Shown here: piece after piece, positions 1-64,000 of the stretch | How the letters are laid out: every line of letters begins with the position of its first letter | How positions within the stretch are numbered: position 1 is the first letter of the stretch | DNA from: Candidatus Shapirobacteria bacterium | GTDB lineage: Bacteria > Patescibacteriota > Microgenomatia > UBA12405 | Length of the DNA: 64,000 nucleotides | Direction of reading: 5' to 3' | Assembly (NCBI GenBank): GCA_041665485.1 | Contig: JBAYIT010000003.1 | Span: forward strand, 3,146 to 67,145 | Made by a program: the position numbers and the translations under genes | Notes under the pieces: model-generated | Databases searched by the model: none | The model's input: only the letters and a program-made list of their open reading frames with translations | Told to the model about the DNA's origin: nothing

Positions 1-627
1 CTAACTAGTTATGCTTTTGATAAAGTCCGAGGAATTTGTGACTGCTCCAAAAACACCATTTTCTACAATGATTGATTCGATTGACCATTTGTGCAAGCTT
101 TCGTTTATTGCCCCACAACAATCCTCAAGCAATAGACATTTGTAACCTAAGTCGTTTGCTGACCTAAGTGTTGAGTGTACGCAACAATCTATCGTATTGC
201 CACAAAATGCTAGATATTTAATGCCTCGTTGTTTAAGATATTGATCTATTGAGGAGGAAACAAAAGCGCTTGTTGTTGATTTGTCAAAAACTCTTTCGGC
301 TGGTGTTGGTTTTAATTCTTCTGTAATTTCCCAGCAAAATGTATTTTTTGAAGAGGCGGTAGATGGTAATTGCTCCGTATTTACTTCTCCGTGTCGTGTA
401 AAGATTACCTCCAATCCATTTTCTCGCGCCATCTTTATTACTGAAGATATATTTTCAATTGGCTTTCTGAGTGGTTCAAGATTAAATCCGGCTTTATCCA
501 TATAACAGCCCCTTGTACAATAATCATTTTGCATATCAACTACTACCAAAGCCCATTCATTAATGCCAGTTGTCCCGCTTCTTGGCCAGTTGTGAGGTCT
601 AGCCTTTATTTTAATGTTTTTTATCAT
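1..627 (-). CDS. isochorismatase-family cysteine hydrolase (nicotinamidase-like)
   Basis: 208-aa ORF with the 'ALVVVDMQNDY' N-terminal signature typical of the isochorismatase/cysteine-hydrolase fold. ATG at 625-627 (rc) and TAG at 1-3 (rc). Confidence 0.6.
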   Translation of the reverse strand: MIKNIKIKARPHNWPRSGTTGINEWALVVVDMQNDYCTRGCYMDKAGFNLEPLRKPIENISSVIKMARENGLEVIFTRHGEVNTEQLPSTASSKNTFCWEITEELKPTPAERVFDKSTTSAFVSSSIDQYLKQRGIKYLAFCGNTIDCCVHSTLRSANDLGYKCLLLEDCCGAINESLHKWSIESIIVENGVFGAVTNSSDFIKSITS

Positions 628-686
628 CCGGTCTAATTACTTTACCCTTCACTAATACTATAATTTAACACAACATCAGGGTAATG

Positions 687-710
687 TTTTAGGCCTTCGG
701 GCATTCATCC
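687..710. repeat. 24-bp direct repeat copy 1 (ttttaggccttcgggcattcatcc) flanking RhuM gene 1
   Basis: 21/24 identical to 1781-1804. Contains a GCC-UUCG-GGC tetraloop hairpin. Confidence 0.6.
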
Positions 711-732
711 TAACACTAAATTTGATAAGATA

Positions 733-1776
733 ATGACAAGTTTTACTAGCGACATGCCCAAGGTTAATCACAAAATTAGTGTAAAAAATGAACTGACCGA
801 ATTTCTACTTTATACCGCTCCAAGCGGTAAAGTAAAAGTGGAAATTTATTTTCATGACGAAAACATTTGGCTGACACAAGACAAAATGGCTAAATTGTTT
901 GGCGTGCAACAGCCGGCCATTGCCAAACACTTAAAGAATATTTTCGAAAGTGGTGAATTGCAAGAAAATTCAGTTCATTCCATTTTGGAATATACTGCCA
1001 CTGATGGCAAAAAGTATCAAACAAAATTCTATAATCTTGATGCCATAATTTCCGTTGGGTATAGGGTTAATTCATCCCAAGCCACTCAATTCCGCATTTG
1101 GGCAACAGAAAGACTCAAAGAATACATCATCAAGGGCTTTACCATGGATGATGAAAGATTAAAAAATGGAAAATACTTTGATAAAGATTATTTTATAGAG
1201 CTACTAGAAAGAGTTCGTTCTATCCGTGCCAGCGAGAGGAAAATTTATCAGCAAATTACAGATATTTTTGCTGAATGCAGTATCAATTACAGTCCCACAT
1301 CAGAAATTGCCAAAAATTTTTATGCCATGATTCAAAATAAATTTCACTTTGCCATTACTGGCAAAACCGCTGCTGAAATTATTTATGAAACGGCAAACAA
1401 GCAAAAGCCTTTTATGGGACTCAAAACCTGGAAAAATTCACCAAAAGGCAGAATTTTAAAATCCGACACGGTTATTGCCAAAAATTATCTTAATGAGGAT
1501 AAAATAAAAAAACTGGAACGAGGCATTGTTGGTTATTTCGATTATATTGAAAGACTGATTGAAAATCGCACCACTCTCACCATGGAAAAACTGGCGGAAT
1601 CAGTGAATAACTTTTTGGAATTTAATAAGTACGATGTGCTTGAAGGAAAAGGCACAATTTCTCACGCCCAAGCGGAACAAAAAGCATTTCGGGAATACGA
1701 CGAATATAATAAAACGCAGGAAATAGAATCTGATTTTGACAAACTTATAAAATCTTTACCATCTGGGGATAAATAA
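733..1776 (+). CDS. RhuM-family protein (PF13310-like), paralog 1
   Basis: 347 aa with motifs 'YNLDAIISVGYRVNS', 'FRIWATERLKEYIIKGFTMDDERLK', 'SERKIYQQITDIFA' and 'KNYLNE'. These match the Salmonella RhuM family as I recall it. Confidence 0.8.
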   Translation: MTSFTSDMPKVNHKISVKNELTEFLLYTAPSGKVKVEIYFHDENIWLTQDKMAKLFGVQQPAIAKHLKNIFESGELQENSVHSILEYTATDGKKYQTKFYNLDAIISVGYRVNSSQATQFRIWATERLKEYIIKGFTMDDERLKNGKYFDKDYFIELLERVRSIRASERKIYQQITDIFAECSINYSPTSEIAKNFYAMIQNKFHFAITGKTAAEIIYETANKQKPFMGLKTWKNSPKGRILKSDTVIAKNYLNEDKIKKLERGIVGYFDYIERLIENRTTLTMEKLAESVNNFLEFNKYDVLEGKGTISHAQAEQKAFREYDEYNKTQEIESDFDKLIKSLPSGDK

Positions 1777-1780
1777 GATA

Positions 1781-1804
1781 TTTTGACCTTCGGGCATTCA
1801 CCCC
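1781..1804. repeat. 24-bp direct repeat copy 2 (ttttgaccttcgggcattcacccc)
   Basis: Lies 5 bp after the RhuM#1 stop codon. Matches 687-710. Confidence 0.6.
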
Positions 1805-1986
1805 TTACCCCTCTGCCCTCCGCCCAATAAGAAAAACAAATTTAACTCACCCCCTCAACTCAAAGAAAGAAGAAGGTTGAAAAATATTTTTTGAACTCTC
1901 GCCCCAATTCGTTTCTCCAAGTCCTTGTCCTCCTCTATGGGTGTCTCGACTGATGTAAAATAAAGCATGTCAGTCGGCGACTCAAG

Positions 1987-2019
1987 CCCCGCAACTGCTG
2001 GGGTCGCCCATACTGAAAC
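1987..2019. repeat. 33-bp repeat CCCCGCaACTGCTGgggTCGCCCATACTGAaAC (copy 1)
   Basis: About 85% identical to 2596-2630. Embedded in a larger inverted repeat (GGCGAC...GTCGCC, 1977-2011). Confidence 0.55.
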
Positions 2020-2030
2020 GTTGTCCAAAA

Positions 2031-2552
2031 TTGAAAAATTTGTCTAACCACAACAACATGGCCGAAAAAAACATAACTGATCTAACTGGAAAAACAAAAA
2101 AAATTACTTGTCTTGGTTGCGATCGCGAAAAAGGCTTAATTAACTTGGGCAATATTGTGAAGTCGGAATATTTTGATGCCCACCAAGACTATGAAATCCC
2201 CATCCCCGGTTTTGTGATTGTTTCCTCAAAAAGGCACATTCAAAGTATTGATGAATTTACCGAAGATGAACAACGGGATTTCATAAAATTTTTGTGTCGC
2301 TTACGTTCAGCCCAAAGACAAGTTCTCGGCATTGAAGTTATTTATATAGTCCAAGAGGAAGACACCTCACACCATTTTCATGTTTGGATGTTTCCGCGTT
2401 TTGATTGGATGGAAGAAAGGTTTGGTCGAAAAATTCAGTCTGTTCGTCCAATTATGGAATATGCCAGAGAAAACATGAAAACCGAAACCAAAATTAAAGA
2501 AGTTGAAACCGCGACACAGAAATTAAAGCAATTTTTTTCTAGTGCTGAATAA
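2031..2552 (+). CDS. HIT-family (histidine triad-like) hydrolase
   Basis: 173 aa with an N-terminal 'CLGCD' and a His-rich 'SHHFHVWMFP' motif resembling HIT proteins. Confidence 0.45.
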   Translation: MKNLSNHNNMAEKNITDLTGKTKKITCLGCDREKGLINLGNIVKSEYFDAHQDYEIPIPGFVIVSSKRHIQSIDEFTEDEQRDFIKFLCRLRSAQRQVLGIEVIYIVQEEDTSHHFHVWMFPRFDWMEERFGRKIQSVRPIMEYARENMKTETKIKEVETATQKLKQFFSSAE

Positions 2553-2595
2553 TGAAGAAAATTTTTCAACATCGTACAACACAGCATATGGGGTT

Positions 2596-2630
2596 CCCCC
2601 GCCACTGCTGACTTCGCCCATACTGATACA
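2596..2630. repeat. 33-bp repeat copy 2 (cccccgccactgctgacttcgcccatactgataca)
   Basis: Direct repeat of 1987-2019, so the two copies bracket the HIT gene. A partial third copy (catcagccatactgagacg) sits at 3153-3171. Confidence 0.55.
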
Positions 2631-2652
2631 TTAGCGGACATAATAAAAAATT

Positions 2653-3003
2653 ATGAAAAAGTTGATTGTATTTCTTTTAATCTTAACCACACTAGTTTTT
2701 ATTTGTTTTTTAAGTATTGACCGACAGTTAATCGTTATTCCTGGTTTTCATATACCAAAATTATTAGAAAAAAAATCAGATTCTCTTGTGCCGGTTGTTG
2801 GCTGGAATTTAGGTAATAATGTGTATCGATGTAGTACGGATGATGATTGTATTTTGGTATCCGTGGGAACATGTTGTGATTTTGTTGCTATCAATAAAAA
2901 CTTTAAGGATGAAATACAGTCAACTCCTATGATATGTACTCAAGTTTGCTATACAGAAGCTTTATGTAATAAGAGTGTTTGTCAGATAACCAAATCTAAA
3001 TAA
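2653..3003 (+). CDS. small membrane-anchored Cys-rich protein (hypothetical)
   Basis: 116 aa with an N-terminal hydrophobic helix (LIVFLLILTTLVFICFL) followed by an 8-Cys domain. No recognisable family. Confidence 0.4.
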   Translation: MKKLIVFLLILTTLVFICFLSIDRQLIVIPGFHIPKLLEKKSDSLVPVVGWNLGNNVYRCSTDDDCILVSVGTCCDFVAINKNFKDEIQSTPMICTQVCYTEALCNKSVCQITKSK

Positions 3004-3360
3004 TTTTTTATTACATCTCCATTCCTCACTTCGTTCCGGTACTCGACCCCGTTGCACTCTTCGGGGTGTATAACACGGTATGACTGGTTCGCTTGTGCTT
3101 CGCTCACTCCATATTGCCCATGCTTTTGATAAATTAAGTTTAAAGCATGGCAACATCAGCCATACTGAGACGTTACTGCACAATTCAAAAAATATAATTA
3201 GGTAAAAATAATAATGGACTCAGTTTCCAAAGACGGCTCCGGCGATTCACAAAGGGGTTGATTAAAATCAACTTTAGCCTACATCAACCACTAACCCACC
3301 CCCAAATTTTTCTATTTCCAGATTCGTATCTTCGTAAATTCGTAGATTCGTATTTATCCA

Positions 3361-3389
3361 TTGCAAACTCGGAAACCTACTGCTACAAT
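3361..3389 (+). promoter_or_regulatory. sigma70-like promoter upstream of tuf (-35 TTGCAA, 17 bp, -10 TACAAT)
   Basis: TTGCAA at 3361-3366 and TACAAT at 3384-3389. A second TACAAT lies at 3417-3422. Confidence 0.4.
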
Positions 3390-3458
3390 CTTAAAGCTTT
3401 TTAAGCTACAATACCTTTGTATTGTCCTTATTAATATTTAGTATTTAAAATCAAAAAA

Positions 3459-4631
3459 ATGGCAGACGCTTTCAAAAGAACCAAACCCCACGTTAATGTT
3501 GGCACAATCGGTCACGTCGATCACGGCAAAACCACCCTTTCCGCCGCAATTTCTAAAGTTCAGGGCAATCCTAAATCTTACGCTGATATCGCCAAAGGTG
3601 GCACCGTTCGCGATGCTTCCAAAATCGTTACCATCGCTATTTCTCATTTAGAGTATGAGACTGAAAAACGGCACTACGCTCACATCGACTGCCCGGGCCA
3701 CGCTGATTACGTCAAAAATATGATCACCGGTGCTGCCCAAATGGACGGTGGTATTTTGGTCGTCTCCGCCCCCGACGGTCCCATGCCTCAAACCCGGGAG
3801 CACGTCCTTTTGGCCCAACAGGTCAACGTTCCTTCCTTGGTTGTCTATTTAAATAAAACTGATTTAGTCACCGATCCCGAATTCTTAGATCTGGTCGAAA
3901 TGGAAATCCGCGATCTTCTCAAGAAATACGGTTATCCCGGCGATGAAACTCCTATTATTCGCGGAAGTGCCCTCAAGGCTCTCAATGGCGACCCAGAAGG
4001 TGTCGAATCTATCAAGAAATTGATGGAAGCTCTCGACAATTTCATTCCTGATCCTAAACGTGATCTGGAAAAGCCCTTCTTGATGCCCGTCGAAGACGTT
4101 TTCTCCATCAAGGGCCGTGGCACAGTCGCCACCGGTCGTATTGAAAGGGGAGTTGTTAAAGTCAACGAAGAAATCGAAATTGTCGGTCTTCGCCCCACCA
4201 AGAAATCCGTCGTTACCGGTGTGGAAATGTTCCACAAATCCCTCGATCAGGGTCAAGCCGGCGACAATGTCGGTATCCTTCTTCGTGGTGTTGAAAAAGA
4301 AGACATCGAAAGGGGCCAAGTTTTGGCTAAAATCGGCACCATTACTCCTCACACCAAATTCAAAGCCAGTATCTACCTTCTTAAGAAAGAAGAAGGTGGC
4401 CGTCATACTCCGGTTTTCTCCGGCTATCGTCCCCAGGTTTTCATTGGTACTACCGATGTTACCGGTGATGTCGCTCTGGCCGAAGGTGTGGAAATGGTCA
4501 TGCCCGGCGACAACGCCGCTGTCACTGTCACTCTTATTAAGCCAGTCGCTCTCGAAAAAGGTCAGCGTTTCGCTCTCCGCGAGGGTGGATTAACAGTTGG
4601 CGCTGGTGCCATTTCTGAAGTTATCGAATAG
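3459..4631 (+). CDS. tuf: elongation factor Tu
   Basis: 390 aa with '[19 protein letters not shown]', 'DCPGHADY' and 'NKTD' GTPase motifs. Full-length EF-Tu. Confidence 0.97.
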
Positions 4632-4646
4632 TAATAAAGCTTTAAA

Positions 4647-4680
4647 AGCCCCCCGAAAGCTTTCGGGGGGCGTTCTTTAA
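4647..4680 (+). terminator. intrinsic terminator/attenuator after tuf
   Basis: Perfect 22-nt palindrome ccccccgaaag/ctttcgggggg at 4649-4670, followed by cgttcttt. Confidence 0.6.
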
Positions 4681-4686
4681 AATAAT

Positions 4687-4998
4687 ATGACCAAAGGTAA
4701 TCGCATTCGTATTCGGCTAAAATCGTTTGACTCTCGGGTCATCGACGAAGCCGCCGCCAAAATCATCGAAGCCGCCGTTACTGCTGGTGCCCAAGTTCAA
4801 GGTCCCATTCCTTTACCCACCAAAAAGAAAAGAATCACTGTTCTTGCCAGCCCTCACACCGACAAAAATGCCCGCGAACACTTCCAGATCTTTACCCACA
4901 AAAGATTAATTGATATCACCAATACTAGTTTAAGAACCATCGACAGTCTCCAACATCTGGATTTGCCTTCCGGCGTTGAAATCGAGATTAAGATGTAA
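4687..4998 (+). CDS. rpsJ: 30S ribosomal protein S10
   Basis: 103-aa S10 homolog at the head of the S10 operon. Confidence 0.95.
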   Translation: MTKGNRIRIRLKSFDSRVIDEAAAKIIEAAVTAGAQVQGPIPLPTKKKRITVLASPHTDKNAREHFQIFTHKRLIDITNTSLRTIDSLQHLDLPSGVEIEIKM

Positions 4999-5005
4999 TT
5001 TTACT

Positions 5006-5644
5006 ATGATTTCAGGTTTCATCGCGAAAAAAGTTGGCATGGAAAGTCTCTTTACCGATGCCGGCCGTCGTCTCGTTGTTACTCGCCTCCAAGCTAATCC
5101 TCTCATCGTTACTCAAGTTAAATCAGAGGAAAAAGATGGTTATCAGGCTCTCCAGTTTGCTTTTGGTCAATCTCGCCGTTTAGATCGCCCTACTTCTGCC
5201 AAACTGGCCAAGATTAAAGTTGAATCCAAACCATCTGGATTCATTGAATTTAAACTAACCGATTCTGCCAAATCAGCCGAAGTTGGTTCCAATGTTGCCA
5301 TCACCGATGTTTTTAGTGAAGGCGATTCTGTCTCTGTTTCCGGAATTTCTAAAGGTCGTGGTTTTGCCGGTGTTATCAAACGCTGGGGCTTTCATCGCCA
5401 GCCGGTTTCCGGTGGTCAATCCGACCGTGTTCGGGCTCCCGGTTCTATTGGCGCCCAAACTCCGGGAAAAGTTCTTAAGGGTAAAAAAATGCCCGGTCAT
5501 TACGGCAATAAAAAAATCTCCACCCTTGGTCTAAAAGTTGTCAAGTTTTTTCCCGAAACCAATCAAGTTTTAGTCTCTGGCTCCGTCCCAGGGTGTCCTA
5601 ATTCCTGGGTTATTATCAGTAAACCTTACTTCCATGAAAGTTGA
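5006..5644 (+). CDS. rplC: 50S ribosomal protein L3
   Basis: L3 homolog. The ATG at 5006 (MISGFIAKKVGM...) is preferred over the longer ORF from 4976, which overlaps rpsJ. Confidence 0.9.
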   Translation: MISGFIAKKVGMESLFTDAGRRLVVTRLQANPLIVTQVKSEEKDGYQALQFAFGQSRRLDRPTSAKLAKIKVESKPSGFIEFKLTDSAKSAEVGSNVAITDVFSEGDSVSVSGISKGRGFAGVIKRWGFHRQPVSGGQSDRVRAPGSIGAQTPGKVLKGKKMPGHYGNKKISTLGLKVVKFFPETNQVLVSGSVPGCPNSWVIISKPYFHES

Positions 5645-6272
5645 TCTCTATAACCTCCAATCAGAAAAAATCGGCACTACCACTTTGCCTTTATCTTATT
5701 TTTCTGCCACCGTTTCTCCTCGGGTTTTATCCCAATACATGCGCGTTTACTTAAGTAATCAGCGCTCGTCTGGGGCTAAAGTCAAAGACCGAGGTGAAGT
5801 TGCCGGCACCACTAAAAAAATGTGGGCTCAAAAAGGCACCGGTCGCGCCCGTCATAGCACTGCCAAAGCTCCTCTTTTTGTTGGTGGTGGAAGTGCTCAT
5901 GGCCCCACCGGTAAACAAAACTATTCTCTAAAAATGAATAAAAAGGCTTCAAAAGCTGCTCTCAAGTCTGTTTTGACTACTTTTGCCAAGGAAGGCCGGA
6001 TTATTGTTATCGACAAATTCTCTCCCTTGCCCCCCAAAACCAAAGTTGCCTGGAATTTTATCGCTGGCTTAGAAAAAGCTATCGAAAAATTAGCCAAAAG
6101 TTCCAAGTTTGCCATCATTACTTCTCGTTCTTTGCCAAATCTCAATCGGGCTTTCGGCAACATCCCCGACATTAATCTCCTTTCTCTTCAATCTCTAAAT
6201 GCCTACCAGGTTTCTCGTCAAAAGTTTCTTATATTTTCTCAAAAAGCCGTTAATCGGATAAGTAAACCATGA
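5634..6272 (+). CDS. rplD: 50S ribosomal protein L4
   Basis: 212 aa with the 'KGTGRARHS' L4 motif. Confidence 0.93.
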   Translation: MKVDLYNLQSEKIGTTTLPLSYFSATVSPRVLSQYMRVYLSNQRSSGAKVKDRGEVAGTTKKMWAQKGTGRARHSTAKAPLFVGGGSAHGPTGKQNYSLKMNKKASKAALKSVLTTFAKEGRIIVIDKFSPLPPKTKVAWNFIAGLEKAIEKLAKSSKFAIITSRSLPNLNRAFGNIPDINLLSLQSLNAYQVSRQKFLIFSQKAVNRISKP

Positions 6273-6556
6273 TTAAAATGATTCCCATAATTACCGAAAA
6301 ATCAGTTGCCCTCCAATCTTCTGGTGTTTATGCTTTTTGGGTTGATTTAGGTGCCTCAAAATCCGAAATTAGAGTTGCTTTTAAAGATCAGTTTGCTGTT
6401 ACTCCAATTTCTATCAACACCACCATTGTTCGTGGCAAATTAAAGACTAATTGGAAGAATCGTAGTAAAATAGTCCGGTCCGACCGAAAGAAGGCAATTA
6501 TCACTGTCGGTGCCAAAAATAAAATAGATTCACTTCAATTCAAACCCAAAAAATAA
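6269..6556 (+). CDS. rplW: 50S ribosomal protein L23
   Basis: 95-aa L23 homolog in the conserved position. Confidence 0.9.
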   Translation: MIKMIPIITEKSVALQSSGVYAFWVDLGASKSEIRVAFKDQFAVTPISINTTIVRGKLKTNWKNRSKIVRSDRKKAIITVGAKNKIDSLQFKPKK

Positions 6557-6557
6557 T

Positions 6558-7307
6558 ATGAAATTACTTCGCCGACTGGCCACCATCAAGAAAAAAACCT
6601 CTGGCCGTGACTCCAGTGGCACTATTTCCGTCCGTCACCGCGGTGGTGAGCACAAGCGTTTTTTGCGTCTGATCGATTGGCGTCGTCCATATCTCGATAT
6701 TTCCGCCAAAGTTATTGCCATCGAATACGACCCCAATCGCACCGTCGATATTGCTCTCTTGTCTTACACTAATGGTTCCAAAAGTTATATCCTGGCTCCG
6801 GTTGGTCTAAAAATCGGTGACACTGTTGTCAATAGTCCTTCTGCTCCCATTAAAGACGGCAATCGTCTACCTCTCAAAAATATTCCTGTTGGTTTACCTA
6901 TTCACGGCCTAGAACTTCAGGTTGGCAAAGGGGCTCAAATTGTTAAATCAGCCGGTTCTTCCGCTTTTATTCAAAGTGTCGATGGTAAGAAAGCCATCAT
7001 TAAATTGCCATCCGGTGAAATTAGGATTTTTAATTCCGAATCTCAAGCTACCATCGGCCAGTTAGGTCAGGCCGAACACTCAACCACTAAATTAGTTAAA
7101 GCCGGCGACTCCCGCCACCGAGGTATTCGCCCCGGTGTCCGCGGTGTTGCTCAAAATCCTCACTCCCACCCCCACGGTGGTGGTGAAGGTCGCAGTTCCA
7201 TTGGTATGAATCCCAAGACTCCTTGGGGTAAGCCGGCCATGGGTAAACGAACTCGCAAACGCAAAAACCGCAGTAACAAGTTAATTGTTCAACGTCGAAA
7301 GAAATAG
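6558..7307 (+). CDS. rplB: 50S ribosomal protein L2
   Basis: 249-aa L2 with a C-terminal 'HPHGGGEGR' region. Confidence 0.95.
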   Translation: MKLLRRLATIKKKTSGRDSSGTISVRHRGGEHKRFLRLIDWRRPYLDISAKVIAIEYDPNRTVDIALLSYTNGSKSYILAPVGLKIGDTVVNSPSAPIKDGNRLPLKNIPVGLPIHGLELQVGKGAQIVKSAGSSAFIQSVDGKKAIIKLPSGEIRIFNSESQATIGQLGQAEHSTTKLVKAGDSRHRGIRPGVRGVAQNPHSHPHGGGEGRSSIGMNPKTPWGKPAMGKRTRKRKNRSNKLIVQRRKK

Positions 7308-7360
7308 TTTTAAGTTTTTAACTTGATAAACTTTTAACTTTATAACTTTATAACTTATCT
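7308..7360. repeat. AACTTTATA-type degenerate tandem repeats filling the rplB-rpsS spacer
   Basis: ttttaagtttttaacttgataaacttttaactttataactttataactt. The same family occurs at 8001-8050, 8686-8730 and 48784-48864. Confidence 0.6.
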
Positions 7361-7633
7361 ATGTCAAGAAGCTCGAAAAAAGGTCCTTTTGTTGACCCCC
7401 GCCTGATTGAAAAAATAACCAAGGATCCAACGGGTGTTATCACTACTTATTCTCGCCATTCTCAAATCGCTCCGGAGTTTGTCGGTCATACTTTTGCCAT
7501 TCACACCGGCCGTAAATTTGTCAACGTTTATATTACCGAAGACATGGTCGGCCATTATTTGGGTGAATTTGCCCCCACCCGAACCTTCAAAGGCCACGGG
7601 CGTATCGTTAAGAGAGTTCTAGAAAAAACCTAA
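7361..7633 (+). CDS. rpsS: 30S ribosomal protein S19
   Basis: 90-aa S19 homolog. Confidence 0.93.
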
Positions 7634-7634
7634 C

Positions 7635-8000
7635 ATGACTACTGTAAAATTTTCTCATCCCAACGTTCCTATTTCTCCCCGAAAAATCAGGGCTCTGGTT
7701 GCCACTGTCAAAAAGATGGCCCCAGTCAAAGCTCTTATTTCTCTTAAATTCACTAACTCAAAATCAGCCAGAATTTTGGAGAAGTTTGTTAGAAATGCCG
7801 TTGCCGCCGCTAAAAGTAACAATCAATTAACTCCTGAAAGTCTCAAATTTGATTCTTTTCAGGTTGATGAAGGTTTAAAAATTAAACGGATGGACAAATC
7901 CCACGGCTCCCGTTTTGCCCGTGGTGTTATCCAAAAAAGGCACAGTCGCCTTTCTCTGACTTTATCGGGCGTTTCTGATAAAATAGCCAGTCAGCAATAA
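7635..8000 (+). CDS. rplV: 50S ribosomal protein L22
   Basis: 121-aa L22 homolog. Confidence 0.9.
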   Translation: MTTVKFSHPNVPISPRKIRALVATVKKMAPVKALISLKFTNSKSARILEKFVRNAVAAAKSNNQLTPESLKFDSFQVDEGLKIKRMDKSHGSRFARGVIQKRHSRLSLTLSGVSDKIASQQ

Positions 8001-8050
8001 AATTATTTTAACTTGATAAACTTTATAACTTTTAACTTTATAACTAATTA
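8001..8050. repeat. AACTTTATA-type repeats in the rplV-rpsC spacer
   Basis: aattattttaacttgataaactttataacttttaactttataact. Confidence 0.6.
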
Positions 8051-8692
8051 ATGGGACAAAAAGTTAATCCAATCGGTTTCCGTCTGGAAACCACCAAAAA
8101 CAATCACGAATGGCAGTCTTCTTGGTATGCCTCAAAAGCTAAATATGGTCTCTATCTTTTAGAAGATAAAAAAATTAGAGACTACCTCCAAAAAAAATTT
8201 TCTGGTGCCGGTATAGTCGCTGTCCGCATCAACCGTTCTGCTAAAAAAGTCAAATTAACCCTCATTGTCAGTCGCCCCGGTTTAGTCATCGGTCGTGGTG
8301 GTAAAGAGTTGGAAACAATCAAAACCGAAGTTCAAAAAAGCCAGTCCAAGTTGTTGGGTAAGCCGGCTATTGAAATTCAGGTCGAAGAGTTCAAACATCC
8401 CGATTTATCAGCCAAATTAGTTGCCGAGAAAATCGCTTTTCAGTTGGCCAAAAGAATGCCTCATCGCCGAGTAGTTTTATCTGCCATGGAAAAATGCATG
8501 GCCGAAGGTGCCAAGGGTATTAAAATCGTTTTAGGCGGTCGTATCAATGGCGCCGAAATTAGTCGTCGGGAAAAGTTTTATCAAGGTAAAGTTCCACTTA
8601 GCACTATTCGCTCATTTATCGATTATGCCGACTGCCCCTCTCTTACCCGCTCCGGCTACATCGGCGTTAAAGTTTACCTGTGTTTAACTTAA
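8051..8692 (+). CDS. rpsC: 30S ribosomal protein S3
   Basis: 213-aa S3 with KH-like and S3_C regions. Confidence 0.93.
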   Translation: MGQKVNPIGFRLETTKNNHEWQSSWYASKAKYGLYLLEDKKIRDYLQKKFSGAGIVAVRINRSAKKVKLTLIVSRPGLVIGRGGKELETIKTEVQKSQSKLLGKPAIEIQVEEFKHPDLSAKLVAEKIAFQLAKRMPHRRVVLSAMEKCMAEGAKGIKIVLGGRINGAEISRREKFYQGKVPLSTIRSFIDYADCPSLTRSGYIGVKVYLCLT

Positions 8693-8730
8693 CTTTTAAC
8701 TTTACAAACTTTTAACTTTATAACTTATTT
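8686..8730. repeat. AACTTTATA-type repeats in the rpsC-rplP spacer
   Basis: aacttaacttttaactttacaaacttttaactttataactt. Confidence 0.6.
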
Positions 8731-9135
8731 ATGTTACAACCAAGTCGCACCAAATATCGCAAACAATTCCGTGGCCGAATGCGTGGTCTTTCTGCCGGTA
8801 ATCAGGTTTCCTTTGGTGAATTTGGCCTAAAGTCGCTCGAATGTAGCTGGATTAGCGCCAATCAAATCGAATCTGCCCGTAAAGCTATTACTCATGCCAC
8901 CAAAAGAAATGGCCGGATGTGGGTTCGTATTTTTCCCGATAAGCCCTTTACTGAAAAAGGTGCCGGTTCTCCTCTTGGTGCTGGTAAAGGTGATGTTAAA
9001 GGCTACGTTTCCGTTATTAAGCCAGGCCGAGTTATGTTTGAAGTTTCCGGCGTTTTAGAGTCTGAAGCCCGTGAGGCTTTGAGGCTGGCTGCCGCCAAGT
9101 TACCGGTTAGAACTAAAATCATTAAAAGAATTTAA
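8731..9135 (+). CDS. rplP: 50S ribosomal protein L16
   Basis: 134-aa L16 homolog. Confidence 0.93.
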
Positions 9136-9146
9136 TAACCCCGATT

Positions 9147-9347
9147 ATGAAAAAATCTGATAAAATTGCCACCAAAGACAAGTCGATTGCCAGCCTTTTG
9201 ATCGATATCAAAGAACAGCAAAAGAAATTAGCTGATGCCCGAATCGGTTTTCATCAGGGTCAACTTCGTGACACTTCAGTCTTTAAAAAAATCGGTTATC
9301 AAATTGCCTATTTTAAAACCTTAATCGGTCAAAAATCAAAATCATGA
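9147..9347 (+). CDS. rpmC: 50S ribosomal protein L29
   Basis: 66-aa L29 in the conserved position. Confidence 0.85.
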   Translation: MKKSDKIATKDKSIASLLIDIKEQQKKLADARIGFHQGQLRDTSVFKKIGYQIAYFKTLIGQKSKS

Positions 9348-9589
9348 AAACTTTTACCGGCCAGGTCGTCTCCGACAAAATGACCAATACCATCGTTATT
9401 TCTCTCGAATACAAATATCGCCATCCTCTTTACAAAAAAATCCTTAAAAAACACAAGAAAATTTATTCCGAAAACAATCTTGGCGCTAAGGTCGGCGACA
9501 CGGTCAAAGTCCGAGAAGTTAGGCCTTTAAGTCGTCTCAAGCGTTTCACCATCATTAACATTGTCAAATCTTCCTCACCTCAATTATGA
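9344..9589 (+). CDS. rpsQ: 30S ribosomal protein S17
   Basis: 81-aa S17 homolog. Confidence 0.9.
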   Translation: MKTFTGQVVSDKMTNTIVISLEYKYRHPLYKKILKKHKKIYSENNLGAKVGDTVKVREVRPLSRLKRFTIINIVKSSSPQL

Positions 9590-9954
9590 TTCAATTAAGA
9601 TCTTTTATCACTCCCGCCGACAACTGTGGTGCCAAAAGGTTGCAGGTAATGCATCTCTATCGTGGCTTCCGTCATCGTCAGTCCGGTATCGGCGACACTG
9701 TTCTTGCTGTTGTTAAAGACGCCCTTCCCAATTCTATGGTCAAAAAGAAAGACAAAGTTAAAGTTGTCATCGTTCGCACCAAAAAAGAAATTGGCCGAAC
9801 CGATGGTTCTCACATTCGTTTTTCCGATAATGCCGGTGTTATTATCGACACTCAAAACAATCCCCGTGGCACCCGTATTTTTGGGCCGATTGCCAGAGAA
9901 ATCAAAGATGCTGGTTTTAATAAAATTGCCTCCATGGCCAAGGAGGTTTACTAA
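9586..9954 (+). CDS. rplN: 50S ribosomal protein L14
   Basis: 122-aa L14 homolog. Confidence 0.95.
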   Translation: MIQLRSFITPADNCGAKRLQVMHLYRGFRHRQSGIGDTVLAVVKDALPNSMVKKKDKVKVVIVRTKKEIGRTDGSHIRFSDNAGVIIDTQNNPRGTRIFGPIAREIKDAGFNKIASMAKEVY

Positions 9955-9960
9955 TCCAAA

Positions 9961-10284
9961 ATGAAGATCTTAAAAGGTGATAAAGTTTCCATTATTGTTG
10001 GCAAAGATAAGGGTCGCAGTGGCGAAGTTATTCGCGCCATCCCCAAGTCTCTTAAAGTTGTCGTCAAAGGTCTCAATCTCTTTAAAAAACACATCAAACC
10101 GGCTCAAGGTCGCCCCGGGGCAATTGTTGAAAAAGAACGTCCGCTTCTAGTTTCAAAAGTTATGTTCATCTGTCCCAGCTGTCAAAAGCCCGCCCGTGTT
10201 GGCTACCAGATCAACGATTCCAAGCAAAAAAGCCGTATTTGTCGCCGTTGTAAAGCCATTATTACTCGTCCAGTTAGCAAATAA
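9961..10284 (+). CDS. rplX: 50S ribosomal protein L24 with C-terminal CxxC...CxxC extension
   Basis: 107 aa with a KOW domain plus a C-terminal 'CPSC...CRRC' motif. Confidence 0.9.
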   Translation: MKILKGDKVSIIVGKDKGRSGEVIRAIPKSLKVVVKGLNLFKKHIKPAQGRPGAIVEKERPLLVSKVMFICPSCQKPARVGYQINDSKQKSRICRRCKAIITRPVSK

Positions 10285-10286
10285 CT

Positions 10287-10823
10287 ATGTCTCTCATAAA
10301 CCTTCCCGAAATTCAAAAAACTCTCCAGGCCGAGCTTAAAAGGGCCAATATTAACTCCTTGCCCCGTCTCGATAAAGTCGTCCTCAATTATCGTATTGCC
10401 GATAGTCGCGACAGTCAGGAAGCTATGGCCGCCGCTGAAGTTGAACTTCAAGCAATTTCTGGGCAAAAACCACGTCTTTGTCGTTCTAAAAAAGCCGTTG
10501 CTAGCTTCAAACTCCGCCAAAACGAACCCTTGGCCTACAAAGTAACTCTTCGCGGTGTTCGGATGTATAACTTCATCACCAATCTTTTTAACCTCGTTTT
10601 GCCTCGTCTTCGTGATTTTAAAGGCTTACCTATCGATGCTTTCGATGATCAGGGCAACTATAGTCTAACTCTCAAAGATCAAACCTATTTTCCCGAAATT
10701 GATTTAGATAAAGTCAATAAAATCCGCTCTCTTCAGGTTACCTTAAGCATTTCCTCTTCTTCAAAAACCGACTCAAAAATGTTATTATCGGCCCTAGGTC
10801 TTCCATTCCAGAAGACCAATTAA
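10287..10823 (+). CDS. rplE: 50S ribosomal protein L5
   Basis: 178-aa L5 homolog. Confidence 0.93.
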   Translation: MSLINLPEIQKTLQAELKRANINSLPRLDKVVLNYRIADSRDSQEAMAAAEVELQAISGQKPRLCRSKKAVASFKLRQNEPLAYKVTLRGVRMYNFITNLFNLVLPRLRDFKGLPIDAFDDQGNYSLTLKDQTYFPEIDLDKVNKIRSLQVTLSISSSSKTDSKMLLSALGLPFQKTN

Positions 10824-10825
10824 TT

Positions 10826-11011
10826 ATGGCAACAGAAGCAAAAATTGCTCGTGAGCACAAAAAACTGAAATATAAGGTTCAGTATCACAACCGTTGTCAG
10901 CTTTGTGGTCGCCCCCGAGCCTATATTCGGCTCGTTGGTCTTTGTCGCCTTTGCTTCCGTCGTTTAGCCAATCAAGGGGTATTACCCGGAATTAAAAGAA
11001 GCAGTTGGTAA
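10826..11011 (+). CDS. rpsZ: 30S ribosomal protein S14 type Z (zinc-binding)
   Basis: 61 aa with 'CQLCGRP...CRLCFR'. Confidence 0.93.
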   Translation: MATEAKIAREHKKLKYKVQYHNRCQLCGRPRAYIRLVGLCRLCFRRLANQGVLPGIKRSSW

Positions 11012-11017
11012 ATAAAT

Positions 11018-11407
11018 ATGATTAACTCACCCGCCACCGATTTTCTCATTAGACTAAAAAATGCCTATCTTGCTGGCAACAGCAAAACTACTTCGCCTTT
11101 TTCCGGTTTCCGTGTTAGCTTGGCGGAACTGCTCAAGAAATATCATTATATTGCCGACTTCTCCATTGAAGGTGAAATCAAAAAAACTATTTCCATTAAA
11201 CTCAATTCCATTGGTAATGGTCTCCGGATTTCTTCCGTCAGAGTAATTTCCCGTCCCGGTCGCCGTATCTATGGCGGTGTCAGCGAAATTCCTTGGGGCA
11301 AAACCCCCGATTCATTAATAATTGTTTCTACTTCCTCCGGAGTTCTCTCCCAAAAAGAGGCCGTTGCCCAAAAAATTGGCGGCGAATTAGTTGCCGAAGT
11401 TTTTTAA
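11018..11407 (+). CDS. rpsH: 30S ribosomal protein S8
   Basis: 129-aa S8 homolog. Confidence 0.92.
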   Translation: MINSPATDFLIRLKNAYLAGNSKTTSPFSGFRVSLAELLKKYHYIADFSIEGEIKKTISIKLNSIGNGLRISSVRVISRPGRRIYGGVSEIPWGKTPDSLIIVSTSSGVLSQKEAVAQKIGGELVAEVF

Positions 11408-11413
11408 CTTACT

Positions 11414-11953
11414 ATGTCCCGCTTAGCCAAAAAATCACTTACCATCCCCTCAGAAGTCGCCGTGACTCAAGACCAGTTCACTATCACTATTACTGGTCCT
11501 AAGGGAAAGCTTGTTATGCCTTTACCGGCCAAAATTGAAGTTAAGGTCGACGGTCAGGAGGCTAGTGTTCGGCGTTTGGGCGACGATCGTCAAACCCGGG
11601 CTAATTTAGGCACTACTTGGTCAATTTTAAAGAATCATCTGGCTGGTGTCGTCACTCCTTGGCAAAAATCAATGGAAATTCGTGGCACCGGTTACAAATT
11701 TGCTATTAAAGAAAATATATTAGTTATTACTTGCGGTTTCATTCATCCGGTTGAAATAAAGCTTCCCGAAGGTGTTACTGCCGTTCTTACTGAAGAAACT
11801 AAAGCTGTTCTCACTGGTTGCAATCGGGAAATTGTTGGCCAAGTCGCCAGCAACATCCGCAAAGCTAAGCCCCCCGAGCCTTATAAAGGCAAAGGTATCC
11901 GTTACCTTAATGAATTTGTTAAACTTAAAGCCGGCAAAACCGCCAAAGCCTAA
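11414..11953 (+). CDS. rplF: 50S ribosomal protein L6
   Basis: 179-aa L6 homolog. Confidence 0.92.
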   Translation: MSRLAKKSLTIPSEVAVTQDQFTITITGPKGKLVMPLPAKIEVKVDGQEASVRRLGDDRQTRANLGTTWSILKNHLAGVVTPWQKSMEIRGTGYKFAIKENILVITCGFIHPVEIKLPEGVTAVLTEETKAVLTGCNREIVGQVASNIRKAKPPEPYKGKGIRYLNEFVKLKAGKTAKA

Positions 11954-11961
11954 AAACTAAT

Positions 11962-12309
11962 ATGATTAATCAAAATCCCATTATTCGTCGTCTCCGTCGT
12001 GTCCGCGCCAAGTTGAAAGCGGTCTCTGACTTGCCTCGTCTTTCTATTTTCCGTAGTCATCGTCATATTTTTGCTCAAGTTATCGACGATAAAACTGCCA
12101 AAGTTATTACCGCTTTTTCCACTAAAACCAAAAAAGCCAAAATCACCGGCACTAAATCAGAACAGGCCCAAGAGGTCGGTCGTCAGATTGCCAAATTGGC
12201 TATCAGTAAAAAAATCCGTAAAGTTAAGTTTGACCGCGGTTCATACCGTTACCACGGTCGAGTTAAATCATTAGCTACAGGCGCCCGTGAGGCTGGCCTG
12301 AAATTTTAA
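11962..12309 (+). CDS. rplR: 50S ribosomal protein L18
   Basis: 115-aa L18 homolog. Confidence 0.9.
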   Translation: MINQNPIIRRLRRVRAKLKAVSDLPRLSIFRSHRHIFAQVIDDKTAKVITAFSTKTKKAKITGTKSEQAQEVGRQIAKLAISKKIRKVKFDRGSYRYHGRVKSLATGAREAGLKF

Positions 12310-12313
12310 ATCT

Positions 12314-12760
12314 ATGGAATACACGCCAAAAGTTGAATCAGAGTTTTCCGACAAAGTTGTCGAAATTAAAAAGGTTACCAAAAAAACCAAAGGTGGCAAC
12401 CAGATGTCTTTCACTGCTCTGGTAGTTTCCGGCGATCGCAAAACTAGAGTCGGCGTTGGTTTAGGTAAAGCCAAAAGTGTTGCCGATGCCATCCAAAAAG
12501 GTATTCAAAAAGCCCGTAAATGTTTAATTACCGTTCCAATTGTTAACGGCACCATCCCCTCCGAAGTCACTCTCAAATTTAAAGGAGCCATAATTCTTAT
12601 TCGTCCCGGTAAAAAGGGAAGTGGTTTAATCGCCGGCGGTCCTGTCCGGGCAGTTGTCGAGAATTCCGGTATCAAAGATATTGCCAGCAAAATCATCGGC
12701 TCCAAAAACAAATCAGTTAATGTTTGGGCAACTTTCAAAGCCCTCCAAATGTTGTCATGA
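12314..12760 (+). CDS. rpsE: 30S ribosomal protein S5
   Basis: 148-aa S5 homolog. Confidence 0.93.
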   Translation: MEYTPKVESEFSDKVVEIKKVTKKTKGGNQMSFTALVVSGDRKTRVGVGLGKAKSVADAIQKGIQKARKCLITVPIVNGTIPSEVTLKFKGAIILIRPGKKGSGLIAGGPVRAVVENSGIKDIASKIIGSKNKSVNVWATFKALQMLS

Positions 12761-13179
12761 ACATCCTTTCTGCTCTAACTCCCATTAAAGATAAGTCCGC
12801 CAAACGTCGTGGTCGGGGTATTGGTAGCTGTAAAGGTGGCCACACCACCGGTCGTGGTGCTAAAGGTGACAAAGTTAGAGGTAAAACCAAAATCACTTTT
12901 GACGGCACCAAAATTAAAAAATCATGGATTAAAAGACTTCCGTTTTTGCGGGGTAAACATCGTCTTCTTGCCCAGTCAAAATTCTCTGTTTTTAATCTCT
13001 CCCGCATCGACGCTCTCTTTGCTAAAGCCGGTGCCATTGTCACCCCCAAGGATTTGGGGCAAAAATCTGCCAAGATTCTTGGCTTTGGCAATCTAACTAA
13101 AGCTCTCACTTTTAAAGGTTTTTCTGTTTCCCAATCTGCTAAGACCAAAATTATCGCTGCGGGTGGTAAGATTGACTAA
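12757..13179 (+). CDS. rplO: 50S ribosomal protein L15
   Basis: L15 homolog. The ATG at 12757 overlaps the rpsE stop (ATGA). The longer ORF from 12724 is probably not used. Confidence 0.88.
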
Positions 13180-14459
13180 TGAACCGAATTTTAGAGTCGC
13201 TCAAGATTTATATTGAAGGGCTCAAAACCCCTCATTTACGCAAAAAGATTCTCTACACTTTGGGTATTCTTGTCCTCTTTCGTTTTATCGCCCATGTCCC
13301 CGTTCCCGGCGTAAATCTGGCTCTCCTAAAAAGTTTTTTCAGTCAAAATCAGCTTCTCTCCCTTCTTGATATTTTTTCCGGTGGCACTCTGGCCAATTTT
13401 TCTATTGCCGCTCTTGGTCTTAATCCCTATATTAATGCTTCGGTTATGATGCAACTTCTCACCCTTGTCTCTCCCAAATTGGAGGAGCTAAGCAAAGAAG
13501 GGGAGTATGGCCGGGCCAAAATTAATCAATACACCAGAATTGCCACTATCCCTCTCTCCCTTTTTCAAGCCATCGGTATGTATGGCATTCTTCACTCTCA
13601 AAACATTATTAGTACTCTTTCCCCCTTAACTTTAGTTGCTCTGGTTTTGAGTATGGTTGCCGGCACCATGGTCATGATCTTCTTAGGTGAACTTATCAAC
13701 CAATATGGTATCGGCAATGGTATCTCCGTTCTTATTTTTGCTGGTATTATTGCCCGTATGCCCATCAGTCTTTTTCAAACATTTTCCGTTTCTGACCTCT
13801 CTGATCCTCAAGTTAGTTTTAATTTAATCATCTTTTTAACCCTCGCCTTCTTTATGGTTTTAGGTATTGTTATGGTTGAAGAGGCTATTTTGCGGGTTCC
13901 TATCCATTACGCCAAAAGAGGTCAAACCACCTATCTTCCCATTAAAGTTGATACTTCTGGTGTTATGCCCATTATTTTCGCCGTCTCTCTGGCCACTATT
14001 CCCAGCCTTTTGGGTCAATATCTTGGCCGTCTTCCCAATACTGCCATTGCTAATCTGGCTCTTGGTATCTCCCGAGTTTTCCGCACCAGTGGCTATCCCT
14101 ATATCATCTTTTATTTTCTCTTAGTCATTGCCTTTACTTTTTTCTACACTTCTGTCGTCTTCAAGCCCAAAGATATTGCCGACGAACTCCGTAAATCCGG
14201 TGGATTCATCCCCGGTATTCGCCCAGGGTCAGCCACTGAAAATCGTCTCAAATATCTCATTAATCGGGTGGTTGCTGTCGGTGCTGTTTTTCTTGGTGTT
14301 ATCGCCGTCACTCCCTCAATAGTTTCTAATATGACCGGCCTCACTACTCTGACTATCGGCGGTACTAGTGTTTTAATTGTCGTTTCCGTCGTCATCGACA
14401 TCACCCGTAAAATCGAGAACGTCGTCCAAACCTACAATTACGACAAAATAACTTATTAA
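13179..14459 (+). CDS. secY: preprotein translocase subunit SecY
   Basis: 426-aa polytopic membrane protein in the conserved post-L15 position. Confidence 0.93.
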
Positions 14460-14467
14460 AGTTTACA

Positions 14468-14779
14468 GTGACAAAAACGTCTCCAGTCCTATATATAATC
14501 GCAACTTTAATTATTTTTCTACTTGTTTACCTTCTTGTATCTTATCAATTTGTCAACTTAGGTAAAACTGATCCAGAGTGTGTTAGGCCAAGCTGTAGCG
14601 AACAGGGTTGTGTTCTTAAATCTGAATACGAAAAAAACCCTTGGGACACAACCTGTGAATATCGGCCTATTTATGGTTGTCAAAGTAGATATACCAATTG
14701 CCTTTATGACGGGAAAAGTAAATGCAACATAAAAGAGTCTATTGCTTATAAAATTTGTAAATTAACAAACAAAGAATGA
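14468..14779 (+). CDS. small membrane-anchored Cys-rich protein (hypothetical) between secY and adk
   Basis: 103 aa with a GTG start, an N-terminal TM helix and 10 Cys in the remainder. Confidence 0.4.
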   Translation: MTKTSPVLYIIATLIIFLLVYLLVSYQFVNLGKTDPECVRPSCSEQGCVLKSEYEKNPWDTTCEYRPIYGCQSRYTNCLYDGKSKCNIKESIAYKICKLTNKE

Positions 14780-15354
14780 AATTAAACCTTTTTATCATCG
14801 GACCAAGCGGTTGTGGTAAATCCACTCAAGCCAAGCTTATTGCCGATAAATACGGCCTTACTCATCTCTCTATGGGTCAGCTTTTGCGTGACGAAATTGC
14901 TCAAAAATCTAAACTAGGTTTACAAGCCCAAAGTTTTATTGAACAAGGTGTGTGGGTTCCCGATGATTTAATTTTTGACGTATTAACACCCAACTTAGAA
15001 AAATTAAACAACGACAATTTTATTGTCGATGGCTTCCCTCGGGTCCTAAATCAAGGCAAAATTGTCGAGTATTATCTTAAAACCAACCAAAAATCTTTTT
15101 CTCTTCTTATTCATCTTGATGTTACTTTCGAAGAAATTCTTGCCCGTCGAGCCAAAATGGGCGCCGAGTTTCAGGATCAAGGCCGAACCGATAACACTCC
15201 CGAAGCTGTTAAACAACGCCAGCAGTCTTATCTAGAAACCGTCAATCCCATTAAAGATTATTTCCGATCTCTGGGAAAATTATTTGACGTCAATGGCAAC
15301 CGCCCCATCGAACCAATTTTTGAAGACATTTGCAAAGCCATTGACTCTATATAG
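14776..15354 (+). CDS. adk: adenylate kinase
   Basis: 192 aa with the 'IIGPSGCGKSTQA' P-loop and a 'VDGFPR' motif. Short lid without zinc ligands. Confidence 0.9.
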   Translation: MKLNLFIIGPSGCGKSTQAKLIADKYGLTHLSMGQLLRDEIAQKSKLGLQAQSFIEQGVWVPDDLIFDVLTPNLEKLNNDNFIVDGFPRVLNQGKIVEYYLKTNQKSFSLLIHLDVTFEEILARRAKMGAEFQDQGRTDNTPEAVKQRQQSYLETVNPIKDYFRSLGKLFDVNGNRPIEPIFEDICKAIDSI

Positions 15355-15374
15355 AAACCATATATAATCCATAT

Positions 15375-15659
15375 ATGTATCCACAACCAACCAAAGTCCA
15401 CCAAAAATTAATTAGTTTTCCTGACCCTATCTATACCCGTCTTTTAGAACGGTCAAAAAAATCTGGTTTCTCCTTTTCCGAGTACATTCGGATGATGTCG
15501 TTTCTCCATCTTAGAGAACCCGAGCCATTTGAAGAGGTCGAAGTTTTAGATGCCAAAACCTCAAAAGAAGTTGAAGCCTCTCTTAAAGAATTTCGGGAGG
15601 GTAGATATCACACCTTCAAAACCATGTCCGAGTTCAAAAAGTATTTCGACAAACTTTAG
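15375..15659 (+). CDS. type II antitoxin, ribbon-helix-helix (CopG/RelB-like)
   Basis: 94 aa. The N-terminal 'ISFPDPIYTRLLERSKKSGFSFSEYIRMM' is a classic RHH. Confidence 0.6.
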   Translation: MYPQPTKVHQKLISFPDPIYTRLLERSKKSGFSFSEYIRMMSFLHLREPEPFEEVEVLDAKTSKEVEASLKEFREGRYHTFKTMSEFKKYFDKL

Positions 15660-15661
15660 TT

Positions 15662-15949
15662 ATGTATCAGGCAATTACTACTCCACTTTTTGAGAAAAAA
15701 TTTTCCAAACTTACTAAAAATAATCCCTTGCTTAGAAAACAAATTTACCAGACCGTCGAGACTTTAAAATTAGATCCATACTATGCTGGTTTAAAAACTC
15801 ATAAGGTTAATTTTGGTTCGGGTATCACCGCTAGAAGCTCTCGGGTAACTGGTGATATTCGTTTAATTTGGAATTTTACTAAAGAAAAATTAGTTATTCT
15901 TCTTCTCAACCTCGGTCCCCACTCCGGCTCCAAAAAAGTTTACAAATGA
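15662..15949 (+). CDS. type II toxin, RelE/ParE superfamily
   Basis: 95 aa. 'SRVTGDIRLIWNFTKEKLVILLLNLGPHS' fits the RelE/YafQ C-terminal pattern. Starts 3 nt after the antitoxin stop. Confidence 0.6.
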   Translation: MYQAITTPLFEKKFSKLTKNNPLLRKQIYQTVETLKLDPYYAGLKTHKVNFGSGITARSSRVTGDIRLIWNFTKEKLVILLLNLGPHSGSKKVYK

Positions 15950-16902
15950 AAATTAGCCTCTATCTCACCACCTCCCTAAATGGCCTAACCACCAGATTTG
16001 GCGATGACACCAACTGGGCCGACGATTGGGATATTTTAAATAACCACATTAAAGAGAACGGGCTGATTGTTATGGGCAAAAGGACTTATCGATTTGCCAA
16101 AGGAGTATTCCCCTATAAAAACGCCCTAAATGTGGTCTTAACACACGATCAAAAATTACTATCTCAAAAAAATGACGATAAGTCATTATTTTTGAATAAA
16201 TCACCAAGAGATCTGGTTAAGTATCTATCAAATTTAAAATACAAAAACCTCCTTCTAATTGGCGGTCAAAAAACCATTACTCAATTTTTTCAAGAAAATT
16301 TAATTGATGAAATTTTCGTAACCGTCTCTCCTTGTATTTTTGGCAACGGTAAAAATATAATCAAAAAAAGCCTTGTCGACTGTAAACTTAAAATACTAAA
16401 CACAAAAACAAAAAACGGCCTGGTGGAATTACATTACCAAGTTGTTAAGCCAGTTTTAACAATTCGTCAATTCAAAGCCACCGAAATACCGTTAATTAAG
16501 AAATTTTTGGTTAAGATATTCTCTGAGTTTGGTTGGAAAATTGAACCACAATATGATTCTGATTTAGATGACATGGTCAAGTTCTATAACCCCGCCGACA
16601 ATAGTATTTTCTATGTTGTTGTTGATGGTAATAAAATCATTGGAACTGCCGGAATAAAAAATAAAGGTAATGGAATTGCCGAGATTAAAAAAATGTTTTT
16701 AGCATCTGATTATCGAGGCCGTGGCTTGGGAAATAGATTATTAACTAAAATTATTAATTTTTGCCAAGACAAAAAATATCAAAAAATAGTCTTAATCACC
16801 GATCCCAAACTCAAAGTTGCCCATAAGTTATACGAAAAACATGGTTTTTCTGTGACAAAAATAATCAAAGATGATATACATATGGCAAAGTTGTTAAGTT
16901 AA
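15946..16902 (+). CDS. fusion protein: DHFR-like (RibD C-terminal-type reductase) domain + GNAT N-acetyltransferase domain
   Basis: 318 aa. The N-terminal half ('ISLYLTTSLNG...LLLIGGQKTITQF') resembles the RibD_C/DHFR fold. The C-terminal half ('IGTAGIKNKGNGIAEIKKMFLASDYRGRGLGNRLL') is a GNAT. Confidence 0.55.
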   Translation: MKISLYLTTSLNGLTTRFGDDTNWADDWDILNNHIKENGLIVMGKRTYRFAKGVFPYKNALNVVLTHDQKLLSQKNDDKSLFLNKSPRDLVKYLSNLKYKNLLLIGGQKTITQFFQENLIDEIFVTVSPCIFGNGKNIIKKSLVDCKLKILNTKTKNGLVELHYQVVKPVLTIRQFKATEIPLIKKFLVKIFSEFGWKIEPQYDSDLDDMVKFYNPADNSIFYVVVDGNKIIGTAGIKNKGNGIAEIKKMFLASDYRGRGLGNRLLTKIINFCQDKKYQKIVLITDPKLKVAHKLYEKHGFSVTKIIKDDIHMAKLLS

Positions 16903-16905
16903 TTT

Positions 16906-17646
16906 ATGAAGATAACCGATTCATATCAAAAAATATTTAAAAATAAAAAGAGAATACTCGTGGTCTTAGCTCATCCCGATGACAACGAGATTATTTGTGG
17001 CGGTTTGGTTGCAAGATTGATATCAGATAAGAAAAAAGTTCGCCTTCTGTCGATGACTAATGGTGGCAAAGGTGTTCGAGAGAGGAACGATATTTCGGAA
17101 AAAGAATTTGCCGAAATCCGCAAAAACGAACAAATCAATGCCGGCAAACAACTCGGTGTCTCATCTAACGAAATTTTTAATTTAGACATTCCCGATGGAG
17201 AATTGGAAACTAACCTTGATGCCATTAAAAAAGTGGTTTATCATCTGCGCCAATTTCAGCCCGATATAATTATTACCCACAACCCCGAAGAGATTATTAA
17301 TTGGTACTCAAAATCGGTTGGTTGGGTCAATCACCGCGATCACCGGCATACCGCCGAGATTTTATTAGATGCCACTTATCCTTATTGTCGAGACAGAGCC
17401 TTCTTTCCTGAACAATTTAAAATAAAGAATCTAAAACCTTGCTATGTTTCAGAGTATTTATTTTCTGATTCATACACTCACCCAGACGCAATCTGTTTTG
17501 ATGTTACCAGCTTTGTCGATAAAAAAAGAGTCGCCCTAAAAGAACATACTAATGGTCTAAATCAAGATGAAATTGACGGTTTTTTGGATGAAATCAAAAA
17601 AGGTACAAAAAGTTACGAGGTATTAAGATACGTAAATTTATCCTAA
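16906..17646 (+). CDS. PIG-L/LmbE-family N-acetylglucosaminyl deacetylase
   Basis: 246 aa with the 'VLAHPDDNEIICGG' signature of the LmbE/PIG-L family. Confidence 0.7.
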   Translation: MKITDSYQKIFKNKKRILVVLAHPDDNEIICGGLVARLISDKKKVRLLSMTNGGKGVRERNDISEKEFAEIRKNEQINAGKQLGVSSNEIFNLDIPDGELETNLDAIKKVVYHLRQFQPDIIITHNPEEIINWYSKSVGWVNHRDHRHTAEILLDATYPYCRDRAFFPEQFKIKNLKPCYVSEYLFSDSYTHPDAICFDVTSFVDKKRVALKEHTNGLNQDEIDGFLDEIKKGTKSYEVLRYVNLS

Positions 17647-17685
17647 ATTAAAATTATTAACTATTAACAAAAACTAAACCAATAA

Positions 17686-17889
17686 ATGAAAGAACCAACT
17701 GTTCGGGGTACTGTTACTGAAGTCCTGTCAAACCAGCTTTTTCGGGTTGAGCTGGAAGACAAGAAGTTAATTGTTTGCCATTTGGCCGGAAAGTTGCGCC
17801 TTCATCACATCCGCTGCCTGGCTGGCGACGCCGTCACCCTCGTCCTTTCCCCCGACGGTGACAAAGGTCGAATTGTCTACCGGGGATAA
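17686..17889 (+). CDS. infA: translation initiation factor IF-1
   Basis: 67 aa. 'GKLRLHHIRCLAGDAVTLVLSPDGDKGRIVYR' matches the IF-1 S1-like fold. Confidence 0.85.
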   Translation: MKEPTVRGTVTEVLSNQLFRVELEDKKLIVCHLAGKLRLHHIRCLAGDAVTLVLSPDGDKGRIVYRG

Positions 17890-17959
17890 TTTAAAATTTG
17901 ATATTAAAAATTGATTAAAAATTAAAAATTTCAAATTAAAAATTAGGCAAATTTGCCCT

Positions 17960-17988
17960 TTGCTATTAGCCATATTTTAGGTTACAAT
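17960..17988 (+). promoter_or_regulatory. promoter upstream of rpmJ-rpsM (-35 TTGCTA, 17 bp, -10 TACAAT)
   Basis: TTGCTA at 17960-17965 and TACAAT at 17983-17988. Preceded by AT-rich ATTAAAA repeats (17890-17946) and the palindrome GGCAAATTTGCC. Confidence 0.4.
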
Positions 17989-18004
17989 AGCCAAGTCATT
18001 TCCT

Positions 18005-18118
18005 ATGAAAGTCCAATCTAGTGTCAAACCTCGGTGTAAAAATTGTAAAGTTGTCATTCGTCGGGGTATTCGCCGGATTGTTTGTTCTATTAAAAAACAT
18101 ACCCAAAAACAGGGATAA
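18005..18118 (+). CDS. rpmJ: 50S ribosomal protein L36
   Basis: 37 aa 'MKVQSSVKPRCKNCKVVIRRGIRRIVCSIKKHTQKQG', below the ORF-track cutoff. Canonical C-x2-C...C-x-H L36. Confidence 0.9.
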   Translation: MKVQSSVKPRCKNCKVVIRRGIRRIVCSIKKHTQKQG

Positions 18119-18120
18119 TT

Positions 18121-18540
18121 ATGAGAATATCAGGTGTTGAAATTCCCGACAACGAAAGAGCTCAAGTTGGTTTAACTCGCTTTTTTGGCATCGGCCCTAA
18201 AAAAGTTCTTAGCTTGGCTAAAAAAGCCAATATTGATCTTAATACTAGAATTAAAGACCTCTCCCGCGATGATGTTGGTAATCTGATGAAGGCCCTCGAG
18301 TCTTTTTCCGTCGAAGGAGACCTTAAAAAAGACATTAGAGAGAACATTGATCGTCTAAAAGCTATTAAATGTTACCGTGGCATCCGTCATATCGTCGGTT
18401 TGCCCGTTCGTGGCCAGAGAACTAAGTCCAATTCCCGCACCCGTAAGGGTAAGAAGAAAACTGTTGGCTCTCTTACTAAGGAAGCATGGGCAAAGATTGA
18501 AACACAACAAAATGCCGCCGCTGCCGCCAAAAATAAATAA
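18121..18540 (+). CDS. rpsM: 30S ribosomal protein S13
   Basis: 139-aa S13 homolog. Confidence 0.92.
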   Translation: MRISGVEIPDNERAQVGLTRFFGIGPKKVLSLAKKANIDLNTRIKDLSRDDVGNLMKALESFSVEGDLKKDIRENIDRLKAIKCYRGIRHIVGLPVRGQRTKSNSRTRKGKKKTVGSLTKEAWAKIETQQNAAAAAKNK

Positions 18541-18548
18541 ACTCACTT

Positions 18549-18956
18549 ATGAAAACTGAAAAGCCAATCGCCATCAAAACCGTTTCCAAAAAGAAAATTA
18601 CCAAAAATTTTGCCGAAGGTCGTCTCTATATTCACACCAGCTTCAACAATACCATTGCTTCAATTACCGATCCTAAGGGTAATTCTCTCGTTTGGGCCAG
18701 CGCTGGTAGTTGTGGTTTTAAAGGTGCTCGCCGTTCTACTCCTTTTGCCGCTGGCACTGCCATCGACAAAGTTTTAGAAGAAGCCAAAAAATTTGGTATC
18801 AAAAAATTATCGGTTTACATTAAGGGGCCGGGAACCGGTCGTGATGCCGCTTTAAGGTCGCTAAGGACCAAGCGTGATTTCGATATCGAGCAAATCGCCG
18901 ACATTACCCCCATCCCCCACAATGGTCCTCGGCCTCCCAAGGCTCGTCGTGTTTAA
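18549..18956 (+). CDS. rpsK: 30S ribosomal protein S11
   Basis: 135-aa S11 homolog. Confidence 0.92.
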   Translation: MKTEKPIAIKTVSKKKITKNFAEGRLYIHTSFNNTIASITDPKGNSLVWASAGSCGFKGARRSTPFAAGTAIDKVLEEAKKFGIKKLSVYIKGPGTGRDAALRSLRTKRDFDIEQIADITPIPHNGPRPPKARRV

Positions 18957-18958
18957 TT

Positions 18959-19591
18959 ATGGCTAGAATTACCGTCGATTCAAAATGCCGACTCTGTCGG
19001 GCTGAAGGTCTCAAGCTTTATTTAAAAGGAGCTCGTTGCTATTCTTCCAAATGTCCTGTCGAGAAGAAAGGTGCTGTTCCTCCCGGTATGCACGGTCTTA
19101 AACGTAGTAAAAAACCCTCTGATTACGGTCTCCAGCTTCGGGCCAAACAAAAAGCCAAGCGGACTTACGGCGTTTTGGAAACCCAATTCAAAAATTATTA
19201 CACCAAAGCTAAAAAGCTTAAAGGTCAAGTCGGTGACAATCTTATGTCTCTTTTGGAAAAAAGACTGGACAATATCGTTTATGTCTCCGGCCTGGCCCAA
19301 TCCCGCTCTCAAGCCAAACAGCTTGTCAGCCATCGTCAGATTCTCATCAACGGTAAACCGCTCAACATTTCTTCCTATAGCACTAAAATCGGTGATATTA
19401 TTTCTCTTTCTTCCTCTGCCTTAGAAAGAACCAAGGACAATCTTCGTTTATCAGACAAAGACTTTTCTTTTCCCAGTTGGTTGGATGTCAACAGGTCCAA
19501 CTTCACTGTTACTCTTACCGGAGAGCCCGATCCGGAGTCCTTTAACTTCACTTTCGATGTTAACTTAATTATTGAATATTATTCAAGATAA
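18959..19591 (+). CDS. rpsD: 30S ribosomal protein S4 (with N-terminal Cys cluster)
   Basis: 210 aa with 'CRLCRAEG...CYSSKC' plus an S4 domain. Confidence 0.92.
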   Translation: MARITVDSKCRLCRAEGLKLYLKGARCYSSKCPVEKKGAVPPGMHGLKRSKKPSDYGLQLRAKQKAKRTYGVLETQFKNYYTKAKKLKGQVGDNLMSLLEKRLDNIVYVSGLAQSRSQAKQLVSHRQILINGKPLNISSYSTKIGDIISLSSSALERTKDNLRLSDKDFSFPSWLDVNRSNFTVTLTGEPDPESFNFTFDVNLIIEYYSR

Positions 19592-19596
19592 AAAAT

Positions 19597-20511
19597 ATGA
19601 TTGACACTAGCAAATTCCATATCAAAACAGTCAAATCTACCGACACCTACGGTAAGTTTGAGTTTTATCCGCTTGTCGGCGGTTTCGGTCATACTATCGG
19701 CAATAGTCTTCGCCGGGTTTTGCTCATCACCATTCCTGGTGCTGCCATCACCCGCGTCCGTTTTGACGGCGCCAATCATCTTTTCACCACTCTTCCTGGT
19801 ATTAAGGAAGATTTAGTTGAAGTTTCCCTTAATCTTAAGAAAGTTAAATTCGCCTACGCCAGTGAGGAGCCAATTGATCTGGAAATCTCCAAGAAAGGCC
19901 CAGGCATTGTTACGGCTGCCGATATTGCCGGTAATGATCTTTGCAAGGTCACTAACCCCGACCAGATTATTGCCACTATTTCAGCCAAATCTGTCTTCAA
20001 GGCTAGTATCACCGTTGAGAAAGGTGTCGGTTATACCATGGCCAAGGAGCAAAAAACCGATATTGTCGGTGAAATAATCCTCGATGCCACTTTTACTCCC
20101 ATCCTTAAAGCCAATTACCTTGTCGAGCCAACTCGTTTAGGTAAAAAATCCGACTACGACAAGTTAACCATGGAAGTTTGGACCGATGGTTCCATTGATC
20201 CTTTAACTGCCATTAAGACTGCCGCCAAAGACCTCATCCGTTCTTTGAGCCAAATTATCGACCCCAAAGATTTTGAAGAAGAAGTTATTACTCTTTCTTC
20301 CATGCCGGTTATCCCGGGTAGTGACATTTCCGTCGAAGAAATAGAATTGCCCCTTCGGGTCACCAACGCTCTCAAAAAAGCTGGTTACGCTACCATTGAT
20401 TCTTTAATTAAGGGTAGTCGTTCCGAAGTAAGCAAAGCTAAAAACGTCGGCGAAAAATCGTTAAAAATTATTGATGCTTGGCTCTCCGAAAGGGGATTCA
20501 ATTGGAAATAA
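19597..20511 (+). CDS. rpoA: DNA-directed RNA polymerase subunit alpha
   Basis: 304 aa with N-terminal dimerisation and C-terminal alphaCTD regions. Confidence 0.92.
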   Translation: MIDTSKFHIKTVKSTDTYGKFEFYPLVGGFGHTIGNSLRRVLLITIPGAAITRVRFDGANHLFTTLPGIKEDLVEVSLNLKKVKFAYASEEPIDLEISKKGPGIVTAADIAGNDLCKVTNPDQIIATISAKSVFKASITVEKGVGYTMAKEQKTDIVGEIILDATFTPILKANYLVEPTRLGKKSDYDKLTMEVWTDGSIDPLTAIKTAAKDLIRSLSQIIDPKDFEEEVITLSSMPVIPGSDISVEEIELPLRVTNALKKAGYATIDSLIKGSRSEVSKAKNVGEKSLKIIDAWLSERGFNWK

Positions 20512-20517
20512 TCTCTC

Positions 20518-21009
20518 ATGAGACACCGAATTGCTGGCAAAAAATTAGGTAGAAATTTTCTACAGCGCAAGACACTCTTTCGCTCTCTGGCTAAATCCGT
20601 CCTAACTCACGGTAAAATTGTCACCACTAAGGCTAAAGCCAAAGCTGTTGTTCCCTTAATTGAGAAGCTTGTCAATGAAATTGTTAAGTCTTCGGCCATG
20701 TCAGCCCAGCGTAGTCTCCATCGTCATTTTGCCGACAGATCAGTTGTTGCCACTATCTATTCTCAAGTCAAACTGGCTTTTGAAGGTGTCACTTCCAATT
20801 TTACTAGAATCGCTCCCATTGGCTTTCGTCAGGGTGATAATTCTTTAATGGTCGAACTTTCTTTAGCCAAAGAATTAGTCAAACCCGTCGTCATCGCCCC
20901 TGCCAAAATTAAAAAAGCCGAAAAAGTTGAGAAAGTCAAAAAAGTTGAAAAAGTAGTAAAAGAAGTTAAAAAAGTGAAAGTTCCAGCCAAGAAGGCTATC
21001 AAAAAATAA
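20518..21009 (+). CDS. rplQ: 50S ribosomal protein L17 with Lys-rich C-terminal tail
   Basis: 163 aa. L17 core plus a 'KKAEKVEKVKKVEKVVKEVKKVKVPAKKAIKK' tail. Confidence 0.88.
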   Translation: MRHRIAGKKLGRNFLQRKTLFRSLAKSVLTHGKIVTTKAKAKAVVPLIEKLVNEIVKSSAMSAQRSLHRHFADRSVVATIYSQVKLAFEGVTSNFTRIAPIGFRQGDNSLMVELSLAKELVKPVVIAPAKIKKAEKVEKVKKVEKVVKEVKKVKVPAKKAIKK

Positions 21010-21443
21010 TGACCCACTATCAAACCCCCATCACTAAAGAATTTCAAAAAAGACAATGGCATCTTATTGATGTCGCCGGTCTAACTCTTGGCCGTATTTC
21101 CACTAAAATTGCCGGCCTGCTTATTGGCAAAGGCCTCCCCGGTTTTTCTTATCATCAAGATTCCGGTGATTTCGTTGTGGTTATCAATACTGATAAAATC
21201 AGAGTTACTGGCGACAAATTAAATTCCAAGATTTACAATTCATATTCGGGATTTCCCGGTGGTTTAAAAAGCCTTAGTCTTAAGCAGTTAATGGCCAAAG
21301 ATTCAACTTTGGTTATTAAAAACGCTGTTGCCGGCATGATCCCCAAAAATCGTCTTCGTCACCTGCGCATGGCTCGTCTTAAAATCTTTGCCTCAAGCCA
21401 GCACCCTTTTACCAGTAACTTTATTAGTCAAGACAAAAAATAA
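21009..21443 (+). CDS. rplM: 50S ribosomal protein L13
   Basis: 144-aa L13 homolog. Confidence 0.9.
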   Translation: MTHYQTPITKEFQKRQWHLIDVAGLTLGRISTKIAGLLIGKGLPGFSYHQDSGDFVVVINTDKIRVTGDKLNSKIYNSYSGFPGGLKSLSLKQLMAKDSTLVIKNAVAGMIPKNRLRHLRMARLKIFASSQHPFTSNFISQDKK

Positions 21444-21446
21444 ACT

Positions 21447-21866
21447 ATGGTCGCTTCATCTAAAACAACTGCTAATAGATACACTTATGCTTACGGTCGT
21501 CGCAAGTCAGCCGTCGCCACAGTAAAATTATTTTCCAAAGACGGTGATTCCACTGTCAATACTCTTCCTATTGCTAAATATTTTGCCAGTTTAAGGCAGG
21601 AAAATGTTTGTCTTCTACCCTTTACGGCCACCAACACCGTTGGTAAATATCACTTTATTGCCAAAGTTGTCGGCGGTGGTAAAAGCGGTCAAAGTGAAGC
21701 TTTGTCCCTAGCAATTTCCCGCTGTCTTCAAAAAATTGATAAGGTCGCCAACACTCCTCTTTTACGCCAATTCAGTTTGTTGACGGTTGATTCTCGAGTC
21801 AGAGAAAGGCGAATGATTGGCACTGGTGGTAAAGCCCGTCGCCAAAAGCAATCCCCCAAACGTTAG
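21447..21866 (+). CDS. rpsI: 30S ribosomal protein S9
   Basis: 139 aa with a C-terminal 'RRQKQSPKR'. Confidence 0.92.
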   Translation: MVASSKTTANRYTYAYGRRKSAVATVKLFSKDGDSTVNTLPIAKYFASLRQENVCLLPFTATNTVGKYHFIAKVVGGGKSGQSEALSLAISRCLQKIDKVANTPLLRQFSLLTVDSRVRERRMIGTGGKARRQKQSPKR

Positions 21867-21902
21867 TATTACGTCATTGCGAGCGAAGCGTGGCAATCTC
21901 GT

Positions 21903-22631
21903 ATGGATCTAGCACAAAGCTTAATTTTATCTATTATCCAAGGTCTAACCGAATTTTTGCCTGTTTCTTCCTCCGGCCACTTAAATTTATTTCAGCATTT
22001 TTTTGGTCTCACCCCAAGTTTATCGTTTGATGTTTTATTAAATACGGCCACTCTCTTTTCTGTCCTCTTCTTTTTTCGCTCCCAAGTCAGATTTTTTATC
22101 GATAATCTAGGTAAAATAATTATTGCCTCCTTACCTGCTGGTCTTATCGGCGTTTTATTTAAATCGTCTCTCGAGCAAATTTTTGCCAATTTTTCTTATT
22201 TATCTTACTTCTTTCTAATTACTAGTATCTTGCTTCTTAGTTCTTATCTCTTAAAGCCCGCTAATAATAGTCTTACTTATAAGCGGGCTTTACTTATCGG
22301 CTTTTTCCAAGCCCTGGCCATTCTCCCCGGTGTTTCCCGGGCTGGTTCCACCATTTTCGCCGGCCTGCTTCTTGGCCTATCTCCTGTTACCGCCTTCAAT
22401 TTTTCCTTCGCTCTTTTTATCCCCGCCTCTCTCGGCGCTCTTCTTCTCTCCCTCAAAGATATTGGTCAAATTGGTCTTAGTGGTCCTATTATCATCTCCT
22501 CTCTTGCTGTGACTTTTATTGTCGGTGTTTTTGCCCTCAAACTCCTCCGCCGTTTCGTAATTTCCCGCCGTCTCTGGCCCTTCGGCCTCTATACTTTAAT
22601 TCTCGCTATAATTTTATTTCTCGTCTCATGA
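21903..22631 (+). CDS. uppP: undecaprenyl-diphosphatase (BacA/UppP)
   Basis: 242 aa with 'TEFLPVSSSGH' and 'PGVSRAGSTI' motifs. Confidence 0.85.
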   Translation: MDLAQSLILSIIQGLTEFLPVSSSGHLNLFQHFFGLTPSLSFDVLLNTATLFSVLFFFRSQVRFFIDNLGKIIIASLPAGLIGVLFKSSLEQIFANFSYLSYFFLITSILLLSSYLLKPANNSLTYKRALLIGFFQALAILPGVSRAGSTIFAGLLLGLSPVTAFNFSFALFIPASLGALLLSLKDIGQIGLSGPIIISSLAVTFIVGVFALKLLRRFVISRRLWPFGLYTLILAIILFLVS

Positions 22632-24376
22632 AAAACATTGCCAAGATTATTAAGATTTCCCGTCCGCTTTATAAAATTCTCGCCTTTATTGTCTTTTTGA
22701 TTATTACCTCGGTTTGCCTTGAGCTGGCCGCTCCGCTGGTGTCCAAACTTATTGTTGATCAAATCGTTACCAATAAAAGTTCCTCCGATCTTATTCGTCT
22801 TGTCGTTCTCATGTTCGGTCTTAATTTTTTGGGCATTTCCATTTCTGCCATTTCCGAACGGCTAGGCGATCATTTTGCCGGTCAACAAAGAAGGCTATTA
22901 ACTGAAAAATTTTACCAAAAGGTCTTGTCCCTCCCCCAGTCTTACTTTGATTCCGAAATTTCTGGCAAAATCATCAATCAACTAAGCCGCGGTATTTTCA
23001 CTATTCAAGGGTTTACTAACGCCGCCACTAATTTTATCGTTCCCTCCTTTTTGCAAAGCATTTTAACTATTTTTCTTTTAGCCCGTTACAGCCTGCCTAT
23101 CGCTGGCCTAGTTTTTTGCCTTTTTCCCATTTATCTGGCTCTCTCTTATTATTCCTCTCTCAAATGGGGTCAGCATGAAGTTGGTAAAAACAAGCTTGAA
23201 GACGAGCTCCGTGGCCGGATTCAGGAAGTTGTTGCCAACATTAAAATTGTCAAAGGCTTTCTTACTCAAAATAGCGAATCCCATTTTGTTTCTCAAAAAC
23301 TTCTTCAAATCAACAAAATTTATGCCGTCCAAAGCTCTTCTTATCATTGGATTGATTTTCTAAGAAATGCCAGTCTGGTCATCGTTCTCTTAGGCATTAA
23401 CATCGTCGTCTATCAACAAACTTTTCGCGGAATTTTAACTATTGGTGAAATGGTTTTAATCATCCAGCTTGTTCTACAGGCTAGGCGGCCTCTTTTTGCT
23501 ATGTCCTTTATTCTTACTCAACTTCAAAACGCCGAAAGTGGCTCCAAAGAATTTTTCGACATTTTAGAGCTCCCCGATCGCGAATCCTACCAAGCCTCCT
23601 CCTCTCCAAAACTCACCAATCCAAATCTTGAATTCCGTCAAGTTTCCTTTAATTATCAAGATTCGGTCAATGTTTTAAACAAGGTCTCTTTTACTATTAA
23701 TTCCCAAGAAAAAATTGCTCTAGTCGGTCCCTCGGGGGCCGGTAAAACCACTATCACCAACTTAATTCTTAAACTTTATCAGCCCACCAGTGGCGAGATC
23801 TTCATGTCTGGTAAAAGCTACCAAAAACTAAGTTTCGCTCAAATTAGGCAAAACATTGCCCTAGTTTTTCAAGAAAACGAATTATTTTCCAGTACTATTA
23901 AAGCCAATGTTGCCTATGGCACTAAAGCCACTGATGCCGAAATTATCTCCGCCCTCAAATCTGCCAATGCCTATGACTTTGTTAAAAAGTTACCCAATGG
24001 TTTAAATTCCCAGGTTGGCGAGAGGGGAGTCAAGCTCTCCGGTGGCCAAAAACAGCGCATCCAAATTGCCAGGGCCATTCTTAAAAACGCCCCCATTTTA
24101 ATTCTTGATGAGGCCACCAGTAGCCTCGACGCCAAATCAGAAGCCGAGGTTCAGGAGGCCTTGGAAAAGTTAATGGCCAAAAAGCTCGTCATTATTATTG
24201 CCCACCGTTTTTCCACCTTAAGCCATGTAGATAAAGTTATGGTTCTTGATGGCGGCCAAATCGTCCAGTCCGGCACTCCCAAAGAATTAGCCAAGATTAA
24301 GGGTATTTATTCCGATCTCCTAAACTACCAAATCGAGGGCAACCGTCGCCTCCTCGAAGGTTTCGAATTATCCTAA
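22628..24376 (+). CDS. ABC transporter, fused permease/ATP-binding protein (type I exporter, MsbA-like)
   Basis: 582 aa with 6 TM segments, Walker A 'GPSGAGKTT', ABC signature 'LSGGQKQR' and Walker B 'ILILDEATS'. Confidence 0.85.
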   Translation: MKNIAKIIKISRPLYKILAFIVFLIITSVCLELAAPLVSKLIVDQIVTNKSSSDLIRLVVLMFGLNFLGISISAISERLGDHFAGQQRRLLTEKFYQKVLSLPQSYFDSEISGKIINQLSRGIFTIQGFTNAATNFIVPSFLQSILTIFLLARYSLPIAGLVFCLFPIYLALSYYSSLKWGQHEVGKNKLEDELRGRIQEVVANIKIVKGFLTQNSESHFVSQKLLQINKIYAVQSSSYHWIDFLRNASLVIVLLGINIVVYQQTFRGILTIGEMVLIIQLVLQARRPLFAMSFILTQLQNAESGSKEFFDILELPDRESYQASSSPKLTNPNLEFRQVSFNYQDSVNVLNKVSFTINSQEKIALVGPSGAGKTTITNLILKLYQPTSGEIFMSGKSYQKLSFAQIRQNIALVFQENELFSSTIKANVAYGTKATDAEIISALKSANAYDFVKKLPNGLNSQVGERGVKLSGGQKQRIQIARAILKNAPILILDEATSSLDAKSEAEVQEALEKLMAKKLVIIIAHRFSTLSHVDKVMVLDGGQIVQSGTPKELAKIKGIYSDLLNYQIEGNRRLLEGFELS

Positions 24377-24382
24377 CGCCCT

Positions 24383-24982
24383 TTATTTATCAATAACCAT
24401 CATCTCCTCGTTCCTAACAGTTTTTATTTCAGCTCCCTCTTCTCTTTTAAACTTTTCTAATTCATCATTTTGAGTCTCCTCATAATGTGGCCAGACTTCA
24501 AAGTCCACCACTCCTAATCCAGTTAAGTCTTTTAATTCTAGTTCGTTAATATCCCCAGTTTTGGCTATTCTAATTGATGGTGTTAGCACTATTGCCCCGG
24601 CGCTAAAGCCCGCCAACACCACTCCACCTTTTTGCCAAAGCTTTTCAATTGCTTTATCGAGGCCCGATAGTCGCAAATGATTTAGTAATCTAAAAGTATT
24701 TCCGCCAGTGATCATCACCACGTTAGCCGACAATAATTTCTCTCTTTCGACAGTTGCCTCTTCTCCTCGTTTTGAATTATCAATAAACACAAATTTAGCC
24801 CCACAACTTTTGGCAAAATCCTGCCAGATTGGTGTAAATTTAGCATTGGCCTCAACACTATCGCCCTCCGACGGTATATAGGCAAATATTTTCTCCGTTA
24901 AATATTCCGGGAATAAAACAGCTTTTAGTTTTTTAAAAATATCCGGCGATGGTTGGGAAAATAAAACTAACCTTTTTAGCAT
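24383..24982 (-). CDS. peptidase S51 (dipeptidase E/cyanophycinase-like) family protein
   Basis: 199 aa. 'VVMITGGNTFRLLNHL...LAGFSAGA' resembles the S51 catalytic region. Confidence 0.55.
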   Translation of the reverse strand: MLKRLVLFSQPSPDIFKKLKAVLFPEYLTEKIFAYIPSEGDSVEANAKFTPIWQDFAKSCGAKFVFIDNSKRGEEATVEREKLLSANVVMITGGNTFRLLNHLRLSGLDKAIEKLWQKGGVVLAGFSAGAIVLTPSIRIAKTGDINELELKDLTGLGVVDFEVWPHYEETQNDELEKFKREEGAEIKTVRNEEMMVIDK

Positions 24983-25002
24983 GAGTCAATTATACGACAA
25001 TT

Positions 25003-25512
25003 TTACACCACCAAATATTTTAGTAAAACCAATTTTACTGCCGTTTCTATAAAGGGGATTCTGTCCTTAATGATAATTCCAATATGTTGGCAAACTGGGT
25101 CTGGGTTTTCTGCCAAGTACTGTCGCACAAAATCTCCTAATTCTTTGTTTTTCTTTAAAATATTTTGATGAAATTTTGGTAGTAAAAGTTTGTGTGATCT
25201 AGCTAAAAATCTTTTTCCGTCTCTAGAAATTAATGCCGCCCAACACAACATTTCATAATCACTTTTACGATTTTTTTGATAGCCAACTTCGATTCCCAAC
25301 GAACAGTCTGCCTCGTTAAATTTTGCCAAAGCATTTTTAGCTCGATTAATCGCTCCTCGTTTAGTCTCTTTACTGCTTATCGGCTGGTTGGCTACTCCAC
25401 TTAACACTTCAAACGATTCTATTGTCGCCTTCACCCCCAGCTCTACCAACACCCCTTCCAAAACTGCTCTTTTTCTCTCCGACCCCGTCCCCAATGCAAT
25501 TTTCATCATCAA
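25003..25512 (-). CDS. inosine/xanthosine triphosphatase (YjjX/DUF84 family)
   Basis: 169 aa. 'KIALGTGSERKRAVLEG...FEVLSGVANQPISSKETKRGAINRA' aligns with E. coli YjjX as I recall it. Confidence 0.6.
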   Translation of the reverse strand: MMMKIALGTGSERKRAVLEGVLVELGVKATIESFEVLSGVANQPISSKETKRGAINRAKNALAKFNEADCSLGIEVGYQKNRKSDYEMLCWAALISRDGKRFLARSHKLLLPKFHQNILKKNKELGDFVRQYLAENPDPVCQHIGIIIKDRIPFIETAVKLVLLKYLVV

Positions 25513-25515
25513 TAA

Positions 25516-26277
25516 TTACCCATCAATATTCTCTCTTTTCAGTAAATACCCGCCGTCGGCAGAAATTATTTGGCCGGTGATATAAGCAGAAGCATTACTT
25601 AAAAGAAAAACAATCACCTTGGCGATATCCTCCGGTTCGGCTAATCTTTTTAGCAACACGTTGTTTTCCATGAATTTTATCCCCGCCTTATCAAAATCAT
25701 CTAAAAGCATTTTTGTTTTTGTCCAGCCCGGTGCCACTCCGTTAACCCTAATATTTGGGGCATATTGTACTGCTAAATTTTCCGTTAGTTTTGCCAATCC
25801 TGCCTTAGCCACTCCGTAGCTACTAATCGACGGCTTGGCCGTTCCCGGCACTCCCCAAAGAGATACCACGTTTACGACTACCCCCGATTTTTGTTTTTCC
25901 ATCAGAGGCATTACATAACGGCACAAATGAACCGCCCCCATAATGTCTAAATCAAAAGATTTTTGCCACTCACTATCAGGATCGGTAATCGTTGCCCATC
26001 CACCCCCGCCGGCATTATTGACCAGTCCGTCAATTCGGCCGTATTTTTTAACGATTAAATCAACCATTATTTTTACCTCGCCATCTTTAGTCACATCAGC
26101 AAGTTGAAAATCAGAATTAGGAACTCCTGCCGAAGCCGATTTTAACTCTTCCTCTGATTTGGCCGAACTCAAAATGACTTTAGCCCCCAGTGATGACAAG
26201 GTCTTTGCCGTCGCCAATCCAATTCCTCGAGACGACCCGGTCACTAAAATTACCTTATCTTTTAAGTCTTCAAGCAT
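25516..26277 (-). CDS. SDR-family oxidoreductase (FabG-like)
   Basis: 253 aa with 'VTGSSRGIGLATAK' Rossmann and 'YGVAKAG' catalytic motifs. Confidence 0.8.
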   Translation of the reverse strand: MLEDLKDKVILVTGSSRGIGLATAKTLSSLGAKVILSSAKSEEELKSASAGVPNSDFQLADVTKDGEVKIMVDLIVKKYGRIDGLVNNAGGGGWATITDPDSEWQKSFDLDIMGAVHLCRYVMPLMEKQKSGVVVNVVSLWGVPGTAKPSISSYGVAKAGLAKLTENLAVQYAPNIRVNGVAPGWTKTKMLLDDFDKAGIKFMENNVLLKRLAEPEDIAKVIVFLLSNASAYITGQIISADGGYLLKRENIDG

Positions 26278-26283
26278 AGTTAA

Positions 26284-27369
26284 TTATACAAGATTTTTAA
26301 CCACTCTTTTTCCCACCTCCATCCCCGGCAGTTCAACTAGTCGATAAGTCACCGAAGAAATAATAATGCTAATAATAAATAACAAAAAATACCGAATAGA
26401 AAAATTTAGTAATGGCAAATTTACAAAATCCACTAGATTTAAAGTAGTCATTAATTTCAACACCGCAAAGTGGCTAATATAGAGGCTGAAACTTATTTTG
26501 CCAATAAAAACAGTAGATTTATTTACTACTAATTTAGTCGGATGCAAAGACAGTAGATATACCCCAACCCCCATCAAAACGGCAAAAATAAACTGGTAGG
26601 GGAAAATGGTTTTGGTAATTAATTGCATAAATACTGCCACTAAAAATAATTGCCCAAAAATCACATCAGAAGCCGATAATTTAATCTTAGAAACTTTGGT
26701 CTTTATTAGTTGGTAAACCGTAAATCCCACTCCGAAAACCGATAGTTGTGATGGTAAAAAGTAATTAAGATAATCAAGCCCTGTCCTTGATGACCCCAGC
26801 GGTGTCAGTTTAATTAAAAAGTAATAAATTACTTGAAAAAGTATTGCCGTCAAAACGGCAAATAGCCAGGTTATTTTCAGATTTTTAAGTGCAAAAAACA
26901 GCAGTGGGAAAAATACATAAAAGCCCATTTCGGTAGCAATCGACCATCCTCCCGGCACCAGCACATTAATCCATTCCGGTCTCAACCCATGAGTAAAAGT
27001 AAGGGTCGAAAGTATCGTTCCCCAATTAACCGGCGAACTCACTCCCAAAATCAGTCTGTCTTGGGATCCAAAATAAAAGTAATAAAAAATGGAGGCCAAG
27101 TAGAATAGGGGAGCAATTCGAAAAAACCTCCGGATATAAAAATTCAAAATCGGCCGCTTTTCATCTTGCTTTCTTTTTTCAAAAGACAAACACAGTGTCA
27201 GAGCGCTGATAATAAAAAATAGTTGCACCCCCAATGTCCCGTGATTTAATAACTCTTTTACTGCCGGCGAATAGTTATTAGTTCCAAATAGCTGGCAATG
27301 TGTTGCCATCACCATCATTATCGCCACCCCCCGCAGGGCATCTATATACCGATAATTTTTCACCTCCAT
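26284..27369 (-). CDS. acyltransferase family 3 (membrane O-acyltransferase)
   Basis: 361-aa polytopic protein. The N-terminal 'RYIDALRGVAIMMVMATHC' is typical of the acyltransferase_3 family. Confidence 0.7.
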   Translation of the reverse strand: MEVKNYRYIDALRGVAIMMVMATHCQLFGTNNYSPAVKELLNHGTLGVQLFFIISALTLCLSFEKRKQDEKRPILNFYIRRFFRIAPLFYLASIFYYFYFGSQDRLILGVSSPVNWGTILSTLTFTHGLRPEWINVLVPGGWSIATEMGFYVFFPLLFFALKNLKITWLFAVLTAILFQVIYYFLIKLTPLGSSRTGLDYLNYFLPSQLSVFGVGFTVYQLIKTKVSKIKLSASDVIFGQLFLVAVFMQLITKTIFPYQFIFAVLMGVGVYLLSLHPTKLVVNKSTVFIGKISFSLYISHFAVLKLMTTLNLVDFVNLPLLNFSIRYFLLFIISIIISSVTYRLVELPGMEVGKRVVKNLV

Positions 27370-27408
27370 CTTTAGCAGTTTACCAAAAAGTTAATTTATA
27401 ATTACTCA

Positions 27409-28749
27409 ATGGAGTTTATAAAAAAATATAAGATTACACTTCTATTGGCGGTTGTTTTAGCCATAGTCCTTTGCTTTTTTACTTTTCCCTTTAAAAACAA
27501 AAGTTATATTTTTGATTGGGATCAAGCCAATGACTATGAAGCCGTTGCTAAAATCGCCGCTGGCAAATTTACTCTAATTGGTCCTCGGGTTACTAGTGAC
27601 AACGGCTTTTTCCTCGGTCCATGGCATTATTATTTCCTCATACCATTTTTTGTTATCACTCACGGGAGTTTAGATATGGGCTTTTTTGCCGTTCTTCTTG
27701 TCCAATACCTATTTGTTATTACCTCGTTTATTTTGGTCAAAAAATGGTTTGGAACCCTTGCTGCTCTTACTGTTGGTGTCTTTTTCGCCACCCAGGCGAA
27801 TATTGTTGCCTGGGGGTTTATGTATGTCCCTCTACTAAGCCTACTTTTCTTTTCTTTCTGTCTTAAAACTATCAAAAATCCCAAATTTTTACCCCTCTTG
27901 TTTTTACTTTTTGGCTTTGGTTGCACCACCTATGCCGTCTTTTATGCTCTAATTTTTCCCTTAACTTATATTTCACTCTCTTTATTAATTCAGCAAAAAA
28001 CCACCTGGAAACAATTTTTTTTGGGAGCTATTTTGGCAACAGTTCCCTATACTCCTCTTTTAATCTTCGACCTTCGGCACAATTTTTTAAATATCAAAAA
28101 CATGCTTGGATTTGCTGGCGGCCAAGCCGGTTCCGGCGCTCAAGCCGGTTATTTTACCAAAGTATTTTTTAGAGCCCTTGAAGTCTCTTGGTTAAATCAA
28201 GAATTTGCCCCCTATCTGTCTTTTATTATCGTAATTCTAACTTTAGTCATTTTAATCGTCGGGGCTCTAGTTCTTTTCAAAAAAAACAAACTTTTTATCT
28301 TTATCTGGCTTCTGTCTTCACTAATTCCTCTAGCCTTTTTTAAAGGCAATGTTTCCGAATATTATTACGCCCCAGTAATCCTTCTCACCCCTATTTTTCT
28401 TTCTGGTTTTTTAGTTAAAAAAGGCAAAATCGGCCAAACACTTTTGGTTGCATTAATACTTTTACTAGTTGGTCTACGGTTAAAAGATAAATATTTCAGT
28501 CCATCAGGCGTCGTTTTAACCGACAAAATTGCCGTTGTTAAGGAATTAGAAAAGTTAAATACCAAATATTCTATTTCCTACGAATTAGGTTTGGGTCAGA
28601 ATAGTGGTTACGATACTATTTTCAAAACAATTGGCAAAAATTATGTTGCCGACGGCTCGTCGCCGCTTTACACCATCACTTACCCCAATACTCCCATCAG
28701 TGGCACCCTCCTCGTCACTACTGGGAAATTATCAATTTACAAAAGATGA
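27409..28749 (+). CDS. polytopic membrane protein, GT-C (ArnT/PMT-like) glycosyltransferase-like
   Basis: 446 aa with about 11 TM helices and an acidic first loop (FDWDQANDYE). Confidence 0.4.
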   Translation: MEFIKKYKITLLLAVVLAIVLCFFTFPFKNKSYIFDWDQANDYEAVAKIAAGKFTLIGPRVTSDNGFFLGPWHYYFLIPFFVITHGSLDMGFFAVLLVQYLFVITSFILVKKWFGTLAALTVGVFFATQANIVAWGFMYVPLLSLLFFSFCLKTIKNPKFLPLLFLLFGFGCTTYAVFYALIFPLTYISLSLLIQQKTTWKQFFLGAILATVPYTPLLIFDLRHNFLNIKNMLGFAGGQAGSGAQAGYFTKVFFRALEVSWLNQEFAPYLSFIIVILTLVILIVGALVLFKKNKLFIFIWLLSSLIPLAFFKGNVSEYYYAPVILLTPIFLSGFLVKKGKIGQTLLVALILLLVGLRLKDKYFSPSGVVLTDKIAVVKELEKLNTKYSISYELGLGQNSGYDTIFKTIGKNYVADGSSPLYTITYPNTPISGTLLVTTGKLSIYKR

Positions 28750-28830
28750 ATAAAACACTCCTGTCCAAATTATGTCCGTTACACTACCTCTTCCTAAGGG
28801 CATCTATATATCGATAATTTTTTAGCTCCA

Positions 28831-29529
28831 TTATTTAATTTTTATTAGTTTTGCCTTCTCATCCAAAAATGGATAAATCAAAAAACAGACAATTCCGCAC
28901 AGAAAATAAAATACATAATCTTCAATGGGAACACTTAATATTTTTGTCCCCATCAAGTTTTCCGTCATCCAAGTATTTTCAATGAATCCAGGAGACACGA
29001 AAATCATTAGTTGAAAAATAGGGACAACCAGAAGGACTAACAAAATAGCGTTAACAAAGGCTGCTTTTATTAAAGATTTATTAAAAAACATTATGACTGT
29101 CGAAAAAATCAACCCAAAAATAATGGTTGCCAGAAAAGAAGAAATGTTTACTATATAGACAAGGATAAAACACAACATAAGACAGACACTAATTAACACA
29201 ATCAAAAACGTTAATCTTTTATTTGATATCGAATCCGTTGTCTTCAATTTATTTTTGAAAACGTAAAAATATAAACTAGCCGCCACCCCTCCGCTACTAA
29301 ATCCCAAAAGGATGTCTTCTATTCCAATTCTGGTATTAGTGATTGTATAAGGGCGCCACCAGTCTCTGGTCCAAAAAAAATATTCCATAATTAAACCGAT
29401 TACTGAAAGTAACAAACCATTGAATACCATCAGTCTTCGCAGATCTTTTCTTCCAGAAAAAATCAAAAACCAGGGAATAAAAAATAAACTGGAACCAAAC
29501 AAATAAACAAACCGTAGAGGAAACATCAT
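28831..29529 (-). CDS. lycopene-cyclase-domain-like membrane protein
   Basis: 232 aa and polytopic. Two 'IEDILLGF'/'PIEDYVFYF' motifs recall the CrtYcd-type lycopene cyclase domain. Confidence 0.35.
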   Translation of the reverse strand: MMFPLRFVYLFGSSLFFIPWFLIFSGRKDLRRLMVFNGLLLSVIGLIMEYFFWTRDWWRPYTITNTRIGIEDILLGFSSGGVAASLYFYVFKNKLKTTDSISNKRLTFLIVLISVCLMLCFILVYIVNISSFLATIIFGLIFSTVIMFFNKSLIKAAFVNAILLVLLVVPIFQLMIFVSPGFIENTWMTENLMGTKILSVPIEDYVFYFLCGIVCFLIYPFLDEKAKLIKIK

Positions 29530-29555
29530 CCAAATTATATCAAGCTGGTGAATTT

Positions 29556-30428
29556 TTACTTTCTAATCTTCAGTTCCGATACTAGGGTTGCTCCCAAAAT
29601 TAAACTGCCACCAATAACGGTATTCATTGTCATTGATTCATTGGCCAGCCACCAGGCAAACAAAGAAGCAAATACCGGCTCGAGTGATGTAATAATCCCC
29701 ACTTGGTTAGCCGACACCGACCGTTGGGCGTTTAGTTGCAAAAACAAGGAAATTGATGCTGGGAAAATGGCCAAATAAAGAATTGGCAACCAGACCAAAT
29801 TACTTTTGGGCCACATCGGCGCTCCGGACATTATCCCGATAATAAAACAAACCAAGCCCATTACCCACATCTGGTGAAAACATAACACCAATGGATCATG
29901 TTTACCTCTTAAAAATTTTTCTGCCAACACGTTATATAAACCAATAAATAGTGGCACCAACAGAGTAATAAAATCGCCCCTCTTCATCTGATCCACACCT
30001 CCGGTTAGCGCCCAAAGTCCAATCATTGCCATTGTCAGAGCCAGTAGAAATTTTCTTGATGGTACTTTTCTAAAAATCAGTAAACTGAAAATTGGCGTCG
30101 TAATCACAAATAGTCCGGTAATAAAACTGGAGTTTGACGAGGAAATACTCTGAATTCCTATAGTTTGACTAAGATAGGCGAAGGCGTAGACAAACCCCAG
30201 TATTATTCCCGCCTTAATACTTCCTTTGAAATCTTTTTTCAAAAGCCAAACAACTACTCCCATTAATAGTGCCGCCAGTAAAAAACGGTAAGCCACTAAA
30301 AACGGTGGACTAATCAGGGCCGTTGCTTGTTTAACAATAAAAAAACTCGAGCCCCAAATTACCGTTGCCAAAAGTAGTTGTGCTGTTGGTGAAAACAACT
30401 TACGAATTAAACCGTTTTTATTTGTCAT
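29556..30428 (-). CDS. EamA/DMT-family transporter
   Basis: 290 aa with 10 TM helices and two EamA-like halves. Confidence 0.7.
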   Translation of the reverse strand: MTNKNGLIRKLFSPTAQLLLATVIWGSSFFIVKQATALISPPFLVAYRFLLAALLMGVVVWLLKKDFKGSIKAGIILGFVYAFAYLSQTIGIQSISSSNSSFITGLFVITTPIFSLLIFRKVPSRKFLLALTMAMIGLWALTGGVDQMKRGDFITLLVPLFIGLYNVLAEKFLRGKHDPLVLCFHQMWVMGLVCFIIGIMSGAPMWPKSNLVWLPILYLAIFPASISLFLQLNAQRSVSANQVGIITSLEPVFASLFAWWLANESMTMNTVIGGSLILGATLVSELKIRK

Positions 30429-30880
30429 TGTTCTTTACAATCTCCAGCACTGGTTTGTAATGGAATTTTACTTGAATAAATTCTCCCAGTTTTATTTTCA
30501 GCATCGGAAACATTGGCTGATCAATAGCGCTCACATCCCAATTTACCTCTGGATATTTTTGCGCCAGTGTTTCGAAATCTTCGTCAATGACAAATTCTGC
30601 ATGTTCCAGTGCCGACGGGCAAACTTGCCCCTGCTTTGGTGCCACCAATTCAACCGCCGGTATCAAATTATTTTGAAATCGCCACTCTTCTCCCGCCAAT
30701 CGGTTTTTCAAAAACCATCTTCCCGATTTTTTCAAAACCCAATTTTAGTTTCTCGTAATCCTCATCCGACGACGCTTGATAGCCCAAGTGATCCAATTGG
30801 TATTTTGCTACATCAATTCCCAGTCCTTCAACTTTCTCAATCAGGTCGTCCAAAAATAATTGGTAATTATCAAAAATCAT
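30418..30880 (-). pseudogene. VOC/YecM-like metalloenzyme gene, frameshifted
   Basis: Two overlapping minus-strand ORFs (30668..30880 and 30418..30735) together encode one VOC-like protein ('DHLGYQASSDEDYEKL' ... 'IPAVELVAP'). The frame switches within atggtttttgaaaaacc (about 30690-30720). Confidence 0.5.
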
Positions 30881-30983
30881 TTTTATTTGATTTTGTTGTT
30901 TTTTATTTGTATAATTCTCCTGTAAGCGATAAGGCTTACTTGACTTTATTCAGAATCCCGGCGAAAGTCGGGATTTTTGATTT

Positions 30984-31586
30984 TTATTGCCTTCTAAGGT
31001 TTAGTCTATACTCGAAGTCTTCCGCAAATAATATATCTTTAATCACCTTGCTTTTCTTGCAGTCTACTAATTCTTTGCCAAGATGGTTTCTGGCTCCAAA
31101 GACATAAATTGTTTTCCCAAATTCCTTTTTAATATATTCGCAAACATAGGCTAGGTCGCCGTCTCCGGAAAAAATTATGGCGGTGTCGTAATTATCTTTT
31201 TCTTTAATTAAGTCAACCGCCATCTCGATATCTAAATTACATTTTTTAATAAACCCTGTTTCATATTTTTCGTCTGGAATATATTTGACTCTTTTAGAAA
31301 CAATTTCAAATCCGCTATATTGGGCCTGCCTCAATATTTTTTCAGACCACGGAGTTAATATTTTTGATCTGTCTTTTGGGCCATAGTCTTCTCCATAATA
31401 AAATCTTCTCAAAAACTTTTTACCCTTAGCAATATAGGAGACTAATTGTCCTAGATTTTTTATACCAACTGGCCAGTTTAAAGTATCCTGCCAGCGATCA
31501 ACATTGGCAAAATCGACAATCACAATATTCCTATCGATAGTTTTCGAGAGTAGTTCTAAAAACTTTTTAATATCGTTTTTGTCCAT
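30984..31586 (-). CDS. NYN-domain (LabA-like) putative RNase
   Basis: 200 aa with 'IVIVDFANV' and 'IIFSGDGDLAYV' motifs of the NYN/PIN-like fold. Low GC and AGA/GGA-rich codon usage. Confidence 0.6.
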   Translation of the reverse strand: MDKNDIKKFLELLSKTIDRNIVIVDFANVDRWQDTLNWPVGIKNLGQLVSYIAKGKKFLRRFYYGEDYGPKDRSKILTPWSEKILRQAQYSGFEIVSKRVKYIPDEKYETGFIKKCNLDIEMAVDLIKEKDNYDTAIIFSGDGDLAYVCEYIKKEFGKTIYVFGARNHLGKELVDCKKSKVIKDILFAEDFEYRLNLRRQ

Positions 31587-31649
31587 ACATTCTTTTTCTT
31601 ACCTAACTTGTCGGGTTTATCCGACATAGTCCGGCCACTGCCGGACGAA

Positions 31650-31714
31650 GTCGGGGATACTGGATTCGCTGCGTCCGGCCCAGACGGAAACCAGCAACCT
31701 CGCGCACCCTAGCC
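31650..31714 (-). pseudogene. degenerate tRNA-Pro fragment (T-arm with 20-nt insertion + acceptor 3' strand)
   Basis: rc reads GGCTAGGGTGCGCGAGGTTGCTGG-TT-[TCCGTCTGGGCCGGACGCAG]-CGAATCCAGTATCCCCGAC. It shares an exact 19-nt direct repeat (gtcggggatactggattcg, 31650-31668 and 31769-31787) with the intact tRNA. The 5' acceptor strand and anticodon arm are missing. Confidence 0.55.
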
Positions 31715-31769
31715 AAAAAACAATCCGTCACACAGTCAACTGTTAACGGTTTACTGTTAACGGTAATTG

Positions 31770-31843
31770 TCGGGGATACTGGATTCGAACCAGCAACCTC
31801 ACGGACCCCATCCGCGCGCGCTAGCCAATTGCGCCAATCCCCG
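31770..31843 (-). tRNA. tRNA-Pro (anticodon GGG)
   Basis: 74 nt folded by hand. Acceptor CGGGGAT/ATCCCCG, D-stem GCGC/GCGC, anticodon stem CGCGG/CCGTG with loop AT-GGG-GT, T-arm GCTGG-TTCGAAT-CCAGT, discriminator A. CCA is not encoded. Confidence 0.8.
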
Positions 31844-31856
31844 ATATTTAGCGCTG

Positions 31857-31904
31857 TCTGCCGACAGGCAGACTTTGCGCCAACTGTGTCCGCCCACTGG
31901 CGGA
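31857..31904. repeat. GC-rich palindromic hairpins upstream of tRNA-Pro (TCTGCC-GACA-GGCAGA; TCCGCC-CACT-GGCGGA)
   Basis: Perfect 6-bp stems. The CACT-loop hairpin recurs at 31629-31646 (GTCCGGC-CACT-GCCGGAC) and at 51909-51924 (CCCGCC-CACT-GGCGGG). Confidence 0.6.
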
Positions 31905-32065
31905 TCCCCGAAATGAGACTAATTATAAAAAGAGCGGCGCACTAGCCAACTGTGCCCGCCGAAGCGAAGCATAGGAGGGTTGCGCCAAAGCCTCTGTATT
32001 ATACCCGATTCTCCCTGTTTCTGTTTTTTAGAAATTGGAAATTTTAGATTTGGAAATTGTAGATT

Positions 32066-32722
32066 TTAAGGAGGGCATCTTTCCGACTTCACATACCCCG
32101 CCTTAATTGCCTCATTTTCACTACAAAACCACTCCTCCCCTCGATCCAGCTCCACTATTGTCGTCTCATATTGCACACATCCTGGCACATAAAATCGCTT
32201 TAAACGACTGTTACTCGGGTCAATATTGCCCTTAATATTGCACTTTTGGTTTTGCCTATTTTCTCTTTGCCAGCATTTGCCATACAATCCCTTATTATCT
32301 GCCTTATTCTTGTCGCCAACTTCTTTAAGTTTTTCCGCCACACTCGTCTGATCATGATGATACTTAACCCAACCACTTTTAATCATCTCCAAGTTTATTA
32401 ACTTGTCACCTGCGTACAATAACCCCATTGGCCGCCCCCAATTATCAAGAATTTCTTCCTCCACCCTCACTCTTTTGTTAGTTAGTAATTTTTCTAGCTC
32501 TGCTTTTGCCTCTTTCCCTCCGCAAAGATCAGCTTCAGCCGCATCAATACTTCTTAGTCTAAATCTGACTTTGCCCTCCAATGTCACCGTGTCCCCATCC
32601 AGCACTCCAATTACTTTAATCCCCTTGGCTTTTTCACTTTTCATATATTGATACCCCGTCCCCGCCATCACCGCCATCAAGCATATCGCCAGCATCCCCC
32701 CAATCACTTTTTTCTTTCTCAT
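32066..32722 (-). CDS. thermonuclease (SNase/micrococcal-nuclease-like), membrane-anchored, with Cys-containing C-terminal extension
   Basis: 218 aa with an N-terminal TM. 'VIGVLDGDTVTLEGKVRFRLRSIDAAE' is an SNase motif. The C-terminal 'KGNID...FYVPGC...WFCSENEAIKAGY' is an extra domain. Confidence 0.7.
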   Translation of the reverse strand: MRKKKVIGGMLAICLMAVMAGTGYQYMKSEKAKGIKVIGVLDGDTVTLEGKVRFRLRSIDAAEADLCGGKEAKAELEKLLTNKRVRVEEEILDNWGRPMGLLYAGDKLINLEMIKSGWVKYHHDQTSVAEKLKEVGDKNKADNKGLYGKCWQRENRQNQKCNIKGNIDPSNSRLKRFYVPGCVQYETTIVELDRGEEWFCSENEAIKAGYVKSERCPP

Positions 32723-32785
32723 TATAAAATTCTATCACCGCAAGCCATTACTCCAGAAAAGGCTCGAACTTTGATAAAATAGACC

Positions 32786-33715
32786 ATGCTTTTCGTTACC
32801 TCTTACAGTGATCCTGATTTAGACTGTATTGCTTGTATTTTAGGTTATACTGAATATCTAGCCAAAATTGGAATAGACTCTACGGGAGTTTACTCTGGAG
32901 AATTAAACCTAGAAGTAGATTTCGTCAAAAAATACACCAATTTTTTTCCACTTGAAAAGCATTTAGGTGAATTCAACGATACTGATGAATTTATTTTAGT
33001 TGATAGTTCTGATCCAATACGGATCGATCCAAGAATAAAAATTGAAAATATCGTTGAATTGTTTGACCATCGACTTACTGAACAAGTTACAAAGTTAAAA
33101 AATGCAAAAGTTCACATTGACCTCGTCGGTTCTTGCTCTACCTTAATCACTGAAGAATATATAAAAAGTAATTTAGTTCCATCAAAAAACGTTGCTATTT
33201 ATCTCTACTCCGCCATAGTCTCCAATACCGTTAATTTCAAGAATTCTGTTACCACTTCCCGAGATATTGAAATCGCAAAACGGCTAAAAGAAGTTGCCGG
33301 CTTAAATGATAATTTTACAAAAGAGATGTTTTTAGCGAAATCAAACATCTCTGCAGACAATTTATATGAAGTACTACGCCAAGATTTTGCCATTAGACCC
33401 ATATCCGATAAAATGGTTGGAATTGCTCAAGTTGAGATGGTCGACATTGGCCGAATGTCAACAGAACTTAATCAAGTATTATTGGAGTCACTGAACCGTT
33501 TTTATAACGACAATAAACTCGATTATATATTTTTTAATGGAATCGACGTTATTGAAGGCTATAACATATTTTATACAATTGATGAGGCTTCCAAAAAATT
33601 ATTTTCTCAGGTTTTAAATATCCCAGAATTAGTACCAAGACATAAAACAAACTCAATTATCATGAGAAAACAAATTTTTCATATGGTTGAGGAGTATTTT
33701 AAAAATCAAAATTAG
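32786..33715 (+). CDS. DHH-DHHA2 protein, family II inorganic pyrophosphatase (PpaC)-like with substituted motif residues
   Basis: 309 aa. 'DPDLDCIACILGY', 'ILVDSSD' (where PpaC has DHN), 'FDHR', 'VGSCSTLI' and the C-terminal DHHA2-like part align with PpaC as I recall it. Low GC. Confidence 0.55.
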   Translation: MLFVTSYSDPDLDCIACILGYTEYLAKIGIDSTGVYSGELNLEVDFVKKYTNFFPLEKHLGEFNDTDEFILVDSSDPIRIDPRIKIENIVELFDHRLTEQVTKLKNAKVHIDLVGSCSTLITEEYIKSNLVPSKNVAIYLYSAIVSNTVNFKNSVTTSRDIEIAKRLKEVAGLNDNFTKEMFLAKSNISADNLYEVLRQDFAIRPISDKMVGIAQVEMVDIGRMSTELNQVLLESLNRFYNDNKLDYIFFNGIDVIEGYNIFYTIDEASKKLFSQVLNIPELVPRHKTNSIIMRKQIFHMVEEYFKNQN

Positions 33716-33777
33716 TTCTAAAATCATCCCGACTTAAAGCCCGGCAAATCGGTAAGTGTTACACTAAAAAAGATAGA

Positions 33778-34335
33778 ATGAAACTGGCAACAAAAAGGTT
33801 AATTCTTAGAGACTGGGACGAAAAAGACATCGATGATTTGGTCGAAGGTTTAAATAATTTAGAAGTTTCAAAATGGCTGGCCAAGGCTCCCTATCCCTAT
33901 ACAAAAAAAGATGCCAGAAACTGGATAAAGTATTGCCGCGAGAACGACAAGAAAGGCAAAAAAAGGAATGCCTATTATTTTGCTATCGAACTAAAATCAG
34001 AAAAAAAAGTTATCGGCGGAGTCGGTCTTGAGAAGATAGACAGATTTCAAGGCACAGCCGGCGGAGGTATTTGGTTAAATGCGAAGTATCATGGCCATGG
34101 ATATGGCACTGAGGCTTTCGCTGAAAGAATAAGATTTGCCTTTGATAAATTAAAATTAAGAAGGATCGAGAACGGTTATTTTAAAGGCAATCAGTCTTCG
34201 TTCAAAATGCAAGAAAAACTTGGCTACAAACTTGAAGGCATAAAAAGAAAAGCCTGTAAATGTCTGGCGGATGGAAAAATTAAAGATGAGTACATCACCG
34301 GGCTTTTAAAAGAAGAGTGGAAAAATAAGGCCTAA
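33778..34335 (+). CDS. GNAT-family N-acetyltransferase (RimJ/RimL-like)
   Basis: 185 aa. 'LILRDWDEKDIDDL...' with a GNAT core 'IGGVGLEKIDRFQGTAGGGIWLNAKYHGHGYGTEA'. Confidence 0.7.
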   Translation: MKLATKRLILRDWDEKDIDDLVEGLNNLEVSKWLAKAPYPYTKKDARNWIKYCRENDKKGKKRNAYYFAIELKSEKKVIGGVGLEKIDRFQGTAGGGIWLNAKYHGHGYGTEAFAERIRFAFDKLKLRRIENGYFKGNQSSFKMQEKLGYKLEGIKRKACKCLADGKIKDEYITGLLKEEWKNKA

Positions 34336-34359
34336 CAATAATTCCCTATCCGATAAATT

Positions 34360-34878
34360 GTGGATTACGACCAAGCAACCTTACAAAAATTTGCTCAGGA
34401 AATAATGGTCATGGTTAAACACGACCAGGAAATGAGACAAAAATTTCATACAAATAAAGATTGGGATTCAAAAGTTGACCCCGCCAACACTGTCAGACTA
34501 AAAGAAATAATCGAGACCATTGGTTGGCCGTCGATTTCTAAAGTCGGCTCCGATGTTTCGTTTGGTGCTTGGCTCTTGGTCCAACACGCTGATTTCGATT
34601 TGGATTTTCAAAAAAGTTGTTTAAAACTAATGAAAAGTTTACCTAAAAACGAATGTCATCAATCAAACATGGCCTACCTTACAGACAGAATAAAAGTCAA
34701 TAGCGGCAAAAGTCAAACTTATGGTACCCAGTTTTATACCAATAAACAAGGTAAATTTACCCACCGACCCATCAAAGACCGCAAAAACCTAGACAAGCGT
34801 CGACTGTCAATGGGCTTGGAGCCTTTTGCTGAATACTCTCGATTAATGGACAATCTGGCCAAGCCCTCACCACGATGA
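34360..34878 (+). CDS. hypothetical protein (172 aa)
   Basis: GTG-initiated ORF with no family recognised. Immediately upstream of the 807-aa ORF. Confidence 0.4.
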   Translation: MDYDQATLQKFAQEIMVMVKHDQEMRQKFHTNKDWDSKVDPANTVRLKEIIETIGWPSISKVGSDVSFGAWLLVQHADFDLDFQKSCLKLMKSLPKNECHQSNMAYLTDRIKVNSGKSQTYGTQFYTNKQGKFTHRPIKDRKNLDKRRLSMGLEPFAEYSRLMDNLAKPSPR

Positions 34879-34915
34879 TACACTTGTGAGACATTATAAT
34901 GTTATGTTTTAATTT

Positions 34916-37339
34916 ATGGCGAGAGGTTTAAGTGGTGTTGAAGACCTAAAAGTGTTTCGCATGGAACCTGCCGACTTTAATGACGAAAGTTTACGCTTTC
35001 ATTGGCAAATCGATATTAAACCAACCGGAGATCATTGGCTACTTGCCCGAGAAAGAACCTGGGAGGAAGTTGACGAAGTTTTAGAAGGACGCCTTCAATC
35101 CATCCAAAAATCATTTATTGAAATCGACGGCGATCATCCGCCGGATCAAATAGCTCTGGCTTATGGTATTGATAGACCTATTGGCAACAATCTCTCCCGA
35201 GTTTTAGCTTATTCCGAAATGATCGACGAGTATCGAGTGGTTGTTGCCAGCAATCAACGAAGAGTCCAAAAGAAAAGGCAAGACTATGAGGCTCACAAAG
35301 CCTCTCTTGATGAAGATTTGGTACAAAAAAGAATTAGTTATGCTCAACATCGTCTACAACTTCAAGAGTTTTGGAATCAAGATCAAGGAATTGTTGCAAC
35401 TGAATGTACCCCAAAAATCAAACAAGCAAACAAGATGCAACAGTTAATATATAGAAAAGCTGTAATGGACTTCTTTTCCCTATCAACAGACGAGGCCTCA
35501 AAAACTCCTCTTGTTGTTGAAAACATAGCCAAACTCTATGGCGAAGCCATATTTATTGGAGATCCTACCGCCCATGGTCAAATTAAAAAGCGCGAGCCAG
35601 TCTCTACCTTTTTTACTGGTTTAACTGATTATTTAGCCACCACCACCGACAAATCACTCCTTAGACATTACACATACCGTCATTCTCCAAACATTATTAA
35701 CAGGGAAGAAGATTGCGCCGTTTTAAACCCAGCATTAATAATGGCTTTAGGGGATGACCACCCCCTGGCAGATGTCGCGCCTGGGTACCACCTTCTTGGT
35801 CAAGCCTATTATAAGTTTCTCGTTTCGCAAGCAGTCTTTATCTCGGGATCCAAAGGCTTCGAGGGCTATCCTATTATTGCTCTTATTTATGACTCTCTTA
35901 CTACTGCGGTTTTTTCCGATGATATTGCCGTGATGAGAAGTGTTGCTGGATTAATCGACACCAACCTTCAGCCCTATGCAAGAGGAGACCGTTGTTGTGC
36001 TGAAGTTAGGGCACTAGGTAAACGAACGGCGAAAAGAAAACTATTACTCAGAGATCAAGAAGTAGATACGCCACCCTCTGGGTATGACCCCATTCACCCA
36101 AATGAAAATATTAAAGCCTACATAACAGATGACGAAATTACCTTGTCCACCGCCATTAAATTTTATAACTTATTAATCAGTAGGTATCGTGAACTTTTAC
36201 CACTTAAGACTTCTCGTTTTGTTGAGGCTTTAATTGCAGATATTAAATCGGCAGAAAAATCCGCCTCTGATTCAGCTCATAAATTGGCAGGAGAACCGAC
36301 AGACACAGGATATGCGCTAATGCAGGCTTATGACACTGTTTATCAACAAGTTCTCATCAGTGGTTATTTCAGAAGAGTAAGTTCATCTAGGAATTTAATC
36401 GACGGTCTGTTGTCACTCAACCGAGGTTTACTTTTTCCCGTTGAAGCCGATCCACAATCCACGCGAGTCTTAAGCACTTTTATGGGTAAATTAAACATCG
36501 AACATGGTGCGCTTGTTGCCAAAGCAGAAAAACTAGAAATTCTAAAATCAATCCAAGAAAAAAGAGCTCTTTGCCAAGAGCAGGACCAACCACTTTACGA
36601 CAATGAAATTATTAAATTATATTTAAATTGTTTTTTTGCTGAAACAGTCGAAAGTTTAATCGAGACCAAAAAAGAAAACGACTCTTTACGGCGGGAAGTA
36701 ATCGACAATTCGGTTTGGTTTGTTTCTCCTAGGGGTGATCGTTTTTCAGTTAGAAACGATCCGGAACTTACTGACTATGGGGTTGCTTCTATAACTTTCA
36801 CCATCGACAAAACCTGTCCCCGTGAGTACCAAGTTTTTCTCCAAGTCGAAGGGCTGTCTGACCCCCTGGTATTTTGGTTAGATAAAAATGGTGAGGTTGT
36901 GGGTAGGTCGCATGAACCGCTAGTTTGTGATGTTGGTTTTAAAGAACGTCTAGAGAATCTCCTCCTCAAGCGTTTATACACTATAACATCCGGTATTCTT
37001 GCCGAGGAAGAAGATCCCGAACCGGGGACAGCCGGAGGACCTAGTTTCAGCTATACTCGTGCCCATTATGATCTTCTTGTGTCAACACCGGGCAGAAGAA
37101 TTACCATGGAATCTCATGGGGCCGAAACTCACGCTAGAGAAATTAAGGAAGAATATGGTATCGATATTTTTGAAGAAATTCGTCGTCGTCGGGCCCGAGG
37201 CACATTGGAGCAAAACCAATTTATAACTTTTTCCCGAGAGCATATTCCCGATGTGGTTCAACACCCCCTTCTTCCCAATGAATTGATATACGACCCATCT
37301 CAGGTCAAAATACAACTGTCTCGATCCACGAACCAATAG
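34916..37339 (+). CDS. large hypothetical protein (807 aa), no recognisable domain
   Basis: Long uninterrupted ORF predicted cytoplasmic, with no TM segment, P-loop, HEPN or nuclease motif I can identify. GC is higher (about 45%) than the flanking low-GC genes. Confidence 0.6.
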   Translation: MARGLSGVEDLKVFRMEPADFNDESLRFHWQIDIKPTGDHWLLARERTWEEVDEVLEGRLQSIQKSFIEIDGDHPPDQIALAYGIDRPIGNNLSRVLAYSEMIDEYRVVVASNQRRVQKKRQDYEAHKASLDEDLVQKRISYAQHRLQLQEFWNQDQGIVATECTPKIKQANKMQQLIYRKAVMDFFSLSTDEASKTPLVVENIAKLYGEAIFIGDPTAHGQIKKREPVSTFFTGLTDYLATTTDKSLLRHYTYRHSPNIINREEDCAVLNPALIMALGDDHPLADVAPGYHLLGQAYYKFLVSQAVFISGSKGFEGYPIIALIYDSLTTAVFSDDIAVMRSVAGLIDTNLQPYARGDRCCAEVRALGKRTAKRKLLLRDQEVDTPPSGYDPIHPNENIKAYITDDEITLSTAIKFYNLLISRYRELLPLKTSRFVEALIADIKSAEKSASDSAHKLAGEPTDTGYALMQAYDTVYQQVLISGYFRRVSSSRNLIDGLLSLNRGLLFPVEADPQSTRVLSTFMGKLNIEHGALVAKAEKLEILKSIQEKRALCQEQDQPLYDNEIIKLYLNCFFAETVESLIETKKENDSLRREVIDNSVWFVSPRGDRFSVRNDPELTDYGVASITFTIDKTCPREYQVFLQVEGLSDPLVFWLDKNGEVVGRSHEPLVCDVGFKERLENLLLKRLYTITSGILAEEEDPEPGTAGGPSFSYTRAHYDLLVSTPGRRITMESHGAETHAREIKEEYGIDIFEEIRRRRARGTLEQNQFITFSREHIPDVVQHPLLPNELIYDPSQVKIQLSRSTNQ

Positions 37340-37401
37340 TCTAAATAGTCTAAGTTTTAAACTCTCTTCACTTCTAAAATTCTATATGAGAGACTATTTA
37401 T

Positions 37402-37995
37402 ATGAAACTACCCAGTTTTTTCACCACTGTCACCCCGCTATCAAAGTATCTGGCCATGTTACTTTTTGTCTCACTGCCATTTATTGGCTTTATACTGGGC
37501 GTTAATTATCAAAAAACAACCGCCATTCCGCCATCAATTACTCTCCCCATTCCAACTCCTAGAATCGAAACCAATCTGCCAACCAAGAGTATTTCCGTTT
37601 CCGATTTTCTTCTTGAAATACCATCGTCTTGGCAATATATTGGCCTTAATCAATATGGCCAAGCCTCAATTATTACTGCCACTACCCCCTATCAAATTAC
37701 CCTTAAACTCAACATTGTTAAAACCGACCTGGACCGCGTCATGAAGGGCGGCAAAGAACTTGGTAAAACAATTGACGGTGGTTTAATTTATGAAGAAGTT
37801 GGTATTGGCGGAGCCAGACTTACTCCCTATATTGTCGTTTACCCCAACGGCGATATTTACAACTTTCAATGGGATTATTCTAGTACCCAACCCGGGTCAC
37901 AAAATCCCGATGGTATCGAACTTCCAGCGACTAACTTTACCCAGGAAGACTTACTATCTATCGTAAAATCTGCGACTACGACAATTTTGAATTAA
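37402..37995 (+). CDS. secreted/membrane-anchored hypothetical protein (197 aa)
   Basis: N-terminal signal-anchor 'YLAMLLFVSLPFIGFILGV'. No known family. Confidence 0.5.
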   Translation: MKLPSFFTTVTPLSKYLAMLLFVSLPFIGFILGVNYQKTTAIPPSITLPIPTPRIETNLPTKSISVSDFLLEIPSSWQYIGLNQYGQASIITATTPYQITLKLNIVKTDLDRVMKGGKELGKTIDGGLIYEEVGIGGARLTPYIVVYPNGDIYNFQWDYSSTQPGSQNPDGIELPATNFTQEDLLSIVKSATTTILN

Positions 37996-38116
37996 CAAAA
38001 TAATTGAATAATTTAATCAATGATTCAATTCGCCTTTTCTTCGTGTTTGCCCCTTGACGAGTAGATTAAAACTTTGTTATTACTATTATGTTAATAAATT
38101 AATCGAATAAGATTTT

Positions 38117-39178
38117 ATGACCAAGAAACCTACAACCGACTCTTCTAGTGCTCTAAAAGACAAAAAATTTGAAGCTGTAAAGCTTGCCATGGAGCAAATT
38201 ACCAAGGCCTATGGCTCCGGCGCCATTATGAAAATGGGCGAAAAGGGCACCGATATGGATGTTGAATCTATCCCCACCGGCTGTTTGCCCTTAGATATCG
38301 CTCTTGGCGTTGGCGGTTTGCCTCGTGGCCGGGTCACTGAGATTTTTGGGCCGGAAGCTTCGGGTAAAACCACCGTCTGTCTCCATGTTATTGCCGAAGC
38401 TCAAAAGCTTGGTGGCACCGCCGCTTTTATTGATGCCGAGCACGCTCTCGAGCCCCGTCGGGCCGCCACTGTTGGCGTTAACCTCGACAATCTTCTTATT
38501 TCCCAGCCCGACAACGGCGAGCAGGCTCTGGAAATTGTAGAAACCCTAGTTCGTTCCAATGCTGTTGATGTCATTGTTATCGACTCTGTTGCTGCCCTTG
38601 TTCCCAAATCAGAAATTGAAGGCGAAATGGGTGATTCTTCTATGGGTATGCAGGCCCGTCTTATGTCTCAAGCTCTGCGCAAAATCACCGGCGCTATTTC
38701 CAAGTCCAAAACCGTTGTCATTTTCACCAACCAAATGCGCCAAAAAATCGGCATTGTCTTTGGTAATCCGGAAACTACTCCGGGGGGGCTGGCTCTCAAG
38801 TTTTACTCTTCAATCCGAATTGATTTGCGTAAAACTGCCAATATCAAAACTGCCTCCGGTGAAATTATTGGTTCCCAGCATCGGGCCAGAATTATTAAAA
38901 ATAAAGTTGCCCCGCCTTTCCGCGAGGCTGAGTTTGACATCATGAACACTGAGGGTATTTCCATCTATGGAGGCTTGGTTGATTTGGCCATCCAATATGG
39001 CCTCATCACTAAAGCCGGCGCCTTCTTCAAAGTTGGTAATGAAAATATTCAAGGTCGTGAAGGAGTCAAAGCTTATCTCAAAGAAAATCCCAAAGTTACC
39101 AAAGAAATTAAGGATAAAATTTGGCAAGAGGTCAAAAATCCCACCAAAAAAACACCAGCCGAGTCTGTGTTAGAATAA
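38117..39178 (+). CDS. recA: recombinase RecA
   Basis: 353 aa with 'GPEASGKTT' Walker A and L1/L2 loop regions. Canonical RecA. Confidence 0.95.
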
Positions 39179-39304
39179 GAGGTCTATAAGACTCTCAATT
39201 AAAATTTAATCTAACTTTTTATCCAAAATCTTTCTTATGTGTTTTTTCGATTTTCAGTTTCTCCGCACCGGTTGATTTTTGGATAAATAAGTACTGGAGG
39301 TTTC

Positions 39305-40855
39305 ATGTTTGACTCTTTTGTTTCTAAATTTAGGAATGTTTTTGGTGGCGCCGTTACTAAACCAACCGTTGCCCCGCCGGTTGTCGACGATACTAAAAAG
39401 CATCGGGTAGTTTTCACTCCGCCCGTTCCCGCCCCCGTTATTATTGTTGCTCCCCAGCCCCCCAAGCCGGCGATTAAGCCCGAGCTAACCGCTAAAGCCG
39501 AGGCAGTTATCCGCCAAGCCCAAAAAATTGAAGCCGATTTTAAGCTTAAAGAAACCGAGATTTTTCAGCGTTTAAGTAGTCTTAATGACAAAGAAAAATA
39601 TCTTATTGAAAAAGAAAAATCTCTTGACGCCCAATCCGTGGAAATCAAGAAAAAATTAGAATCCGTGGATGATCTGTATAGAAAACAGCTCGATAAACTA
39701 GAACAAATTTCCGGCCTTGATATTGAAAAAGCCAAACAACTCATTCTCTCCAGTACCGAGAAAAAAATGGCCACCTGGATTGCCAAAAAAATCAGCGAAG
39801 CCAAGGATCAACTCAAACAACGTGAAGATGAGCTGGGTAAGGAAATCTTAATTGATAGTATCCGTCACGCCGTTACTGATTATGTTGCCGAATACACCGT
39901 TTCCAACATCACTCTCCCCGACGACAAAATCAAGGGAAAAATTATTGGCCGTGAAGGTCGTAATATCCGCTGTTTTGAAAAAGCCACCGGTGTTGAAATT
40001 GAGCTTGACGAAACTAATGACATCCGCATTTCCTCTTTTGATTCCACCCGTCGGGAAATTGCCCGAATCTCTTTGGAAAAACTTGTCAAAGACGGCCGGA
40101 TTCAGCCCTTAAGAATCGAAGCTATCGTTGCCCAAACTAAGAGCGAAATGGACAAAATTCTTTTGGCCGAAGGCCGAAGGATTTGTCAGGAAGTTGGTAT
40201 CTTTAACCTTCCCGTCGAGTTAATTACTCTGGTTGGTAAATACAAATATCGCTTTTCCTATGGCCAAAATTTGGCCAAGCATACTATCGAGGCCGTCAAA
40301 ATCGCTGTCGCCTTGGCCTACGAGCTTAAAGCTGATGTTAACACTGTCCGCCTTGGCGCACTCTTGCACGATATTGGCAAAGTCATTACTGACCAAGAGG
40401 GGACTCATATTGATGTTGGCGTTGATCTCCTTCGTCAACACCGTCTGCCCGAAGCTGTCATTGCTTGTGTCGCCGAACACCACCAAGATGACTTTTCCAG
40501 TCCCGAATCAGTCATTGTCTATCTGGGTGACGCCGCTTCCGGCGCCCGCCCCGGCGCCCGCTATGAAGTTCACGAGGAATATTTAAAGCGGATGACCAAC
40601 ATTGAAGATGTTGCCAAAGGTTTTGCTGGTGTCCTAAGTGTTGCCGCCTATCAAGCCGGTCGCGAAGTCATGGTTATTGTTGATCCGGGGGCGGTCAGTG
40701 ATGCTGAAAGTGAAGTTCTTGCCCAAAATATCGCCGAAAAATTAGATGAAGAAGCCAAGTGGGCCGGCCAAATTAAAGTTACTGTTGTCCGTGAATTACG
40801 GGTCAGTAGCACCATCACTGGAAGCAAAATCAATAAAAGTGCGGTTAAAGTGTAG
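39305..40855 (+). CDS. rny: ribonuclease Y
   Basis: 516 aa. Coiled-coil N-terminus, KH domain ('GKIIGREGRNIR') and HD domain ('LHDIGK'). The N-terminal TM is weak or absent. Confidence 0.85.
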   Translation: MFDSFVSKFRNVFGGAVTKPTVAPPVVDDTKKHRVVFTPPVPAPVIIVAPQPPKPAIKPELTAKAEAVIRQAQKIEADFKLKETEIFQRLSSLNDKEKYLIEKEKSLDAQSVEIKKKLESVDDLYRKQLDKLEQISGLDIEKAKQLILSSTEKKMATWIAKKISEAKDQLKQREDELGKEILIDSIRHAVTDYVAEYTVSNITLPDDKIKGKIIGREGRNIRCFEKATGVEIELDETNDIRISSFDSTRREIARISLEKLVKDGRIQPLRIEAIVAQTKSEMDKILLAEGRRICQEVGIFNLPVELITLVGKYKYRFSYGQNLAKHTIEAVKIAVALAYELKADVNTVRLGALLHDIGKVITDQEGTHIDVGVDLLRQHRLPEAVIACVAEHHQDDFSSPESVIVYLGDAASGARPGARYEVHEEYLKRMTNIEDVAKGFAGVLSVAAYQAGREVMVIVDPGAVSDAESEVLAQNIAEKLDEEAKWAGQIKVTVVRELRVSSTITGSKINKSAVKV

Positions 40856-40923
40856 TAATTATGTTTGCATTGTGCTGTCCTTTCCGCTATTATTGAAAAT
40901 GAATTATTAATTGAAGTTCAAAA

Positions 40924-41196
40924 ATGACAAAAAAAGATCTAATCGAACTCGTTTCCCAGAAAGCCAAGCTTTCCAAAAAAGCTGCTAAATCTGCCGTTGA
41001 AACTTTCTTGAATGAAATCATGAAAGCTCTCGGTAGTGGTGAAGTTGTTAAACTCTCCGGTTTTGGAACCTTCAAAACCAAGATGTTCAAAAAGAAGACC
41101 ATCAAAGCTATCGGTAGCAAGCAATCCAAAGATATTGCTGCCCGACGCATGCCTCGGTACATCCCCGGCACCAAGATCAAAAAGATGGTGAAGTAA
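40924..41196 (+). CDS. HU/IHF-family DNA-binding protein
   Basis: 90 aa. 'MTKKDLIELVSQKAKLSKKAAKSAVETFLNEI...LSGFGTF' aligns with the HU N-terminal half. The C-terminal arm is divergent. Confidence 0.6.
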   Translation: MTKKDLIELVSQKAKLSKKAAKSAVETFLNEIMKALGSGEVVKLSGFGTFKTKMFKKKTIKAIGSKQSKDIAARRMPRYIPGTKIKKMVK

Positions 41197-41217
41197 TCCT
41201 TTGCTTTGTCTTTCTAC

Positions 41218-41246
41218 CCCCTCGGTGTACGCCGGGGGGGTATTTT
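41218..41246 (+). terminator. intrinsic terminator after HU gene
   Basis: ccccctcgg-tgtacg-ccggggggg followed by tatttt. Confidence 0.5.
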
Positions 41247-41262
41247 ATTGCTAAAATACACC

Positions 41263-42336
41263 ATGTCCAATCTATCAATTGCCATTGTTGGTTTGCCAAA
41301 CGTTGGCAAGTCCACCCTCTTTAATGCCCTCCTTGGCCAAAAAGTTGCCGATGCCAGTAATTACCCTTTTTGCACTATCGATCCCAATGTCGGTGTGGTT
41401 GGTGTTCCCGATGATAAGTTGCCCATACTAGCCGAAATTGTTAAAACCACAAAAATCGTTCCTGCCGCCGTTGAATTTGTTGACATTGCCGGGCTAGTTA
41501 AGGGCGCTTCTCTTGGCGAAGGTCTTGGCAATAAATTTCTCACCAATATCCGCGACTGCCAAGCCATTTGTCATGTTGTTCGCAACTTTTCCGATCCTAC
41601 CATTATTAAAGAGGGGAGTGTTGACCCCCAAGGTGACTTTGAAGTTATTTGCGCCGAGCTTATTATCAAAGACCTCGAATCAGTCGATAAATATCTTAGT
41701 AGCAACAAAAATAACCCCATCGAAACCAAAACAAAAAAGTTTTTATTCGCTCAAAAATTAAAGCAAGCCTTAGAACAGGGCAAACTAGCCGTTAATCTAG
41801 ATCTAGACGACAAAGAACAAGATCTTTTAAAAGAATTTTTTTTACTCACTGCCAAGCCCTATTTTATCGTCGCCAACGTCGACGAAGACACCTATCAAAA
41901 TATCTCCAGTTACCGATTACCAATTACAGATTACCAAATTGTGATTCCAGTTTGTGCCAAAACCGAGTTTGAGTTATCTGAGTTACCTTCCGAAGATCGC
42001 AAAAGCTATCTTAAGGATCTGGGCATGGAAAAATCTGGTTTAGAGCGGGTGATTGCCAAGGCTTATGAAACCCTAGGCCTTCAGTCTTACTACACCGCCG
42101 GCGTTAAAGAGGCTCGGGCTTGGACTATCAAAGCCGGTAGTACAGCTCCCCAAGCCGCCGGTGTTATCCACACTGATTTTGAAAGGGGATTCATCATGGC
42201 CGAAGTTGTTTCCTATTCCGATTTTGTTGCCAATAATGGCTGGGAAGGCGCCAAAGCCAAAGGCCTCCTTCGCCACGAGGGCAAAGAATATAAAATGCGC
42301 CCCGACGACATTGTCGAGTTCCGCTTCAATGTCTAA
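41263..42336 (+). CDS. ychF: ribosome-binding ATPase YchF (Obg-like)
   Basis: '[16 protein letters not shown]' G1 motif, '[10 protein letters not shown]' motif and a C-terminal TGS-like domain. The ATG at 41263 is preferred over the upstream alternative start at 41206. Confidence 0.85.
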
Positions 42337-42361
42337 TTGAATTAAAAATTAAAAATTAAAA

Positions 42362-43291
42362 ATTAAAAATTTATTAATAATCTCCGGCCCCACCGCCACC
42401 GGCAAAACTGCCCTGGCCGTCAAGATTGCCAAGAAATTCAACGGCGAGCTAATTTCTGCCGACTCTCGCCAAGTCTATCGTGAGTTAAATATTGGCGTTG
42501 GTAAAGATCATCCCAAAAACACCCCCATTCATCTTATTGATCTCATTACTCCTGATCAAATTTTTTCTGTGGCGGAGTTTCAAAAATTAGCCCTAAAAGC
42601 GATTGCCGATATTCACCATCGTGGCAAACTCCCCATTTTGGTTGGTGGCACCGGCCTTTACATTGATTCTATTGTCAGCCCCAAATACCAAACTTTTTCC
42701 ATCAAACCCAACAAATTCATAAGATTCTTTCTTAACCGCTTACCCCTAAGAATCCTTCAGTTAACTTTAAAAACTTTAAACTTTACAACTTTCAACTCAC
42801 TTAATAATTCAGACCGAAACAATTCTTATCGTTTAATTCGCAAGATAGAAATAAAACTGTCAAAAAAACCTAAGATTAGAAATTGCGAAGCGAAGCGAAG
42901 TCCGTCTCAGACGGAGAAATTAGAAATTGGAAATTTCTTACACCTTTCTCTCACCGCTCCCAATCAATTCATTTATGACAAAATCGATAACAGAGTTGAA
43001 AATAGACTAAAGTTAGGTCATATCGACGAGCTCAAGTATTTACTTTCTCAATACAATTGGAACTCTCCCGGCCTCAAAATTTCCGCCTACCAATCTCTTA
43101 GGCCTTTTTTTCAAAAAAATAAAAGTTTAGAGGACTGTGTCACAGATTGGAAACATAAAGAACATCGCGATGCCCGTCATCAAAAAACCTGGTTTAACTC
43201 CCGCCCCAATCTAAAGTTCATTGATATATCAAAGAAAAATTATAATAACAAAATAATAAAATATCTAAATCAATGGTTTAAGGAAAAATAA
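42362..43291 (+). CDS. miaA: tRNA dimethylallyltransferase MiaA; start codon uncertain (no in-frame ATG/GTG/TTG before the P-loop)
   Basis: 'LLIISGPTATGKTALAVKIAKKF...ELISADSRQVYRELNIGVGKD' and a later 'YRLIRKIEI' motif. The reading frame opens at 42353 after a TAA. The first plausible initiator is ATT at 42362, giving MKNLLIISGPTATGKT. It is preceded by an (ATTAAAA)x4 tandem repeat at 42341-42368. Confidence 0.6.
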   Translation: MKNLLIISGPTATGKTALAVKIAKKFNGELISADSRQVYRELNIGVGKDHPKNTPIHLIDLITPDQIFSVAEFQKLALKAIADIHHRGKLPILVGGTGLYIDSIVSPKYQTFSIKPNKFIRFFLNRLPLRILQLTLKTLNFTTFNSLNNSDRNNSYRLIRKIEIKLSKKPKIRNCEAKRSPSQTEKLEIGNFLHLSLTAPNQFIYDKIDNRVENRLKLGHIDELKYLLSQYNWNSPGLKISAYQSLRPFFQKNKSLEDCVTDWKHKEHRDARHQKTWFNSRPNLKFIDISKKNYNNKIIKYLNQWFKEK

Positions 43292-43347
43292 ATAGCTAAT
43301 TAGCATGACATAGGGTACAATAATTACACAGTCCCAGTATTTGGTTA

Positions 43348-44409
43348 TTGGAAATTGGTTATTGGGATTTGTTTGGAAATTATTTTTTGTTTATTGGTTA
43401 TTTAATGATGAAACCACAGAGGATTGAGATTTCCTACAAAACTATCGTTTTTATTACCGCCTTTTTTCTTTCTCTTTTTTTACTTTGGAACGTCAGAAAT
43501 ATTATTTTCCTCATCTTCGTTTGCTTCATGTTTATGGAAGCAATAAATCCGGCAGTTTCCCGATTAGAAAAATTCCATCTGCCTCGGGCTGTCGCCATTT
43601 TATTAATCTACTTGGCTATTTTATCTTTTCTCTCTTTTTCTTTTGCTCTCATTATTCCCATTCTTGTCGAACAAACTTCTAGTCTAGTTGATGTTTTGCC
43701 AAGAACTTTAAGTAATATTTCCTTTTTTGGTTTTAACACCAGTAATATTGATTGGAATTCTCAGTTAAAAATTCTCGAAAACCTACCCACCGAAATTGCC
43801 AAAGCTGCTGTATCTTTTTTCTCTAACATTTTTTCCGGTTTCATTATTCTTGTTATAACTTTCTACATGTTGCTCGAACGCCAACATTTAAGTCAATATG
43901 GCTTCCATTTTTTTGGAAAAAAAGGCAAAGCCGTCGTTGTTGAGGTTCTTGAAAAACTCGAATTTAGGTTAAGTAGTTGGTTAAATGCCCAGTTGCTTTT
44001 AATGACCATTATCGGCTTGTTTGCCTATATTGGTTATAGTCTTATTGGTCTTAGTTATGCCGTTCCTCTCGCTATTATGGCCGGAATTCTTGAGGCTGTC
44101 CCCAATATTGGCCCTACCATTTCCACTCTCATGGCCGCCATTATCGGTCTAACTATTTCTCCTATGACTTCCGCTCTAGCAGTTGGTGTTGGTTTGATTA
44201 TTCAGCAACTCGAAAACAATGTCATCGTTCCCCGTTTGATGAAACAAGCAGTTGGCATCAATCCTCTTATTACTATTCTCTTGATTGCTACTGGCGTTAA
44301 ACTGGCTGGGATCGGAGGGGCTGTGCTTGCTCTTCCTGTCTATCTAACTATCGAAGTTGTCGTCAATATCCTAACCAATAATCACAAAAAAGACCAAAGA
44401 AGTCGATAA
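43348..44409 (+). CDS. AI-2E-family transporter (PerM/UPF0118)
   Basis: 353 aa, polytopic, with conserved 'LAIMAGILEAVPNIGPTIS' and 'NNVIVPRLM' regions. Confidence 0.7.
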   Translation: MEIGYWDLFGNYFLFIGYLMMKPQRIEISYKTIVFITAFFLSLFLLWNVRNIIFLIFVCFMFMEAINPAVSRLEKFHLPRAVAILLIYLAILSFLSFSFALIIPILVEQTSSLVDVLPRTLSNISFFGFNTSNIDWNSQLKILENLPTEIAKAAVSFFSNIFSGFIILVITFYMLLERQHLSQYGFHFFGKKGKAVVVEVLEKLEFRLSSWLNAQLLLMTIIGLFAYIGYSLIGLSYAVPLAIMAGILEAVPNIGPTISTLMAAIIGLTISPMTSALAVGVGLIIQQLENNVIVPRLMKQAVGINPLITILLIATGVKLAGIGGAVLALPVYLTIEVVVNILTNNHKKDQRSR

Positions 44410-44660
44410 GCCGGATTTTGTTTATGGGTCATCTGTCTTGTGCTTCCCACCTGGAGCTACCAAAAGCTGGTAAGCGCCCCGTTTTGGAATTGCTGCCGGA
44501 AGGATGCTCGTTGCACTTCCCCTAGTCAGACTAGGATGTTCGTCACTGTGGCCTTGCCCTGGATTACTCCAGCCCCGCCTTTGGCGGGATTCCGTGCTTT
44601 TTGCAGTCCGGACTTTCCTCCCCGATTTGCATCGGAGTAGACCCTTCAACTTCTTTGGTC
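44392..44660 (-). ncRNA. rnpB: RNase P RNA (bacterial, size-reduced)
   Basis: rc contains the P4 strands 'GGAGGAAAGTCCGGACTGC' and 'ACAAAATCCGGCTTATCG', and 'CAGTGACGAACATCC...GTGCAACGAGCA' (AGUGCAAC-like). P1 pairs GACCAAAGAAGTTG (5') with CGACTTCTTTGGTC (3'). About 269 nt. The 3' end overlaps the last codons of the AI-2E gene on the other strand. Confidence 0.8.
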
Positions 44661-44727
44661 TGCCTATTTTACCAAAAAAAACCCCTCCGGTGTAACAACC
44701 GAAGAGGTTTTTAATTCTTCTATAAAA

Positions 44728-44901
44728 CTACTTTTTGAGCATCTCTGCTTCAACTTTAGACAAAATCTTGAATAATTTGTTTCCTTGATAAGTTGCAGTT
44801 GCTGCCAATCTTCCATTTTTGAAAGTCGTCATCTGAACATCTTTGGCATCAACTTCAACGTTTTGCCTCAACTTAACCGAATAAAATTTAATAGTCGCCA
44901 T
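44728..44901 (-). CDS. small hypothetical protein (57 aa) upstream of rnpB
   Basis: rc: AAAGGAGGTGAGGATTA-ATG, encoding MATIKFYSVKLRQNVEVDAKDVQMTTFKNGRLAATATYQGNKLFKILSKVEAEMLKK. Strong SD. Followed by a hairpin plus U-run (about 44672-44715 on the minus strand). Confidence 0.45.
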   Translation of the reverse strand: MATIKFYSVKLRQNVEVDAKDVQMTTFKNGRLAATATYQGNKLFKILSKVEAEMLKK

Positions 44902-45083
44902 TAATCCTCACCTCCTTTGAAAAAAATATATAACAACGATCATCATAACCGAAATTAATCCTAAAGCCAAACCCTTAATTAAATCACGTTTTGTCTGCCT
45001 AGTTTTTATTTCTTCAACTCCAGTCTGGTTCATCTGTTAAAGCCAGTATAGCATGTAAGCCCAACTTTGCTACAATCAAACCA

Positions 45084-45443
45084 GTGAACTACTTTTTTAT
45101 ATTTTTAATTTTTGTCAATCTCGTCCTTATTGTCTATCTTTATTATCTCTTTTACAAAAAAATTATTTCTGTTCCTGTTCAAAAACTAGCTCCGGTCGAT
45201 TTATCATCAAAATCAATAAAAATCCAACTTCAGCGCTACAATCCCTTTTCTAATGTTGGTGGTGATCAGAGTTTTACTTTATGCCTATTGGACAATCAAA
45301 ATTCAGGTGTTATTATTACTTCATTACACACTCCTCACCTCACCCGCATTTACGCCAAAAACATTAAAGACGGTCAAAGTGATGGTGTCTCTCTTTCCAA
45401 AGAAGAGAAGGCTATTTTAGCCAAAACTGTTAAAAATTCTTAA
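45084..45443 (+). CDS. membrane-anchored hypothetical protein (DUF4446-like)
   Basis: 119 aa with a GTG start, an N-terminal TM and 'RYNPFSNVGGDQSFTLCLLD'. Confidence 0.4.
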   Translation: MNYFFIFLIFVNLVLIVYLYYLFYKKIISVPVQKLAPVDLSSKSIKIQLQRYNPFSNVGGDQSFTLCLLDNQNSGVIITSLHTPHLTRIYAKNIKDGQSDGVSLSKEEKAILAKTVKNS

Positions 45444-45447
45444 AAAA

Positions 45448-46701
45448 ATGTCGAAAAATTTACGTTATTTAAGCTATTTTGGCCTTTACCTTGTTGTTTC
45501 CGGTTTATCGTTCATAGCCTTTTCTCGGCTACTTCCTTCCGGATCAATTAAGCCAGATTCGGAAAGTCCTATCACCAATGTCACCACCACTCCCGCCAAA
45601 ACTGGTTTTCTTCAATTTTCTGGTCCCAAAACCGAAACTTGTCCCCTAACCGGCCAACTTTACACTAAAGAAGAAAAAAATCTTTGGTCTGTTCGTCGCC
45701 CTCTTGTGGTTATGATTGAAAATCACGCCGATTCTCGTCCTCAATCCGGTCTCAATATGGCCGATGTGGTTTATGAAGCCATTGCTGAAGGCGGTATCAC
45801 CCGTTTCATGGCTGTTTATTACTGTGCCGCCACTAGTTCCGACACTAACTATGACGTCGGTCCGGTTCGCTCTGCACGTACCTATTTCCTCGATCTCGCT
45901 TCTGAATACGCCGATTACCCTCTTTATGCTCATGTTGGTGGTGCCAACTGTAGCGCCCCCAAAGATCCTGTCACTGGCCAAAGCTTTGCTTGTACCACCG
46001 ATCGTCGGGCTCTGGCCATAGAGCAAATTTCTGACTATGGTTGGACCAACAAAGACACAAGGGGAGACCTTGATCAATTCTCTCTTTCCTATAAAGTTTG
46101 TCGTCGTGAGCCAGAACGTACCGGTGAAGTTCGTGATACAGAACACACGATGTACTGTTCAAGTAAAGAACTGTGGAACACGGCCGCTACTCGAGGACTA
46201 ACAAATATAACCGAAAGTTCCAAGAAGTCGTGGGACAAAAATTTCTCCACTTGGAAATTTGGCCAAGCTGAATCATCTACTTCAGGGTCAGTTGTCAATA
46301 TTGCTTTCGATTTCTGGTCTGGCTATAAAGACTACTCTGTTGCTTGGAACTATGATCCAACTACCAAAATGTACAGTCGATTGAATGGTGGCAAAAAGCA
46401 TATTGATTTCGTTGATGGTCAAGTTATTTCCACCAAAAATCTTCTGGTTCAATTTGTTCCAGAAATTAAGTCGATTGATGTTCATGGCCACAATCTTTAT
46501 AAGGTCGTTGGCTCGGGTAAAGGTATTCTCTTTCAGAATGGTAGTAAGGAGGAAATCACCTGGTCCAAAGCTAGTCGTACTGCCAGAACCATTTACAAAA
46601 ATGCTTCCAGCAAAGAGGTCGATTTTGTTCCCGGCAAAATCTGGATCGAACTTCTACCTTTCGGTAACCAAATAAGCTATGAGGCCATCCCACAGTCTTA
46701 A
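45448..46701 (+). CDS. DUF3048 (YerB-like) secreted/lipoprotein
   Basis: 417 aa with a signal-anchor. 'RPLVVMIENHADSRPQSGLNMADVVYEAIAEGGITRFMAVYY' is diagnostic of DUF3048. Confidence 0.6.
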   Translation: MSKNLRYLSYFGLYLVVSGLSFIAFSRLLPSGSIKPDSESPITNVTTTPAKTGFLQFSGPKTETCPLTGQLYTKEEKNLWSVRRPLVVMIENHADSRPQSGLNMADVVYEAIAEGGITRFMAVYYCAATSSDTNYDVGPVRSARTYFLDLASEYADYPLYAHVGGANCSAPKDPVTGQSFACTTDRRALAIEQISDYGWTNKDTRGDLDQFSLSYKVCRREPERTGEVRDTEHTMYCSSKELWNTAATRGLTNITESSKKSWDKNFSTWKFGQAESSTSGSVVNIAFDFWSGYKDYSVAWNYDPTTKMYSRLNGGKKHIDFVDGQVISTKNLLVQFVPEIKSIDVHGHNLYKVVGSGKGILFQNGSKEEITWSKASRTARTIYKNASSKEVDFVPGKIWIELLPFGNQISYEAIPQS

Positions 46702-47263
46702 ATCCTTATTCATTTCGGTCACTCGCCAGAAACTTCTTGGTGTCTTTTTTAGTCAGCCAAGAGAAATATTCTATGTCCGTCAATTAGTTCGCTTAGTTGA
46801 TGAAGAAATCAATTCTGTCCGTCGGGAGCTAAAGAATCTCCTTTCTGGATCAATCATTACTTCTGAAGTTCGGGGTAATCGTGTTTATTATGGCGCCAAT
46901 CCTAAATCTTGGCTCTTTACTGATCTTCTTACACTGACGGCCAAAGTTTCCAATTTAGCTACTGACATTAAATCGAATCAGCCAAAAATAGGTAAAGTTG
47001 AAGTTATGGTTTATAGTTTTTCTTATCTTTGTGGCGAATCATCCTCAAACGGTATAGACATTGTTATTGTCGGAGAAATTTCTCTTAAAGCACTTGAAGT
47101 TATGGTCAAGAAAGAAGAAACTCGCCTCGGTCGTGAGGTTGATTACATGGTCATGGATCGCTCTGAGTTTCGTCTTCGTCGTCAAAAACGTGATCCGGTT
47201 ATCGTTGACCTTTTTCTTAATTCACCCTCCATTATTATTGGTTGTCCTTCCGACATTTATTAA
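46679..47263 (+). CDS. hypothetical protein, wHTH-like N-terminus + possible nucleotidyltransferase-like C-terminus
   Basis: 194 aa. 'VRQLVRLVDEEINSVRRELKNL' is winged-helix-like. 'GESSSNGIDIVIVGE' is weakly MNT-like. Confidence 0.3.
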   Translation: MRPSHSLKSLFISVTRQKLLGVFFSQPREIFYVRQLVRLVDEEINSVRRELKNLLSGSIITSEVRGNRVYYGANPKSWLFTDLLTLTAKVSNLATDIKSNQPKIGKVEVMVYSFSYLCGESSSNGIDIVIVGEISLKALEVMVKKEETRLGREVDYMVMDRSEFRLRRQKRDPVIVDLFLNSPSIIIGCPSDIY

Positions 47264-47266
47264 CCA

Positions 47267-47452
47267 ATGTCCATTCTTACCCGTAAAGTCATCAAAACCG
47301 GCAACAGTTTCGCCCTGACTGTTCCCTCAAAATCAATCAAAGATTTCGATGTCAAAGAAGGGGATGTTGTTCAAGTTAAAATCAACCGCTCTCGTGGTAC
47401 CATAACATACTATTTTTCAGGTCATCCCAAACAACTTTCTTTCCACTTATGA
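47267..47452 (+). CDS. AbrB/MazE/SpoVT-family swapped-hairpin DNA-binding protein
   Basis: 61 aa. 'RKVIKTGNSFALTVPSKSIKDFDVKEGDVVQVKI'. Confidence 0.6.
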   Translation: MSILTRKVIKTGNSFALTVPSKSIKDFDVKEGDVVQVKINRSRGTITYYFSGHPKQLSFHL

Positions 47453-48783
47453 AACCAACCGCTGTCAGAATATTTTGGACCATAATCTTAACTACTTTCA
47501 TCTGTCTTATCATCAACCTCCCTCCCCAAATCTCTCTCGGCTCTAAGACTTTATATCGCCCTAACTTTAATTTTAAATTTGGCCAAATCGATTTTAAACC
47601 TAATCTCGATCTGAGGCTTGGTCTTGACCTCTCTGGTGGGGCCTCCTTAATCTATAGTGTCGATACCTCCAAGGTTAAGCCGGAAGCGGTCGCTACCGCC
47701 CTAGAGTCGCTTAAGGGCAATATTGAGCGCCGGGTCAATCTTTTTGGTGTCAGTGAGGCCAATGTTCAACTTAGTCGGGAAAATAATCAAAATCGTCTCA
47801 AAATTGAATTACCGGGTGTTGAAAATGTTAATCAGGCCATTGAGCTTATTGGTCAAACCGCCCAATTAAGTTTCAAAGGCCTCGTCGATATTCCTCCCGA
47901 GGCCACCGCCACGGCCACTCTTGATGACTACCTTAAAGACGTTGGCATCAACGGTTCCCACCTTGTTTCCGCCAAAGCCGTCATCAGCCCCAACGACGGC
48001 AAACCCGAAGTTGCCATTGAGTTTAACGGCGAAGGCACCAAGCTTTTTGCTGCCGCCACCAAAGAATATCTCAACAAACCGATTCTCATCTTTCTTGATG
48101 ATTACATTGTCACTCGCCCGGTTGTCCAGTCGGTTATTACCGACGGCCAGGCCGTTATCAACGGCTCTTTTGATCAAAATTCAGCCAAAACCTTAGCCAT
48201 CCAATTAAATGCCGGCGCCCTGCCTCTCCCCATTTCTCTCATCCAGCAAACTCAAATTGGCGCCACCTTAGGCAAAGACACCATCACCAAAGGGGTCACC
48301 GCTGGCCTTATTGGCCTCGTTCTCGTCGCCTTCTTTATGATCGGAAATTATGGTCGCCTCGGCCTTATTTCCGTTTTTGGCCTGATTATTTACGGCCTCA
48401 TCATCCTCACTCTTTATCGTCTCATTCCAATCACCCTTACTTTTCCCGGAATTGTCGGTTTTATCCTTTCTGTTGGCATGGCCGTCGACAGCAATATTCT
48501 CATTTTTGCCCGGATGAAAGAGGAGCTTCTTGATGGCAAACCCTGGAATCAAGCCATGGAGCTCGGTTTTGGTCGCGCCTGGGACTCTATCAAAGACGCC
48601 AACACCTGCACCATCATCACCGGCCTAATTCTCTTTAATCCCCTCAATTGGCCATTTTTAAACACCTCCGGCATGGTCCGTGGCTTCGCCGTCACCCTCC
48701 TTTTGGGCATAATTATTGGCATCTTTACCGGCGTTTTCGTTACTCGCAATCTCCTCCGCGTCCTCGCCAAAAACAAAACTTAA
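47449..48783 (+). CDS. secD: protein translocase subunit SecD
   Basis: 444 aa with 'LGLDLSGGASLIY' and a C-terminal 6-TM bundle. Confidence 0.88.
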   Translation: MKPTAVRIFWTIILTTFICLIINLPPQISLGSKTLYRPNFNFKFGQIDFKPNLDLRLGLDLSGGASLIYSVDTSKVKPEAVATALESLKGNIERRVNLFGVSEANVQLSRENNQNRLKIELPGVENVNQAIELIGQTAQLSFKGLVDIPPEATATATLDDYLKDVGINGSHLVSAKAVISPNDGKPEVAIEFNGEGTKLFAAATKEYLNKPILIFLDDYIVTRPVVQSVITDGQAVINGSFDQNSAKTLAIQLNAGALPLPISLIQQTQIGATLGKDTITKGVTAGLIGLVLVAFFMIGNYGRLGLISVFGLIIYGLIILTLYRLIPITLTFPGIVGFILSVGMAVDSNILIFARMKEELLDGKPWNQAMELGFGRAWDSIKDANTCTIITGLILFNPLNWPFLNTSGMVRGFAVTLLLGIIIGIFTGVFVTRNLLRVLAKNKT

Positions 48784-48864
48784 TTTTAACTTGACAAACT
48801 TTATAACTTTACAAACTTTATGAACTTTATAACTTTCAAACTTTTTGGACTTTCAAACTAAACT
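48784..48864. repeat. AACTTTATA-type repeats in the secD-secF spacer
   Basis: attttaacttgacaaactttataactttacaaactttatgaactttataactttcaaactttttggactttcaaact. Confidence 0.6.
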
Positions 48865-49722
48865 ATGAACATCATGCGTTTTCGCCCTATTTTTCTCATT
48901 CTTTCTTTGTCGATGCTAATTATTTCCGCCTATTCCATCATTCGTTGGGGCTTCAAAAAATCGATCGATTTTGCCGGTGGTTCGGTTTGGGAGTTGGAGT
49001 TTTCTGCTCCCGCTCAAAGCTCCTTTTTCGACAAAGCCTTTACCGATAATAAAATCGAAATTAAAAACATGACTTTTTCCGATAAATTAGCCACTCTAAA
49101 ATTTAACAACATCACCCAAGATCAAAAATTGAAGCTTGCCACCGACATCAAAGCCATTACTCCCGATTTCAAAGAGCTTCGTTTTGAAACCTTGGGGCCA
49201 AGCCTCGGACGTGAACTTTTAATAAAAACTCTTTATGCCATCATTCTTTCTTCGATTGCTCTTTTTATTTTTATCGGCTCCCGCTTTAAAGACCCAAGTT
49301 TCGGTCTATCCGCCGTTTTAGCCATGTTCCACGACACTTTTATTCTTATTGGTAGTTTTTCTTTGTTGGGTCACTTCGTTGGCGCCGAGCTTGATGCCCT
49401 CTTTGTCACCGCCCTCCTCACCACTCTTTCTGCCTCCGTCCACGACACTGTCGTCACTTTCAACCGCATCAACGAGCTAAAAATAAAAAATTATCAATCC
49501 GACTGGGTCAATCTCGCCAACCGGGCTGTCACCGAAACCATTGTCCGTTCCCTTAACAACTCGTTAACTATCATCATTATGTTAACTTCTCTGGTTATTC
49601 TGGGAGGTTCCGTCACTCGCTGGTTTGCCCTTGCCCTTCTTATTGGCGTTGTTTGTGGCACTTATTCCTCCACCGGCGTCGCCATCCCCCTCGTCCTCCT
49701 CGCCAAACGCAAGAAAAAATAA
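48865..49722 (+). CDS. secF: protein translocase subunit SecF
   Basis: 285 aa with 'IDFAGGSVWELEF'. Confidence 0.88.
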   Translation: MNIMRFRPIFLILSLSMLIISAYSIIRWGFKKSIDFAGGSVWELEFSAPAQSSFFDKAFTDNKIEIKNMTFSDKLATLKFNNITQDQKLKLATDIKAITPDFKELRFETLGPSLGRELLIKTLYAIILSSIALFIFIGSRFKDPSFGLSAVLAMFHDTFILIGSFSLLGHFVGAELDALFVTALLTTLSASVHDTVVTFNRINELKIKNYQSDWVNLANRAVTETIVRSLNNSLTIIIMLTSLVILGGSVTRWFALALLIGVVCGTYSSTGVAIPLVLLAKRKKK

Positions 49723-49761
49723 TTCTTTTTATCCAGGATCTAGGATCCAACATCTAAGATC

Positions 49762-50547
49762 TTACTTAATTCCCCTCACCACCAAATGCTGTCTATACCC
49801 CTCCGGCCACAATCGCCCCACCGTTTTATTTAACCAATTGGAAATTTTAAACGTCAAATTATTAAACGAGGTATACCCGGGGTCATAATTTACTTTTACT
49901 TCTATGTCTTTAAATCCGGCTTTTTTAAGTAATCGAGTCATTTCTTTCACTGTGTTAGCCCGATAATATGTTGGAAAAATATCCTCATCTCTTCTCCCGT
50001 AAAGTAACTGAACAAAAAAGTTGCTTTGTCCCTGCCTCATTAACTTTTTAATCAACAGAAGCCAGCAATTAGCGTTAGGTGTCGCCATCAAAAATATTCC
50101 TCCCAGTTTTAGTATTCGAAAAATTTCTTTAAACACTTTTTCTGGATTTTCCAAGTGTTCCGCCACCCAGAGCGATGTCGCCACATCAAATGACTCACTT
50201 GGGTAATCAATTTTTTCTAAATTTCCAAATTTAATTTCATCCAAACAAATATTTTTAGCCGTACTTGCCTTATCGGCATCCATCCCGCCAGCAAATTTTA
50301 TTATTTTTTTGTACTCGTCAATTATGTAATTTCCGTTGCCACAACCAGCGTCAAACACTCTTAAATCTCGCTGTTTTTCTGCATACTCGCCAAATTTTTT
50401 TGTCAGAAAAATCGTCGTGTTGTCCCACGAGGGCTCTATTAATTTATATTGGCAGTTATACTCAAATTGTCGCTCCTCCTTTGCTCCCAATTTGGTATAG
50501 CGGTTGATATACCCCTTCTTAATTACTTTTGACTTTGGCATTTTCAA
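49762..50547 (-). CDS. class I SAM-dependent methyltransferase
   Basis: 261 aa with motif I 'VFDAGCGNGNY'. Confidence 0.7.
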   Translation of the reverse strand: MKMPKSKVIKKGYINRYTKLGAKEERQFEYNCQYKLIEPSWDNTTIFLTKKFGEYAEKQRDLRVFDAGCGNGNYIIDEYKKIIKFAGGMDADKASTAKNICLDEIKFGNLEKIDYPSESFDVATSLWVAEHLENPEKVFKEIFRILKLGGIFLMATPNANCWLLLIKKLMRQGQSNFFVQLLYGRRDEDIFPTYYRANTVKEMTRLLKKAGFKDIEVKVNYDPGYTSFNNLTFKISNWLNKTVGRLWPEGYRQHLVVRGIK

Positions 50548-51871
50548 GCATCATCTCAATTAACTTTTCCCGCTCATTTAATTCCGGATTTTCCTCAACT
50601 TGAGCAAATAATTCATCCAAAATATCGCCCACTTTTTTACTTGGCTTAATGTTTAAAATCTCCATCACATCGTGGCCATCAATCTTTAGGTCCTTCACCG
50701 TAAACGGCTGTTTTTGCACCTCCACCAATCTCTCTTTAAATTTTTCCCATCGCCAGCTGGTTTCTTTTGCTCCACTTCCTAGTCGGTCGCCACGCCTTAG
50801 AGCAATCATTTCGTCGAGATACTTTACTGTCACATTTCGAATAAACCGTCGCACCGCCTTATCGGTTTGCATCTCCGTCACCGTAAACATATGCCATCTG
50901 GTCAATCGAAAAAGTTGGTCTAATTGTTCGTTGGAAAATTTAAGCCTTTTGCCAATTCGAGTAGCGATTCGTGATCCAACCACTTCGTGATTATGAAACG
51001 TCCTCTCTCCATTAATCACTTTCATTACTACCGGCTTACCCACATCATGGAGTACTGCCGCCAATCGAGTTATTGGATCAAGGCTACAGGTGTGCTTCAG
51101 TGCCTCAATTGAATGTGTCCAGACATCATAAATGTGGTGGCCTTTTTGTTCCATTCCCACTCCCTCCAAAAGTTCTGGCATAATTTCTGCCAACAACCCC
51201 GAATTTTTCAACAATTTCATTCCATCACTTGCCCCTTTTTCCATTAATGTTTTAAACAGTTCCTCCCTGATTCTTTCTCCGGCAATTTTATTAATCGTTT
51301 TGGCATTTTTTTGAATCGACTCAAACGTTTTTTCTTCAATCAAAAAGCCAATTTGGGTGGCAATTCTAATTGCTCTCAACATCCTCAAAGCGTCCTCTCC
51401 AAATCTCTCATCCGGATTCCCCACCGTTCTAATCAATCTATTTTTTAAATCCTCCTTCCCCCCAAACAAATCAATAATTCTAGATTCGTTAATTCGTAGA
51501 TTCGTAGATTCTGCGCGAAGCGCAAGCGCATTAATCGTAAAATCCCTTCGGGAAAGATCTTCTTCGACTGTTTTTCCCCAAGCCACCGTGTCCGGGTGCC
51601 TTTTGTCGCTGTAGCCTTTTTCAGTCCGATAAGTTGTCACCTCAAAAATGTCCTCGCCCATCACAATCCCCACCGTCCCAAAATCGTTATTATAAAAACT
51701 GTTTTTTGGAAAAAGCTTTTTCATCTCCTCTGGTGTTAAATTAGTCGTAAAGTCCCAGTCTTTCACCTCTCGCCCCAGTTCCATATCCCGCACCGCCCCT
51801 CCCACAATATATATATCCGCCCCACTCTCCTCAAATTTTCTCATTAACTTCAAAACCTTTTCCGGAATCAT
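50519..51871 (-). CDS. cca: CCA tRNA nucleotidyltransferase with HD domain
   Basis: 450 aa with 'YIVGGAVRDMELG' and 'RRDFTINALA' motifs, and 'LHDVGK' HD. It carries an in-frame copy of the TTCGTAGATTCGTAG repeat at about 51478-51535, coding ...ALRAESTNLRINESR... Confidence 0.85.
   Translation of the reverse strand: MIPEKVLKLMRKFEESGADIYIVGGAVRDMELGREVKDWDFTTNLTPEEMKKLFPKNSFYNNDFGTVGIVMGEDIFEVTTYRTEKGYSDKRHPDTVAWGKTVEEDLSRRDFTINALALRAESTNLRINESRIIDLFGGKEDLKNRLIRTVGNPDERFGEDALRMLRAIRIATQIGFLIEEKTFESIQKNAKTINKIAGERIREELFKTLMEKGASDGMKLLKNSGLLAEIMPELLEGVGMEQKGHHIYDVWTHSIEALKHTCSLDPITRLAAVLHDVGKPVVMKVINGERTFHNHEVVGSRIATRIGKRLKFSNEQLDQLFRLTRWHMFTVTEMQTDKAVRRFIRNVTVKYLDEMIALRRGDRLGSGAKETSWRWEKFKERLVEVQKQPFTVKDLKIDGHDVMEILNIKPSKKVGDILDELFAQVEENPELNEREKLIEMMLENAKVKSN
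51478..51535. repeat. TTCGTAGATTCGTAG-family repeat + GCGCGAAGCGCAAGCGC, embedded in-frame in cca
   Basis: ttctagattcgttaattcgtagattcgtagattctgcgcgaagcgcaagcgc. Other copies lie at 3321-3352 and 60364-60393, both intergenic. Confidence 0.65.
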
Positions 51872-51991
51872 CTCCCTATTTTACCCCATCTACGTCAATT
51901 GCGCCGCGCCCGCCCACTGGCGGGAGGAACGAAGCGACGAAGCAATCTCGTTGGAATTACTGCCAAATAGCCGTATAACGTATAATTAGTT

Positions 51992-52612
51992 ATGAAAGCG
52001 AGTGTTTATAAATCAAAATCTGTCGTCCCCAAAGACACCCGTTATGTCCCCTTAACCCAACAAAAGTGGTGCTGTGTTCCAACATGTATTCAAATGGTTA
52101 TGCTACGGCACAAAATCCCATTGGTTCCGGCAGAGCAAATTGGATACGAGATGGGGCTAGTTGTTCCTACCAATGCCAGCAAATATTTTTGGAATGTTCG
52201 AGTTGGTTCCAAACCCCCTGCCGGTTATGGCACTCAAGTCGGAAAGCCAAAATATGGCCCCAATGCCGTTTTTAAAAGACTAAAAATACCTTTTAAAATG
52301 ACTTGGTCGCTAATCAATAAATTCAAATCAATCGACGATTTTCGTAAATATTTGTCTTTAGTTGAAGTGAGTAGTAAAGATGTTTTAATTTGCTACGACT
52401 GGCCAACGCTTTTCGGCCCCAAAGAAAAAGAACATTGGGGCCATGTTTGTCTTTTAGATAAGGTATTTTTGAAAACAGACACTGTCCAAATTGTCGATCC
52501 GGCTCCCGACGCTCCAAAATGGCGAATAATCCCTATTGTCAAATTACACCAAGCCATGCTTTTCCACGGCCACAAAAATGGTGGTGGTTTTTGGGAGATT
52601 AGTTTAATTTGA
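51992..52612 (+). CDS. papain-like cysteine peptidase (C39-like/BtrH-like) hypothetical
   Basis: 206 aa. 'QQKWCCVPTCIQMVMLRH' (Q...C) and a later 'HWGHVCLLD' give a putative Cys-His dyad. Confidence 0.35.
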   Translation: MKASVYKSKSVVPKDTRYVPLTQQKWCCVPTCIQMVMLRHKIPLVPAEQIGYEMGLVVPTNASKYFWNVRVGSKPPAGYGTQVGKPKYGPNAVFKRLKIPFKMTWSLINKFKSIDDFRKYLSLVEVSSKDVLICYDWPTLFGPKEKEHWGHVCLLDKVFLKTDTVQIVDPAPDAPKWRIIPIVKLHQAMLFHGHKNGGGFWEISLI

Positions 52613-53048
52613 TAACCACCATCACCACCAACGAAACAATTCCAATTTCAATCAAGCTAATCAATAATCCGTAACACATAGAATATATTAAGTTGCCTTT
52701 ACAATCATTGATTGCCTTTTTAGATATTAAAAGTTCAAGTATTTTTTGAAAAAAATCACTTATCATTCCTGCTCCTGCCGTATACCCGCCACCCAGCCGA
52801 TTTGTCTTTTTAACAAAATTCTCTCCGCGATAAAGGGATATACAATAACCTATTGTTAATATCAGCCCGGGTCCTAAAGCAAAAATCACTGGTAGCCAAA
52901 GTATATTTATCCCTGTTTCCAACTTCAATACATCTGTCAACAATAAATCTGCCAACTGAACCGAAAAAATTATCAACAATAAAAAGCCCACATAAAACAT
53001 CACTGTTTTCATAAACTCCTTTATTATAACCCCCCACCTCCAAAACAA
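52599..53048 (-). CDS. hypothetical membrane protein (149 aa)
   Basis: Four predicted TM helices. No family recognised. Confidence 0.4.
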   Translation of the reverse strand: MFWRWGVIIKEFMKTVMFYVGFLLLIIFSVQLADLLLTDVLKLETGINILWLPVIFALGPGLILTIGYCISLYRGENFVKKTNRLGGGYTAGAGMISDFFQKILELLISKKAINDCKGNLIYSMCYGLLISLIEIGIVSLVVMVVIKLN

Positions 53049-53086
53049 GTCTCCCTTGTTAAAGGGAGATTTAGAGGGATTGAACT

Positions 53087-53124
53087 CATCCCAAAAACCC
53101 CTCCAATTTTCATCAGAGGGGTTT
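53087..53124 (-). terminator. intrinsic terminator downstream of RRM-protein gene
   Basis: AAAACCCCTC-(12 nt)-GAGGGGTTTT with flanking T/A runs. A second hairpin TCTCCCTT-gtta-AAGGGAGA lies at 53059-53078. Confidence 0.55.
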
Positions 53125-53142
53125 TTAAGCTTTAAAACTTTT

Positions 53143-53535
53143 TTAAGCTTGAGGTGCTTCGGTTGATTCCGTGGTTTCCTCTGCCACTGGGGCTTCGGTC
53201 ACTGGAATTTCTTCAGCCACCGGCTCCGCAGGTTCTGCCACTGGAGCTGCTTGAGGTGCTGGCGCTGATGCCGGTGCATTTCTGTCCGGTCGGGGCAACG
53301 CTTCTTTAACGGCAATGTTTCTGCCTTGCTGTTCGCTTCCGTCAAGGGCCTGCATTGCTGCTACTGCCGCTTCGTCGGTTTCAAATTCCACAAAACCAAA
53401 ACCTTTGCTTCTTTGGCTGTATTTGTCAATAACTATATTGGCCGAGACGACTGTTCCAAAAGCCGCAAAGAGCTGTTGAAATTGGTCATCGGTCATGGAG
53501 AAGGGTAAATTCCCTACGAATAATTTTTTTGCCAT
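53143..53535 (-). CDS. RRM-domain RNA-binding protein
   Basis: 130 aa with RNP-2 'LFVGNL' and RNP-1 'KGFGFVEF', plus a Pro/Ala/Glu-rich tail. Confidence 0.8.
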   Translation of the reverse strand: MAKKLFVGNLPFSMTDDQFQQLFAAFGTVVSANIVIDKYSQRSKGFGFVEFETDEAAVAAMQALDGSEQQGRNIAVKEALPRPDRNAPASAPAPQAAPVAEPAEPVAEEIPVTEAPVAEETTESTEAPQA

Positions 53536-53590
53536 GTGTCTTCTTTTGAAGAACTCCTTTTAACCTTACTAAAATAAACTGACTAAAGCT

Positions 53591-55180
53591 TTGGCTAAAT
53601 CCGCTTTAATCAGAAAAAGTATAGCATATAATCAACCTATGTTTATCATCGACGCTAGCACCACCCCCGAAAATCTCAAAACTCACCTCCTCTCCACCCG
53701 CCCTCTTGTCCTCAAACCGGATTTTCCACCAACTCCTATTTCAGTTACCTCTGCTGTCAAACTTATAAAAACTACCATTAAAAAACAGCAAAATATCCTA
53801 ATTTACGGTGATTACGACGTCGACGGTGTTTGTTCCGCCACTCTTTTGTGGCAGGCAATTTATCCCCAAAATCGAAACACCCTTCCCTTTGTCCCCGACC
53901 GTCATCTCGACGGCTATGGCTTTAATTTCAACTCCTATAAGCGTTTTATTGCCGAAAAAAATTTCACCCCCGATTTAGTCATTACTGTCGACAACGGTAT
54001 TGTCGCCACCAAAGAAATTAGAAAACTCAAAAAAACCGGTCTCAAGATTATTATTGTCGACCATCATCTTCCTTCGCCTGATTTACCCCAAGTCAACGCC
54101 ATTGTTCACTCTCCCGAAGTTTGCGCCACCGCCCTGGCTTGGTTTATTGCTAAAGAAATCGATCCCAATTCTGATTTGGGGCTAGTTGCCCTGGCCACTG
54201 TTGCCGATTGTCTTCCCTTAACCGGCGTCAATCGCGCCCTAGTTGTCCATGGCCTCAAAATTTTGAAGCTCAACCCCTCGCCTGGCATTAGGCAATTGGC
54301 CAAGTCGGCTGGTGTCAATTTAGCCACTCTTTCCGCCTATGACTTGGGCTTTATTTTAGCTCCCCGCATCAACGCTGTCGGTCGTCTTACTAACCCCACC
54401 GATGCCCTCCGCCTTCTTTGTAGTCAAAGTCTACCTCAAGCCGGCAAATATACCGAGGTTTTAAATCAGCAAAATCAGGATCGTCAAGTTCTTCAAAAAG
54501 AAAGTTTTGAGCTGGCCAAAACTCTTATCAAGTCAAAAAACAAACTGATATTTATCTCCGAGCCTTCTTTTCATCAGGGAATTATTGGCCTTATTGCTGG
54601 TCGTCTCACCGAAAAATATTATCTCCCTTCAATTGTTGTTAGTCCCGATGGTGATACCGCCAAAGGCTCCTGTCGTTCCATCCCCGAGTTAAATATTATC
54701 GACGCTCTTCGCCAATTTAGTGACTTGTTTGTTGATCTCGGTGGCCATGCCCAAGCCGCCGGTTTTACTATTACTACTGCCAACATCCCAAAGCTCGAAA
54801 AGAAATTAGTCGCCCTAGTTAATAAAACTTTAAAAGATCTGGTCAAGCCGGCCACCTCTGTCGACGCCCAAATGCTTCCTTCTGGCGCCACTTTGGCCAA
54901 TTGCAAAATTATCAAAGAGTTTGAACCCTTCGGTATTGGCAACCCCGAGCCACTTTTTCTTTTTAAAGATTTGGAAATTAAAAGTATACGGGTTTTAGGC
55001 CAAACCGGCGATCATCTTAAACTAAAGTTTGACACCGGTCTCGACGCCATCGGCTTCAAGCAGGGGAGTCTGGCTACTAAATTAAAGGTTGGTGACGCCA
55101 TTACTTTTATCGCCTCCCTCTCAAGCAACACCTGGAATTCCCTCACCACCCCCCAATTGATAATTAAAGAGATTATTTAA
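53591..55180 (+). CDS. recJ: single-stranded-DNA-specific exonuclease RecJ
   Basis: 529 aa. DHH 'IYGDYDVDGVCSAT' and 'VDHH', plus DHHA1 'GGHAQAAGF'. Confidence 0.85.
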   Translation: MAKSALIRKSIAYNQPMFIIDASTTPENLKTHLLSTRPLVLKPDFPPTPISVTSAVKLIKTTIKKQQNILIYGDYDVDGVCSATLLWQAIYPQNRNTLPFVPDRHLDGYGFNFNSYKRFIAEKNFTPDLVITVDNGIVATKEIRKLKKTGLKIIIVDHHLPSPDLPQVNAIVHSPEVCATALAWFIAKEIDPNSDLGLVALATVADCLPLTGVNRALVVHGLKILKLNPSPGIRQLAKSAGVNLATLSAYDLGFILAPRINAVGRLTNPTDALRLLCSQSLPQAGKYTEVLNQQNQDRQVLQKESFELAKTLIKSKNKLIFISEPSFHQGIIGLIAGRLTEKYYLPSIVVSPDGDTAKGSCRSIPELNIIDALRQFSDLFVDLGGHAQAAGFTITTANIPKLEKKLVALVNKTLKDLVKPATSVDAQMLPSGATLANCKIIKEFEPFGIGNPEPLFLFKDLEIKSIRVLGQTGDHLKLKFDTGLDAIGFKQGSLATKLKVGDAITFIASLSSNTWNSLTTPQLIIKEII

Positions 55181-55230
55181 TTTTTTCACTCTTGATTTTT
55201 TCCCTTTCTTTCTGTTATTATCGCCCTCGT

Positions 55231-55446
55231 ATGTTAGATATTTTAAAGCCATTGCCAGAACCATTGTCTATCTACAAGCGCAACAATGGCCACCTTACAG
55301 TCAGACACGATTTTGGTGGTAATGGGACTGTATCTGCCCGTTACGAAGTTATTGGTGATGAGCCAGATCAAATTGTTGTTCGGGGAACCGGTGGTTGTCA
55401 AATAGTGATCTCTCGTTGCCTAATTCAATCGTCGTCTTCTTCTTAA
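55231..55446 (+). CDS. hypothetical protein (71 aa)
   Basis: Internal ATG of ORF 55192..55446. Ser-rich C-terminus. No homology recognised. Confidence 0.3.
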   Translation: MLDILKPLPEPLSIYKRNNGHLTVRHDFGGNGTVSARYEVIGDEPDQIVVRGTGGCQIVISRCLIQSSSSS

Positions 55447-55448
55447 TT

Positions 55449-55490
55449 CTTATCTCTTATCTCTTATCTCTTATCTCTTATCTCTTATTT
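55449..55490. repeat. (TCTCTTA)x6 heptamer tandem repeat
   Basis: tctcttatctcttatctcttatctcttatctcttatctctta. Confidence 0.8.
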
Positions 55491-55663
55491 ATCCGTCCTA
55501 TTTGTCCTCTCTGTCTTATTACGATTTAGTACATTTCTCCTCATTTTCCTATTTTTTTAAATTACAATTACCCCCTCCTTTCTTCAAAGGAGGGGAACAG
55601 GGGTAGATTTAGACAAGGGAAGGGTTTGATTTAAAAGAGATACTTTGATACAATAGCCACAAC

Positions 55664-55975
55664 ATGGAAATATTTGTTAAAGGTAATGTTGGTGGACCTA
55701 GTATTCTCATGGAGACGTATTGTCATGGTCCAGCAAGGGAGTTAGGTTATTCAGATAAAGAAACACCTTGGCGACTTAGTCATCTTTCTATTACAGGAGG
55801 TGTTGGTAAACTCAATTTTGATAACATAGAGTTGTATGCTTGCACAAGATATGAAGATGGTAGATGTGGTGCTGATTCTCAAAAAAGACCTTGTCGTCAA
55901 GCTTGGGTCATAAATTCTCCGCCGGAGTTACGTACAATTGCACTTAATGAGTCCGGGACAGTGACTCTTGACTAA
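55664..55975 (+). CDS. hypothetical Cys-containing protein (103 aa) with atypical codon usage
   Basis: Own promoter-like TTGATT-17-TACAAT (55626-55654). Uses AGA/AGG/GGA codons that are rare in the core genes. Four Cys. Confidence 0.4.
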   Translation: MEIFVKGNVGGPSILMETYCHGPARELGYSDKETPWRLSHLSITGGVGKLNFDNIELYACTRYEDGRCGADSQKRPCRQAWVINSPPELRTIALNESGTVTLD

Positions 55976-56168
55976 GGAATAATTTATCACACCCAAAACA
56001 CAAAAGTTCTGTTATATAATCATTTCATAAGCGCTAATACCTGCCAACACCAGGGAGCTTCGGGAAGAAAAGCTAATCACTTATTAGACCCCGACGGAAA
56101 AGCCACCGTAAAATTGCTTGCCGTGTGTCGTGAAGACGGAGCACGTTTAATTTTTCCTTCGTCATTCA

Positions 56169-56197
56169 CCCTCGCCACGGCGGGGGTTAAATATTTT
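56169..56197 (+). promoter_or_regulatory. terminator-like hairpin + T-tract abutting the aspS start codon (candidate leader/attenuator)
   Basis: ccctcgc-cacg-gcggggg followed by ttaaatatttt and then ATG at 56198. A TATAAT lies at about 56018-56023, giving a roughly 170-nt GC-rich leader. Confidence 0.35.
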
Positions 56198-58438
56198 ATG
56201 GAACGCACAAAAGCTCTCGAATGTCTCGAGAAAATCGGGCAAAAGGTTACTCTCAAAGGTTGGGTGGCCAACATCCGTAACCATGGTCAGATAATTTTTA
56301 TTGAGTTGCGCGATTGGAGCGGTATTATTCAAATTGTTGTCGACAAAGCCCTTAAACCTGAAGCTTTCAAAGTTGCCACCGAACTCGGTAAAGAATATGT
56401 TATTCAAGTTGAAGGCCAAGTTGTCAAAAGAGCCCAGGAATTCGTTAACAAGAAGCTTAAGGCTGGTGAAATTGAAGTTTCTGCCGAAACTATTTTAATT
56501 CTCAACAAAAGTTTACAAGCTCCTTTTCCTCTCGACACCGACGGCCGTGATCTTGATGAAAACTTACGGCTCAAATATCGTTTTGTTGATCTTCGTCGGG
56601 AGCGTATCGCCAAAATTATCCGTCTCCGTCATCAATACACCATGGCCGTTAGAAATTGGATGGATCAACACGGCTTTACCGAAGTTGTTACCCCCATTCT
56701 TACTAGTTCATCTCCCGAAGGTGCCCGGGATTTTATTATTCCCTCCCGTCTTCACCCCGGTCAGTTTTTTGTTCTTCCTCAAGCTCCTCAACAATTCAAA
56801 CAAATGTTGATGGTTGGCGGGGTCGACCGTTACTATCAAATCGCCCCCTGTTTTCGTGATGAAGATCCCAGGGCCGACCGTCATTATGGTGCTTTTTATC
56901 AAATTGATATCGAAATTAGTTTCCCCACCATCGATGAAATTTTTTCTGTGGGTGAAAATTTAATTAAAACAATTTATCCCGTCGTTGCTCCTAAAAAAAC
57001 TCTCAAACAATTTCCTTTTCCTCGTATTACTTATCTCGATTGTCAGGATCGTTATGGCACCGACAAGCCCGACGTCCGTTTTGACATGTTTCTTACCGAT
57101 CTAACTCCGGTTGTTGCCGGCAAAACCGAGTTTGGTATTTTTAATTCTGCCCCGAGCGTTAAATGTCTGGTTGCTCCCGGTTGTGGCAGTTGGACTAAAA
57201 CTGACACCGAGAAAATGGAAAAATTTGCTAAGGAAAAAGGCGCCAAAGGCCTCATAAATTTAAAAGTCACCGACTCTGGCCTCGATGGCAGTATTACCAA
57301 ACATCTTCCTCCGGAAATCCAAACTGAAATTATCAAAACTGCTAGCGCAAAAGTCGGCGACCTGATAATTGTTACTGCCGGGCCTAAGGCCGAAACCAAC
57401 AAAGTTCTTGGTGCTGTCCGCACCCGTCTGGGTGAGCAACTTAAGTTAACCGATCCCAATGAATTGGCTTTTATTTGGATTACCGACTTCCCTTTTTACG
57501 ACATTAATGATGAGGGTAAACTTGATTTTGGTCACAATCCTTTTTCTATGCCCCAAGGTGGTATGTCCGCCTTTGACGCCAAAGATCCGTTAACCATCCG
57601 CAGTTTTCAATACGACCTTGCCGGCAATGGTTACGAACTCCTTTCAGGGTCGATCCGTAATCACGAGCCAGAAACTCTGGTTAAGGCTTTTGAAACTATT
57701 GGTTACACCAGAGATGAGGTTCTTCGCCGTTTCGGCGGTATGTATCAGGCATTCCAATATGGCGCTCCGCCCCACGGCGGTTTCGCCATCGGTTTTGATC
57801 GATTATTGATGATTTTAATCGACGAGCCAAATATTCGCGATGTTTACGCCTTTCCTCTAAACTCCAGTGGTGTCGACGTTCTAATGAACGCCCCCAGCGA
57901 AATTTATCAGAAGCAATTAGACGAATGTCACATTGCTCTCAACCTCAAAAATAGTCCCGTAGCTGATTCCAGTCTCCACGACCGGCTTCTCGCCTTCCTT
58001 GACGACAAACAAATTGTCTATCGCCATCTCACTCATGCCGAAACTCGGACCTCCGAGGAGTCAGCCCAAGCTCGGGGCACTAAATTGGAGCAGGGGGCCA
58101 AGGCTTTAGTCATGTTTGCCGACACCAAACCGGCTCTAGTAGTATTATCCGCCGCCAGCAAACTCGACAACGCCGCCTTCAAAAAGCAGTTTAAAGTCAG
58201 TGATCTGCGCATGGCCACTCCCGCCGAAGTTAAGGCAGTTAGTGGTGCCGAAATCGGCGCCGTCCCGCCCTTTGGCAACCTCTTTAATGTCCCTGTTTAT
58301 GTCGATGAGGGGTTGCTCCAAAACGAGGAAATCGCCTTCAATGCCGGTTTGCTAACGGCTTCAGTCATCATCAAGGCCAAAGATTTTGTTACACTGGTAG
58401 TGCCTCAAATCGGCCAATATGCCCTGGCTACCTCATAA
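56198..58438 (+). CDS. aspS: aspartyl-tRNA synthetase with C-terminal YbaK/ProX-like aminoacyl-tRNA deacylase domain
   Basis: Class II motifs ('FRDEDPRADR', 'GGFAIGFDRLLM'). About 165 extra C-terminal residues ('ALVMFADTKPALVVLSAASKLD...GAEIGAVPPFG...VYVDEGL') resemble YbaK-type deacylases. The ATG at 56198 is preferred over the upstream alternative start at 56114. Confidence 0.85.
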   Translation: MERTKALECLEKIGQKVTLKGWVANIRNHGQIIFIELRDWSGIIQIVVDKALKPEAFKVATELGKEYVIQVEGQVVKRAQEFVNKKLKAGEIEVSAETILILNKSLQAPFPLDTDGRDLDENLRLKYRFVDLRRERIAKIIRLRHQYTMAVRNWMDQHGFTEVVTPILTSSSPEGARDFIIPSRLHPGQFFVLPQAPQQFKQMLMVGGVDRYYQIAPCFRDEDPRADRHYGAFYQIDIEISFPTIDEIFSVGENLIKTIYPVVAPKKTLKQFPFPRITYLDCQDRYGTDKPDVRFDMFLTDLTPVVAGKTEFGIFNSAPSVKCLVAPGCGSWTKTDTEKMEKFAKEKGAKGLINLKVTDSGLDGSITKHLPPEIQTEIIKTASAKVGDLIIVTAGPKAETNKVLGAVRTRLGEQLKLTDPNELAFIWITDFPFYDINDEGKLDFGHNPFSMPQGGMSAFDAKDPLTIRSFQYDLAGNGYELLSGSIRNHEPETLVKAFETIGYTRDEVLRRFGGMYQAFQYGAPPHGGFAIGFDRLLMILIDEPNIRDVYAFPLNSSGVDVLMNAPSEIYQKQLDECHIALNLKNSPVADSSLHDRLLAFLDDKQIVYRHLTHAETRTSEESAQARGTKLEQGAKALVMFADTKPALVVLSAASKLDNAAFKKQFKVSDLRMATPAEVKAVSGAEIGAVPPFGNLFNVPVYVDEGLLQNEEIAFNAGLLTASVIIKAKDFVTLVVPQIGQYALATS

Positions 58439-59324
58439 ATTAATTCTGCTTTTCGTTATTTTGGCACTGGGTTATTTTCTCGCCTGGCCCTTAACTTCGC
58501 CCAATCCGGTTGACCCCCATCTTTTGCCTCTAATTAACTTTCCTTTAGCCTCTCCGCCAGTCGTCAAAAATCCCACTCCGCCTCAACTTGGCGCCACCAG
58601 TTTTATTTTGGTCGACGATCTAACCAACACCGTCCTTATTGCTAAAGATCCCGACCAGAGGATTTACCCCGCCTCCACCACCAAATTGGCCACCGCCCTC
58701 ACCGCTCTCAATATTTATCCTCTCGATGAGGTCGTCACTGTCAAAGAAAAATACACCGAAGGCAAAATTATGAATTTGCAACTTGGTGAAAAAATAACTA
58801 TTAGGTCGCTCTCCACCGCTCTCTTAATTTTTTCCGCCAATGATTCCGCCATAGCTCTAGCCAACCATCATCCCCAAGGTCGATCCGGCTTTATCACCGA
58901 GATGAATGCTCTGGCCAAAAAATACTTACTCACCAATACTAATTTTACTAACGTTGACGGCATCCATTCACCTCTCCATTACAGCACTGTCACCGATTTA
59001 GCCCAACTTGCCCGGGTTTCAATTCGCAATCAGTTTGTTGTCGATACCGTCAAAAAAACCTCCGCCACTGTCACCGATCTTTCCAGCGCCATCTCTCACC
59101 CCCTTGTCACCACTAATGAATTATTGGGTAAATACAGAGAAATCGAAGGCCTCAAAACCGGTTGGACGCCCGAAGCCGGCGGTTGTTTTGTTGGCCTCAT
59201 CAATCTTTCCGGCCATCAACTTATTAGCGTTGTTGCCCAAAGCCCCGATCGTTTCGCCGACACCCTCGCCCTCCTCTCCTGGGCCCAATCCAACCTCACC
59301 TGGCCTCGTCCTTCGACTCTCTAA
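58419..59324 (+). CDS. D-alanyl-D-alanine carboxypeptidase (peptidase S11, PBP5/6-like)
   Basis: 301 aa with a signal-anchor and 'ASTTKLATAL' (SxxK), 'SAND' (SxN) and 'KTGWT' (KTG) motifs. Confidence 0.8.
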   Translation: MPWLPHKLILLFVILALGYFLAWPLTSPNPVDPHLLPLINFPLASPPVVKNPTPPQLGATSFILVDDLTNTVLIAKDPDQRIYPASTTKLATALTALNIYPLDEVVTVKEKYTEGKIMNLQLGEKITIRSLSTALLIFSANDSAIALANHHPQGRSGFITEMNALAKKYLLTNTNFTNVDGIHSPLHYSTVTDLAQLARVSIRNQFVVDTVKKTSATVTDLSSAISHPLVTTNELLGKYREIEGLKTGWTPEAGGCFVGLINLSGHQLISVVAQSPDRFADTLALLSWAQSNLTWPRPSTL

Positions 59325-60348
59325 TTCTTTTTTCTTCCTGACTTCCGTTAGTTTTCTTTACCATCCTGTCAAAATCTGACTCCAGCAATTTGTCTTGCAT
59401 TACTCGGTATTTTTCAAATTCCTTTTCAGCCAAGGCCAGTGCTATTTCGTGGGAAACTTTTCCCGTATCTTGAAGTATTCTTTGTCGATTAAACCGTAAG
59501 AAAGCATCCAATTTTTCAACCCAATCCTTCATGTACATAATCTGTCCATCAGTCGCCTGGAGTTCTGCATAATCCAAATACATAGTTACAATTCGATTTA
59601 ATTGATCAAGCTCTTTTTCATTCAAATAGTTTTTGGCAATACCAATATCTGTCTTTCTAACTCTCCCTTTGGGAGAATTTTTCCAGTTCGTTAACCCCAT
59701 ATTTTGTTTGCCACTATCAACCCTTGATTGAATTATCTCAGCCGCTGTTTGTCCGGCGATAGCCCAATGCAGTTTGTTTTGCACTGTCGCAAAAAATTGT
59801 TTAGTGATTTCTTCATCTGGATTGTAGTCGGCACTACACTGGGCGTAAATATCAGTTATCTTTTGATAAAAACGGCGCTCACTCGAGCGAATGTCTCGAA
59901 TACGAGCCAATTGTTCTTCAAAATAGTCTTTACCAAAAATACGCCGTGGGTCTTTAAGTCGTTCATCATCCATCGTAAACCCTTTAATTATGTATTCTTT
60001 AAGTCTTTCCGTTGCCCAAACTCGGAAATGAGTCGCCCTTACCGAATTAACCCGATATCCCACCGAGATAATTGCATCGAGATTGTAGAATTTTGTCTGA
60101 TAAGTTTTATTATCGCTAGCAGTACGTGCAAAATTTGCACATACTGAGTTTTCCTGCAATTCTCTATCCTTAAATATATTTTTAAGATGTTTTGTCACTA
60201 CACTTCTCTCTACACCAAAAAGCTCGGCAATCTTGACTTGAGAAAGCCATATATTTTCATCTTTCAGAAAAGTCTCAACCTTCACTTTGCCGTTTGGTGT
60301 GGTGTAGAGAAGAAAATTTGGTTCAGTTTTAACCATTATTTTTTTCAT
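59296..60348 (-). CDS. RhuM-family protein, paralog 2
   Basis: 350 aa sharing 'YNLDAIISVGYRVNS', 'RVWATERLKEYIIKGFTMDDERLK' and 'KNYLNEKE' with 733..1776. Inverted orientation relative to paralog 1. Confidence 0.8.
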   Translation of the reverse strand: MKKIMVKTEPNFLLYTTPNGKVKVETFLKDENIWLSQVKIAELFGVERSVVTKHLKNIFKDRELQENSVCANFARTASDNKTYQTKFYNLDAIISVGYRVNSVRATHFRVWATERLKEYIIKGFTMDDERLKDPRRIFGKDYFEEQLARIRDIRSSERRFYQKITDIYAQCSADYNPDEEITKQFFATVQNKLHWAIAGQTAAEIIQSRVDSGKQNMGLTNWKNSPKGRVRKTDIGIAKNYLNEKELDQLNRIVTMYLDYAELQATDGQIMYMKDWVEKLDAFLRFNRQRILQDTGKVSHEIALALAEKEFEKYRVMQDKLLESDFDRMVKKTNGSQEEKRIRESKDEAR

Positions 60349-60363
60349 CTTTTTGTTTTTCCA

Positions 60364-60393
60364 AATTCGTAGATTCGTAGATTCGTATATTCT
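60364..60393. repeat. TTCGTAGATTCGTAG-family repeat
   Basis: aattcgtagattcgtagattcgtatattctt, immediately upstream of the RhuM#2 start. Confidence 0.65.
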
Positions 60394-61433
60394 TAGTTTT
60401 GTACTAGCTCGTTGGCCACTGCCGGCACATAAGCCACAAAATTGCCATCGCCGGCAAACACATACACCGGTTGTAAATAATTTGTCAGTGTCACCGGCTC
60501 GAAATAGGCCAAAGACATCTCTCTTATTCCTACCTTGGAATTAGTCGTGTCCGACACCGGCCAATAATTTCCCGCCTGTAATTCCGCCCAGGCCGTTTCC
60601 GGGCTTTTAATTGGGTAAGTTGAATAAGAATCTCGGGCCATATCGGCATACTTATAGTTAACCTCCAAAATCTTTTTTCCCTCCACTGTCGATCCGGAAA
60701 CCAGCATCGAAATTGAGGCCCGGTTAAGCTCTGTCCCCACCATTTTAAAATCACCCTCCAAATTATCCCGAAAAAAGTCGACTCTGGCCACATTTGCCTC
60801 TGATTGGGCCGGCGCCGCCTTTAGCCCATCCGATTCTATTTTCCAGTAACTAACCGCCTTTTTACCGTTTTCCAAATCCGGTTTCATTTTTCCTGCTGTT
60901 TCCAAATAATTTTTGGCAATATTAATTGCTTCTTCCTTGCTTGGCACTTTCTCCTGAGCAAATATTAGTTGGTCGTTGCTGTATGGGTAGCTCATCACAA
61001 AACTGCCATCGAGGACATTCATTTTTAAGGATTGGTTTAACTGGTCATTTTTAAACTCATAAATCGTTTCGTTGAGTTTGGTTGGCTCCTGCAAAAACCC
61101 CAATCCCTTAGCCATTTGGGTGTAATAATCAATTGCCAGCAAACTACTGCTTGGCCGGTAAAGAACGTATACTCTGGCCTGATCGGAAAATTTTGGGAAA
61201 GAATCATTTGGAAGTTCGCGGGAAAATGTCTTTTTATCAAATTTCTTTTCCGGGAAAACCGTTTTTGGTAATTTTCCAAACCTAACTGTTGGCGGAGTAT
61301 AAGGCGGGTGGGCTGCTTTATAAGCAGCGATGGCCATTCCCACCACTGAATACATAATTGCCATCATCACCACCACTATTCCCCCGTATTTAATTACCAA
61401 TCTTGCCTCGTAAGCCGTCGTCGTTAAAGACAT
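60393..61433 (-). CDS. membrane-anchored hypothetical protein (346 aa)
   Basis: N-terminal TM 'IVVVMMAIMYSVVGMAIAAY'. The remainder is predicted extracytoplasmic. No family recognised. Confidence 0.45.
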   Translation of the reverse strand: MSLTTTAYEARLVIKYGGIVVVMMAIMYSVVGMAIAAYKAAHPPYTPPTVRFGKLPKTVFPEKKFDKKTFSRELPNDSFPKFSDQARVYVLYRPSSSLLAIDYYTQMAKGLGFLQEPTKLNETIYEFKNDQLNQSLKMNVLDGSFVMSYPYSNDQLIFAQEKVPSKEEAINIAKNYLETAGKMKPDLENGKKAVSYWKIESDGLKAAPAQSEANVARVDFFRDNLEGDFKMVGTELNRASISMLVSGSTVEGKKILEVNYKYADMARDSYSTYPIKSPETAWAELQAGNYWPVSDTTNSKVGIREMSLAYFEPVTLTNYLQPVYVFAGDGNFVAYVPAVANELVQN

Positions 61434-61501
61434 AAGATCATTTTAACTTATTTATCACTAACATCTAGGATCTAAGATCTAGGATCTTATATAATACTCT
61501 C

Positions 61502-62926
61502 ATGATTCGCACCCGCATGGCTCCCAGTCCTACTGGCGAATACCACATTGGCCATATTCGCACTTTGCTCTATAACTACGTCTATGCTAGGCAAAACAAA
61601 GGGCAATTTGTTATTCGTATAGAAGATACCGATCGAAAACGTTTCGTTGCCGGAGCTCAAGAAAGAATTTTGCAGGTAATTAAAGACTACGGTTTTTCTT
61701 GGGACGAAGGTCCCGATATTGGTGGTCCCTATGCTCCTTATGTTCAAACCGAAAGACTAGCAATTTACGAAGATTATATTAAAAAATTAATTGCTATCGG
61801 TGGGGCTTATTATTGTTTTTGCACTGAAAATCGGCTTGAAGAAATGAGAACTCTTCAAAAAGCCGCTGGCCATATTCCCAAGTATGACAAACATTGTCTT
61901 AATTTATCTCCCGAAGAAATAGAAACTAATTTGAAAAATAAAGTACCCTATGTTGTTCGTCTTAAAATACCGCCCAATGAAACAATTAAAATTAATGATA
62001 TTGTTCGGGGAGAAATCATATTTAACACTAACGATGTCGATGATCAAATTTTAGTTAAATCAAATGGTATTCCTACTTATCATTTTGCTGCTGGTATTGA
62101 TGATCACTTGATGAATATCACTCATGTTTTACGTGGTGATGAATGGATTTCATCTCTTCCTAAGCAATACACCATTTATAAATGTCTTGGTTGGGACTTG
62201 CCCCAATTCGCCCATCTAACTGTCTTTTTAGATCCTGCTGGAGGAAAAATGAGTAAACGTCATGGCTCCGTCTCCGCCAGAAGCTTTCTTGATGACGGTT
62301 ATCTTCCCGATGCCTTACTCAATTTTTTAATGCTCCTCGGTTGGAACCCAGGGACCGATAGAGAGTTATTCACTCTCGATGAATTTATTAATGAATTTAG
62401 TTTGGCCAAACTTCACACCAAGCAACCAGTTTTTGACCGGAAAAAGCTGGATTATTTTAATGGCCTTTATATTCGGCAAAAATCCGATGCCGATCTTTTT
62501 CCCTATTTCAAAAAGTTTTTACCTCAAGCTTCCGATGATCAAATTACCGCCCTAACTCCAGTATTAAAAGACAGATTAGTTAAATTTGGCGATCTACCAA
62601 TTCAAACTAAGTTCTTATTTGAAGACGTTGATTATCCCACTGACCTTTTACTTCAACGTGGGGCTGATAGGGGATTAGTTGTTGATATTTTGTCCAAAAC
62701 CAAAGATTTATTATTTGGTCTTGAAACTTTTAACTTTATAACTTTACAAACTAAATTAATGGATCTTATTTCATCAAACGGCTGGAACGTCGGTCAGTTT
62801 TTCATGGTCCTGCGGGTGGCCATTTGTGGAGCTCCTCAAACCCCGCCTCTGGTTGAATGTCTGCCTATCCTTGGCAAAGAAAATACCCTAAGGAAAATCG
62901 ATCTGGCTCTTGCTAAACTGAAATAA
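61502..62926 (+). CDS. gltX: glutamyl-tRNA synthetase
   Basis: 474 aa with 'RMAPSPTGEYHIGHIRT' (HIGH) and 'KMSKR' (KMSKS) motifs. The C-terminal region contains an in-frame AACTTTATA-type segment (62721-62752, 'LETFNFITLQT'). Confidence 0.92.
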   Translation: MIRTRMAPSPTGEYHIGHIRTLLYNYVYARQNKGQFVIRIEDTDRKRFVAGAQERILQVIKDYGFSWDEGPDIGGPYAPYVQTERLAIYEDYIKKLIAIGGAYYCFCTENRLEEMRTLQKAAGHIPKYDKHCLNLSPEEIETNLKNKVPYVVRLKIPPNETIKINDIVRGEIIFNTNDVDDQILVKSNGIPTYHFAAGIDDHLMNITHVLRGDEWISSLPKQYTIYKCLGWDLPQFAHLTVFLDPAGGKMSKRHGSVSARSFLDDGYLPDALLNFLMLLGWNPGTDRELFTLDEFINEFSLAKLHTKQPVFDRKKLDYFNGLYIRQKSDADLFPYFKKFLPQASDDQITALTPVLKDRLVKFGDLPIQTKFLFEDVDYPTDLLLQRGADRGLVVDILSKTKDLLFGLETFNFITLQTKLMDLISSNGWNVGQFFMVLRVAICGAPQTPPLVECLPILGKENTLRKIDLALAKLK

Positions 62927-63753
62927 TGGTTTTGGTTTTAATCATTTTTTTGATTTTAGCCACTCCTGTCTCCGCTGAAACTCCTTTGGTTAAAATCACC
63001 AACTATTCTTCCAACACCGCTCCCGAATGGGTTGAAATCCAAAATCAATCCGACCAGATTATCGATATAAATAACTGGAAAATAATCGATGGTAATGATC
63101 GAACCACTGATGACTTTACCTTGTCGGGTTGTTTTTCCCCTGGCAATTTTTTAACTGTCGTTAGAGATGAAAGTGGTTGGCTTAATAACGAGGATGAAAC
63201 AATCAAAATTCTCGACGCTTCCGGTAATGTAGTTGACCAACTTGCCTATGCTAAGGGTAAAGTAGAGGCTACTTATCGCCAAGACAATAGTTGTCAGCCC
63301 ACCCCAACTATTACTCCTTCTCCCACTCCGGTCCCCACCGCCACCAACACTCCGGTTCCCACTAATACTCCTGCTCCCACCGATACTCCTATTCCCACCC
63401 CCACCAAAACTCCAACCCCGACCCACACCCCCTCTCCCACTCACACTCCCACCCCCACTAAAACTCCGACACCAAATCCAACCAACACTAATACTCCAAC
63501 GCCATCTTTGTCTCCCACACCTTCTCCATCACCCACTGAAACGGAAACATCAACTGAAACACCGGGGCCTGAACCATCTTTGGTTCTAGGAGCCATTGAC
63601 ATTACCACTCCTAGTCCCATTCCTACTCCAACTCTCGCACCAAAAAAAGCCCAAGTTTCAAACATTTTGCCGGGTGCTCTCATTGGTCTTGGCAGCCTCT
63701 TTTTGCTTTTTCCCCTCCTCCTCTCTAAACTAGGACATGGTCAAAATTCTTAG
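62926..63753 (+). CDS. cell-surface protein with lamin-tail domain, Pro/Thr-rich linker and C-terminal TM anchor
   Basis: 275 aa with a signal peptide. LTD signature 'APEWVEIQNQSDQIIDINNWKI...ETIKILDASGNVVD', about 100 aa of (P-T-x) repeats and a C-terminal hydrophobic anchor. Confidence 0.65.
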   Translation: MVLVLIIFLILATPVSAETPLVKITNYSSNTAPEWVEIQNQSDQIIDINNWKIIDGNDRTTDDFTLSGCFSPGNFLTVVRDESGWLNNEDETIKILDASGNVVDQLAYAKGKVEATYRQDNSCQPTPTITPSPTPVPTATNTPVPTNTPAPTDTPIPTPTKTPTPTHTPSPTHTPTPTKTPTPNPTNTNTPTPSLSPTPSPSPTETETSTETPGPEPSLVLGAIDITTPSPIPTPTLAPKKAQVSNILPGALIGLGSLFLLFPLLLSKLGHGQNS

Positions 63754-64000
63754 TCTTTTTTGGATGGCTTTCATCTTTTTCCTCTCCTCTCGTTCCACCA
63801 TTGGCATTGGCCAAACCCAAACCGAAAGATTTTTAATTCTCAAATCCTTTCATCTTATTGAATATATCGTCCTATCTGTCCTTTATGTTTTATCACTCAA
63901 AAATCAAAAAACCGCTCTCGTCTCTGCCTACACGTTTGCTCTCACCGACGAAATTCACCAAGCCTTCATCCCTGGCCGCGAAGGCAAATTTGTTGATACT
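63737..64000 (+). CDS. VanZ-family membrane protein (3'-truncated by window edge)
   Basis: 'MVKILSLFWMAFIFFLS...TDEIHQAFIPGREGKFVD'. The 'DE.HQ.F.PGR' motif is typical of VanZ. The ORF continues past the window end. Confidence 0.6.
   Translation, partial: MVKILSLFWMAFIFFLSSRSTIGIGQTQTERFLILKSFHLIEYIVLSVLYVLSLKNQKTALVSAYTFALTDEIHQAFIPGREGKFVDT

Follow-up and report, generated by a model that had tools for sequence, protein, structure and literature searches.

We analysed a 64,000-nucleotide stretch (the window) of a Candidatus Shapirobacteria genome, from a small uncultured bacterium of the Patescibacteria (CPR), at the junction of adk and infA in the S10-spc-alpha ribosomal cluster. Between adk (positions 14776–15354; Pfam ADK, E = 1.5e-36) and infA (17686–17889; NCBIfam infA, E = 5e-20, above the cut-off) lie four genes, all on the plus strand like their two neighbours. 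The first, g1 (15375–15659), encodes a putative antitoxin of 94 aa, and g2 (15662–15949) a 95 aa toxin of the RelE superfamily, of the YafQ/YoeB/HP0894 type. They are followed by g3 (15946–16902), a 318 aa fusion of a DHFR-like/RibD_C domain with a GNAT domain, and g4 (16906–17646), a 246 aa zinc-dependent de-N-acetylase of the PIG-L/LmbE family. Downstream of infA, rpmJ (18005–18118, read straight off the sequence) is followed by rpsM (18121–18540). The g1 stop lies 2 nt upstream of g2, the start of g3 overlaps the stop of g2 by 4 nt (ATGA), and 3 nt separate g3 from g4, with spacers of 20 nt between adk and g1 and 39 nt between g4 and infA. A first-pass annotation had described four tightly packed genes here; their coordinates, order and orientation hold, but its g1-g2 gap of 3 nt is corrected to 2 nt. 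An integron-type cassette array was considered and rejected, as attC sites need imperfect inverted repeats of about 57–141 nt and both the internal and the flanking spacers are too short.

A variable junction between adk and infA

The four-gene cassette is also present in independent assemblies (Logan SRR6484324, JGI 3300037810 and a 182,759 bp NCBI MAG contig), and a diverged sister genome, L016, carries all four genes in identical order. Amino acid identity between the window and L016 is 53% for g1, 53% for g2, 83% for g3 and 82% for g4, compared with 63% for adk and 91% for SecY. Synonymous sites are saturated over this distance, and pN is well below pS for each of the four genes (pN 0.31 and pS 0.66 for g1). 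Because they recur in independent assemblies and keep pN well below pS against L016, the four open reading frames are real genes, each under purifying selection. When the presence of the cassette was followed through the lineage, it proved common to this one sister genome but missing in ten more distant relatives, an intermediate outcome for the first-pass suggestion that presence throughout the lineage would mark an old, fixed arrangement.

The insert had been proposed to stand in the place of map. The relatives do not support this: in seven of the ten (L004–L007, L009, L010 and L014) adk directly abuts infA, and none of the relatives has a Map homolog in the roughly 6 kb around adk. The window itself lacks map: a tblastn search with E. 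coli Map gave no match better than E = 2, and a Pfam scan of ten mid-sized window ORFs found no Peptidase_M24 domain. At the adk-infA junction of this lineage map is absent, and nothing displaced it. The remaining three of the ten relatives have other small genes in the gap: a PNPOx-like gene in two (L002 and L003), and a RibD_C/DHFR-like gene together with one gene of unknown kind in the third (L008). In Shapirobacteria-type genomes, both the adk-infA junction and that between secY and adk thus tolerate the arrival of small genes.

The toxin-antitoxin pair and its promoter-like element

The RelE/ParE toxin fold is a compact alpha/beta, microbial-RNase-like fold in which two N-terminal helices pack on an antiparallel sheet. 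The AlphaFold2 model of g2 has a pLDDT of 86, and when it was compared with the PDB using Foldseek, the best 25 matches were all RelE-superfamily toxins (E = 1.6e-5 to 5e-4, TM 0.63–0.83). A profile of the 12-member g2 family likewise has only RelE-superfamily toxins among its credible PDB matches, led by YoeB (3e-4) and HP0892 (9e-4), with YoeB, HP0892 and YafQ chains spanning E = 3e-4 to 0.2. Two family members have precomputed PF15738 matches. The NCBI annotation of g2 as a RelE/StbE family toxin agrees, and the first-pass assignment to the RelE family is confirmed; as modelled, g2 has the fold of the YafQ/YoeB/RelE superfamily. It is nonetheless a distant member, with only 12–25% identity to any solved RelE-superfamily toxin and scores below the curated Pfam and NCBIfam cut-offs (YafQ_toxin 15 vs. 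30 bits, ParE-like 15.8 vs. 28, TIGR00053 19.5 vs. 87).

Residues H47, D65, R67 and Y94 are invariant in 12 g2 homologs, while K48, R61 and H87 are conserved in 90% or more. We take H47, R61 and D65 to correspond to H50, H63 and D67 of YafQ. The C-terminal His and Tyr of g2 were placed against YafQ H87 and F91 by eye only. On that partly visual alignment, conserved His/Arg/Asp/His/Tyr residues of g2 would fall at places matching the H50/H63/D67/H87/F91 of YafQ. The family also has an invariant C-terminal motif of its own, G-x-HSGSKKVYK, which is not that of DinJ-YafQ-type toxins. By analogy with the superfamily, g2 is presumably a ribosome-dependent mRNA endonuclease.

In L016, L019/L020 and L022 a gene of 90–95 aa resembling g1 immediately precedes the g2 homolog. 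The surroundings of the g2 homologs P0007 and P0014, each with such a gene just before it, are unrelated and hold no DHFR, GNAT or PIG-L genes. Since the pair recurs alone in such unrelated surroundings, g1-g2 is best described as a stand-alone type II toxin-antitoxin module, an autonomous pair of ordinary RelE type. The earlier call of g1 as a ribbon-helix-helix (RHH) antitoxin stands as far as its role as the upstream partner of the toxin is concerned; for the RHH fold, all matches are sub-threshold. The family matches are VapB antitoxin (0.0017) and NikA-like (0.007), and a g1 profile against the PDB returned NikA at 0.024, DinJ at 0.1 over the full length and RelB at 0.69. A single-sequence AlphaFold2 model has four helices at low confidence (pLDDT 50), and the NCBI annotation is hypothetical protein. 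These matches suggest that g1 is probably DinJ/RelB-like, with an RHH DNA-binding N-terminus and a helical toxin-binding tail.

Known type II systems whose toxins are RelE-superfamily mRNA interferases include DinJ-YafQ of E. coli, HP0893-HP0892 and HP0895-HP0894 of H. pylori, and YefM-YoeB. The pair described here shares with these systems two small, nearly abutting genes with the antitoxin before the toxin, and g1 aligns with DinJ weakly, but over the full length. As in DinJ-YafQ-type systems, a promoter-like site with repeats lies immediately 5' of the antitoxin gene. Unlike them, g1-g2 lies inside the spc/alpha ribosomal cluster and the stop of its toxin gene overlaps the start of an enzyme gene.

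The promoter-like element spans 15335–15382 on the plus strand, overlapping the last five adk codons and the first codons of g1. Its -35 element TTGACT (15341–15346) falls in the last codons of adk and is separated by a 16-nt spacer from TATAAT (15363–15368), which ends 6 nt before the g1 ATG. The site matches 11 of 12 positions of the consensus, which is E. coli-type and may not be that of CPR bacteria, and is the best in the 13–19 kb region; overall, promoter-like sites are as numerous in this region as expected from shuffled sequence. The element contains ATATAT repeats, the palindrome CTATATAG and two direct repeats CCATATAT 11 nt apart. The window and L016 agree at all 48 nt, and no longer exact run exists in the 3.8 kb compared, where overall identity is 70%. 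In relatives that have no cassette the element is missing and the 3' ends of adk, with its C-terminal codons, are different. The g1 homologs of L019 and L022 are likewise preceded by repeat pairs, though different ones. We therefore regard 15335–15382 as a putative promoter/operator. By analogy with such systems, g1 would neutralise g2 and repress this sigma70-like promoter/operator, which adjoins the g1 start codon. The toxin would be set free when the labile antitoxin is lost and, if it acts like its family, would cleave mRNA on the ribosome. Because all genes run in the same direction and no terminator-like site was found on the plus strand between adk and infA, the four genes are probably co-transcribed with adk and infA, with extra drive from the toxin-antitoxin promoter.

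Two enzymes in known families

Both halves of g3 score above their Pfam cut-offs (RibD_C 2e-10, Acetyltransf_1 2e-18), in agreement with the first-pass description of a DHFR-like/GNAT fusion. The N-terminal half (about 15946–16450, plus strand) is a DHFR-like/RibD_C NADPH reductase domain, with 41 bits against a cut-off of 24.1 for RibD_C and 20.5 against 25 for DHFR_1. Its best solved relative is the Thermotoga maritima DHFR (1cz3, 8e-18), which aligns over residues 33–166, and YyaP/YwjB-type proteins of the 'dihydrofolate reductase family' also count among the closest known proteins; for nucleotide binding, it retains the motifs VMGxxT and IGG. Unlike the T. maritima enzyme, g3 stays below the DHFR_1 cut-off, and its N-terminal 32 residues, including the region of the catalytic acid, have no confident alignment to DHFR. 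The C-terminal half (about 16453–16902, plus strand) is a GNAT acetyltransferase domain; its profile has 187 matches in the PDB at E <= 1, the best being 3d8p (5e-24).

Elsewhere the two halves of g3 are mostly separate proteins, and an exhaustive search found rare fusions (P0044, from a Limosilactobacillus reuteri cluster, and P0081). The L. reuteri protein (WP_255316898.1, 'GNAT family N-acetyltransferase') has the same domain order and nearly the same length as g3 (324 vs. 318 aa), and both domains are matched in one stretch (query 19–309). However, identity is only 25–30%, and the two fusions may have independent origins. At the junction of g2 and g3, the window and L016 share 40 nt around the stop and start codons with 100% identity (p about 0.002, uncorrected for multiple testing), which suggests selected coupling of expression, so that the enzymes are not wholly independent of the toxin-antitoxin pair. 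Given the ATGA overlap, translation of g3 is probably coupled to that of g2.

For g4, Pfam PIG-L (PF02585) gives E = 1.9e-29 and 103 bits against a cut-off of 28.2, and the motifs AHPDD and NHRDHRH are invariant in 11 orthologs (H23, P24, D25, D26, H143, D145 and H146). The above-threshold domain and the invariant AHPDD and HxDH motifs bear out the earlier assignment to the LmbE/PIG-L deacetylases. The domain and these zinc/catalytic motifs are shared with archaeal Dac, LnmX, BshB1 and MshB, but g4 does not reach equivalog level with any characterised member; its closest solved relatives are an archaeal diacetylchitobiose deacetylase (7e-13) and LnmX, with BshB coming after them. Homologs below E = 1e-10 number 256, and identities of 50–63% are found in Daviesbacteria, Dojkabacteria, WWE3, Saccharibacteria and Parcubacteria. 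These orthologs are normally solitary, with unrelated neighbours. On these sequence comparisons g4 is a member of a Patescibacteria-wide orthologous group, a widely conserved gene that nearly all of these bacteria carry and not a rare accessory one. Both g3 and g4 look like enzymes with their catalytic capacity intact.

One system or two independent parts

Two functional readings proposed for the insert fare poorly. In one, the GNAT domain would be a TacT/AtaT-type toxin acting by acetylation of aminoacyl-tRNA, with the RHH protein as its antitoxin and the deacetylase as its antagonist. GNAT toxins are single-domain proteins of about 160–180 aa encoded directly downstream of an RHH-DUF1778 antitoxin. 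An RHH-like gene and a GNAT domain do occur here in one tight gene string, with a deacetylase adjoining, but the likeness to TacT, AtaT, KacT and ItaT is superficial. Directly downstream of g1 is the RelE-fold toxin, with which g1 recurs alone; the GNAT domain is the C-terminal half of a 318 aa protein, fused to a reductase and not adjoining g1; and g1 has no DUF1778/TacA match at E <= 0.1. None of the four GNAT toxins is among the best 60 of the 187 PDB matches of the GNAT half (E <= about 1e-4). At 83% identity and a dN/dS of 0.09 between the window and L016, g3 evolves in an enzyme-like manner, much more slowly than the toxin-antitoxin pair, and GNATs of its type are found alone in metabolic contexts. 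We consider a GNAT toxin here very improbable. The other reading places g3 and g4 in bacillithiol- or mycothiol-type biosynthesis, g4 being BshB/MshB-like and the GNAT MshD-like. The best NCBIfam match of g4 is indeed BshB1 (6e-22), and MshD weakly matches the GNAT half (4.6e-6). However, every score is far below its cut-off (BshB1 78.4 vs. 182.5 bits, BshB2 37.8 vs. 195, Mca 34.7 vs. 277, MshB 24.1 vs. 224, MshD 26.2 vs. 163), BshB trails the archaeal deacetylases and LnmX among the solved relatives of g4, and MshD has two GNAT domains to the one in g3. Across Patescibacteria the neighbours of g4 orthologs are unrelated to one another, and among those with Pfam annotation, in four other phyla, BshA/MshA glycosyltransferase and BshC/MshC Cys-ligase domains are absent. 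A role in thiol-cofactor synthesis is thus scarcely credible.

The explanation that we favour, and hold to be likely as a whole, is that the insert is a lineage-specific composite in a naturally variable adk-infA slot, made of two evolutionarily independent parts, the toxin-antitoxin pair and the enzymes g3 and g4. The description of the four genes as one accessory cassette is not supported, as g4 is a widely conserved Patescibacteria gene and the toxin-antitoxin pair an independent module. Were all four genes instead one functional system, the toxin-antitoxin pair would regulate or stabilise a small metabolic module in which an amine would be acetylated by the GNAT, it or a related intermediate reduced by the DHFR-like domain at the expense of NADPH, and the acetyl group taken off again by the PIG-L enzyme; an amino sugar or a folate/one-carbon-related compound would serve as substrate. 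The overlap of g3 with g2 and their identical 40-nt junction in diverged genomes fit such a system, although conservation at the codon level there is only modestly significant. Adjacency elsewhere also speaks for it: the g3 GNAT has its closest stand-alone relative (P0015 in L027, 46% identity) directly after a g4 ortholog (50%), and in an unbiased sample of 80 g4-ortholog loci a second GNAT (41% identity, E = 1e-30) lies beside a g4 ortholog in L094. The next relative of the g3 GNAT (P0027, 39% identity) is inside a purF-SHMT-purN/D-GNAT-purM-purP-purB operon, a purine/one-carbon setting that matches the fusion of g3 to a DHFR-like domain. DHFR-like genes occur near g4 orthologs in L032/L033 and L068/L069, and DHFR-like/GNAT fusions recur in distant lineages. 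Against this, a GNAT or DHFR-like neighbour is missing in most of the 80 loci and in all four inspected genomes of other phyla, weak GNAT matches near g4 occur at about the chance rate for so common a family, a g1/g2-type pair is found in none of the 80 loci, and the g2 homologs inspected elsewhere lack these enzymes. A single four-gene system is therefore unlikely.

Within the favoured two-part explanation, g3 and g4 may still work together and not be adjacent by chance alone, given the recurring adjacency of GNAT and PIG-L genes. More speculatively, and with only a slim chance of being right, the GNAT subfamily, the DHFR-like domain and the PIG-L enzyme would form an uncharacterised small-molecule pathway, wired here to a toxin-antitoxin promoter inside a translation-gene operon. 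Its logic would be to acetylate, reduce with NADPH and deacetylate (protect, modify, deprotect) a folate/one-carbon-linked or amino-sugar substrate. If true, toxin-antitoxin autoregulation would tune both the g3 and g4 enzymes and the downstream infA.

The result mainly clears a false lead: map was not displaced, and the toxin-antitoxin pair is an ordinary one of RelE type and not a GNAT toxin system. The genes are real and conserved, yet belong to known families. A toxin-antitoxin module and a strongly conserved promoter-like element have nevertheless persisted across saturating synonymous divergence in the most conserved operon, which shows that in CPR bacteria even an operon of this kind can accommodate selfish or regulatory inserts. 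A Patescibacteria-wide PIG-L deacetylase, moreover, recurs beside one GNAT subfamily that is otherwise linked to folate/purine enzymes, and this recurrence offers a concrete start for working out what conserved CPR "hypothetical" enzymes do.

A four-gene insert between adk and infA

Four plus-strand ORFs lie between adk (14776–15354, +) and infA (17686–17889, +), at the positions reported in the first-pass annotation: g1 (15375–15659, 94 aa), g2 (15662–15949, 95 aa), g3 (15946–16902, 318 aa) and g4 (16906–17646, 246 aa). The tight packing described there holds for the ATGA overlap between g2 and g3 and for the 3-nt gap between g3 and g4 (TAA-TTT-ATG), but the g1/g2 junction, read from the sequence as TAG-TT-ATG, has a gap of 2 nt and not 3. 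An assembly artefact can be excluded, as three other contigs (one from Logan, one from JGI and that of the NCBI MAG) show an identical gene arrangement. NCBI places the proteins in a Candidatus Shapirobacteria MAG, and the window itself is of Patescibacteria type, with low GC (41%) and a contiguous S10-spc-alpha ribosomal cluster. The GC contents of g3 (0.328, z = −1.8) and g2 (0.344, z = −1.45) are low without being outliers, and composition is not decisive on a foreign origin for either gene. The insert combines parts that are each of a known kind, namely a RelE-type toxin-antitoxin (TA) module, a DHFR-like/GNAT fusion and a PIG-L deacetylase. The literature was searched for TA systems, both in CPR bacteria and within the spc operon, for PIG-L proteins of Patescibacteria and for operons of Shapirobacteria, and yielded nothing directly relevant.

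The insert had been proposed to stand in place of map. We compared the junction in ten related genomes, with 53–70% identity to the window in Adk and 69–78% in SecY. In seven of the ten, infA directly follows adk. A 130-aa PNPOx-like gene occupies the gap in two others (L002 and L003), and in the tenth (L008) two genes occupy it, one for a stand-alone RibD_C/DHFR-like protein with 40% identity to the N-terminal half of g3 and one of 163 aa. A tblastn search with E. coli Map found no homolog, either in the window or, for each of the ten relatives, within ~6 kb of adk, and Pfam scans of ten mid-sized ORFs also found none. The absence of map from the window is thus borne out. Since map is not near adk in the relatives either, it is no part of this junction in the lineage, and the cassette is no replacement for it. 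Among the genomes recovered, a single other one has all four genes: L016, which is also the nearest relative (91% identity in SecY). The arrangement is confined to a small sub-clade and has been stable within it. The slot in the ribosomal gene cluster is variably occupied in this lineage.

A second variable slot lies between secY and adk. Its occupant in the window is a Cys-rich membrane ORF, whereas L002 has a NUDIX gene there and L016 a DUF559 endonuclease-like gene. The window ORF (14468–14779, +) encodes 103 aa with a hydrophobic N-terminal segment and many cysteines, and shares its last 4 nt with the beginning of adk; its only match is a weak one ('eight-cysteine-cluster', 0.0024), and it is also present in same-genome assemblies. 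The 163-aa gene behind the DHFR-like gene in L008, a related Microgenomates genome, has no Pfam match (L008:7073-7564). Further upstream in the window, rplO (L15) directly follows rpsE (S5) at 12314–13179 with no rpmD (L30) between them, which is usual in many CPR bacteria. A bacterial class A RNase P RNA (44391–44657, −; 117 bits) covers the full model (positions 1–367) in only 267 nt, and is thus markedly shortened. Near opposite ends of the window, two ~350-aa ORFs (733–1776, +, and 59296–60348, −) have very similar N-termini (...FLLYT.P.GKVKVE....DENIWL.Q...) and appear to be paralogs.

The g1-g2 pair and its upstream element

Matches of g1 and g2 to curated family models are all sub-threshold. 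A profile built from a 12-member g2 family matches YoeB, HP0892/HP0894 and YafQ chains, and its credible matches are RelE-superfamily toxins only. The AlphaFold model of g2 (pLDDT 86) agrees, with its best 25 PDB matches all RelE-superfamily toxins (TM 0.63–0.83), and the positions of the YafQ catalytic residues are invariant or nearly so across the family. The assignment of g2 as a RelE-family toxin is thus upheld. For g1, proposed to be an RHH antitoxin, the position fits, as a g1-like gene precedes g2 homologs, but the RHH fold is putative: the NikA, VapB, DinJ and RelB signals are weak, and the single-sequence model (pLDDT 50) is too poor for a fold search. Two distant g2 homologs, P0007 and P0014, each lie directly downstream of a g1-like gene of 90–95 aa in unrelated neighbourhoods, one with type IV secretion pilins and the other with glyoxalase and metallophosphatase genes; no DHFR, GNAT or PIG-L gene is found around either. 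Conversely, no g1/g2-type gene, adk or infA is near the g4 ortholog in 80 metagenomic loci. The g1-g2 pair, a predicted TA system, is an autonomous module.

The best sigma70-like match in 13–19 kb, TTGACT-16-TATAAT (11/12 positions), has its −10 hexamer ending 6 nt before the g1 ATG. The element contains a palindrome, CTATATAG, and a pair of CCATATAT repeats spaced by one helical turn. The window and L016 share the 48 nt at 15335–15382 without a single difference (100% identity), and no exact run is longer in 3.8 kb of otherwise 70% identical sequence. This block covers the last five adk codons, which differ from the adk ends of the cassette-less relatives; those relatives lack the promoter-like motif. 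Different repeat pairs are found upstream of the g1 homologs in two other loci (L019 and L022), as TA operators would be expected to show. Promoter-like sites as a whole are no more numerous in the region than in shuffled sequence. From its sequence features, we infer that the element at 15335–15382 is a putative regulatory site of the TA module. The insert is probably also transcribed by operon read-through, since no plus-strand terminator-like site was found between adk and infA. A 9-nt inverted repeat (15289–15297/15337–15345) lies inside the adk 3' end.

No Shine-Dalgarno (SD) motif is present upstream of g1, which, with the short distance from the −10 hexamer to the ATG, raised the idea of a leaderless mRNA. 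GGAG, GAGG or AGGA occurs at −18 to −4 in only 4/83 predicted genes of the window, so a missing SD motif is uninformative as to a leaderless g1 mRNA; the genome seems to start translation largely without SD pairing. Beyond the insert, the stretch 17945–17995, 3' of infA, has a short GC hairpin (AGGCAAATTTGCCT) and, after it, a promoter-like TTGCTA-17-TACAAT (17960–17988) upstream of rpmJ; a 22-nt block (17974–17995) is identical in L016. The hairpin could end transcription behind infA, and the promoter-like site could start it anew for rpmJ-rpsM.

The DHFR-like/GNAT fusion and the PIG-L deacetylase

Both domains of g3 score above curated Pfam cut-offs, RibD_C at residues 8–153 (2e-10) and GNAT at residues 205–301 (2e-18), in line with its description as a DHFR-like/GNAT fusion. 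The N-terminal half is closest to a genuine DHFR from Thermotoga maritima (1cz3, 8e-18, residues 33–166 aligned), while falling below the Pfam DHFR_1 cut-off, and the nearest relatives of the GNAT half are uncharacterised GNATs (3d8p, 5e-24, with a 5-sequence profile). When 1.84 billion representative proteins were searched exhaustively with HMMER, the two halves proved to be nearly always separate, as DHFR-like proteins of ~170 aa and GNATs of ~150 aa, with only two other two-domain proteins among the best 150 matches. One of these is a Limosilactobacillus reuteri cluster annotated as GNAT family N-acetyltransferase, so the architecture is already known, though uncharacterised. A metagenome scan with a 5-sequence GNAT alignment matched 142 patterns and turned up no relative. 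The product of g4 is a PIG-L deacetylase, as annotated (Pfam PIG-L, 2e-29, above the curated cut-off). Among proteins of solved structure it is nearest to archaeal diacetylchitobiose deacetylases, LnmX and BshB. The family is conserved at 50–63% identity across Patescibacteria phyla, with invariant AHPDD and NHRDHRH motifs, and its orthologs are found in four different neighbourhoods in four other phyla.

The first-pass annotation had offered two functional readings, and both were rejected. A GNAT toxin of the TacT/AtaT type is disfavoured by the placement of the GNAT as half of a fusion protein that does not adjoin the RHH-like gene, by the lack of GNAT-toxin affinity among the best 60 PDB relatives of the GNAT half, and by the lack of a DUF1778 match in g1. 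A mycothiol/bacillithiol-type pathway, suggested by the pairing of a GNAT with a PIG-L protein, is disfavoured because BshB, MshB, Mca and MshD scores are all far under their equivalog cut-offs and no such neighbours were seen among the Pfam-annotated genes beside g4 orthologs in four other phyla. Integron cassettes were rejected because the spacers have no room for attC sites. A role in anti-phage defence was likewise rejected: PADLOC models match none of the four proteins, and scanning viral contigs with the g2 family gave no relative.

Synonymous sites between the window and L016 are saturated (pS 0.55–0.82). Against this, pN is 0.086 in g3 and 0.090 in g4 (83% and 82% amino-acid identity), 0.31 in g1 and 0.33 in g2 (both 53%), and 0.26 in adk (63%). 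The low pN relative to saturated pS indicates that selection maintains all four genes; change is slow in the g3 and g4 enzymes and faster in the g1-g2 pair, as is typical for TA genes. The junction of the g2 stop and g3 start is identical over 40 nt, with ten consecutive codons identical against a gene-wide expectation of ~54% (p ~0.002 before multiple testing).

In L027, a g4 ortholog with 50% identity is followed immediately by P0015, the closest stand-alone GNAT to g3 (46% identity). The layout recurs in L094, one locus of an unbiased 80-locus sample, with a GNAT of 41% identity. In these unrelated contigs (L027:3234-4465 and L094:3007-4206), PIG-L precedes GNAT by ~20–35 nt, the opposite of the order in the window. 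The next GNAT relative, P0027, lies in a purine/one-carbon operon beside SHMT and GAR transformylase, a setting that matches the fusion of a GNAT to a DHFR-like domain. This GNAT (L109:4001-4447, with neighbours at 1–8447), 39% identical to the GNAT half of g3, sits in the order purF, SHMT, purN-purD fusion, GNAT, purM, two PurP-like genes and purB, which links this GNAT subfamily to folate-dependent purine synthesis. Few as they are, these gene neighbourhoods are suggestive that g3 and g4 may be more than chance neighbours. The main value of the locus is this possible link between GNAT, PIG-L and folate, together with the evidence that inserts of this sort are tolerated in the spc operon of CPR bacteria.

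Follow-up and report, generated by a model that had tools for sequence, protein, structure and literature searches.

Hairpin-split partial tRNA-Pro copies in a Shapirobacteria genome and their possible origin from a mini GIY-YIG cassette

The classic case of a free-standing ORF duplicating part of its host gene is Allomyces atp6, with GC-rich "double-hairpin elements" alongside. Among tRNA genes, the phage T4 tRNA cluster encodes a free-standing GIY-YIG homing endonuclease, SegB, which cuts the corresponding region in genomes without segB and thereby favours inheritance of segB and its flanking DNA (PMC2988022, PMC13096335). Prokaryotic Slx1 homologues of the GIY-YIG family typically carry no auxiliary domains (PMC1564403). 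Partial tRNA genes commonly originate from integrated elements (PMC9897764), and REP/CGTC-tagged and Rickettsia palindromic elements are 15–40-nt GC-rich palindromes with 4–5-nt loops and short tails that are dispersed, sometimes clustered and sometimes in-frame in genes (PMC3733652).

The locus described here lies in a 64-kb stretch of DNA from a Candidatus Shapirobacteria bacterium (contig JBAYIT010000003.1), analysed over its full length and termed the window below. Its intact tRNA-Pro(GGG) gene, which encodes no CCA, is flanked by three partial copies of itself, two upstream (A and B) and one downstream (C), as seen by sequence comparison, blastn-short and a k-mer map (Table 1). Each copy is interrupted at tRNA positions 7/8, 15/16 or 56/57 by a GC-rich insert of ~20–30 nt, usually a hairpin. 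Chance falls far short of explaining the tRNA fragments in the window: 8-mers of the tRNA cover 26 nt of the upstream and 40 nt of the downstream flank, a coverage matched by shuffled flanks in 1/5000 and 0/5000 trials, respectively. Three independent assemblies carry the locus without a single base difference, which rules out an assembly artefact.

Table 1. Features of the tRNA-Pro locus and related elements (window coordinates).
Feature	Position	Strand	Evidence
Variable block L	22628..31586		Pfam; tblastn synteny vs L046, L049, L051
Two-tier hairpin abutting copy C 3′ end	31621..31654		Inverted repeat I2, hairpin scan, L045 sequence
Partial copy C, downstream of tRNA	31650..31716	-	Sequence, blastn-short, repeat families D1/D2, k-mer map
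Spacer between tRNA and copy C, 52 nt	31717..31768	-	Sequence
tRNA-Pro(GGG), intact	31769..31843	-	ARAGORN; Rfam RF00005, 56.1 bits
Partial copy B, upstream of tRNA	31854..31910	-	Sequence, blastn-short, hairpin scan, k-mer map
Partial copy A, upstream of tRNA	31934..31988	-	Sequence, blastn-short, k-mer map
TATAAT box of GGTATAATA motif	31998..32003	-	Sequence comparison, promoter scan; consensus matches only
SNase, thermonuclease family	32066..32722	-	Pfam PF00565
Variable block R	32786..37995	+	Pfam; synteny with relatives
Hairpin TCCGTC-TGA-GACGGA with CTTCG x3 motif	42875..42929	-	Within miaA reading frame
Distant hairpin copy with tRNA-Pro-like pieces	51883..51943	-	blastn-short, hairpin scan

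Copy C consists of tRNA positions 16–22, GGGT, positions 23–27 and positions 45–56 (31689–31716), a 20-nt insert in the T loop for which an imperfect hairpin is possible (TCCGTCTGGGCCGGACGCAG, 31669–31688) and positions 57–75 (31650–31668), so that exactly the anticodon arm is missing. It was not called as a tRNA by ARAGORN or Rfam, and its minimum-free-energy fold has the inserted hairpin enclosed by the T stem. A preliminary description of this DNA had correctly placed the tRNA gene on the minus strand, with a degenerate copy of its 3′ half downstream and a perfect 19-nt direct repeat between the two; the repeat, GTCGGGGATACTGGATTCG (31650–31668 and 31769–31787), is as described, whereas the account of the copy was incomplete, the fragment comprising positions 16–27 and 45–75 with the 20-nt insert and being accompanied by the two 5′ copies upstream. 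The hairpin abutting copy C has an inner stem, GTCCGGC-CACT-GCCGGAC (31629–31646), and an outer stem in which CCGAC of copy C pairs with GTCGG; the junction GCCGGACGAAG/TCGGGGAT (31640–31658) is similar to the junction GGCGGACGAAG/CGGGGAT in the relative L045. A tandem repeat noted earlier between the tRNA and copy C proved to be the 12-nt ACTGTTAACGGT (31739–31750 and 31753–31764), within a spacer that may be the residue of a lost cassette.

Copy B starts with CGGGGAT (tRNA positions 1–7), followed by the hairpin TCCGCC-AGTG-GGCGGA and CACAG, and continues with TTGGCGCAA (positions 7–15) and a second hairpin, GTCTGCC-TGTC-GGCAGAC. Copy A opens with the same TTGGCGCAA, followed by a 30-nt insert (31950–31979) and TTGGCTAGTGCGCCGC (about positions 16–31). 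In L048, the closest relative, the homologous copy still has its entire 5′ acceptor strand; the element is ~93% identical between the two genomes, whereas the intergenic DNA around it does not align. Copy A comes directly after the promoter-like TATAAT box, and the GGTATAATA motif recurs in three relatives, ~12 nt ahead of tRNA-Pro in L046 and ahead of the first partial copy in L048 and L045, which makes it the probable ancestral promoter of the tRNA. Copy A also contributes part of a second promoter-like site (TTGGCT-16 nt-TATAAT, 31922–31949; consensus match only).

The preliminary description had further assigned the tRNA to a low-GC accessory island at 30418–34878. Its gene calls were borne out by Pfam (YecM, earlier termed VOC, split into two ORFs, then NYN, SNase, DHH/DHHA2, GNAT and the former hypothetical protein, DUF6624), but the composition does not mark the interval: its GC content of 38.6% compares with a mean of 41.0% for the window and ranks at the 14th percentile among stretches of its size, other stretches of the window are equally low, and only NYN (33.7%) and DHH (32.2%) are low among the genes, SNase having 43.4%. 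AGR-rich arginine codons do occur in NYN, GNAT and SNase, but likewise outside the interval. In five relatives (L045, L046, L049, L050 and L051), SNase is divergently adjacent to RecA at a distance of 137–223 nt, and in a sixth, L047, the pair is separated by one GIY-YIG ORF, with no tRNA nearby. The tRNA-Pro(GGG) ortholog adjoins SNase in four (L045, L046, L049 and L051). Together these arrangements identify tRNA-Pro(GGG)–SNase, on gene order, as an ancestral backbone position in Shapirobacteria.

Variable DNA is found instead on either side of this backbone. Block L, bounded by BacA (21903–22631) and tRNA-Pro, carries genes for an ABC transporter, S51 peptidase, NTPase, SDR, acyltransferase and p446, followed by a lycopene-cyclase-like gene, EamA, the split YecM and NYN. 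Its position holds other, shorter content in relatives, and NYN homologues in 17 other CPR genomes have no neighbours in common. Block R, between SNase and RecA, comprises DHH/DHHA2, GNAT, DUF6624, p807 and p197, the DHH gene having an 84% identical homologue in an unrelated context in L024. Since tRNA-Pro and SNase are conserved, the interval 30418–34878 mixes parts of two unrelated variable blocks with backbone; the same genes in the same order in relatives, which the preliminary description had held would speak against an island, were found for tRNA-Pro and SNase only.

Hairpin-split partial copies recur at the orthologous tRNA-Pro gene of relatives. In the window, L045, L046 and L049, the partial copy is identical to the tRNA variant of its own genome although the tRNAs differ between genomes (T stem GCTGG/CCAGT vs GCAGG/CCTGT; T vs C at position 48), which points to recent, independent events. 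L049 has an ORF and a fragment and the window, L045 and L046 have fragments only; no convincing fragment was found at the tRNA-Pro locus of L051, and no 5′ fragment in L046 or L049. At three loci (tRNA-Pro, tRNA-Asn and tRNA-Lys), a GIY-YIG ORF of 80–90 aa lies exactly between the intact tRNA and the split copy. Specifically, an 89-aa GIY-YIG ORF (Pfam E=3e-15) starts 2 nt after tRNA-Pro in L049 and is followed, 3 nt past its stop, by TGGTTCGAATC[TCCGCCAAAGGCGGACAGG]CAGTATCCCCGAC; this 270-nt ORF occupies the position orthologous to the 52-nt spacer of the window. The order at tRNA-Asn in L024 is positions 1–11, a 39-nt GC insert, positions 12–21, the GIY-YIG ORF and the intact tRNA, and that at tRNA-Lys in L052–L061 is positions 1–12, a double hairpin, the GIY-YIG ORF and, abutting its stop, the intact tRNA. 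The double hairpin is common to the ORF-less tRNA-Pro 5′ fragment of L045 and the cassette of L053 (~87% identical, with two compensatory pair changes), and TCCGCC-N3-4-GGCGGA hairpins stand beside partial copies in the window, L045 and L049 and also near tRNA-Lys in L053. The catalytic residues Y16, G18, R27, H31, N32 and E63 are invariant in 14 GIY-YIG homologues, and the mini GIY-YIG proteins have no DNA-binding domain. The loci compared are a handful, two of the three clearest examples having been noticed through their tRNA adjacency; when loci were instead sampled with less bias, solely by GIY-YIG homology, two of the three independent ones obtained abut ARAGORN-called tRNAs, and in the third a perfect 40-nt repeat of a tRNA-like 3′ end flanks the ORF.

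These observations suggest, with a probability that we put at about even, that the window holds ORF-less scars of a homing-endonuclease-like mini GIY-YIG cassette targeting tRNA genes. The core of the cassette would be a putative stand-alone nuclease of 80–90 aa that breaks the tRNA gene in or near the D arm (5′-side type) or the T arm (3′-side type). During repair, the cassette would be copied in along with a new version of the neighbouring tRNA segment; the tRNA would thereby remain functional, while the former segment would be pushed aside as a partial copy. In or beside it lie GC-rich palindromic hairpins (TCCGCC-N3-4-GGCGGA and TCGTCC-N3-GGACGA types), which may break the displaced copy into pieces too short for recombination with the live gene or for re-recognition, and later loss of the nuclease ORF would leave hairpin-split fragments. 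The window would thus record at least two 5′-side events (copies A and B) and one 3′-side event (copy C), and break-and-repair close to the tRNA would account for the DNA 3′ of tRNA-Pro being hypervariable among relatives. By tblastn the window contains no GIY-YIG ORF or recognisable remnant, and the link to the cassette therefore rests on analogy with the relatives. Also against the model are the lack of a DNA-binding domain in the mini GIY-YIG proteins and the position of the L047 ORF away from tRNA genes, and it gives no account of how the restored tRNA escapes re-cleavage. No description of this cassette family was found in the literature searched.

As the preliminary description had proposed, a mobile element very probably left the duplicated tRNA piece behind, but the integrase att signature that this description had seen is a poor fit. 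A tyrosine-integrase island entering the 3′ half of tRNA-Pro and later deleted or imprecisely excised could have left attL/attR-like repeats, and the perfect 19-nt repeat of the tRNA 3′ end, the variable DNA 3′ of the tRNA and the frequent origin of partial tRNA genes from integrated elements (PMC9897764) agree with this. The ORFs from 22.6 to 38 kb, however, contain no integrase Pfam match, as noted earlier, nor is there an integrase at the same locus in L045, L046, L049 and L051, the relatives with called genes. The T loop, where copy C is interrupted, is reportedly a classical integrase crossover site; yet there is no island between the copies, which are separated by ~100 nt, and a hairpin splits the repeat. 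In addition, 5′ fragments stand upstream of the tRNA, and several genomes show the pattern independently, at distances of tens to a few hundred nt from the tRNA. The distal att site suggested earlier did not emerge in the window, the 19-mer occurring there only twice and being absent from 2.9 million viral contigs. Because the same architecture in relatives brackets a mini GIY-YIG ORF, the element appears to be of a different kind from the integrase type; an att scar is thus highly improbable, and its mechanism is largely refuted by the missing integrase, the ~100-nt spacing, the hairpin splits and the 5′ fragments.

Hairpins of the same type away from tRNA genes may be an independent mobile family. 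One, CCCGCC-AGTG-GGCGGG (51909–51924), is preceded by a GCTTCG-TC-GCTTCG motif and followed by the tRNA-Pro-like GGCGCAATTG (positions 9–18) and GATGGGGT (positions 32–39), the element lying directly upstream of the CCA-adding enzyme gene; the other, in miaA, is flanked by an 11-nt direct repeat, ATTAGAAATTG (42875–42885 and 42919–42929). REP/MITE-like hairpins could thus have inserted into loops of tRNA-like DNA, surviving only in non-functional duplicates made by slippage or illegitimate recombination, with the GIY-YIG ORFs merely sharing the hotspots near tRNA genes. CGTC/TGTC-like tags and short tails on some copies resemble those of CGTC-type REPs (PMC3733652), a RAYT-like gene with GTAG hairpins is present in another Shapirobacteria genome (L025/L026), and in L024 and L049 the hairpin lies within the partial copy and not at the ORF boundary, which suggests a separate insertion step. 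This origin is nevertheless rather unlikely: it does not account for the packing of the ORF between partial copy and intact tRNA at three unrelated tRNA loci, gives no reason why the D arm should mark the end of 5′ duplicates and the T arm the start of 3′ ones, and sits poorly with a window that has no Y1/RAYT homologue and only ~6–7 hairpins in 64 kb, most of them at the tRNA. It is also improbable, and more clearly so, that selection maintains the fragments and hairpins within the tRNA-Pro precursor or the NYN mRNA leader (as processing signals, decoys for RNase P/Z or the CCA-adding enzyme, or promoter/terminator modules), with gene conversion keeping them matched to the tRNA. A module of T stem, expanded loop and acceptor strand does follow tRNA-Pro in the window, L045 and L046, its T-stem changes being compensatory; copy A supplies the -35-like TTGGCT of a 10/12 promoter match, and a related element occurs in the CCA-adding enzyme gene leader. 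The 421-nt region also folds better than shuffles (z = -3.8), although GC-rich palindromes in an AT-rich genome lower the folding energy by themselves. Against such a function, the module is absent from L051 and the 5′ fragment from L046 and L049, the positions, lengths and sequences of the inserts vary by genome, the spacer is filled by an ORF in L049 and no Rfam match was obtained.

Taking the mini GIY-YIG cassette as the preferred reading, its closest counterparts each share part of the architecture. By domain architecture and size, the CPR proteins would fall in the stand-alone Slx1-like group (YhbQ/COG2827 type), a family described as repair-related and mostly of vertical descent, for which homing is not known and neither association with tRNA genes nor target duplication is reported (PMC1564403). 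Tyrosine-integrase elements similarly leave a direct repeat of a tRNA segment beside the intact gene, with variable DNA adjoining (PMC9897764), whereas here there is no integrase, the hairpin-split repeats enclose tens to hundreds of nt and not an island, and both 5′ and 3′ fragments occur. Compared with REP and Rickettsia palindromes, the hairpins have a very low copy number, no consistent tag and no RAYT gene in the window, and occur in close association with tRNA fragments and GIY-YIG ORFs. As with SegB, a GIY-YIG nuclease gene stands among or beside tRNA genes, but SegB, which comes from a phage, is larger (~200+ aa) and includes a DNA-binding part, whereas the cassette proteins are putative nucleases of bacterial chromosomes consisting of an 80–90-aa catalytic domain; the cassette loci also have the partial target-tRNA duplication and GC hairpins that are not described for SegB. 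The GIY-YIG and LAGLIDADG ORFs of fungal mitochondria belong to organelles and mostly target protein genes, in contrast to the bacterial chromosomal tRNA genes and the hairpins within the displaced fragment seen here, but there too the ORF supplies the target gene with a new end, leaving the old one downstream as a fragment, and GC-rich hairpin elements accompany the mobile ORFs in an AT-rich genome.

The intact tRNA-Pro(GGG) gene, the sole tRNA in the 64-kb window by ARAGORN and Rfam, was found together with three partial copies of itself within 420 nt, each split by a GC-rich insert; read on the tRNA strand, copies A and B lie upstream and copy C downstream of the gene. The perfect 19-nt repeat and the tandem repeat of the preliminary description (the latter with a 12-nt unit, in the spacer between tRNA-Pro and copy C) were both recovered, the former as part of this larger pattern. 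In tRNA coordinates, the inserts are located at 7/8, at 15/16 (D loop), at 56/57 (T loop) and after 75; the T-loop insert of copy C can be folded into an imperfect hairpin, and the anticodon arm is exactly missing from the same copy. tRNA 8-mers cover 26 nt of the upstream flank and 40 nt of the downstream flank, far above chance: shuffled flanks matched this in 1 of 5000 trials upstream and in none of 5000 downstream, and of 758 control segments taken from the window, a single one matched the upstream figure and none the downstream figure. Of the nine perfect GC-rich hairpins across the window, three fall within a 300-nt stretch at tRNA-Pro. The 490-nt tRNA region showed no differences among three independent assemblies (JGI, ENA and Logan) and is therefore not an assembly artefact.

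Features of the window at and away from tRNA-Pro (copies are described on the tRNA strand, in tRNA positions)
Feature	Position	Strand	Description
Block L	about 22.6-31.6 kb		from the ABC transporter to NYN; bounded by BacA and the 3' side of tRNA-Pro
YecM-family gene	30418-30880	-	frameshift giving ORFs of 70 aa and 105 aa
Copy C	31650-31716		positions 16-27 and 45-56, 20-nt T-loop insert, positions 57-75, then a two-tier hairpin
Spacer	52 nt		between intact tRNA and copy C
19-nt perfect repeat	31650-31668 and 31769-31787		
Intact tRNA-Pro(GGG)	31769-31843	-	
Copy B	31854-31910		positions 1-7, hairpin TCCGCC-AGTG-GGCGGA + CACAG, positions 7-15, hairpin GTCTGCC-TGTC-GGCAGAC
Copy A	31934-31988		positions 7-15, 30-nt insert, then about positions 16-31
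Block R	32786-37995		DHH, GNAT, DUF6624 and ORFs p807 and p197; flanked by SNase and RecA
miaA, start of frame	42340-42570		frame opens just past an (AAAAATT)n repeat
Hairpin within miaA	42875-42929		TCCGTC-TGA-GACGGA + CTTCG x3, in the reading frame
RNase P RNA (bacterial class A)	44391-44657	-	267 nt spanning the full 367-position model (reduced form)
CCA-adding enzyme gene	50519-51871		
Hairpin upstream of that gene	51883-51943	-	exact copy of the 14-nt hairpin core CCGCCAGTGGGCGG, directly upstream of the gene

The partial copies were not scored as tRNA or as any other family (one tRNA by ARAGORN; intact tRNA only by Rfam at E<=1 on 31500-32100). Readings of the interrupted copies as an archaeal-type or group I intron, a split or permuted tRNA or a tmRNA were rejected, the host being bacterial (RNase P class A) and the copies lacking whole arms and being called by neither Rfam nor ARAGORN; a CRISPR-like array was rejected on the sizes of repeats and spacers. 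The class-A RNase P RNA, together with the source names of homologues, assigns the host to Candidatus Shapirobacteria (CPR/Microgenomates). Two short-read contigs end at this locus, L003 beginning at position 1 inside the tRNA-Pro repeats (tRNA position 49) and L048, from the closest relative, stopping at position 1065 within an interrupted 5' copy, so that these short repeats evidently fragment assemblies here.

Split copies also recurred at tRNA-Pro in relatives. In locus L045, the gene is preceded by a 5' piece (CGGGGATTGGCGTAAT), a double hairpin (TTCGTCCAGAGGACGA, CCGGCCTATGGCCGG) and GGCTAG, and followed after 12 nt by CTGCTGGTT[TCCGCCACAGGCGGA...]TCCAGTATCCCCGAC, and in L046 it is followed by ACAGG[34 nt incl. 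hairpin]AATCCTGTATCTCCGAC. L048 (SNase 86% identical) carries a conserved GGTATAAT box and then CGGGGATTGGCGCAA[31-nt insert]TTGGCTAGCGCG, an interrupted copy sharing about 93% identity with copy A in otherwise unalignable intergenic DNA. In every genome, the partial copy has the sequence of that genome's own tRNA, even where the tRNAs differ (T stem GCTGG/CCAGT vs GCAGG/CCTGT, acceptor CCCCG vs CTCCG, position 48 T vs C). An old inherited scar would have diverged; the match is better explained by independent events of recent date, by gene conversion or by selection.

At the orthologous tRNA-Pro of L049, an 89-aa ORF begins 2 nt past the tRNA and encodes a GIY-YIG catalytic domain (Pfam, E=3e-15), and 3 nt beyond its stop lies TGGTTCGAATC[TCCGCCAAAGGCGGACAGG]CAGTATCCCCGAC. 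The same site thus carries an ORF with a fragment in L049, fragments only in the window, L045 and L046, and no convincing fragment in L051 (a 10-mer after a 125-aa ORF, possibly due to chance, was left out of the counts); related genomes are polymorphic for presence and absence at tRNA-Pro, as is characteristic of homing cassettes. Such mini GIY-YIG ORFs (about 80-90 aa) were found at other tRNA genes. In the sister species (L024), a 79-aa GIY-YIG ORF directly precedes tRNA-Asn and is itself preceded by tRNA-Asn 1-11, a 39-nt GC insert and positions 12-21. Contigs L052-L061, found by GIY-YIG homology alone, have tRNA-Lys 1-12 and a double hairpin (TCGTCCATAGGACGA, TCAGCCTATGGCTGA) 5' of the ORF and an intact tRNA-Lys abutting its stop; this double hairpin is about 87% identical to that of the ORF-less tRNA-Pro fragment of L045, with two compensatory pair changes. 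Homology to GIY-YIG also retrieved an IMG/VR contig in which about 77 nt separate the ORF from a downstream tRNA-Lys(TTT). On a second, GC-rich IMG/VR contig (L063, 1130-1520), the ORF lies between perfect 40-nt direct repeats of a tRNA-like 3' end; the repeat ends in CCA, the hairpin TCCGCCTCAGGCGGA stands just before its second copy, and ARAGORN reported no tRNA at these repeats. The L063 arrangement suggests that this type of cassette is not confined to CPR bacteria. The GIY-YIG catalytic residues are invariant in 14 homologues, and one ORF, in L047, is exceptional in having no tRNA nearby. Searches of a phage collection and further viral data with the GIY-YIG proteins gave one weak, unannotated match and classical large phage homing endonucleases, the latter uninformative for the mini proteins.

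Contigs L052 and L053 also differ from each other: over positions 2830-3150 the same locus diverges immediately 3' of tRNA-Lys(CTT), one variant running into a thiamine pyrophosphokinase gene and the other into about 300 nt of hairpin-rich DNA and a 227-aa ORF, joined, in the longer contigs L056 and L058, by an AbiEii gene. Here a tRNA 3' end beside a GIY-YIG cassette is polymorphic between strains.

The simplest account is that the partial copies in the window are ORF-less scars of a small homing-endonuclease-like GIY-YIG cassette, a reading to which we give roughly even odds. As tblastn detected no GIY-YIG ORF in the window, its feature can only be a scar of such a cassette and not a member, and it is of interest mainly for the element family that it reveals. 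Established here are the architecture, its repeated occurrence and its link with the ORF. We infer nuclease activity, homing, an order of events and a role for the hairpins as follows: the nuclease would cut the tRNA gene close to either the D or the T arm, repair would bring in the ORF along with a new version of the tRNA segment, and the old segment, once displaced, would be split by hairpins; the ORF would decay later, and the scars of the window would then stem from at least three events. The box GGTATAATA, which stands in front of copy A and, in L046, 12 nt from the tRNA, fits this account, in which copy A would represent what is left of the original 5' end.

With SNase, the anchor that turned out to be informative, the surroundings of the gene were compared with six relatives (L045, L046, L047, L049, L050 and L051) in which SNase (62-72% identical) divergently adjoins RecA, the backbone being RecA-(RecX)-RNase Y-HU and extending, as far as the locus reaches, to YchF (L045 and L046) and MiaA (L045). 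tRNA-Pro(GGG) stands beside SNase in four of the six, and the end of the ribosomal operon (S4-RpoA-L17-L13-S9) within 1.3-3.6 kb in L046, L049 and L051, accompanied by BacA in L046 and L049. SNase and tRNA-Pro are therefore conserved backbone in the window, with lineage-specific DNA on each side. The gap between SNase and RecA, occupied by block R in the window, is 137-223 nt in five relatives and holds the GIY-YIG ORF in L047, and the DNA 3' of tRNA-Pro differs in content in every relative examined. The tRNA module itself is rearranged in L046, where tRNA-Pro and its trailing partial copy (6750-6824) are inverted relative to SNase and to the orientation in the window, L045, L049 and L051.

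The preliminary description had placed a low-GC island at 30418-34878. Accessory DNA at the tRNA was partly borne out, and the boundaries drawn for the island were wrong, because the conserved SNase and tRNA-Pro lie inside the interval and the variable DNA forms two other blocks; absence between conserved flanks holds for blocks L and R and not for this interval. Nor does composition mark the interval as a genomic island: its GC content is 38.6% against a window mean of 41.0% (14th percentile of same-size windows), several other stretches are equally low, and its genes range from 32% (DHH) to 43% (SNase). The gene calls were supported by Pfam for NYN, SNase, DHH/DHHA2 and GNAT, the hypothetical protein was assigned to DUF6624, and the “VOC” gene proved to be a YecM-family gene in two ORFs, with a frameshift common to all three independent assemblies, which marks a true pseudogene or a programmed shift and not an error of sequencing. 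Overall, both the observations made there and their interpretation were upheld in part.

Used as synteny anchors, NYN (homologues 46-80% identical in 17 other CPR genomes) and DHH (an 84%-identical sister-species homologue) shared no neighbours with the window, within 10 kb either side for DHH, and a metagenome scan for sister genomes anchored on p807 found no relatives. NYN was seen next to tRNA genes elsewhere: tRNA-Pro(GGG) is followed by a truncated NYN (residues 113-199) in L016 (3378-3803), tRNA-Ser by an NYN fragment (residues 150-199) in L023 (5907-6148), and tRNA-Ser lies immediately 3' of NYN in L011 (6001-6799). In L005 and L006, NYN begins directly after the end of a putative DNA-methylase-like ORF. 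NYN shows the behaviour of a mobile accessory gene that belongs to tRNA-proximal hotspots.

The repeat had also been taken as the att-like signature of an integrative element. As reported there, no integrase is present (Pfam, all ORFs >=110 aa, 22.6-42 kb), and no called gene at the orthologous locus of L045, L046, L049 or L051 has an integrase match. The copies lie 100 nt apart with their identity interrupted by a 20-nt hairpin, 5' fragments occur upstream of the tRNA as well, and a distal copy of the 19-mer was found neither in the 64 kb nor, as a possible attP, in the scanned viral contigs. An integrase att scar is accordingly very improbable. Selected RNA structure in the tRNA precursor would agree with the folding of the region (z = -3.8) but not with its absence from some relatives, and we consider it a rather poor candidate. 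Somewhat better placed, if still unlikely, are independent REP/MITE-like hairpins combined with local duplication, given that miaA and the DNA ahead of the CCA-adding enzyme gene carry hairpins too. Related hairpins nevertheless number only about 6-7 in the window, mostly at the tRNA, and no RAYT or Y1 transposase homologue was detected in the 64 kb, so that the window does not contain a REP/REPIN-RAYT system.

The hairpin upstream of the CCA-adding enzyme gene is preceded by a GCTTCG-TC-GCTTCG motif and followed by tRNA-Pro-like pieces (positions 9-18 and 32-39), and could be either a scar at an ectopic site or a leader that mimics a tRNA. The hairpin within miaA, flanked by the 11-nt direct repeat ATTAGAAATTG, has the appearance of a small palindromic element inserted in frame. 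The miaA frame has no ATG, GTG or TTG before its P-loop motif (LLIISGPTATGKT at about 42371) and its first canonical start comes 66 codons later, at 42569, which suggests either initiation at a non-canonical codon or damage to the 5' end. A metagenome scan for the hairpin with GGCGCAA gave 17 matches, all due to chance in GC-rich genomes, and the organism of the window is evidently absent from the scanned collection. In another Shapirobacteria genome (L025, 10934-11700; L026, 3380-4145), a RAYT-like gene with a faint Y1_Tnp match has classic GTAG-tagged REP hairpins (GTAGAGACGCCAGG...) within and beside it, and a similar REP is present in L016 (4464-4504), so that REP/RAYT systems appear to exist in CPR bacteria.

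Beyond the scars themselves, the GIY-YIG cassettes may represent an undescribed class of mobile element in CPR bacteria and perhaps other groups, a proposal that we make tentatively. In it, a mini Slx1-like GIY-YIG protein of 80-90 aa and GC-rich hairpins would recognize tRNA genes not by sequence but by DNA structure, in the D- and T-arm regions of various tRNAs, insertion would duplicate part of the tRNA, and the tRNA flanks would become integrase-free hotspots for accessory genes such as NYN. tRNA genes are classic landing pads of integrase-borne islands, and streamlined CPR genomes have few recognizable mobile elements; a different, much smaller agent appears to use tRNA genes in them. If confirmed, this would mean that some, at least, of the stand-alone GIY-YIG proteins, which are widespread and poorly understood, act as selfish, mobile agents. 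It would also account for integrase-free hypervariable regions beside tRNAs in Patescibacteria and caution annotators against taking short hairpin-split tRNA fragments for att sites. The map of the window is corrected in any case, to a backbone of SNase and tRNA-Pro with accessory DNA in two separate blocks.

In fungal mitochondria, free-standing endonuclease ORFs duplicate part of the gene they invade and coexist with GC-rich double-hairpin elements. The literature searched yielded no bacterial or CPR element in which hairpins and a mini GIY-YIG gene are combined with a tRNA. The hairpins of the window resemble REP or CGTC-tagged palindromes (PMC3733652), from which the window differs in having no RAYT gene. 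In phage T4, the GIY-YIG homing endonuclease SegB acts on a tRNA gene cluster (PMC2988022, PMC13096335). Small stand-alone prokaryotic GIY-YIG proteins have been grouped as Slx1-like, after the structure-specific nuclease Slx1 (PMC1564403), so that structure-based recognition of tRNA-gene DNA or of the hairpins is conceivable for the mini GIY-YIG proteins.

Follow-up and report, generated by a model that had tools for sequence, protein, structure and literature searches.

Introduction

Editing domains of the INS superfamily share a conserved catalytic Lys and a GXXXP loop, and three of the nine clusters of the superfamily have no known function. According to a 2024 review, the members other than the INS domain of ProRS are single-domain proteins. 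In only two described cases, the ProRS INS domain and the protist ProXp-ala-ProRS fusions, is an INS-family editing domain covalently attached to a class II synthetase, and even for these fused forms it has been proposed that the product is first released and then bound again "in trans". In the E. coli INS domain, L266 lines the pocket and tunes specificity. Among the other members, ProXp-x (Thermus thermophilus TTHA1699/ProX, PDB 2cx5/2z0k) is a trans-acting post-transfer deacylase of Abu- and Ala-tRNA, the reported substrates being small and neutral, while YbaK owes its specificity to the synthetase with which it partners and to the protection given by EF-Tu, not to tRNA read-out.

For aspartyl-tRNA synthetase (AspRS) we know of no editing activity, and none was found in the literature searched. 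Channelling, slow release of the product and weak binding to EF-Tu are thought to be all that keeps Asp-tRNA(Asn), the mischarged intermediate of the indirect Asn pathway, out of translation; it binds EF-Tu poorly, yet misincorporation still occurs, the non-discriminating (ND) AspRS itself does not hydrolyze it, and E. coli suffers toxicity when an ND-AspRS is expressed. One C-terminal addition to a bacterial-type AspRS that serves tRNA(Asn) metabolism is described, the bifunctional AspRS-GatC (NF009460), in which the add-on is GatC and not a deacylase.

Here we analyze an AspRS gene with an additional C-terminal domain, which lies in a window of 64,000 nucleotides (the whole stretch of DNA under study). 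A preliminary description of this DNA had called such a fusion not the standard bacterial arrangement, and this holds both against the review mentioned above and in the literature searched, which did not include the Kuzmishin Nagy 2020 chapter defining ProXp-7/8/9 and in which neither an AspRS-YbaK/INS fusion nor an Asp-tRNA(Asn) deacylase was found.

Results and Discussion

Structure and Authenticity of the Fused Gene

The open frame spans positions 56114-58438 (+), and translation from the ATG at 56198 gives 747 codons, the last of which is the stop (Table 1). The preliminary description had counted this stop codon in the length of the protein, which is 746 and not 747 amino acids, but all three peptide strings that it quoted are found in the translation of 56198-58438 (+). 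It had also rightly preferred the ATG at 56198 over a start at 56114, because the NCBI protein model has the same 746 residues, the N-termini of homologs line up with the product of this ATG (with R3 invariant) and a G-rich stretch precedes it.

Table 1. Coordinates of the fused gene, its domains and key residues, and the neighboring genes in the window
Feature	Position	Strand	Remarks
RecJ gene	53591-55180		part of conserved cluster
G-rich stretch GGGGG	56182..56186	+	11 nt before ATG; possible ribosome-binding site, as read from the sequence
Fused gene aspS::edit	56198..58438	+	746 aa plus stop; 100% identical to NCBI MFA6518828.1
OB-fold anticodon-binding domain (tRNA_anti-codon), residues 17-101	56246..56500	+	Pfam; contains His29 (56282-56284)
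Class II (D/K/N) catalytic core (tRNA-synt_2), residues 120-555	56555..57862	+	Pfam, E 2.4e-102; NCBIfam aspS
GAD insertion domain, residues 317-404	57146..57409	+	Pfam; typical of bacterial-type AspRS
Inter-domain linker, ~residues 576-596	57923..57985	+	variable length, mean identity 0.29; 576-591 below pLDDT 50
INS-superfamily (PF04073, YbaK/ProX fold) aminoacyl-tRNA editing domain (almost certain), residues 597-746	57986..58435	+	Pfam match 613-732 = nt 58034-58393; PDB sequence match; predicted fold
Codon R626 (domain position 32), clade-defining Arg	58073..58075	+	in 86/86 R-type domains, all AspRS-linked ones among them
Codon K635 (domain position 41), conserved INS-superfamily catalytic Lys	58100..58102	+	invariant in all aligned relatives
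G687-A-V-P-P691, GXXXP loop of INS superfamily	58256..58270	+	sequence alignment
Codon S722 (domain position 128)	58361..58363	+	Ser in R-type clade vs Leu/Thr/Ile in sister clade
Peptidase_S11 (D-Ala-D-Ala carboxypeptidase) gene	58419..59324	+	downstream; 20-nt overlap with fused gene
GluRS (gltX) gene	61502-62926		part of conserved cluster

Judged by its domain content, the AspRS part is a complete bacterial-type enzyme with OB fold, class II core and GAD insertion, and residues 11-583 match the NCBIfam aspS equivalogs NF001750 (711 bits, cutoff 443) and TIGR00459 (592 bits, cutoff 374). The protein is not an AspRS-GatC bifunctional enzyme, as its score against NF009460 (438 bits) is far under the cutoff of 1379. 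Conservation among 24 fused proteins is similar for the editing domain (0.47), the OB fold (0.52) and the GAD domain (0.50), and lower for the linker (0.29). Because this linker is disordered in the full-length AlphaFold model (pTM 0.57), no confident docking pose for the editing domain on AspRS is obtained.

In a close relative (locus L001), both modules are separate genes that lie 2 nt apart in different frames, which might indicate that adjacent genes had been joined here by a sequencing, assembly or frameshift error. Such an artefact is effectively refuted, because two further assemblies (ENA assembly ERZ27249449 and Logan run SRR6484324) encode the same protein, identical to that of the NCBI MAG, and about 28 diverged full-length homologs (52-70% identity to the window protein) have the same four-domain architecture. 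Additionally, the domain is fused to other AspRS types, and the linker is in frame with a length that differs between homologs.

Family and Fold of the C-Terminal Domain

The fusion of AspRS with a C-terminal YbaK/ProX-like domain, proposed earlier from the sequence, was borne out by the NCBIfam aspS matches on one side of the linker and, on the other, by Pfam PF04073 (tRNA_edit), a PDB sequence match and the predicted fold. The PF04073 match at residues 613-732 covers profile positions 1-122 of 123 (E 2e-27, 96 bits, cutoff 25.5; E 8e-29 against the isolated domain). The AF2 model of the domain has a pLDDT of 96.8, and a Foldseek search with this predicted model gave TM values of 0.81-0.90 to 3op6, 2cx5/2z0k, 1dbu and 1wdv. 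Based on profile, PDB sequence match and predicted fold, the C-terminal module is almost certainly a YbaK/ProX-type INS-superfamily domain, although it comprises about 150-160 residues and not the ~165 given before. A variant of the GAD insertion, the reading that the preliminary description had itself set against this assignment, was examined by profile search and is ruled out because GAD is separately present at residues 317-404.

Both K635 and the loop G687-AVP-P691 are invariant in the 24 fused homologs and conserved over 129 aligned domains. This conservation bears on the question of whether the domain is catalytic. A tRNA-binding module or scaffold might, for example, hold the acceptor end of Asp-tRNA(Asn) or assemble a transamidosome in parallel to the GatC fusions; NF009460 provides a precedent for a C-terminal AspRS addition serving the Asn pathway, and appended domains can raise tRNA affinity, as the C-terminal domain of plant ProXp-ala does. 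We regard a non-catalytic role as very unlikely, since the Lys, the GXXXP loop and about 15 further positions are invariant in all fused proteins, which is unexpected for a purely structural domain.

As to the identity within the superfamily, the YbaK/ProX hallmarks noticed earlier stand for fold and superfamily, but neither for YbaK proper nor for ProXp-ala. YbaK has the same fold (TM 0.86) and the catalytic Lys, with ~20% identity and a GGxSP loop where the window domain has GAVPP, and scores against the profiles of this Cys-tRNA(Pro) deacylase are well under their cutoffs (57-62 bits vs 153 for TIGR00011, 20-25 vs 243 for NF007951). Similarly, ProXp-ala (represented by the C. crescentus protein) was rejected, with A2 profile E-values of ~1e-6 to 5vxb and 1vjf vs 8e-46 to 3op6, and 16% identity to 1vjf in the fold search. 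The profile is also weak against further INS/ProXp-ala structures (1e-6 to 2j3l as to 5vxb, 4e-12 to 5znj). The described fusions have the same Lys/GXXXP chemistry and differ from the window protein in domain order, as the INS of ProRS interrupts the sequence from motif 2 to motif 3 and ProXp-ala is N-terminal, while the window domain is C-terminal and sits on AspRS.

The best match by both sequence and fold is lpg1207 of Legionella pneumophila (PDB 3op6), a free-standing structural-genomics protein (phmmer 1.7e-18, 33% identity, TM 0.81-0.84); the A2 profile value of 8e-46 overstates the match, as three of the rows in A2 are themselves lpg1207-like. Both proteins have H19, T24, K41, the loop G93xxPP97, F120 and N121 (domain numbering), and the motifs that would mark the lpg1207-like cluster are H19, T24, K41, GxxPPFG and FNxG. 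In ProXp-x, which is 30% identical, the fold is again the same (TM 0.87-0.88, rmsd 1.9 A) and both the catalytic Lys and a GxxPP loop are present, but its A2 profile match (E 1e-17) is far weaker than that of lpg1207, and it is a stand-alone protein without the FN motif and with Val at the position of R626. The editing domain appears to belong to the lpg1207-like cluster, which is possibly one of ProXp-7/8/9.

An R-Type Subclade and Its Predicted Pocket

Five alignment columns separate the R-type subclade, to which the window domain belongs, from the lpg1207-type subclade, and ProXp-x (2cx5) lies outside both in a neighbor-joining tree. The R-type markers are R626, G633, A636 and S722, and R626 is absent from the lpg1207-type clade, ProXp-x and YbaK. 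In domain numbering, the window domain has S25, S28, R32, G33, G39, A42, V95 and S128, whereas lpg1207 and its subclade have A25, I/V28, A32, H33, L39, T42, M95 and L128.

In a gapless register with the E. coli INS domain, which is a register of sequence and not of coordinates, K279 corresponds to K41, position 266 to domain position 28 and position 270 to R32, and R626 is one helical turn past the residue aligned with the pocket residue L266. Along the pocket helix, the R-type subclade has polar or cationic residues and the sister clade hydrophobic ones; INS position 266 of ProRS is Leu, itself a hydrophobic residue of the pocket, against Ser/Ala plus the Arg in the window clade. As R626, G633, A636 and S722 lie at or next to specificity-tuning INS positions, they suggest that the pocket is more spacious and positively charged, as would suit an acidic aminoacyl group.

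Among the best 80 species-representative loci (45 R-type and 35 lpg1207-type), 19 were fused to AspRS and two were adjacent to it. All of these are R-type (21/45 vs 0/35, P-value = 4e-7, Fisher test, not corrected for phylogeny).

Recurrence of the Fusion and Gene Neighborhood

The fusion recurs beyond this genome, and does so with three AspRS types. Two of them match NF001750, one having GAD and the other lacking it and matching in two stretches, and the third matches NF003483 (archaeal/"tRNA(Asn)" type, 445-456 bits, cutoff 353). R-type domains fused or adjacent to AspRS were found in Patescibacteria, in archaea-labelled MAGs and in Chlamydiae, including Parachlamydia acanthamoebae (WP_013925582.1). 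The order of the conserved cluster is RecJ - aspS::edit - S11 - hypothetical - gltX, and the archaeal-type AspRS fusions occupy the same RecJ-aspS-S11-gltX slot as the window gene; their editing domains are 60-68% identical to that of the window protein, although the AspRS bodies are only ~30% identical. In Chlamydiae, the fusion is found in a different gene context and 120 of the 120 top homologs are fused. The only tRNA in the window is tRNA-Pro(GGG), and no tRNA was found at the 21 AspRS-linked loci.

The linkage to aspS might also reflect operon neighborhood, gene compaction and co-expression only. The domain would then be a generic trans-editing factor similar to ProXp-x or ProXp-ala, which would free tRNA(Pro), or several tRNAs, of small non-cognate residues (Ala, Abu, Ser or Thr, for example). 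Several observations are consistent with this: the nearest characterized relative by sequence and fold is ProXp-x, fused and split (adjacent-gene) forms alternate among close relatives, and the JGI label of free-standing relatives is "Ala-tRNA(Pro) deacylase", which is an automated orthology assignment and not evidence. Furthermore, free-standing members make up 138 of the 150 nearest representatives, and the sampled ones have varied neighbors, none of which recurs outside Patescibacteria; the core job of the domain may therefore have nothing to do with AspRS. In occasional cases it is also fused to Peptidase_S11, an unrelated protein encoded downstream, so neighbor fusions do arise in these compact genomes without obvious shared function. 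However, the AspRS association outlasts the swap to a different AspRS type at the same locus, it is found in Chlamydiae in another gene context, no synthetase partner other than AspRS was seen among the 150 nearest cluster representatives, and the polar/cationic pocket helix differs from that of the sister clade and from INS Leu266. On balance, a generic factor seems somewhat unlikely.

The retention of a deacylase-type domain alongside AspRS, in several phyla and with three types of the enzyme, points to an additional, unrecognized checkpoint, and the pairing hints at undescribed quality control for a synthetase thought to need none.

Possible Function of the AspRS-Linked Domain

We tentatively favor, at somewhat less than even confidence, an AspRS-coupled deacylase whose cationic pocket would accept an acidic aminoacyl group and which would most likely clear Asp-tRNA(Asn) that has escaped amidation. 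The editing domain would be an active hydrolase, functionally coupled to AspRS, and would act post-transfer on aminoacyl-tRNA released by the synthetase. That it acts on AspRS products at all is possible, though short of probable; provided that it does, L-Asp-tRNA(Asn) escaping amidation by GatCAB would be the probable substrate, the remaining possibility being another acidic analogue. Asp-tRNA(Asp) may be spared through shielding by EF-Tu, a mechanism put forward for Cys-tRNA(Cys) and YbaK, whose partner- and EF-Tu-based specificity is the logic suggested here, or alternatively through acceptor-stem read-out, as in ProXp-ala.

Some points stand against the AspRS-coupled reading. Destroying Asp-tRNA(Asn) on its own maker looks wasteful if the organism relies on the indirect pathway, the free-standing majority and the Peptidase_S11 fusions described above do not fit it readily, and R626 is placed at the pocket by alignment, in a protein whose full-length model lacks a confident domain docking. 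A more far-reaching form of the proposal, in which R-type domains are the first hydrolase dedicated to proofreading in the indirect Asn pathway, namely an Asp-specific INS-superfamily deacylase with R626 binding the side-chain carboxylate and with specificity provided by EF-Tu or the tRNA(Asn) acceptor stem, is in our view unlikely.

A cationic pocket with R626 would also suit the Asp side chain of a D-enantiomer. AspRS reportedly charges D-Asp, and the D-aminoacyl-tRNA deacylase DTD is said to remove it, both of which are regarded as established; the domain might replace or supplement DTD in reduced genomes by hydrolyzing D-Asp-tRNA(Asp/Asn), a by-product of AspRS. D-specificity would avoid any conflict with L-Asp-tRNA(Asp) and with the L-Asp-tRNA(Asn) intermediate, and in Patescibacteria the gene adjoins a D-Ala-D-Ala carboxypeptidase gene. 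Nevertheless, this S11 neighborhood is absent at the Chlamydiae loci scanned, and chirality-based selectivity of INS-superfamily enzymes was not found in the literature examined, so that chiral proofreading appears quite improbable.

The AspRS core was also compared with two PDB enzymes named Asp/Asn ligase, 5w25 and 5gro, and with that of E. coli. His29 is aligned with a His in the former two and with a Leu in E. coli; it is ND-like but was found in 26/26 fused and 94/94 unfused relatives, that is, lineage-wide in Patescibacterial AspRS. At the second anticodon-domain site the window protein has E81, neither the Gly of 5w25 and 5gro nor the Lys of E. coli. In Pseudomonas aeruginosa AspRS, H31 and G83 are reportedly associated with tRNA(Asn) acceptance. 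The discrimination signals of the core are thus mixed: His29 is of the ND kind, whereas the Gly of ND enzymes is lacking near position 81. Among the 20 long window ORFs scanned with Pfam and in the annotations of locus L003, no gatCAB, asnS or proS was found. Both the mixed signals and the lack of gatCAB and asnS among these ORFs count against the AspRS-coupled reading. A link of the fusion to a non-discriminating AspRS and the tRNA-dependent Asn pathway is plausible.

If the more far-reaching form of the proposal is true, AspRS would be counted among the synthetases that edit in Patescibacteria, in Chlamydiae and in some archaea-labelled lineages, and R-type domains would form a previously unrecognized functional family of the INS superfamily. 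An AspRS-coupled deacylase would give this superfamily a further synthetase as partner and probably another class of substrate. A direct test is within reach, as the fusion is present in Parachlamydia acanthamoebae.

The fusion also has a bearing on annotation, as the fused proteins are currently labelled plainly as "aspartate--tRNA ligase" or "aspartate--tRNA(Asn) ligase".

Domain architecture of the fused gene

Read from the ATG at 56198, the long open frame encodes a protein of 746 residues plus stop, in which a bacterial AspRS is followed by a fourth, C-terminal domain (see table). The NCBIfam aspS equivalogs extend only as far as residue 583 (711 bits, cutoff 443), so the final ~150–160 residues are a module additional to AspRS. 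This module is also separate from the GAD insertion, which Pfam found elsewhere in the protein, and the alternative that the C-terminal region is a GAD variant therefore fails. The preliminary description was thus right about the C-terminal extra region, while its sizes (747 aa and ~165 residues) needed correction. ATG 56198, which it also preferred, is the best start because the NCBI model MFA6518828.1 (Candidatus Shapirobacteria MAG, 746 aa, 100% identical) begins there, the N-termini of homologs line up at this codon, and 11 nt ahead of it the sequence is G-rich. Identical fused proteins are also encoded in two assemblies from different samples, one in ENA and one in Logan; the fusion is therefore not an assembly error, and the chance that it is an artefact is negligible.

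Features of the window and of the fused protein
Feature	Position	Strand	Remark
RhuM-family (PF13310) gene	733-1776	+	
Large ORF, 446 aa	27409-28749	+	no Pfam match at E <= 1e-5
tRNA-Pro(GGG)	31769-31843	-	sole tRNA gene of the 64-kb window
Large ORF, 807 aa	34916-37339	+	no Pfam match at E <= 1e-5
RecJ to GluRS, conserved order	53591-62926		
Gap between RecJ and fused gene	55192-56100		~1 kb
Long open frame	56114-58438	+	
Fused gene	56198-58438	+	
OB-fold anticodon-binding domain	residues 17-101		Pfam
Class II D/K/N catalytic core	residues 120-555		Pfam, E 2.4e-102
GAD insertion	residues 317-404		Pfam
PF04073 "aminoacyl-tRNA editing domain"	residues 613-732		Pfam, 122/123 profile positions, E 2e-27
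Peptidase_S11 (D-Ala-D-Ala carboxypeptidase) gene	58419-59324	+	overlaps 3' end of fused gene by 20 nt
RhuM-family (PF13310) gene	59296-60348	-	between S11 gene and 346-aa hypothetical

The same four-domain architecture was found in ~28 full-length homologs (735-758 aa, 52-70% identity), one of them labelled Candidatus Nomurabacteria. The short linker between AspRS and the editing domain differs in length among homologs and shows poor conservation; in the full-length model it is disordered and the inter-domain pose is not confident (pTM 0.57). The AspRS bodies closest to that of the window (72-76% identity) are unfused, and at the loci L001 and L008 the editing module has a gene of its own directly downstream of aspS, in L001 2 nt away and in a different frame. 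Close relatives therefore alternate between a fused and a split form.

Fold and relatives of the editing domain

The AlphaFold model of the isolated editing domain (pLDDT 96.8) superposes on structures of the YbaK/ProX fold, namely APE2540 (1wdv, TM-score 0.90, 20% identity), T. thermophilus ProX (2cx5/2z0k, 0.87-0.88, 30%), H. influenzae YbaK (1dbu, 0.86, 21%) and lpg1207 (3op6, 0.81-0.84, 33%). Among solved structures the uncharacterised lpg1207 is closest, with the ProXp-x representative 2cx5 clearly further away (profile E 8e-46 vs 1e-17, from a profile that included three lpg1207-like rows). YbaK proper was rejected as the identity of the domain (57-62 bits with TIGR00011, cutoff 153), as was ProXp-ala (profile E-value about 1e-6).

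All characterised INS-superfamily deacylases use a conserved Lys and a GXXXP loop. Both elements are present here (K635 and G687-A-V-P-P691) and invariant among the 24 fused homologs aligned, and the window gene encodes a complete AspRS with a tethered, conserved INS-type domain whose catalytic signature is kept. PF04073 match, predicted fold and catalytic signature together bear out the YbaK/ProX-like assignment made beforehand. A non-catalytic domain, serving as tRNA-binding element or scaffold, is very improbable given this invariance of the catalytic residues.

Pairing with AspRSs of three types

Coupling to AspRS is recurrent and independent of partner type. A scan of one genome per GTDB species with the editing-domain alignment gave at least 600 stretches, at least 594 of which encode a relative. 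Among the best 80 of these at least 594 stretches, the domain forms the C-terminus of a class IIb synthetase at 19 loci and lies directly downstream of such a gene at 2, some loci being scored as free without an upstream flank. Every partner tested is an AspRS (NCBIfam and Pfam), of three kinds. The bacterial type with GAD occurs in the window and L015. The bacterial type without GAD (about 615-640 aa) was identified by scanning in L009 and L010, and L011 and L012 resemble it in ORF length and tblastn identity; P0341, from a HMMER scan of cluster representatives, has a contiguous AspRS core and no GAD match. The third kind, archaeal or "aspartate--tRNA(Asn) ligase", exceeded the NF003483 cutoff of 353 bits (445-456 bits) on scanning L005 and L006 (Shapirobacteria), L030 and L054 (Chlamydiae-labelled) and L043 (unclassified MAG), and L007 (Woesebacteria) and seven more loci, mostly Chlamydiae-labelled, show this pattern by ORF length and tblastn identity; MAG labels may be wrong.

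The order RecJ - aspS(::edit) - Peptidase_S11 - 346-aa hypothetical (opposite strand) - GluRS is kept across Microgenomates (window, L001, L005, L006, L009, L010), and at this locus the AspRS body switches among all three kinds. L005-L007 share the slot of the window; their editing domains are 60-68% identical to that of the window and their AspRS bodies only about 30%. The AspRS body was therefore exchanged while the editing module stayed. The Chlamydiae-type loci scanned have another gene context, with PNPase or RlmL upstream; 120 of the 120 best homologs of this type are fused, and Parachlamydia acanthamoebae carries the fusion (WP_006341711.1; WP_013925582.1 in the complete UV-7 genome).

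In the HMMER scan, which was exhaustive (1.84 billion cluster representatives), 3,074 relatives were obtained at E ≤ 1e-3. An AspRS segment is present in 12 of the 150 nearest, and no other synthetase partner was found among these 150. Some relatives have other architectures: P0247 (448 aa) contains three PF04073 stretches by Pfam, P0270 and P0360 contain 2-3 tRNA_edit stretches by HMMER stretch count only, and in the 1012-aa P0335 ATP-grasp matches precede a tRNA_edit domain at the C-terminus.

R-type and lpg1207-type subclades

In a neighbour-joining tree of 129 editing domains, built without support values, two clades were separated, the R-type, which includes the window domain, and the lpg1207-type. 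The R-type carries a clade-specific cationic signature (see table). AspRS linkage was found for 21/45 R-type and 0/35 lpg1207-type members of the best 80 loci (P-value = 4e-7, Fisher test, ignoring shared ancestry).

Residues distinguishing the two subclades, by editing-domain position
Position	Window	R-type	lpg1207-type
25		S	A
28		S/A	I/V
32	R626	R (86/86)	A/S/Q
39	G633	G	L/F/M
42	A636	A	T
95	V689	V	M
128	S722	S	L/T/I

Domain positions T24-K41 align gaplessly to ProRS INS residues 262-279, and in this register position 28 falls on L266, a residue of the pocket by which amino-acid specificity is tuned in E. coli INS as well as in ProXp-ala. R32 follows after another helical turn of that helix (residues 25-32 of the model). 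Judged from sequence register, Ser/Ala/Gly and an Arg in place of hydrophobic residues point to an aminoacyl pocket that is larger and positively charged.

The majority of R-type domains stand alone among varied neighbours, and fusion to the downstream neighbour Peptidase_S11 sometimes occurs, as expected of a generic ProXp-x/ProXp-ala-like factor tied to aspS by gene neighbourhood only. However, the pairing persists through AspRS-type exchange, the Chlamydiae gene context is independent and the pocket residues are non-hydrophobic, and we consider such a factor rather unlikely.

Contigs labelled "uncultured Gammaproteobacteria" and "Nanoarchaeota SAG" bear Patescibacteria-like genes. L015 (JBHPFW010000008.1) and L034 (CAYIQA010000010.1), labelled Nanoarchaeota SAG and Woesearchaeota, have a bacterial-type AspRS fused or adjacent to an R-type domain; either there was horizontal transfer to DPANN archaea, or these contigs are Patescibacteria under a wrong label.

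Proposed function

AspRS-coupled editing is plausible, an idea now sharpened though short of proof. The domain would act as a deacylase after transfer; product release from class II synthetases is fast, and editing "in trans" is possible even in a fusion. We tentatively favour action on AspRS products, that is, on aminoacyl-tRNA bearing an acidic residue. If so, the substrate would probably be non-amidated L-Asp-tRNA(Asn). This species binds EF-Tu weakly and leads to misincorporation nonetheless, overexpressed ND (non-discriminating) AspRS is toxic in E. coli, and the ND-AspRS of H. pylori is itself without hydrolytic activity. EF-Tu might protect correct Asp-tRNA(Asp), a role proposed for it with Cys-tRNA(Cys) and YbaK, or else acceptor-stem read-out might spare this tRNA, as in ProXp-ala. 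A chiral proofreader of D-Asp-tRNA would conflict with neither L-Asp product and is logically attractive, but chirality-based selection had no precedent for the INS superfamily in the literature covered, and this reading is improbable.

His29 of the window AspRS is the residue of 5w25 and 5gro (depositor-named Asp/Asn ligases), where E. coli has Leu, and occurs in all 120 Patescibacterial AspRSs examined, fused and unfused. The second ND-diagnostic site is like neither type, and the protein is ambiguous between ND and discriminating. The window ORFs scanned include neither gatCAB nor asnS.

Synthetases carrying an appended editing domain are a known kind of protein. Covalent INS-type domains have been described for ProRS only, as the INS insertion or the N-terminal ProXp-ala of some protists, whereas here the partner is AspRS and the domain C-terminal. 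According to a 2024 review every other superfamily member is a single-domain protein, which agrees with the earlier view of the fusion as nonstandard, and three clusters (ProXp-7/8/9) are of unknown function. The synthetase partner is new, and probably the substrate class. AspRS-editing fusions are abundant in databases, annotated only as aspartate--tRNA ligases; full-text literature search, whose coverage excluded the chapter defining the clusters, turned up neither a described AspRS-INS fusion nor a described Asp-tRNA(Asn) deacylase.

Other observations in the neighbourhood

The editing domain is N-terminally fused to an S11 protein in P0264 and P0297 (486 and 505 aa), and an edit gene overlaps an S11 gene in Saccharibacteria (L017:3989-5717). 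Either neighbouring genes fuse here regardless of function, or the association reflects some so far unexplained connection with cell-wall or D-amino-acid metabolism. The RhuM gene downstream of S11 has no counterpart at this position in L001. Between RecJ and the fused gene there are two short ORFs only, for which ENA gene calls give ~71 and 103 aa and our ORF listing 84 and 103 aa, with no Pfam match recorded; L001 has a 259-aa PIG-L gene in their place.
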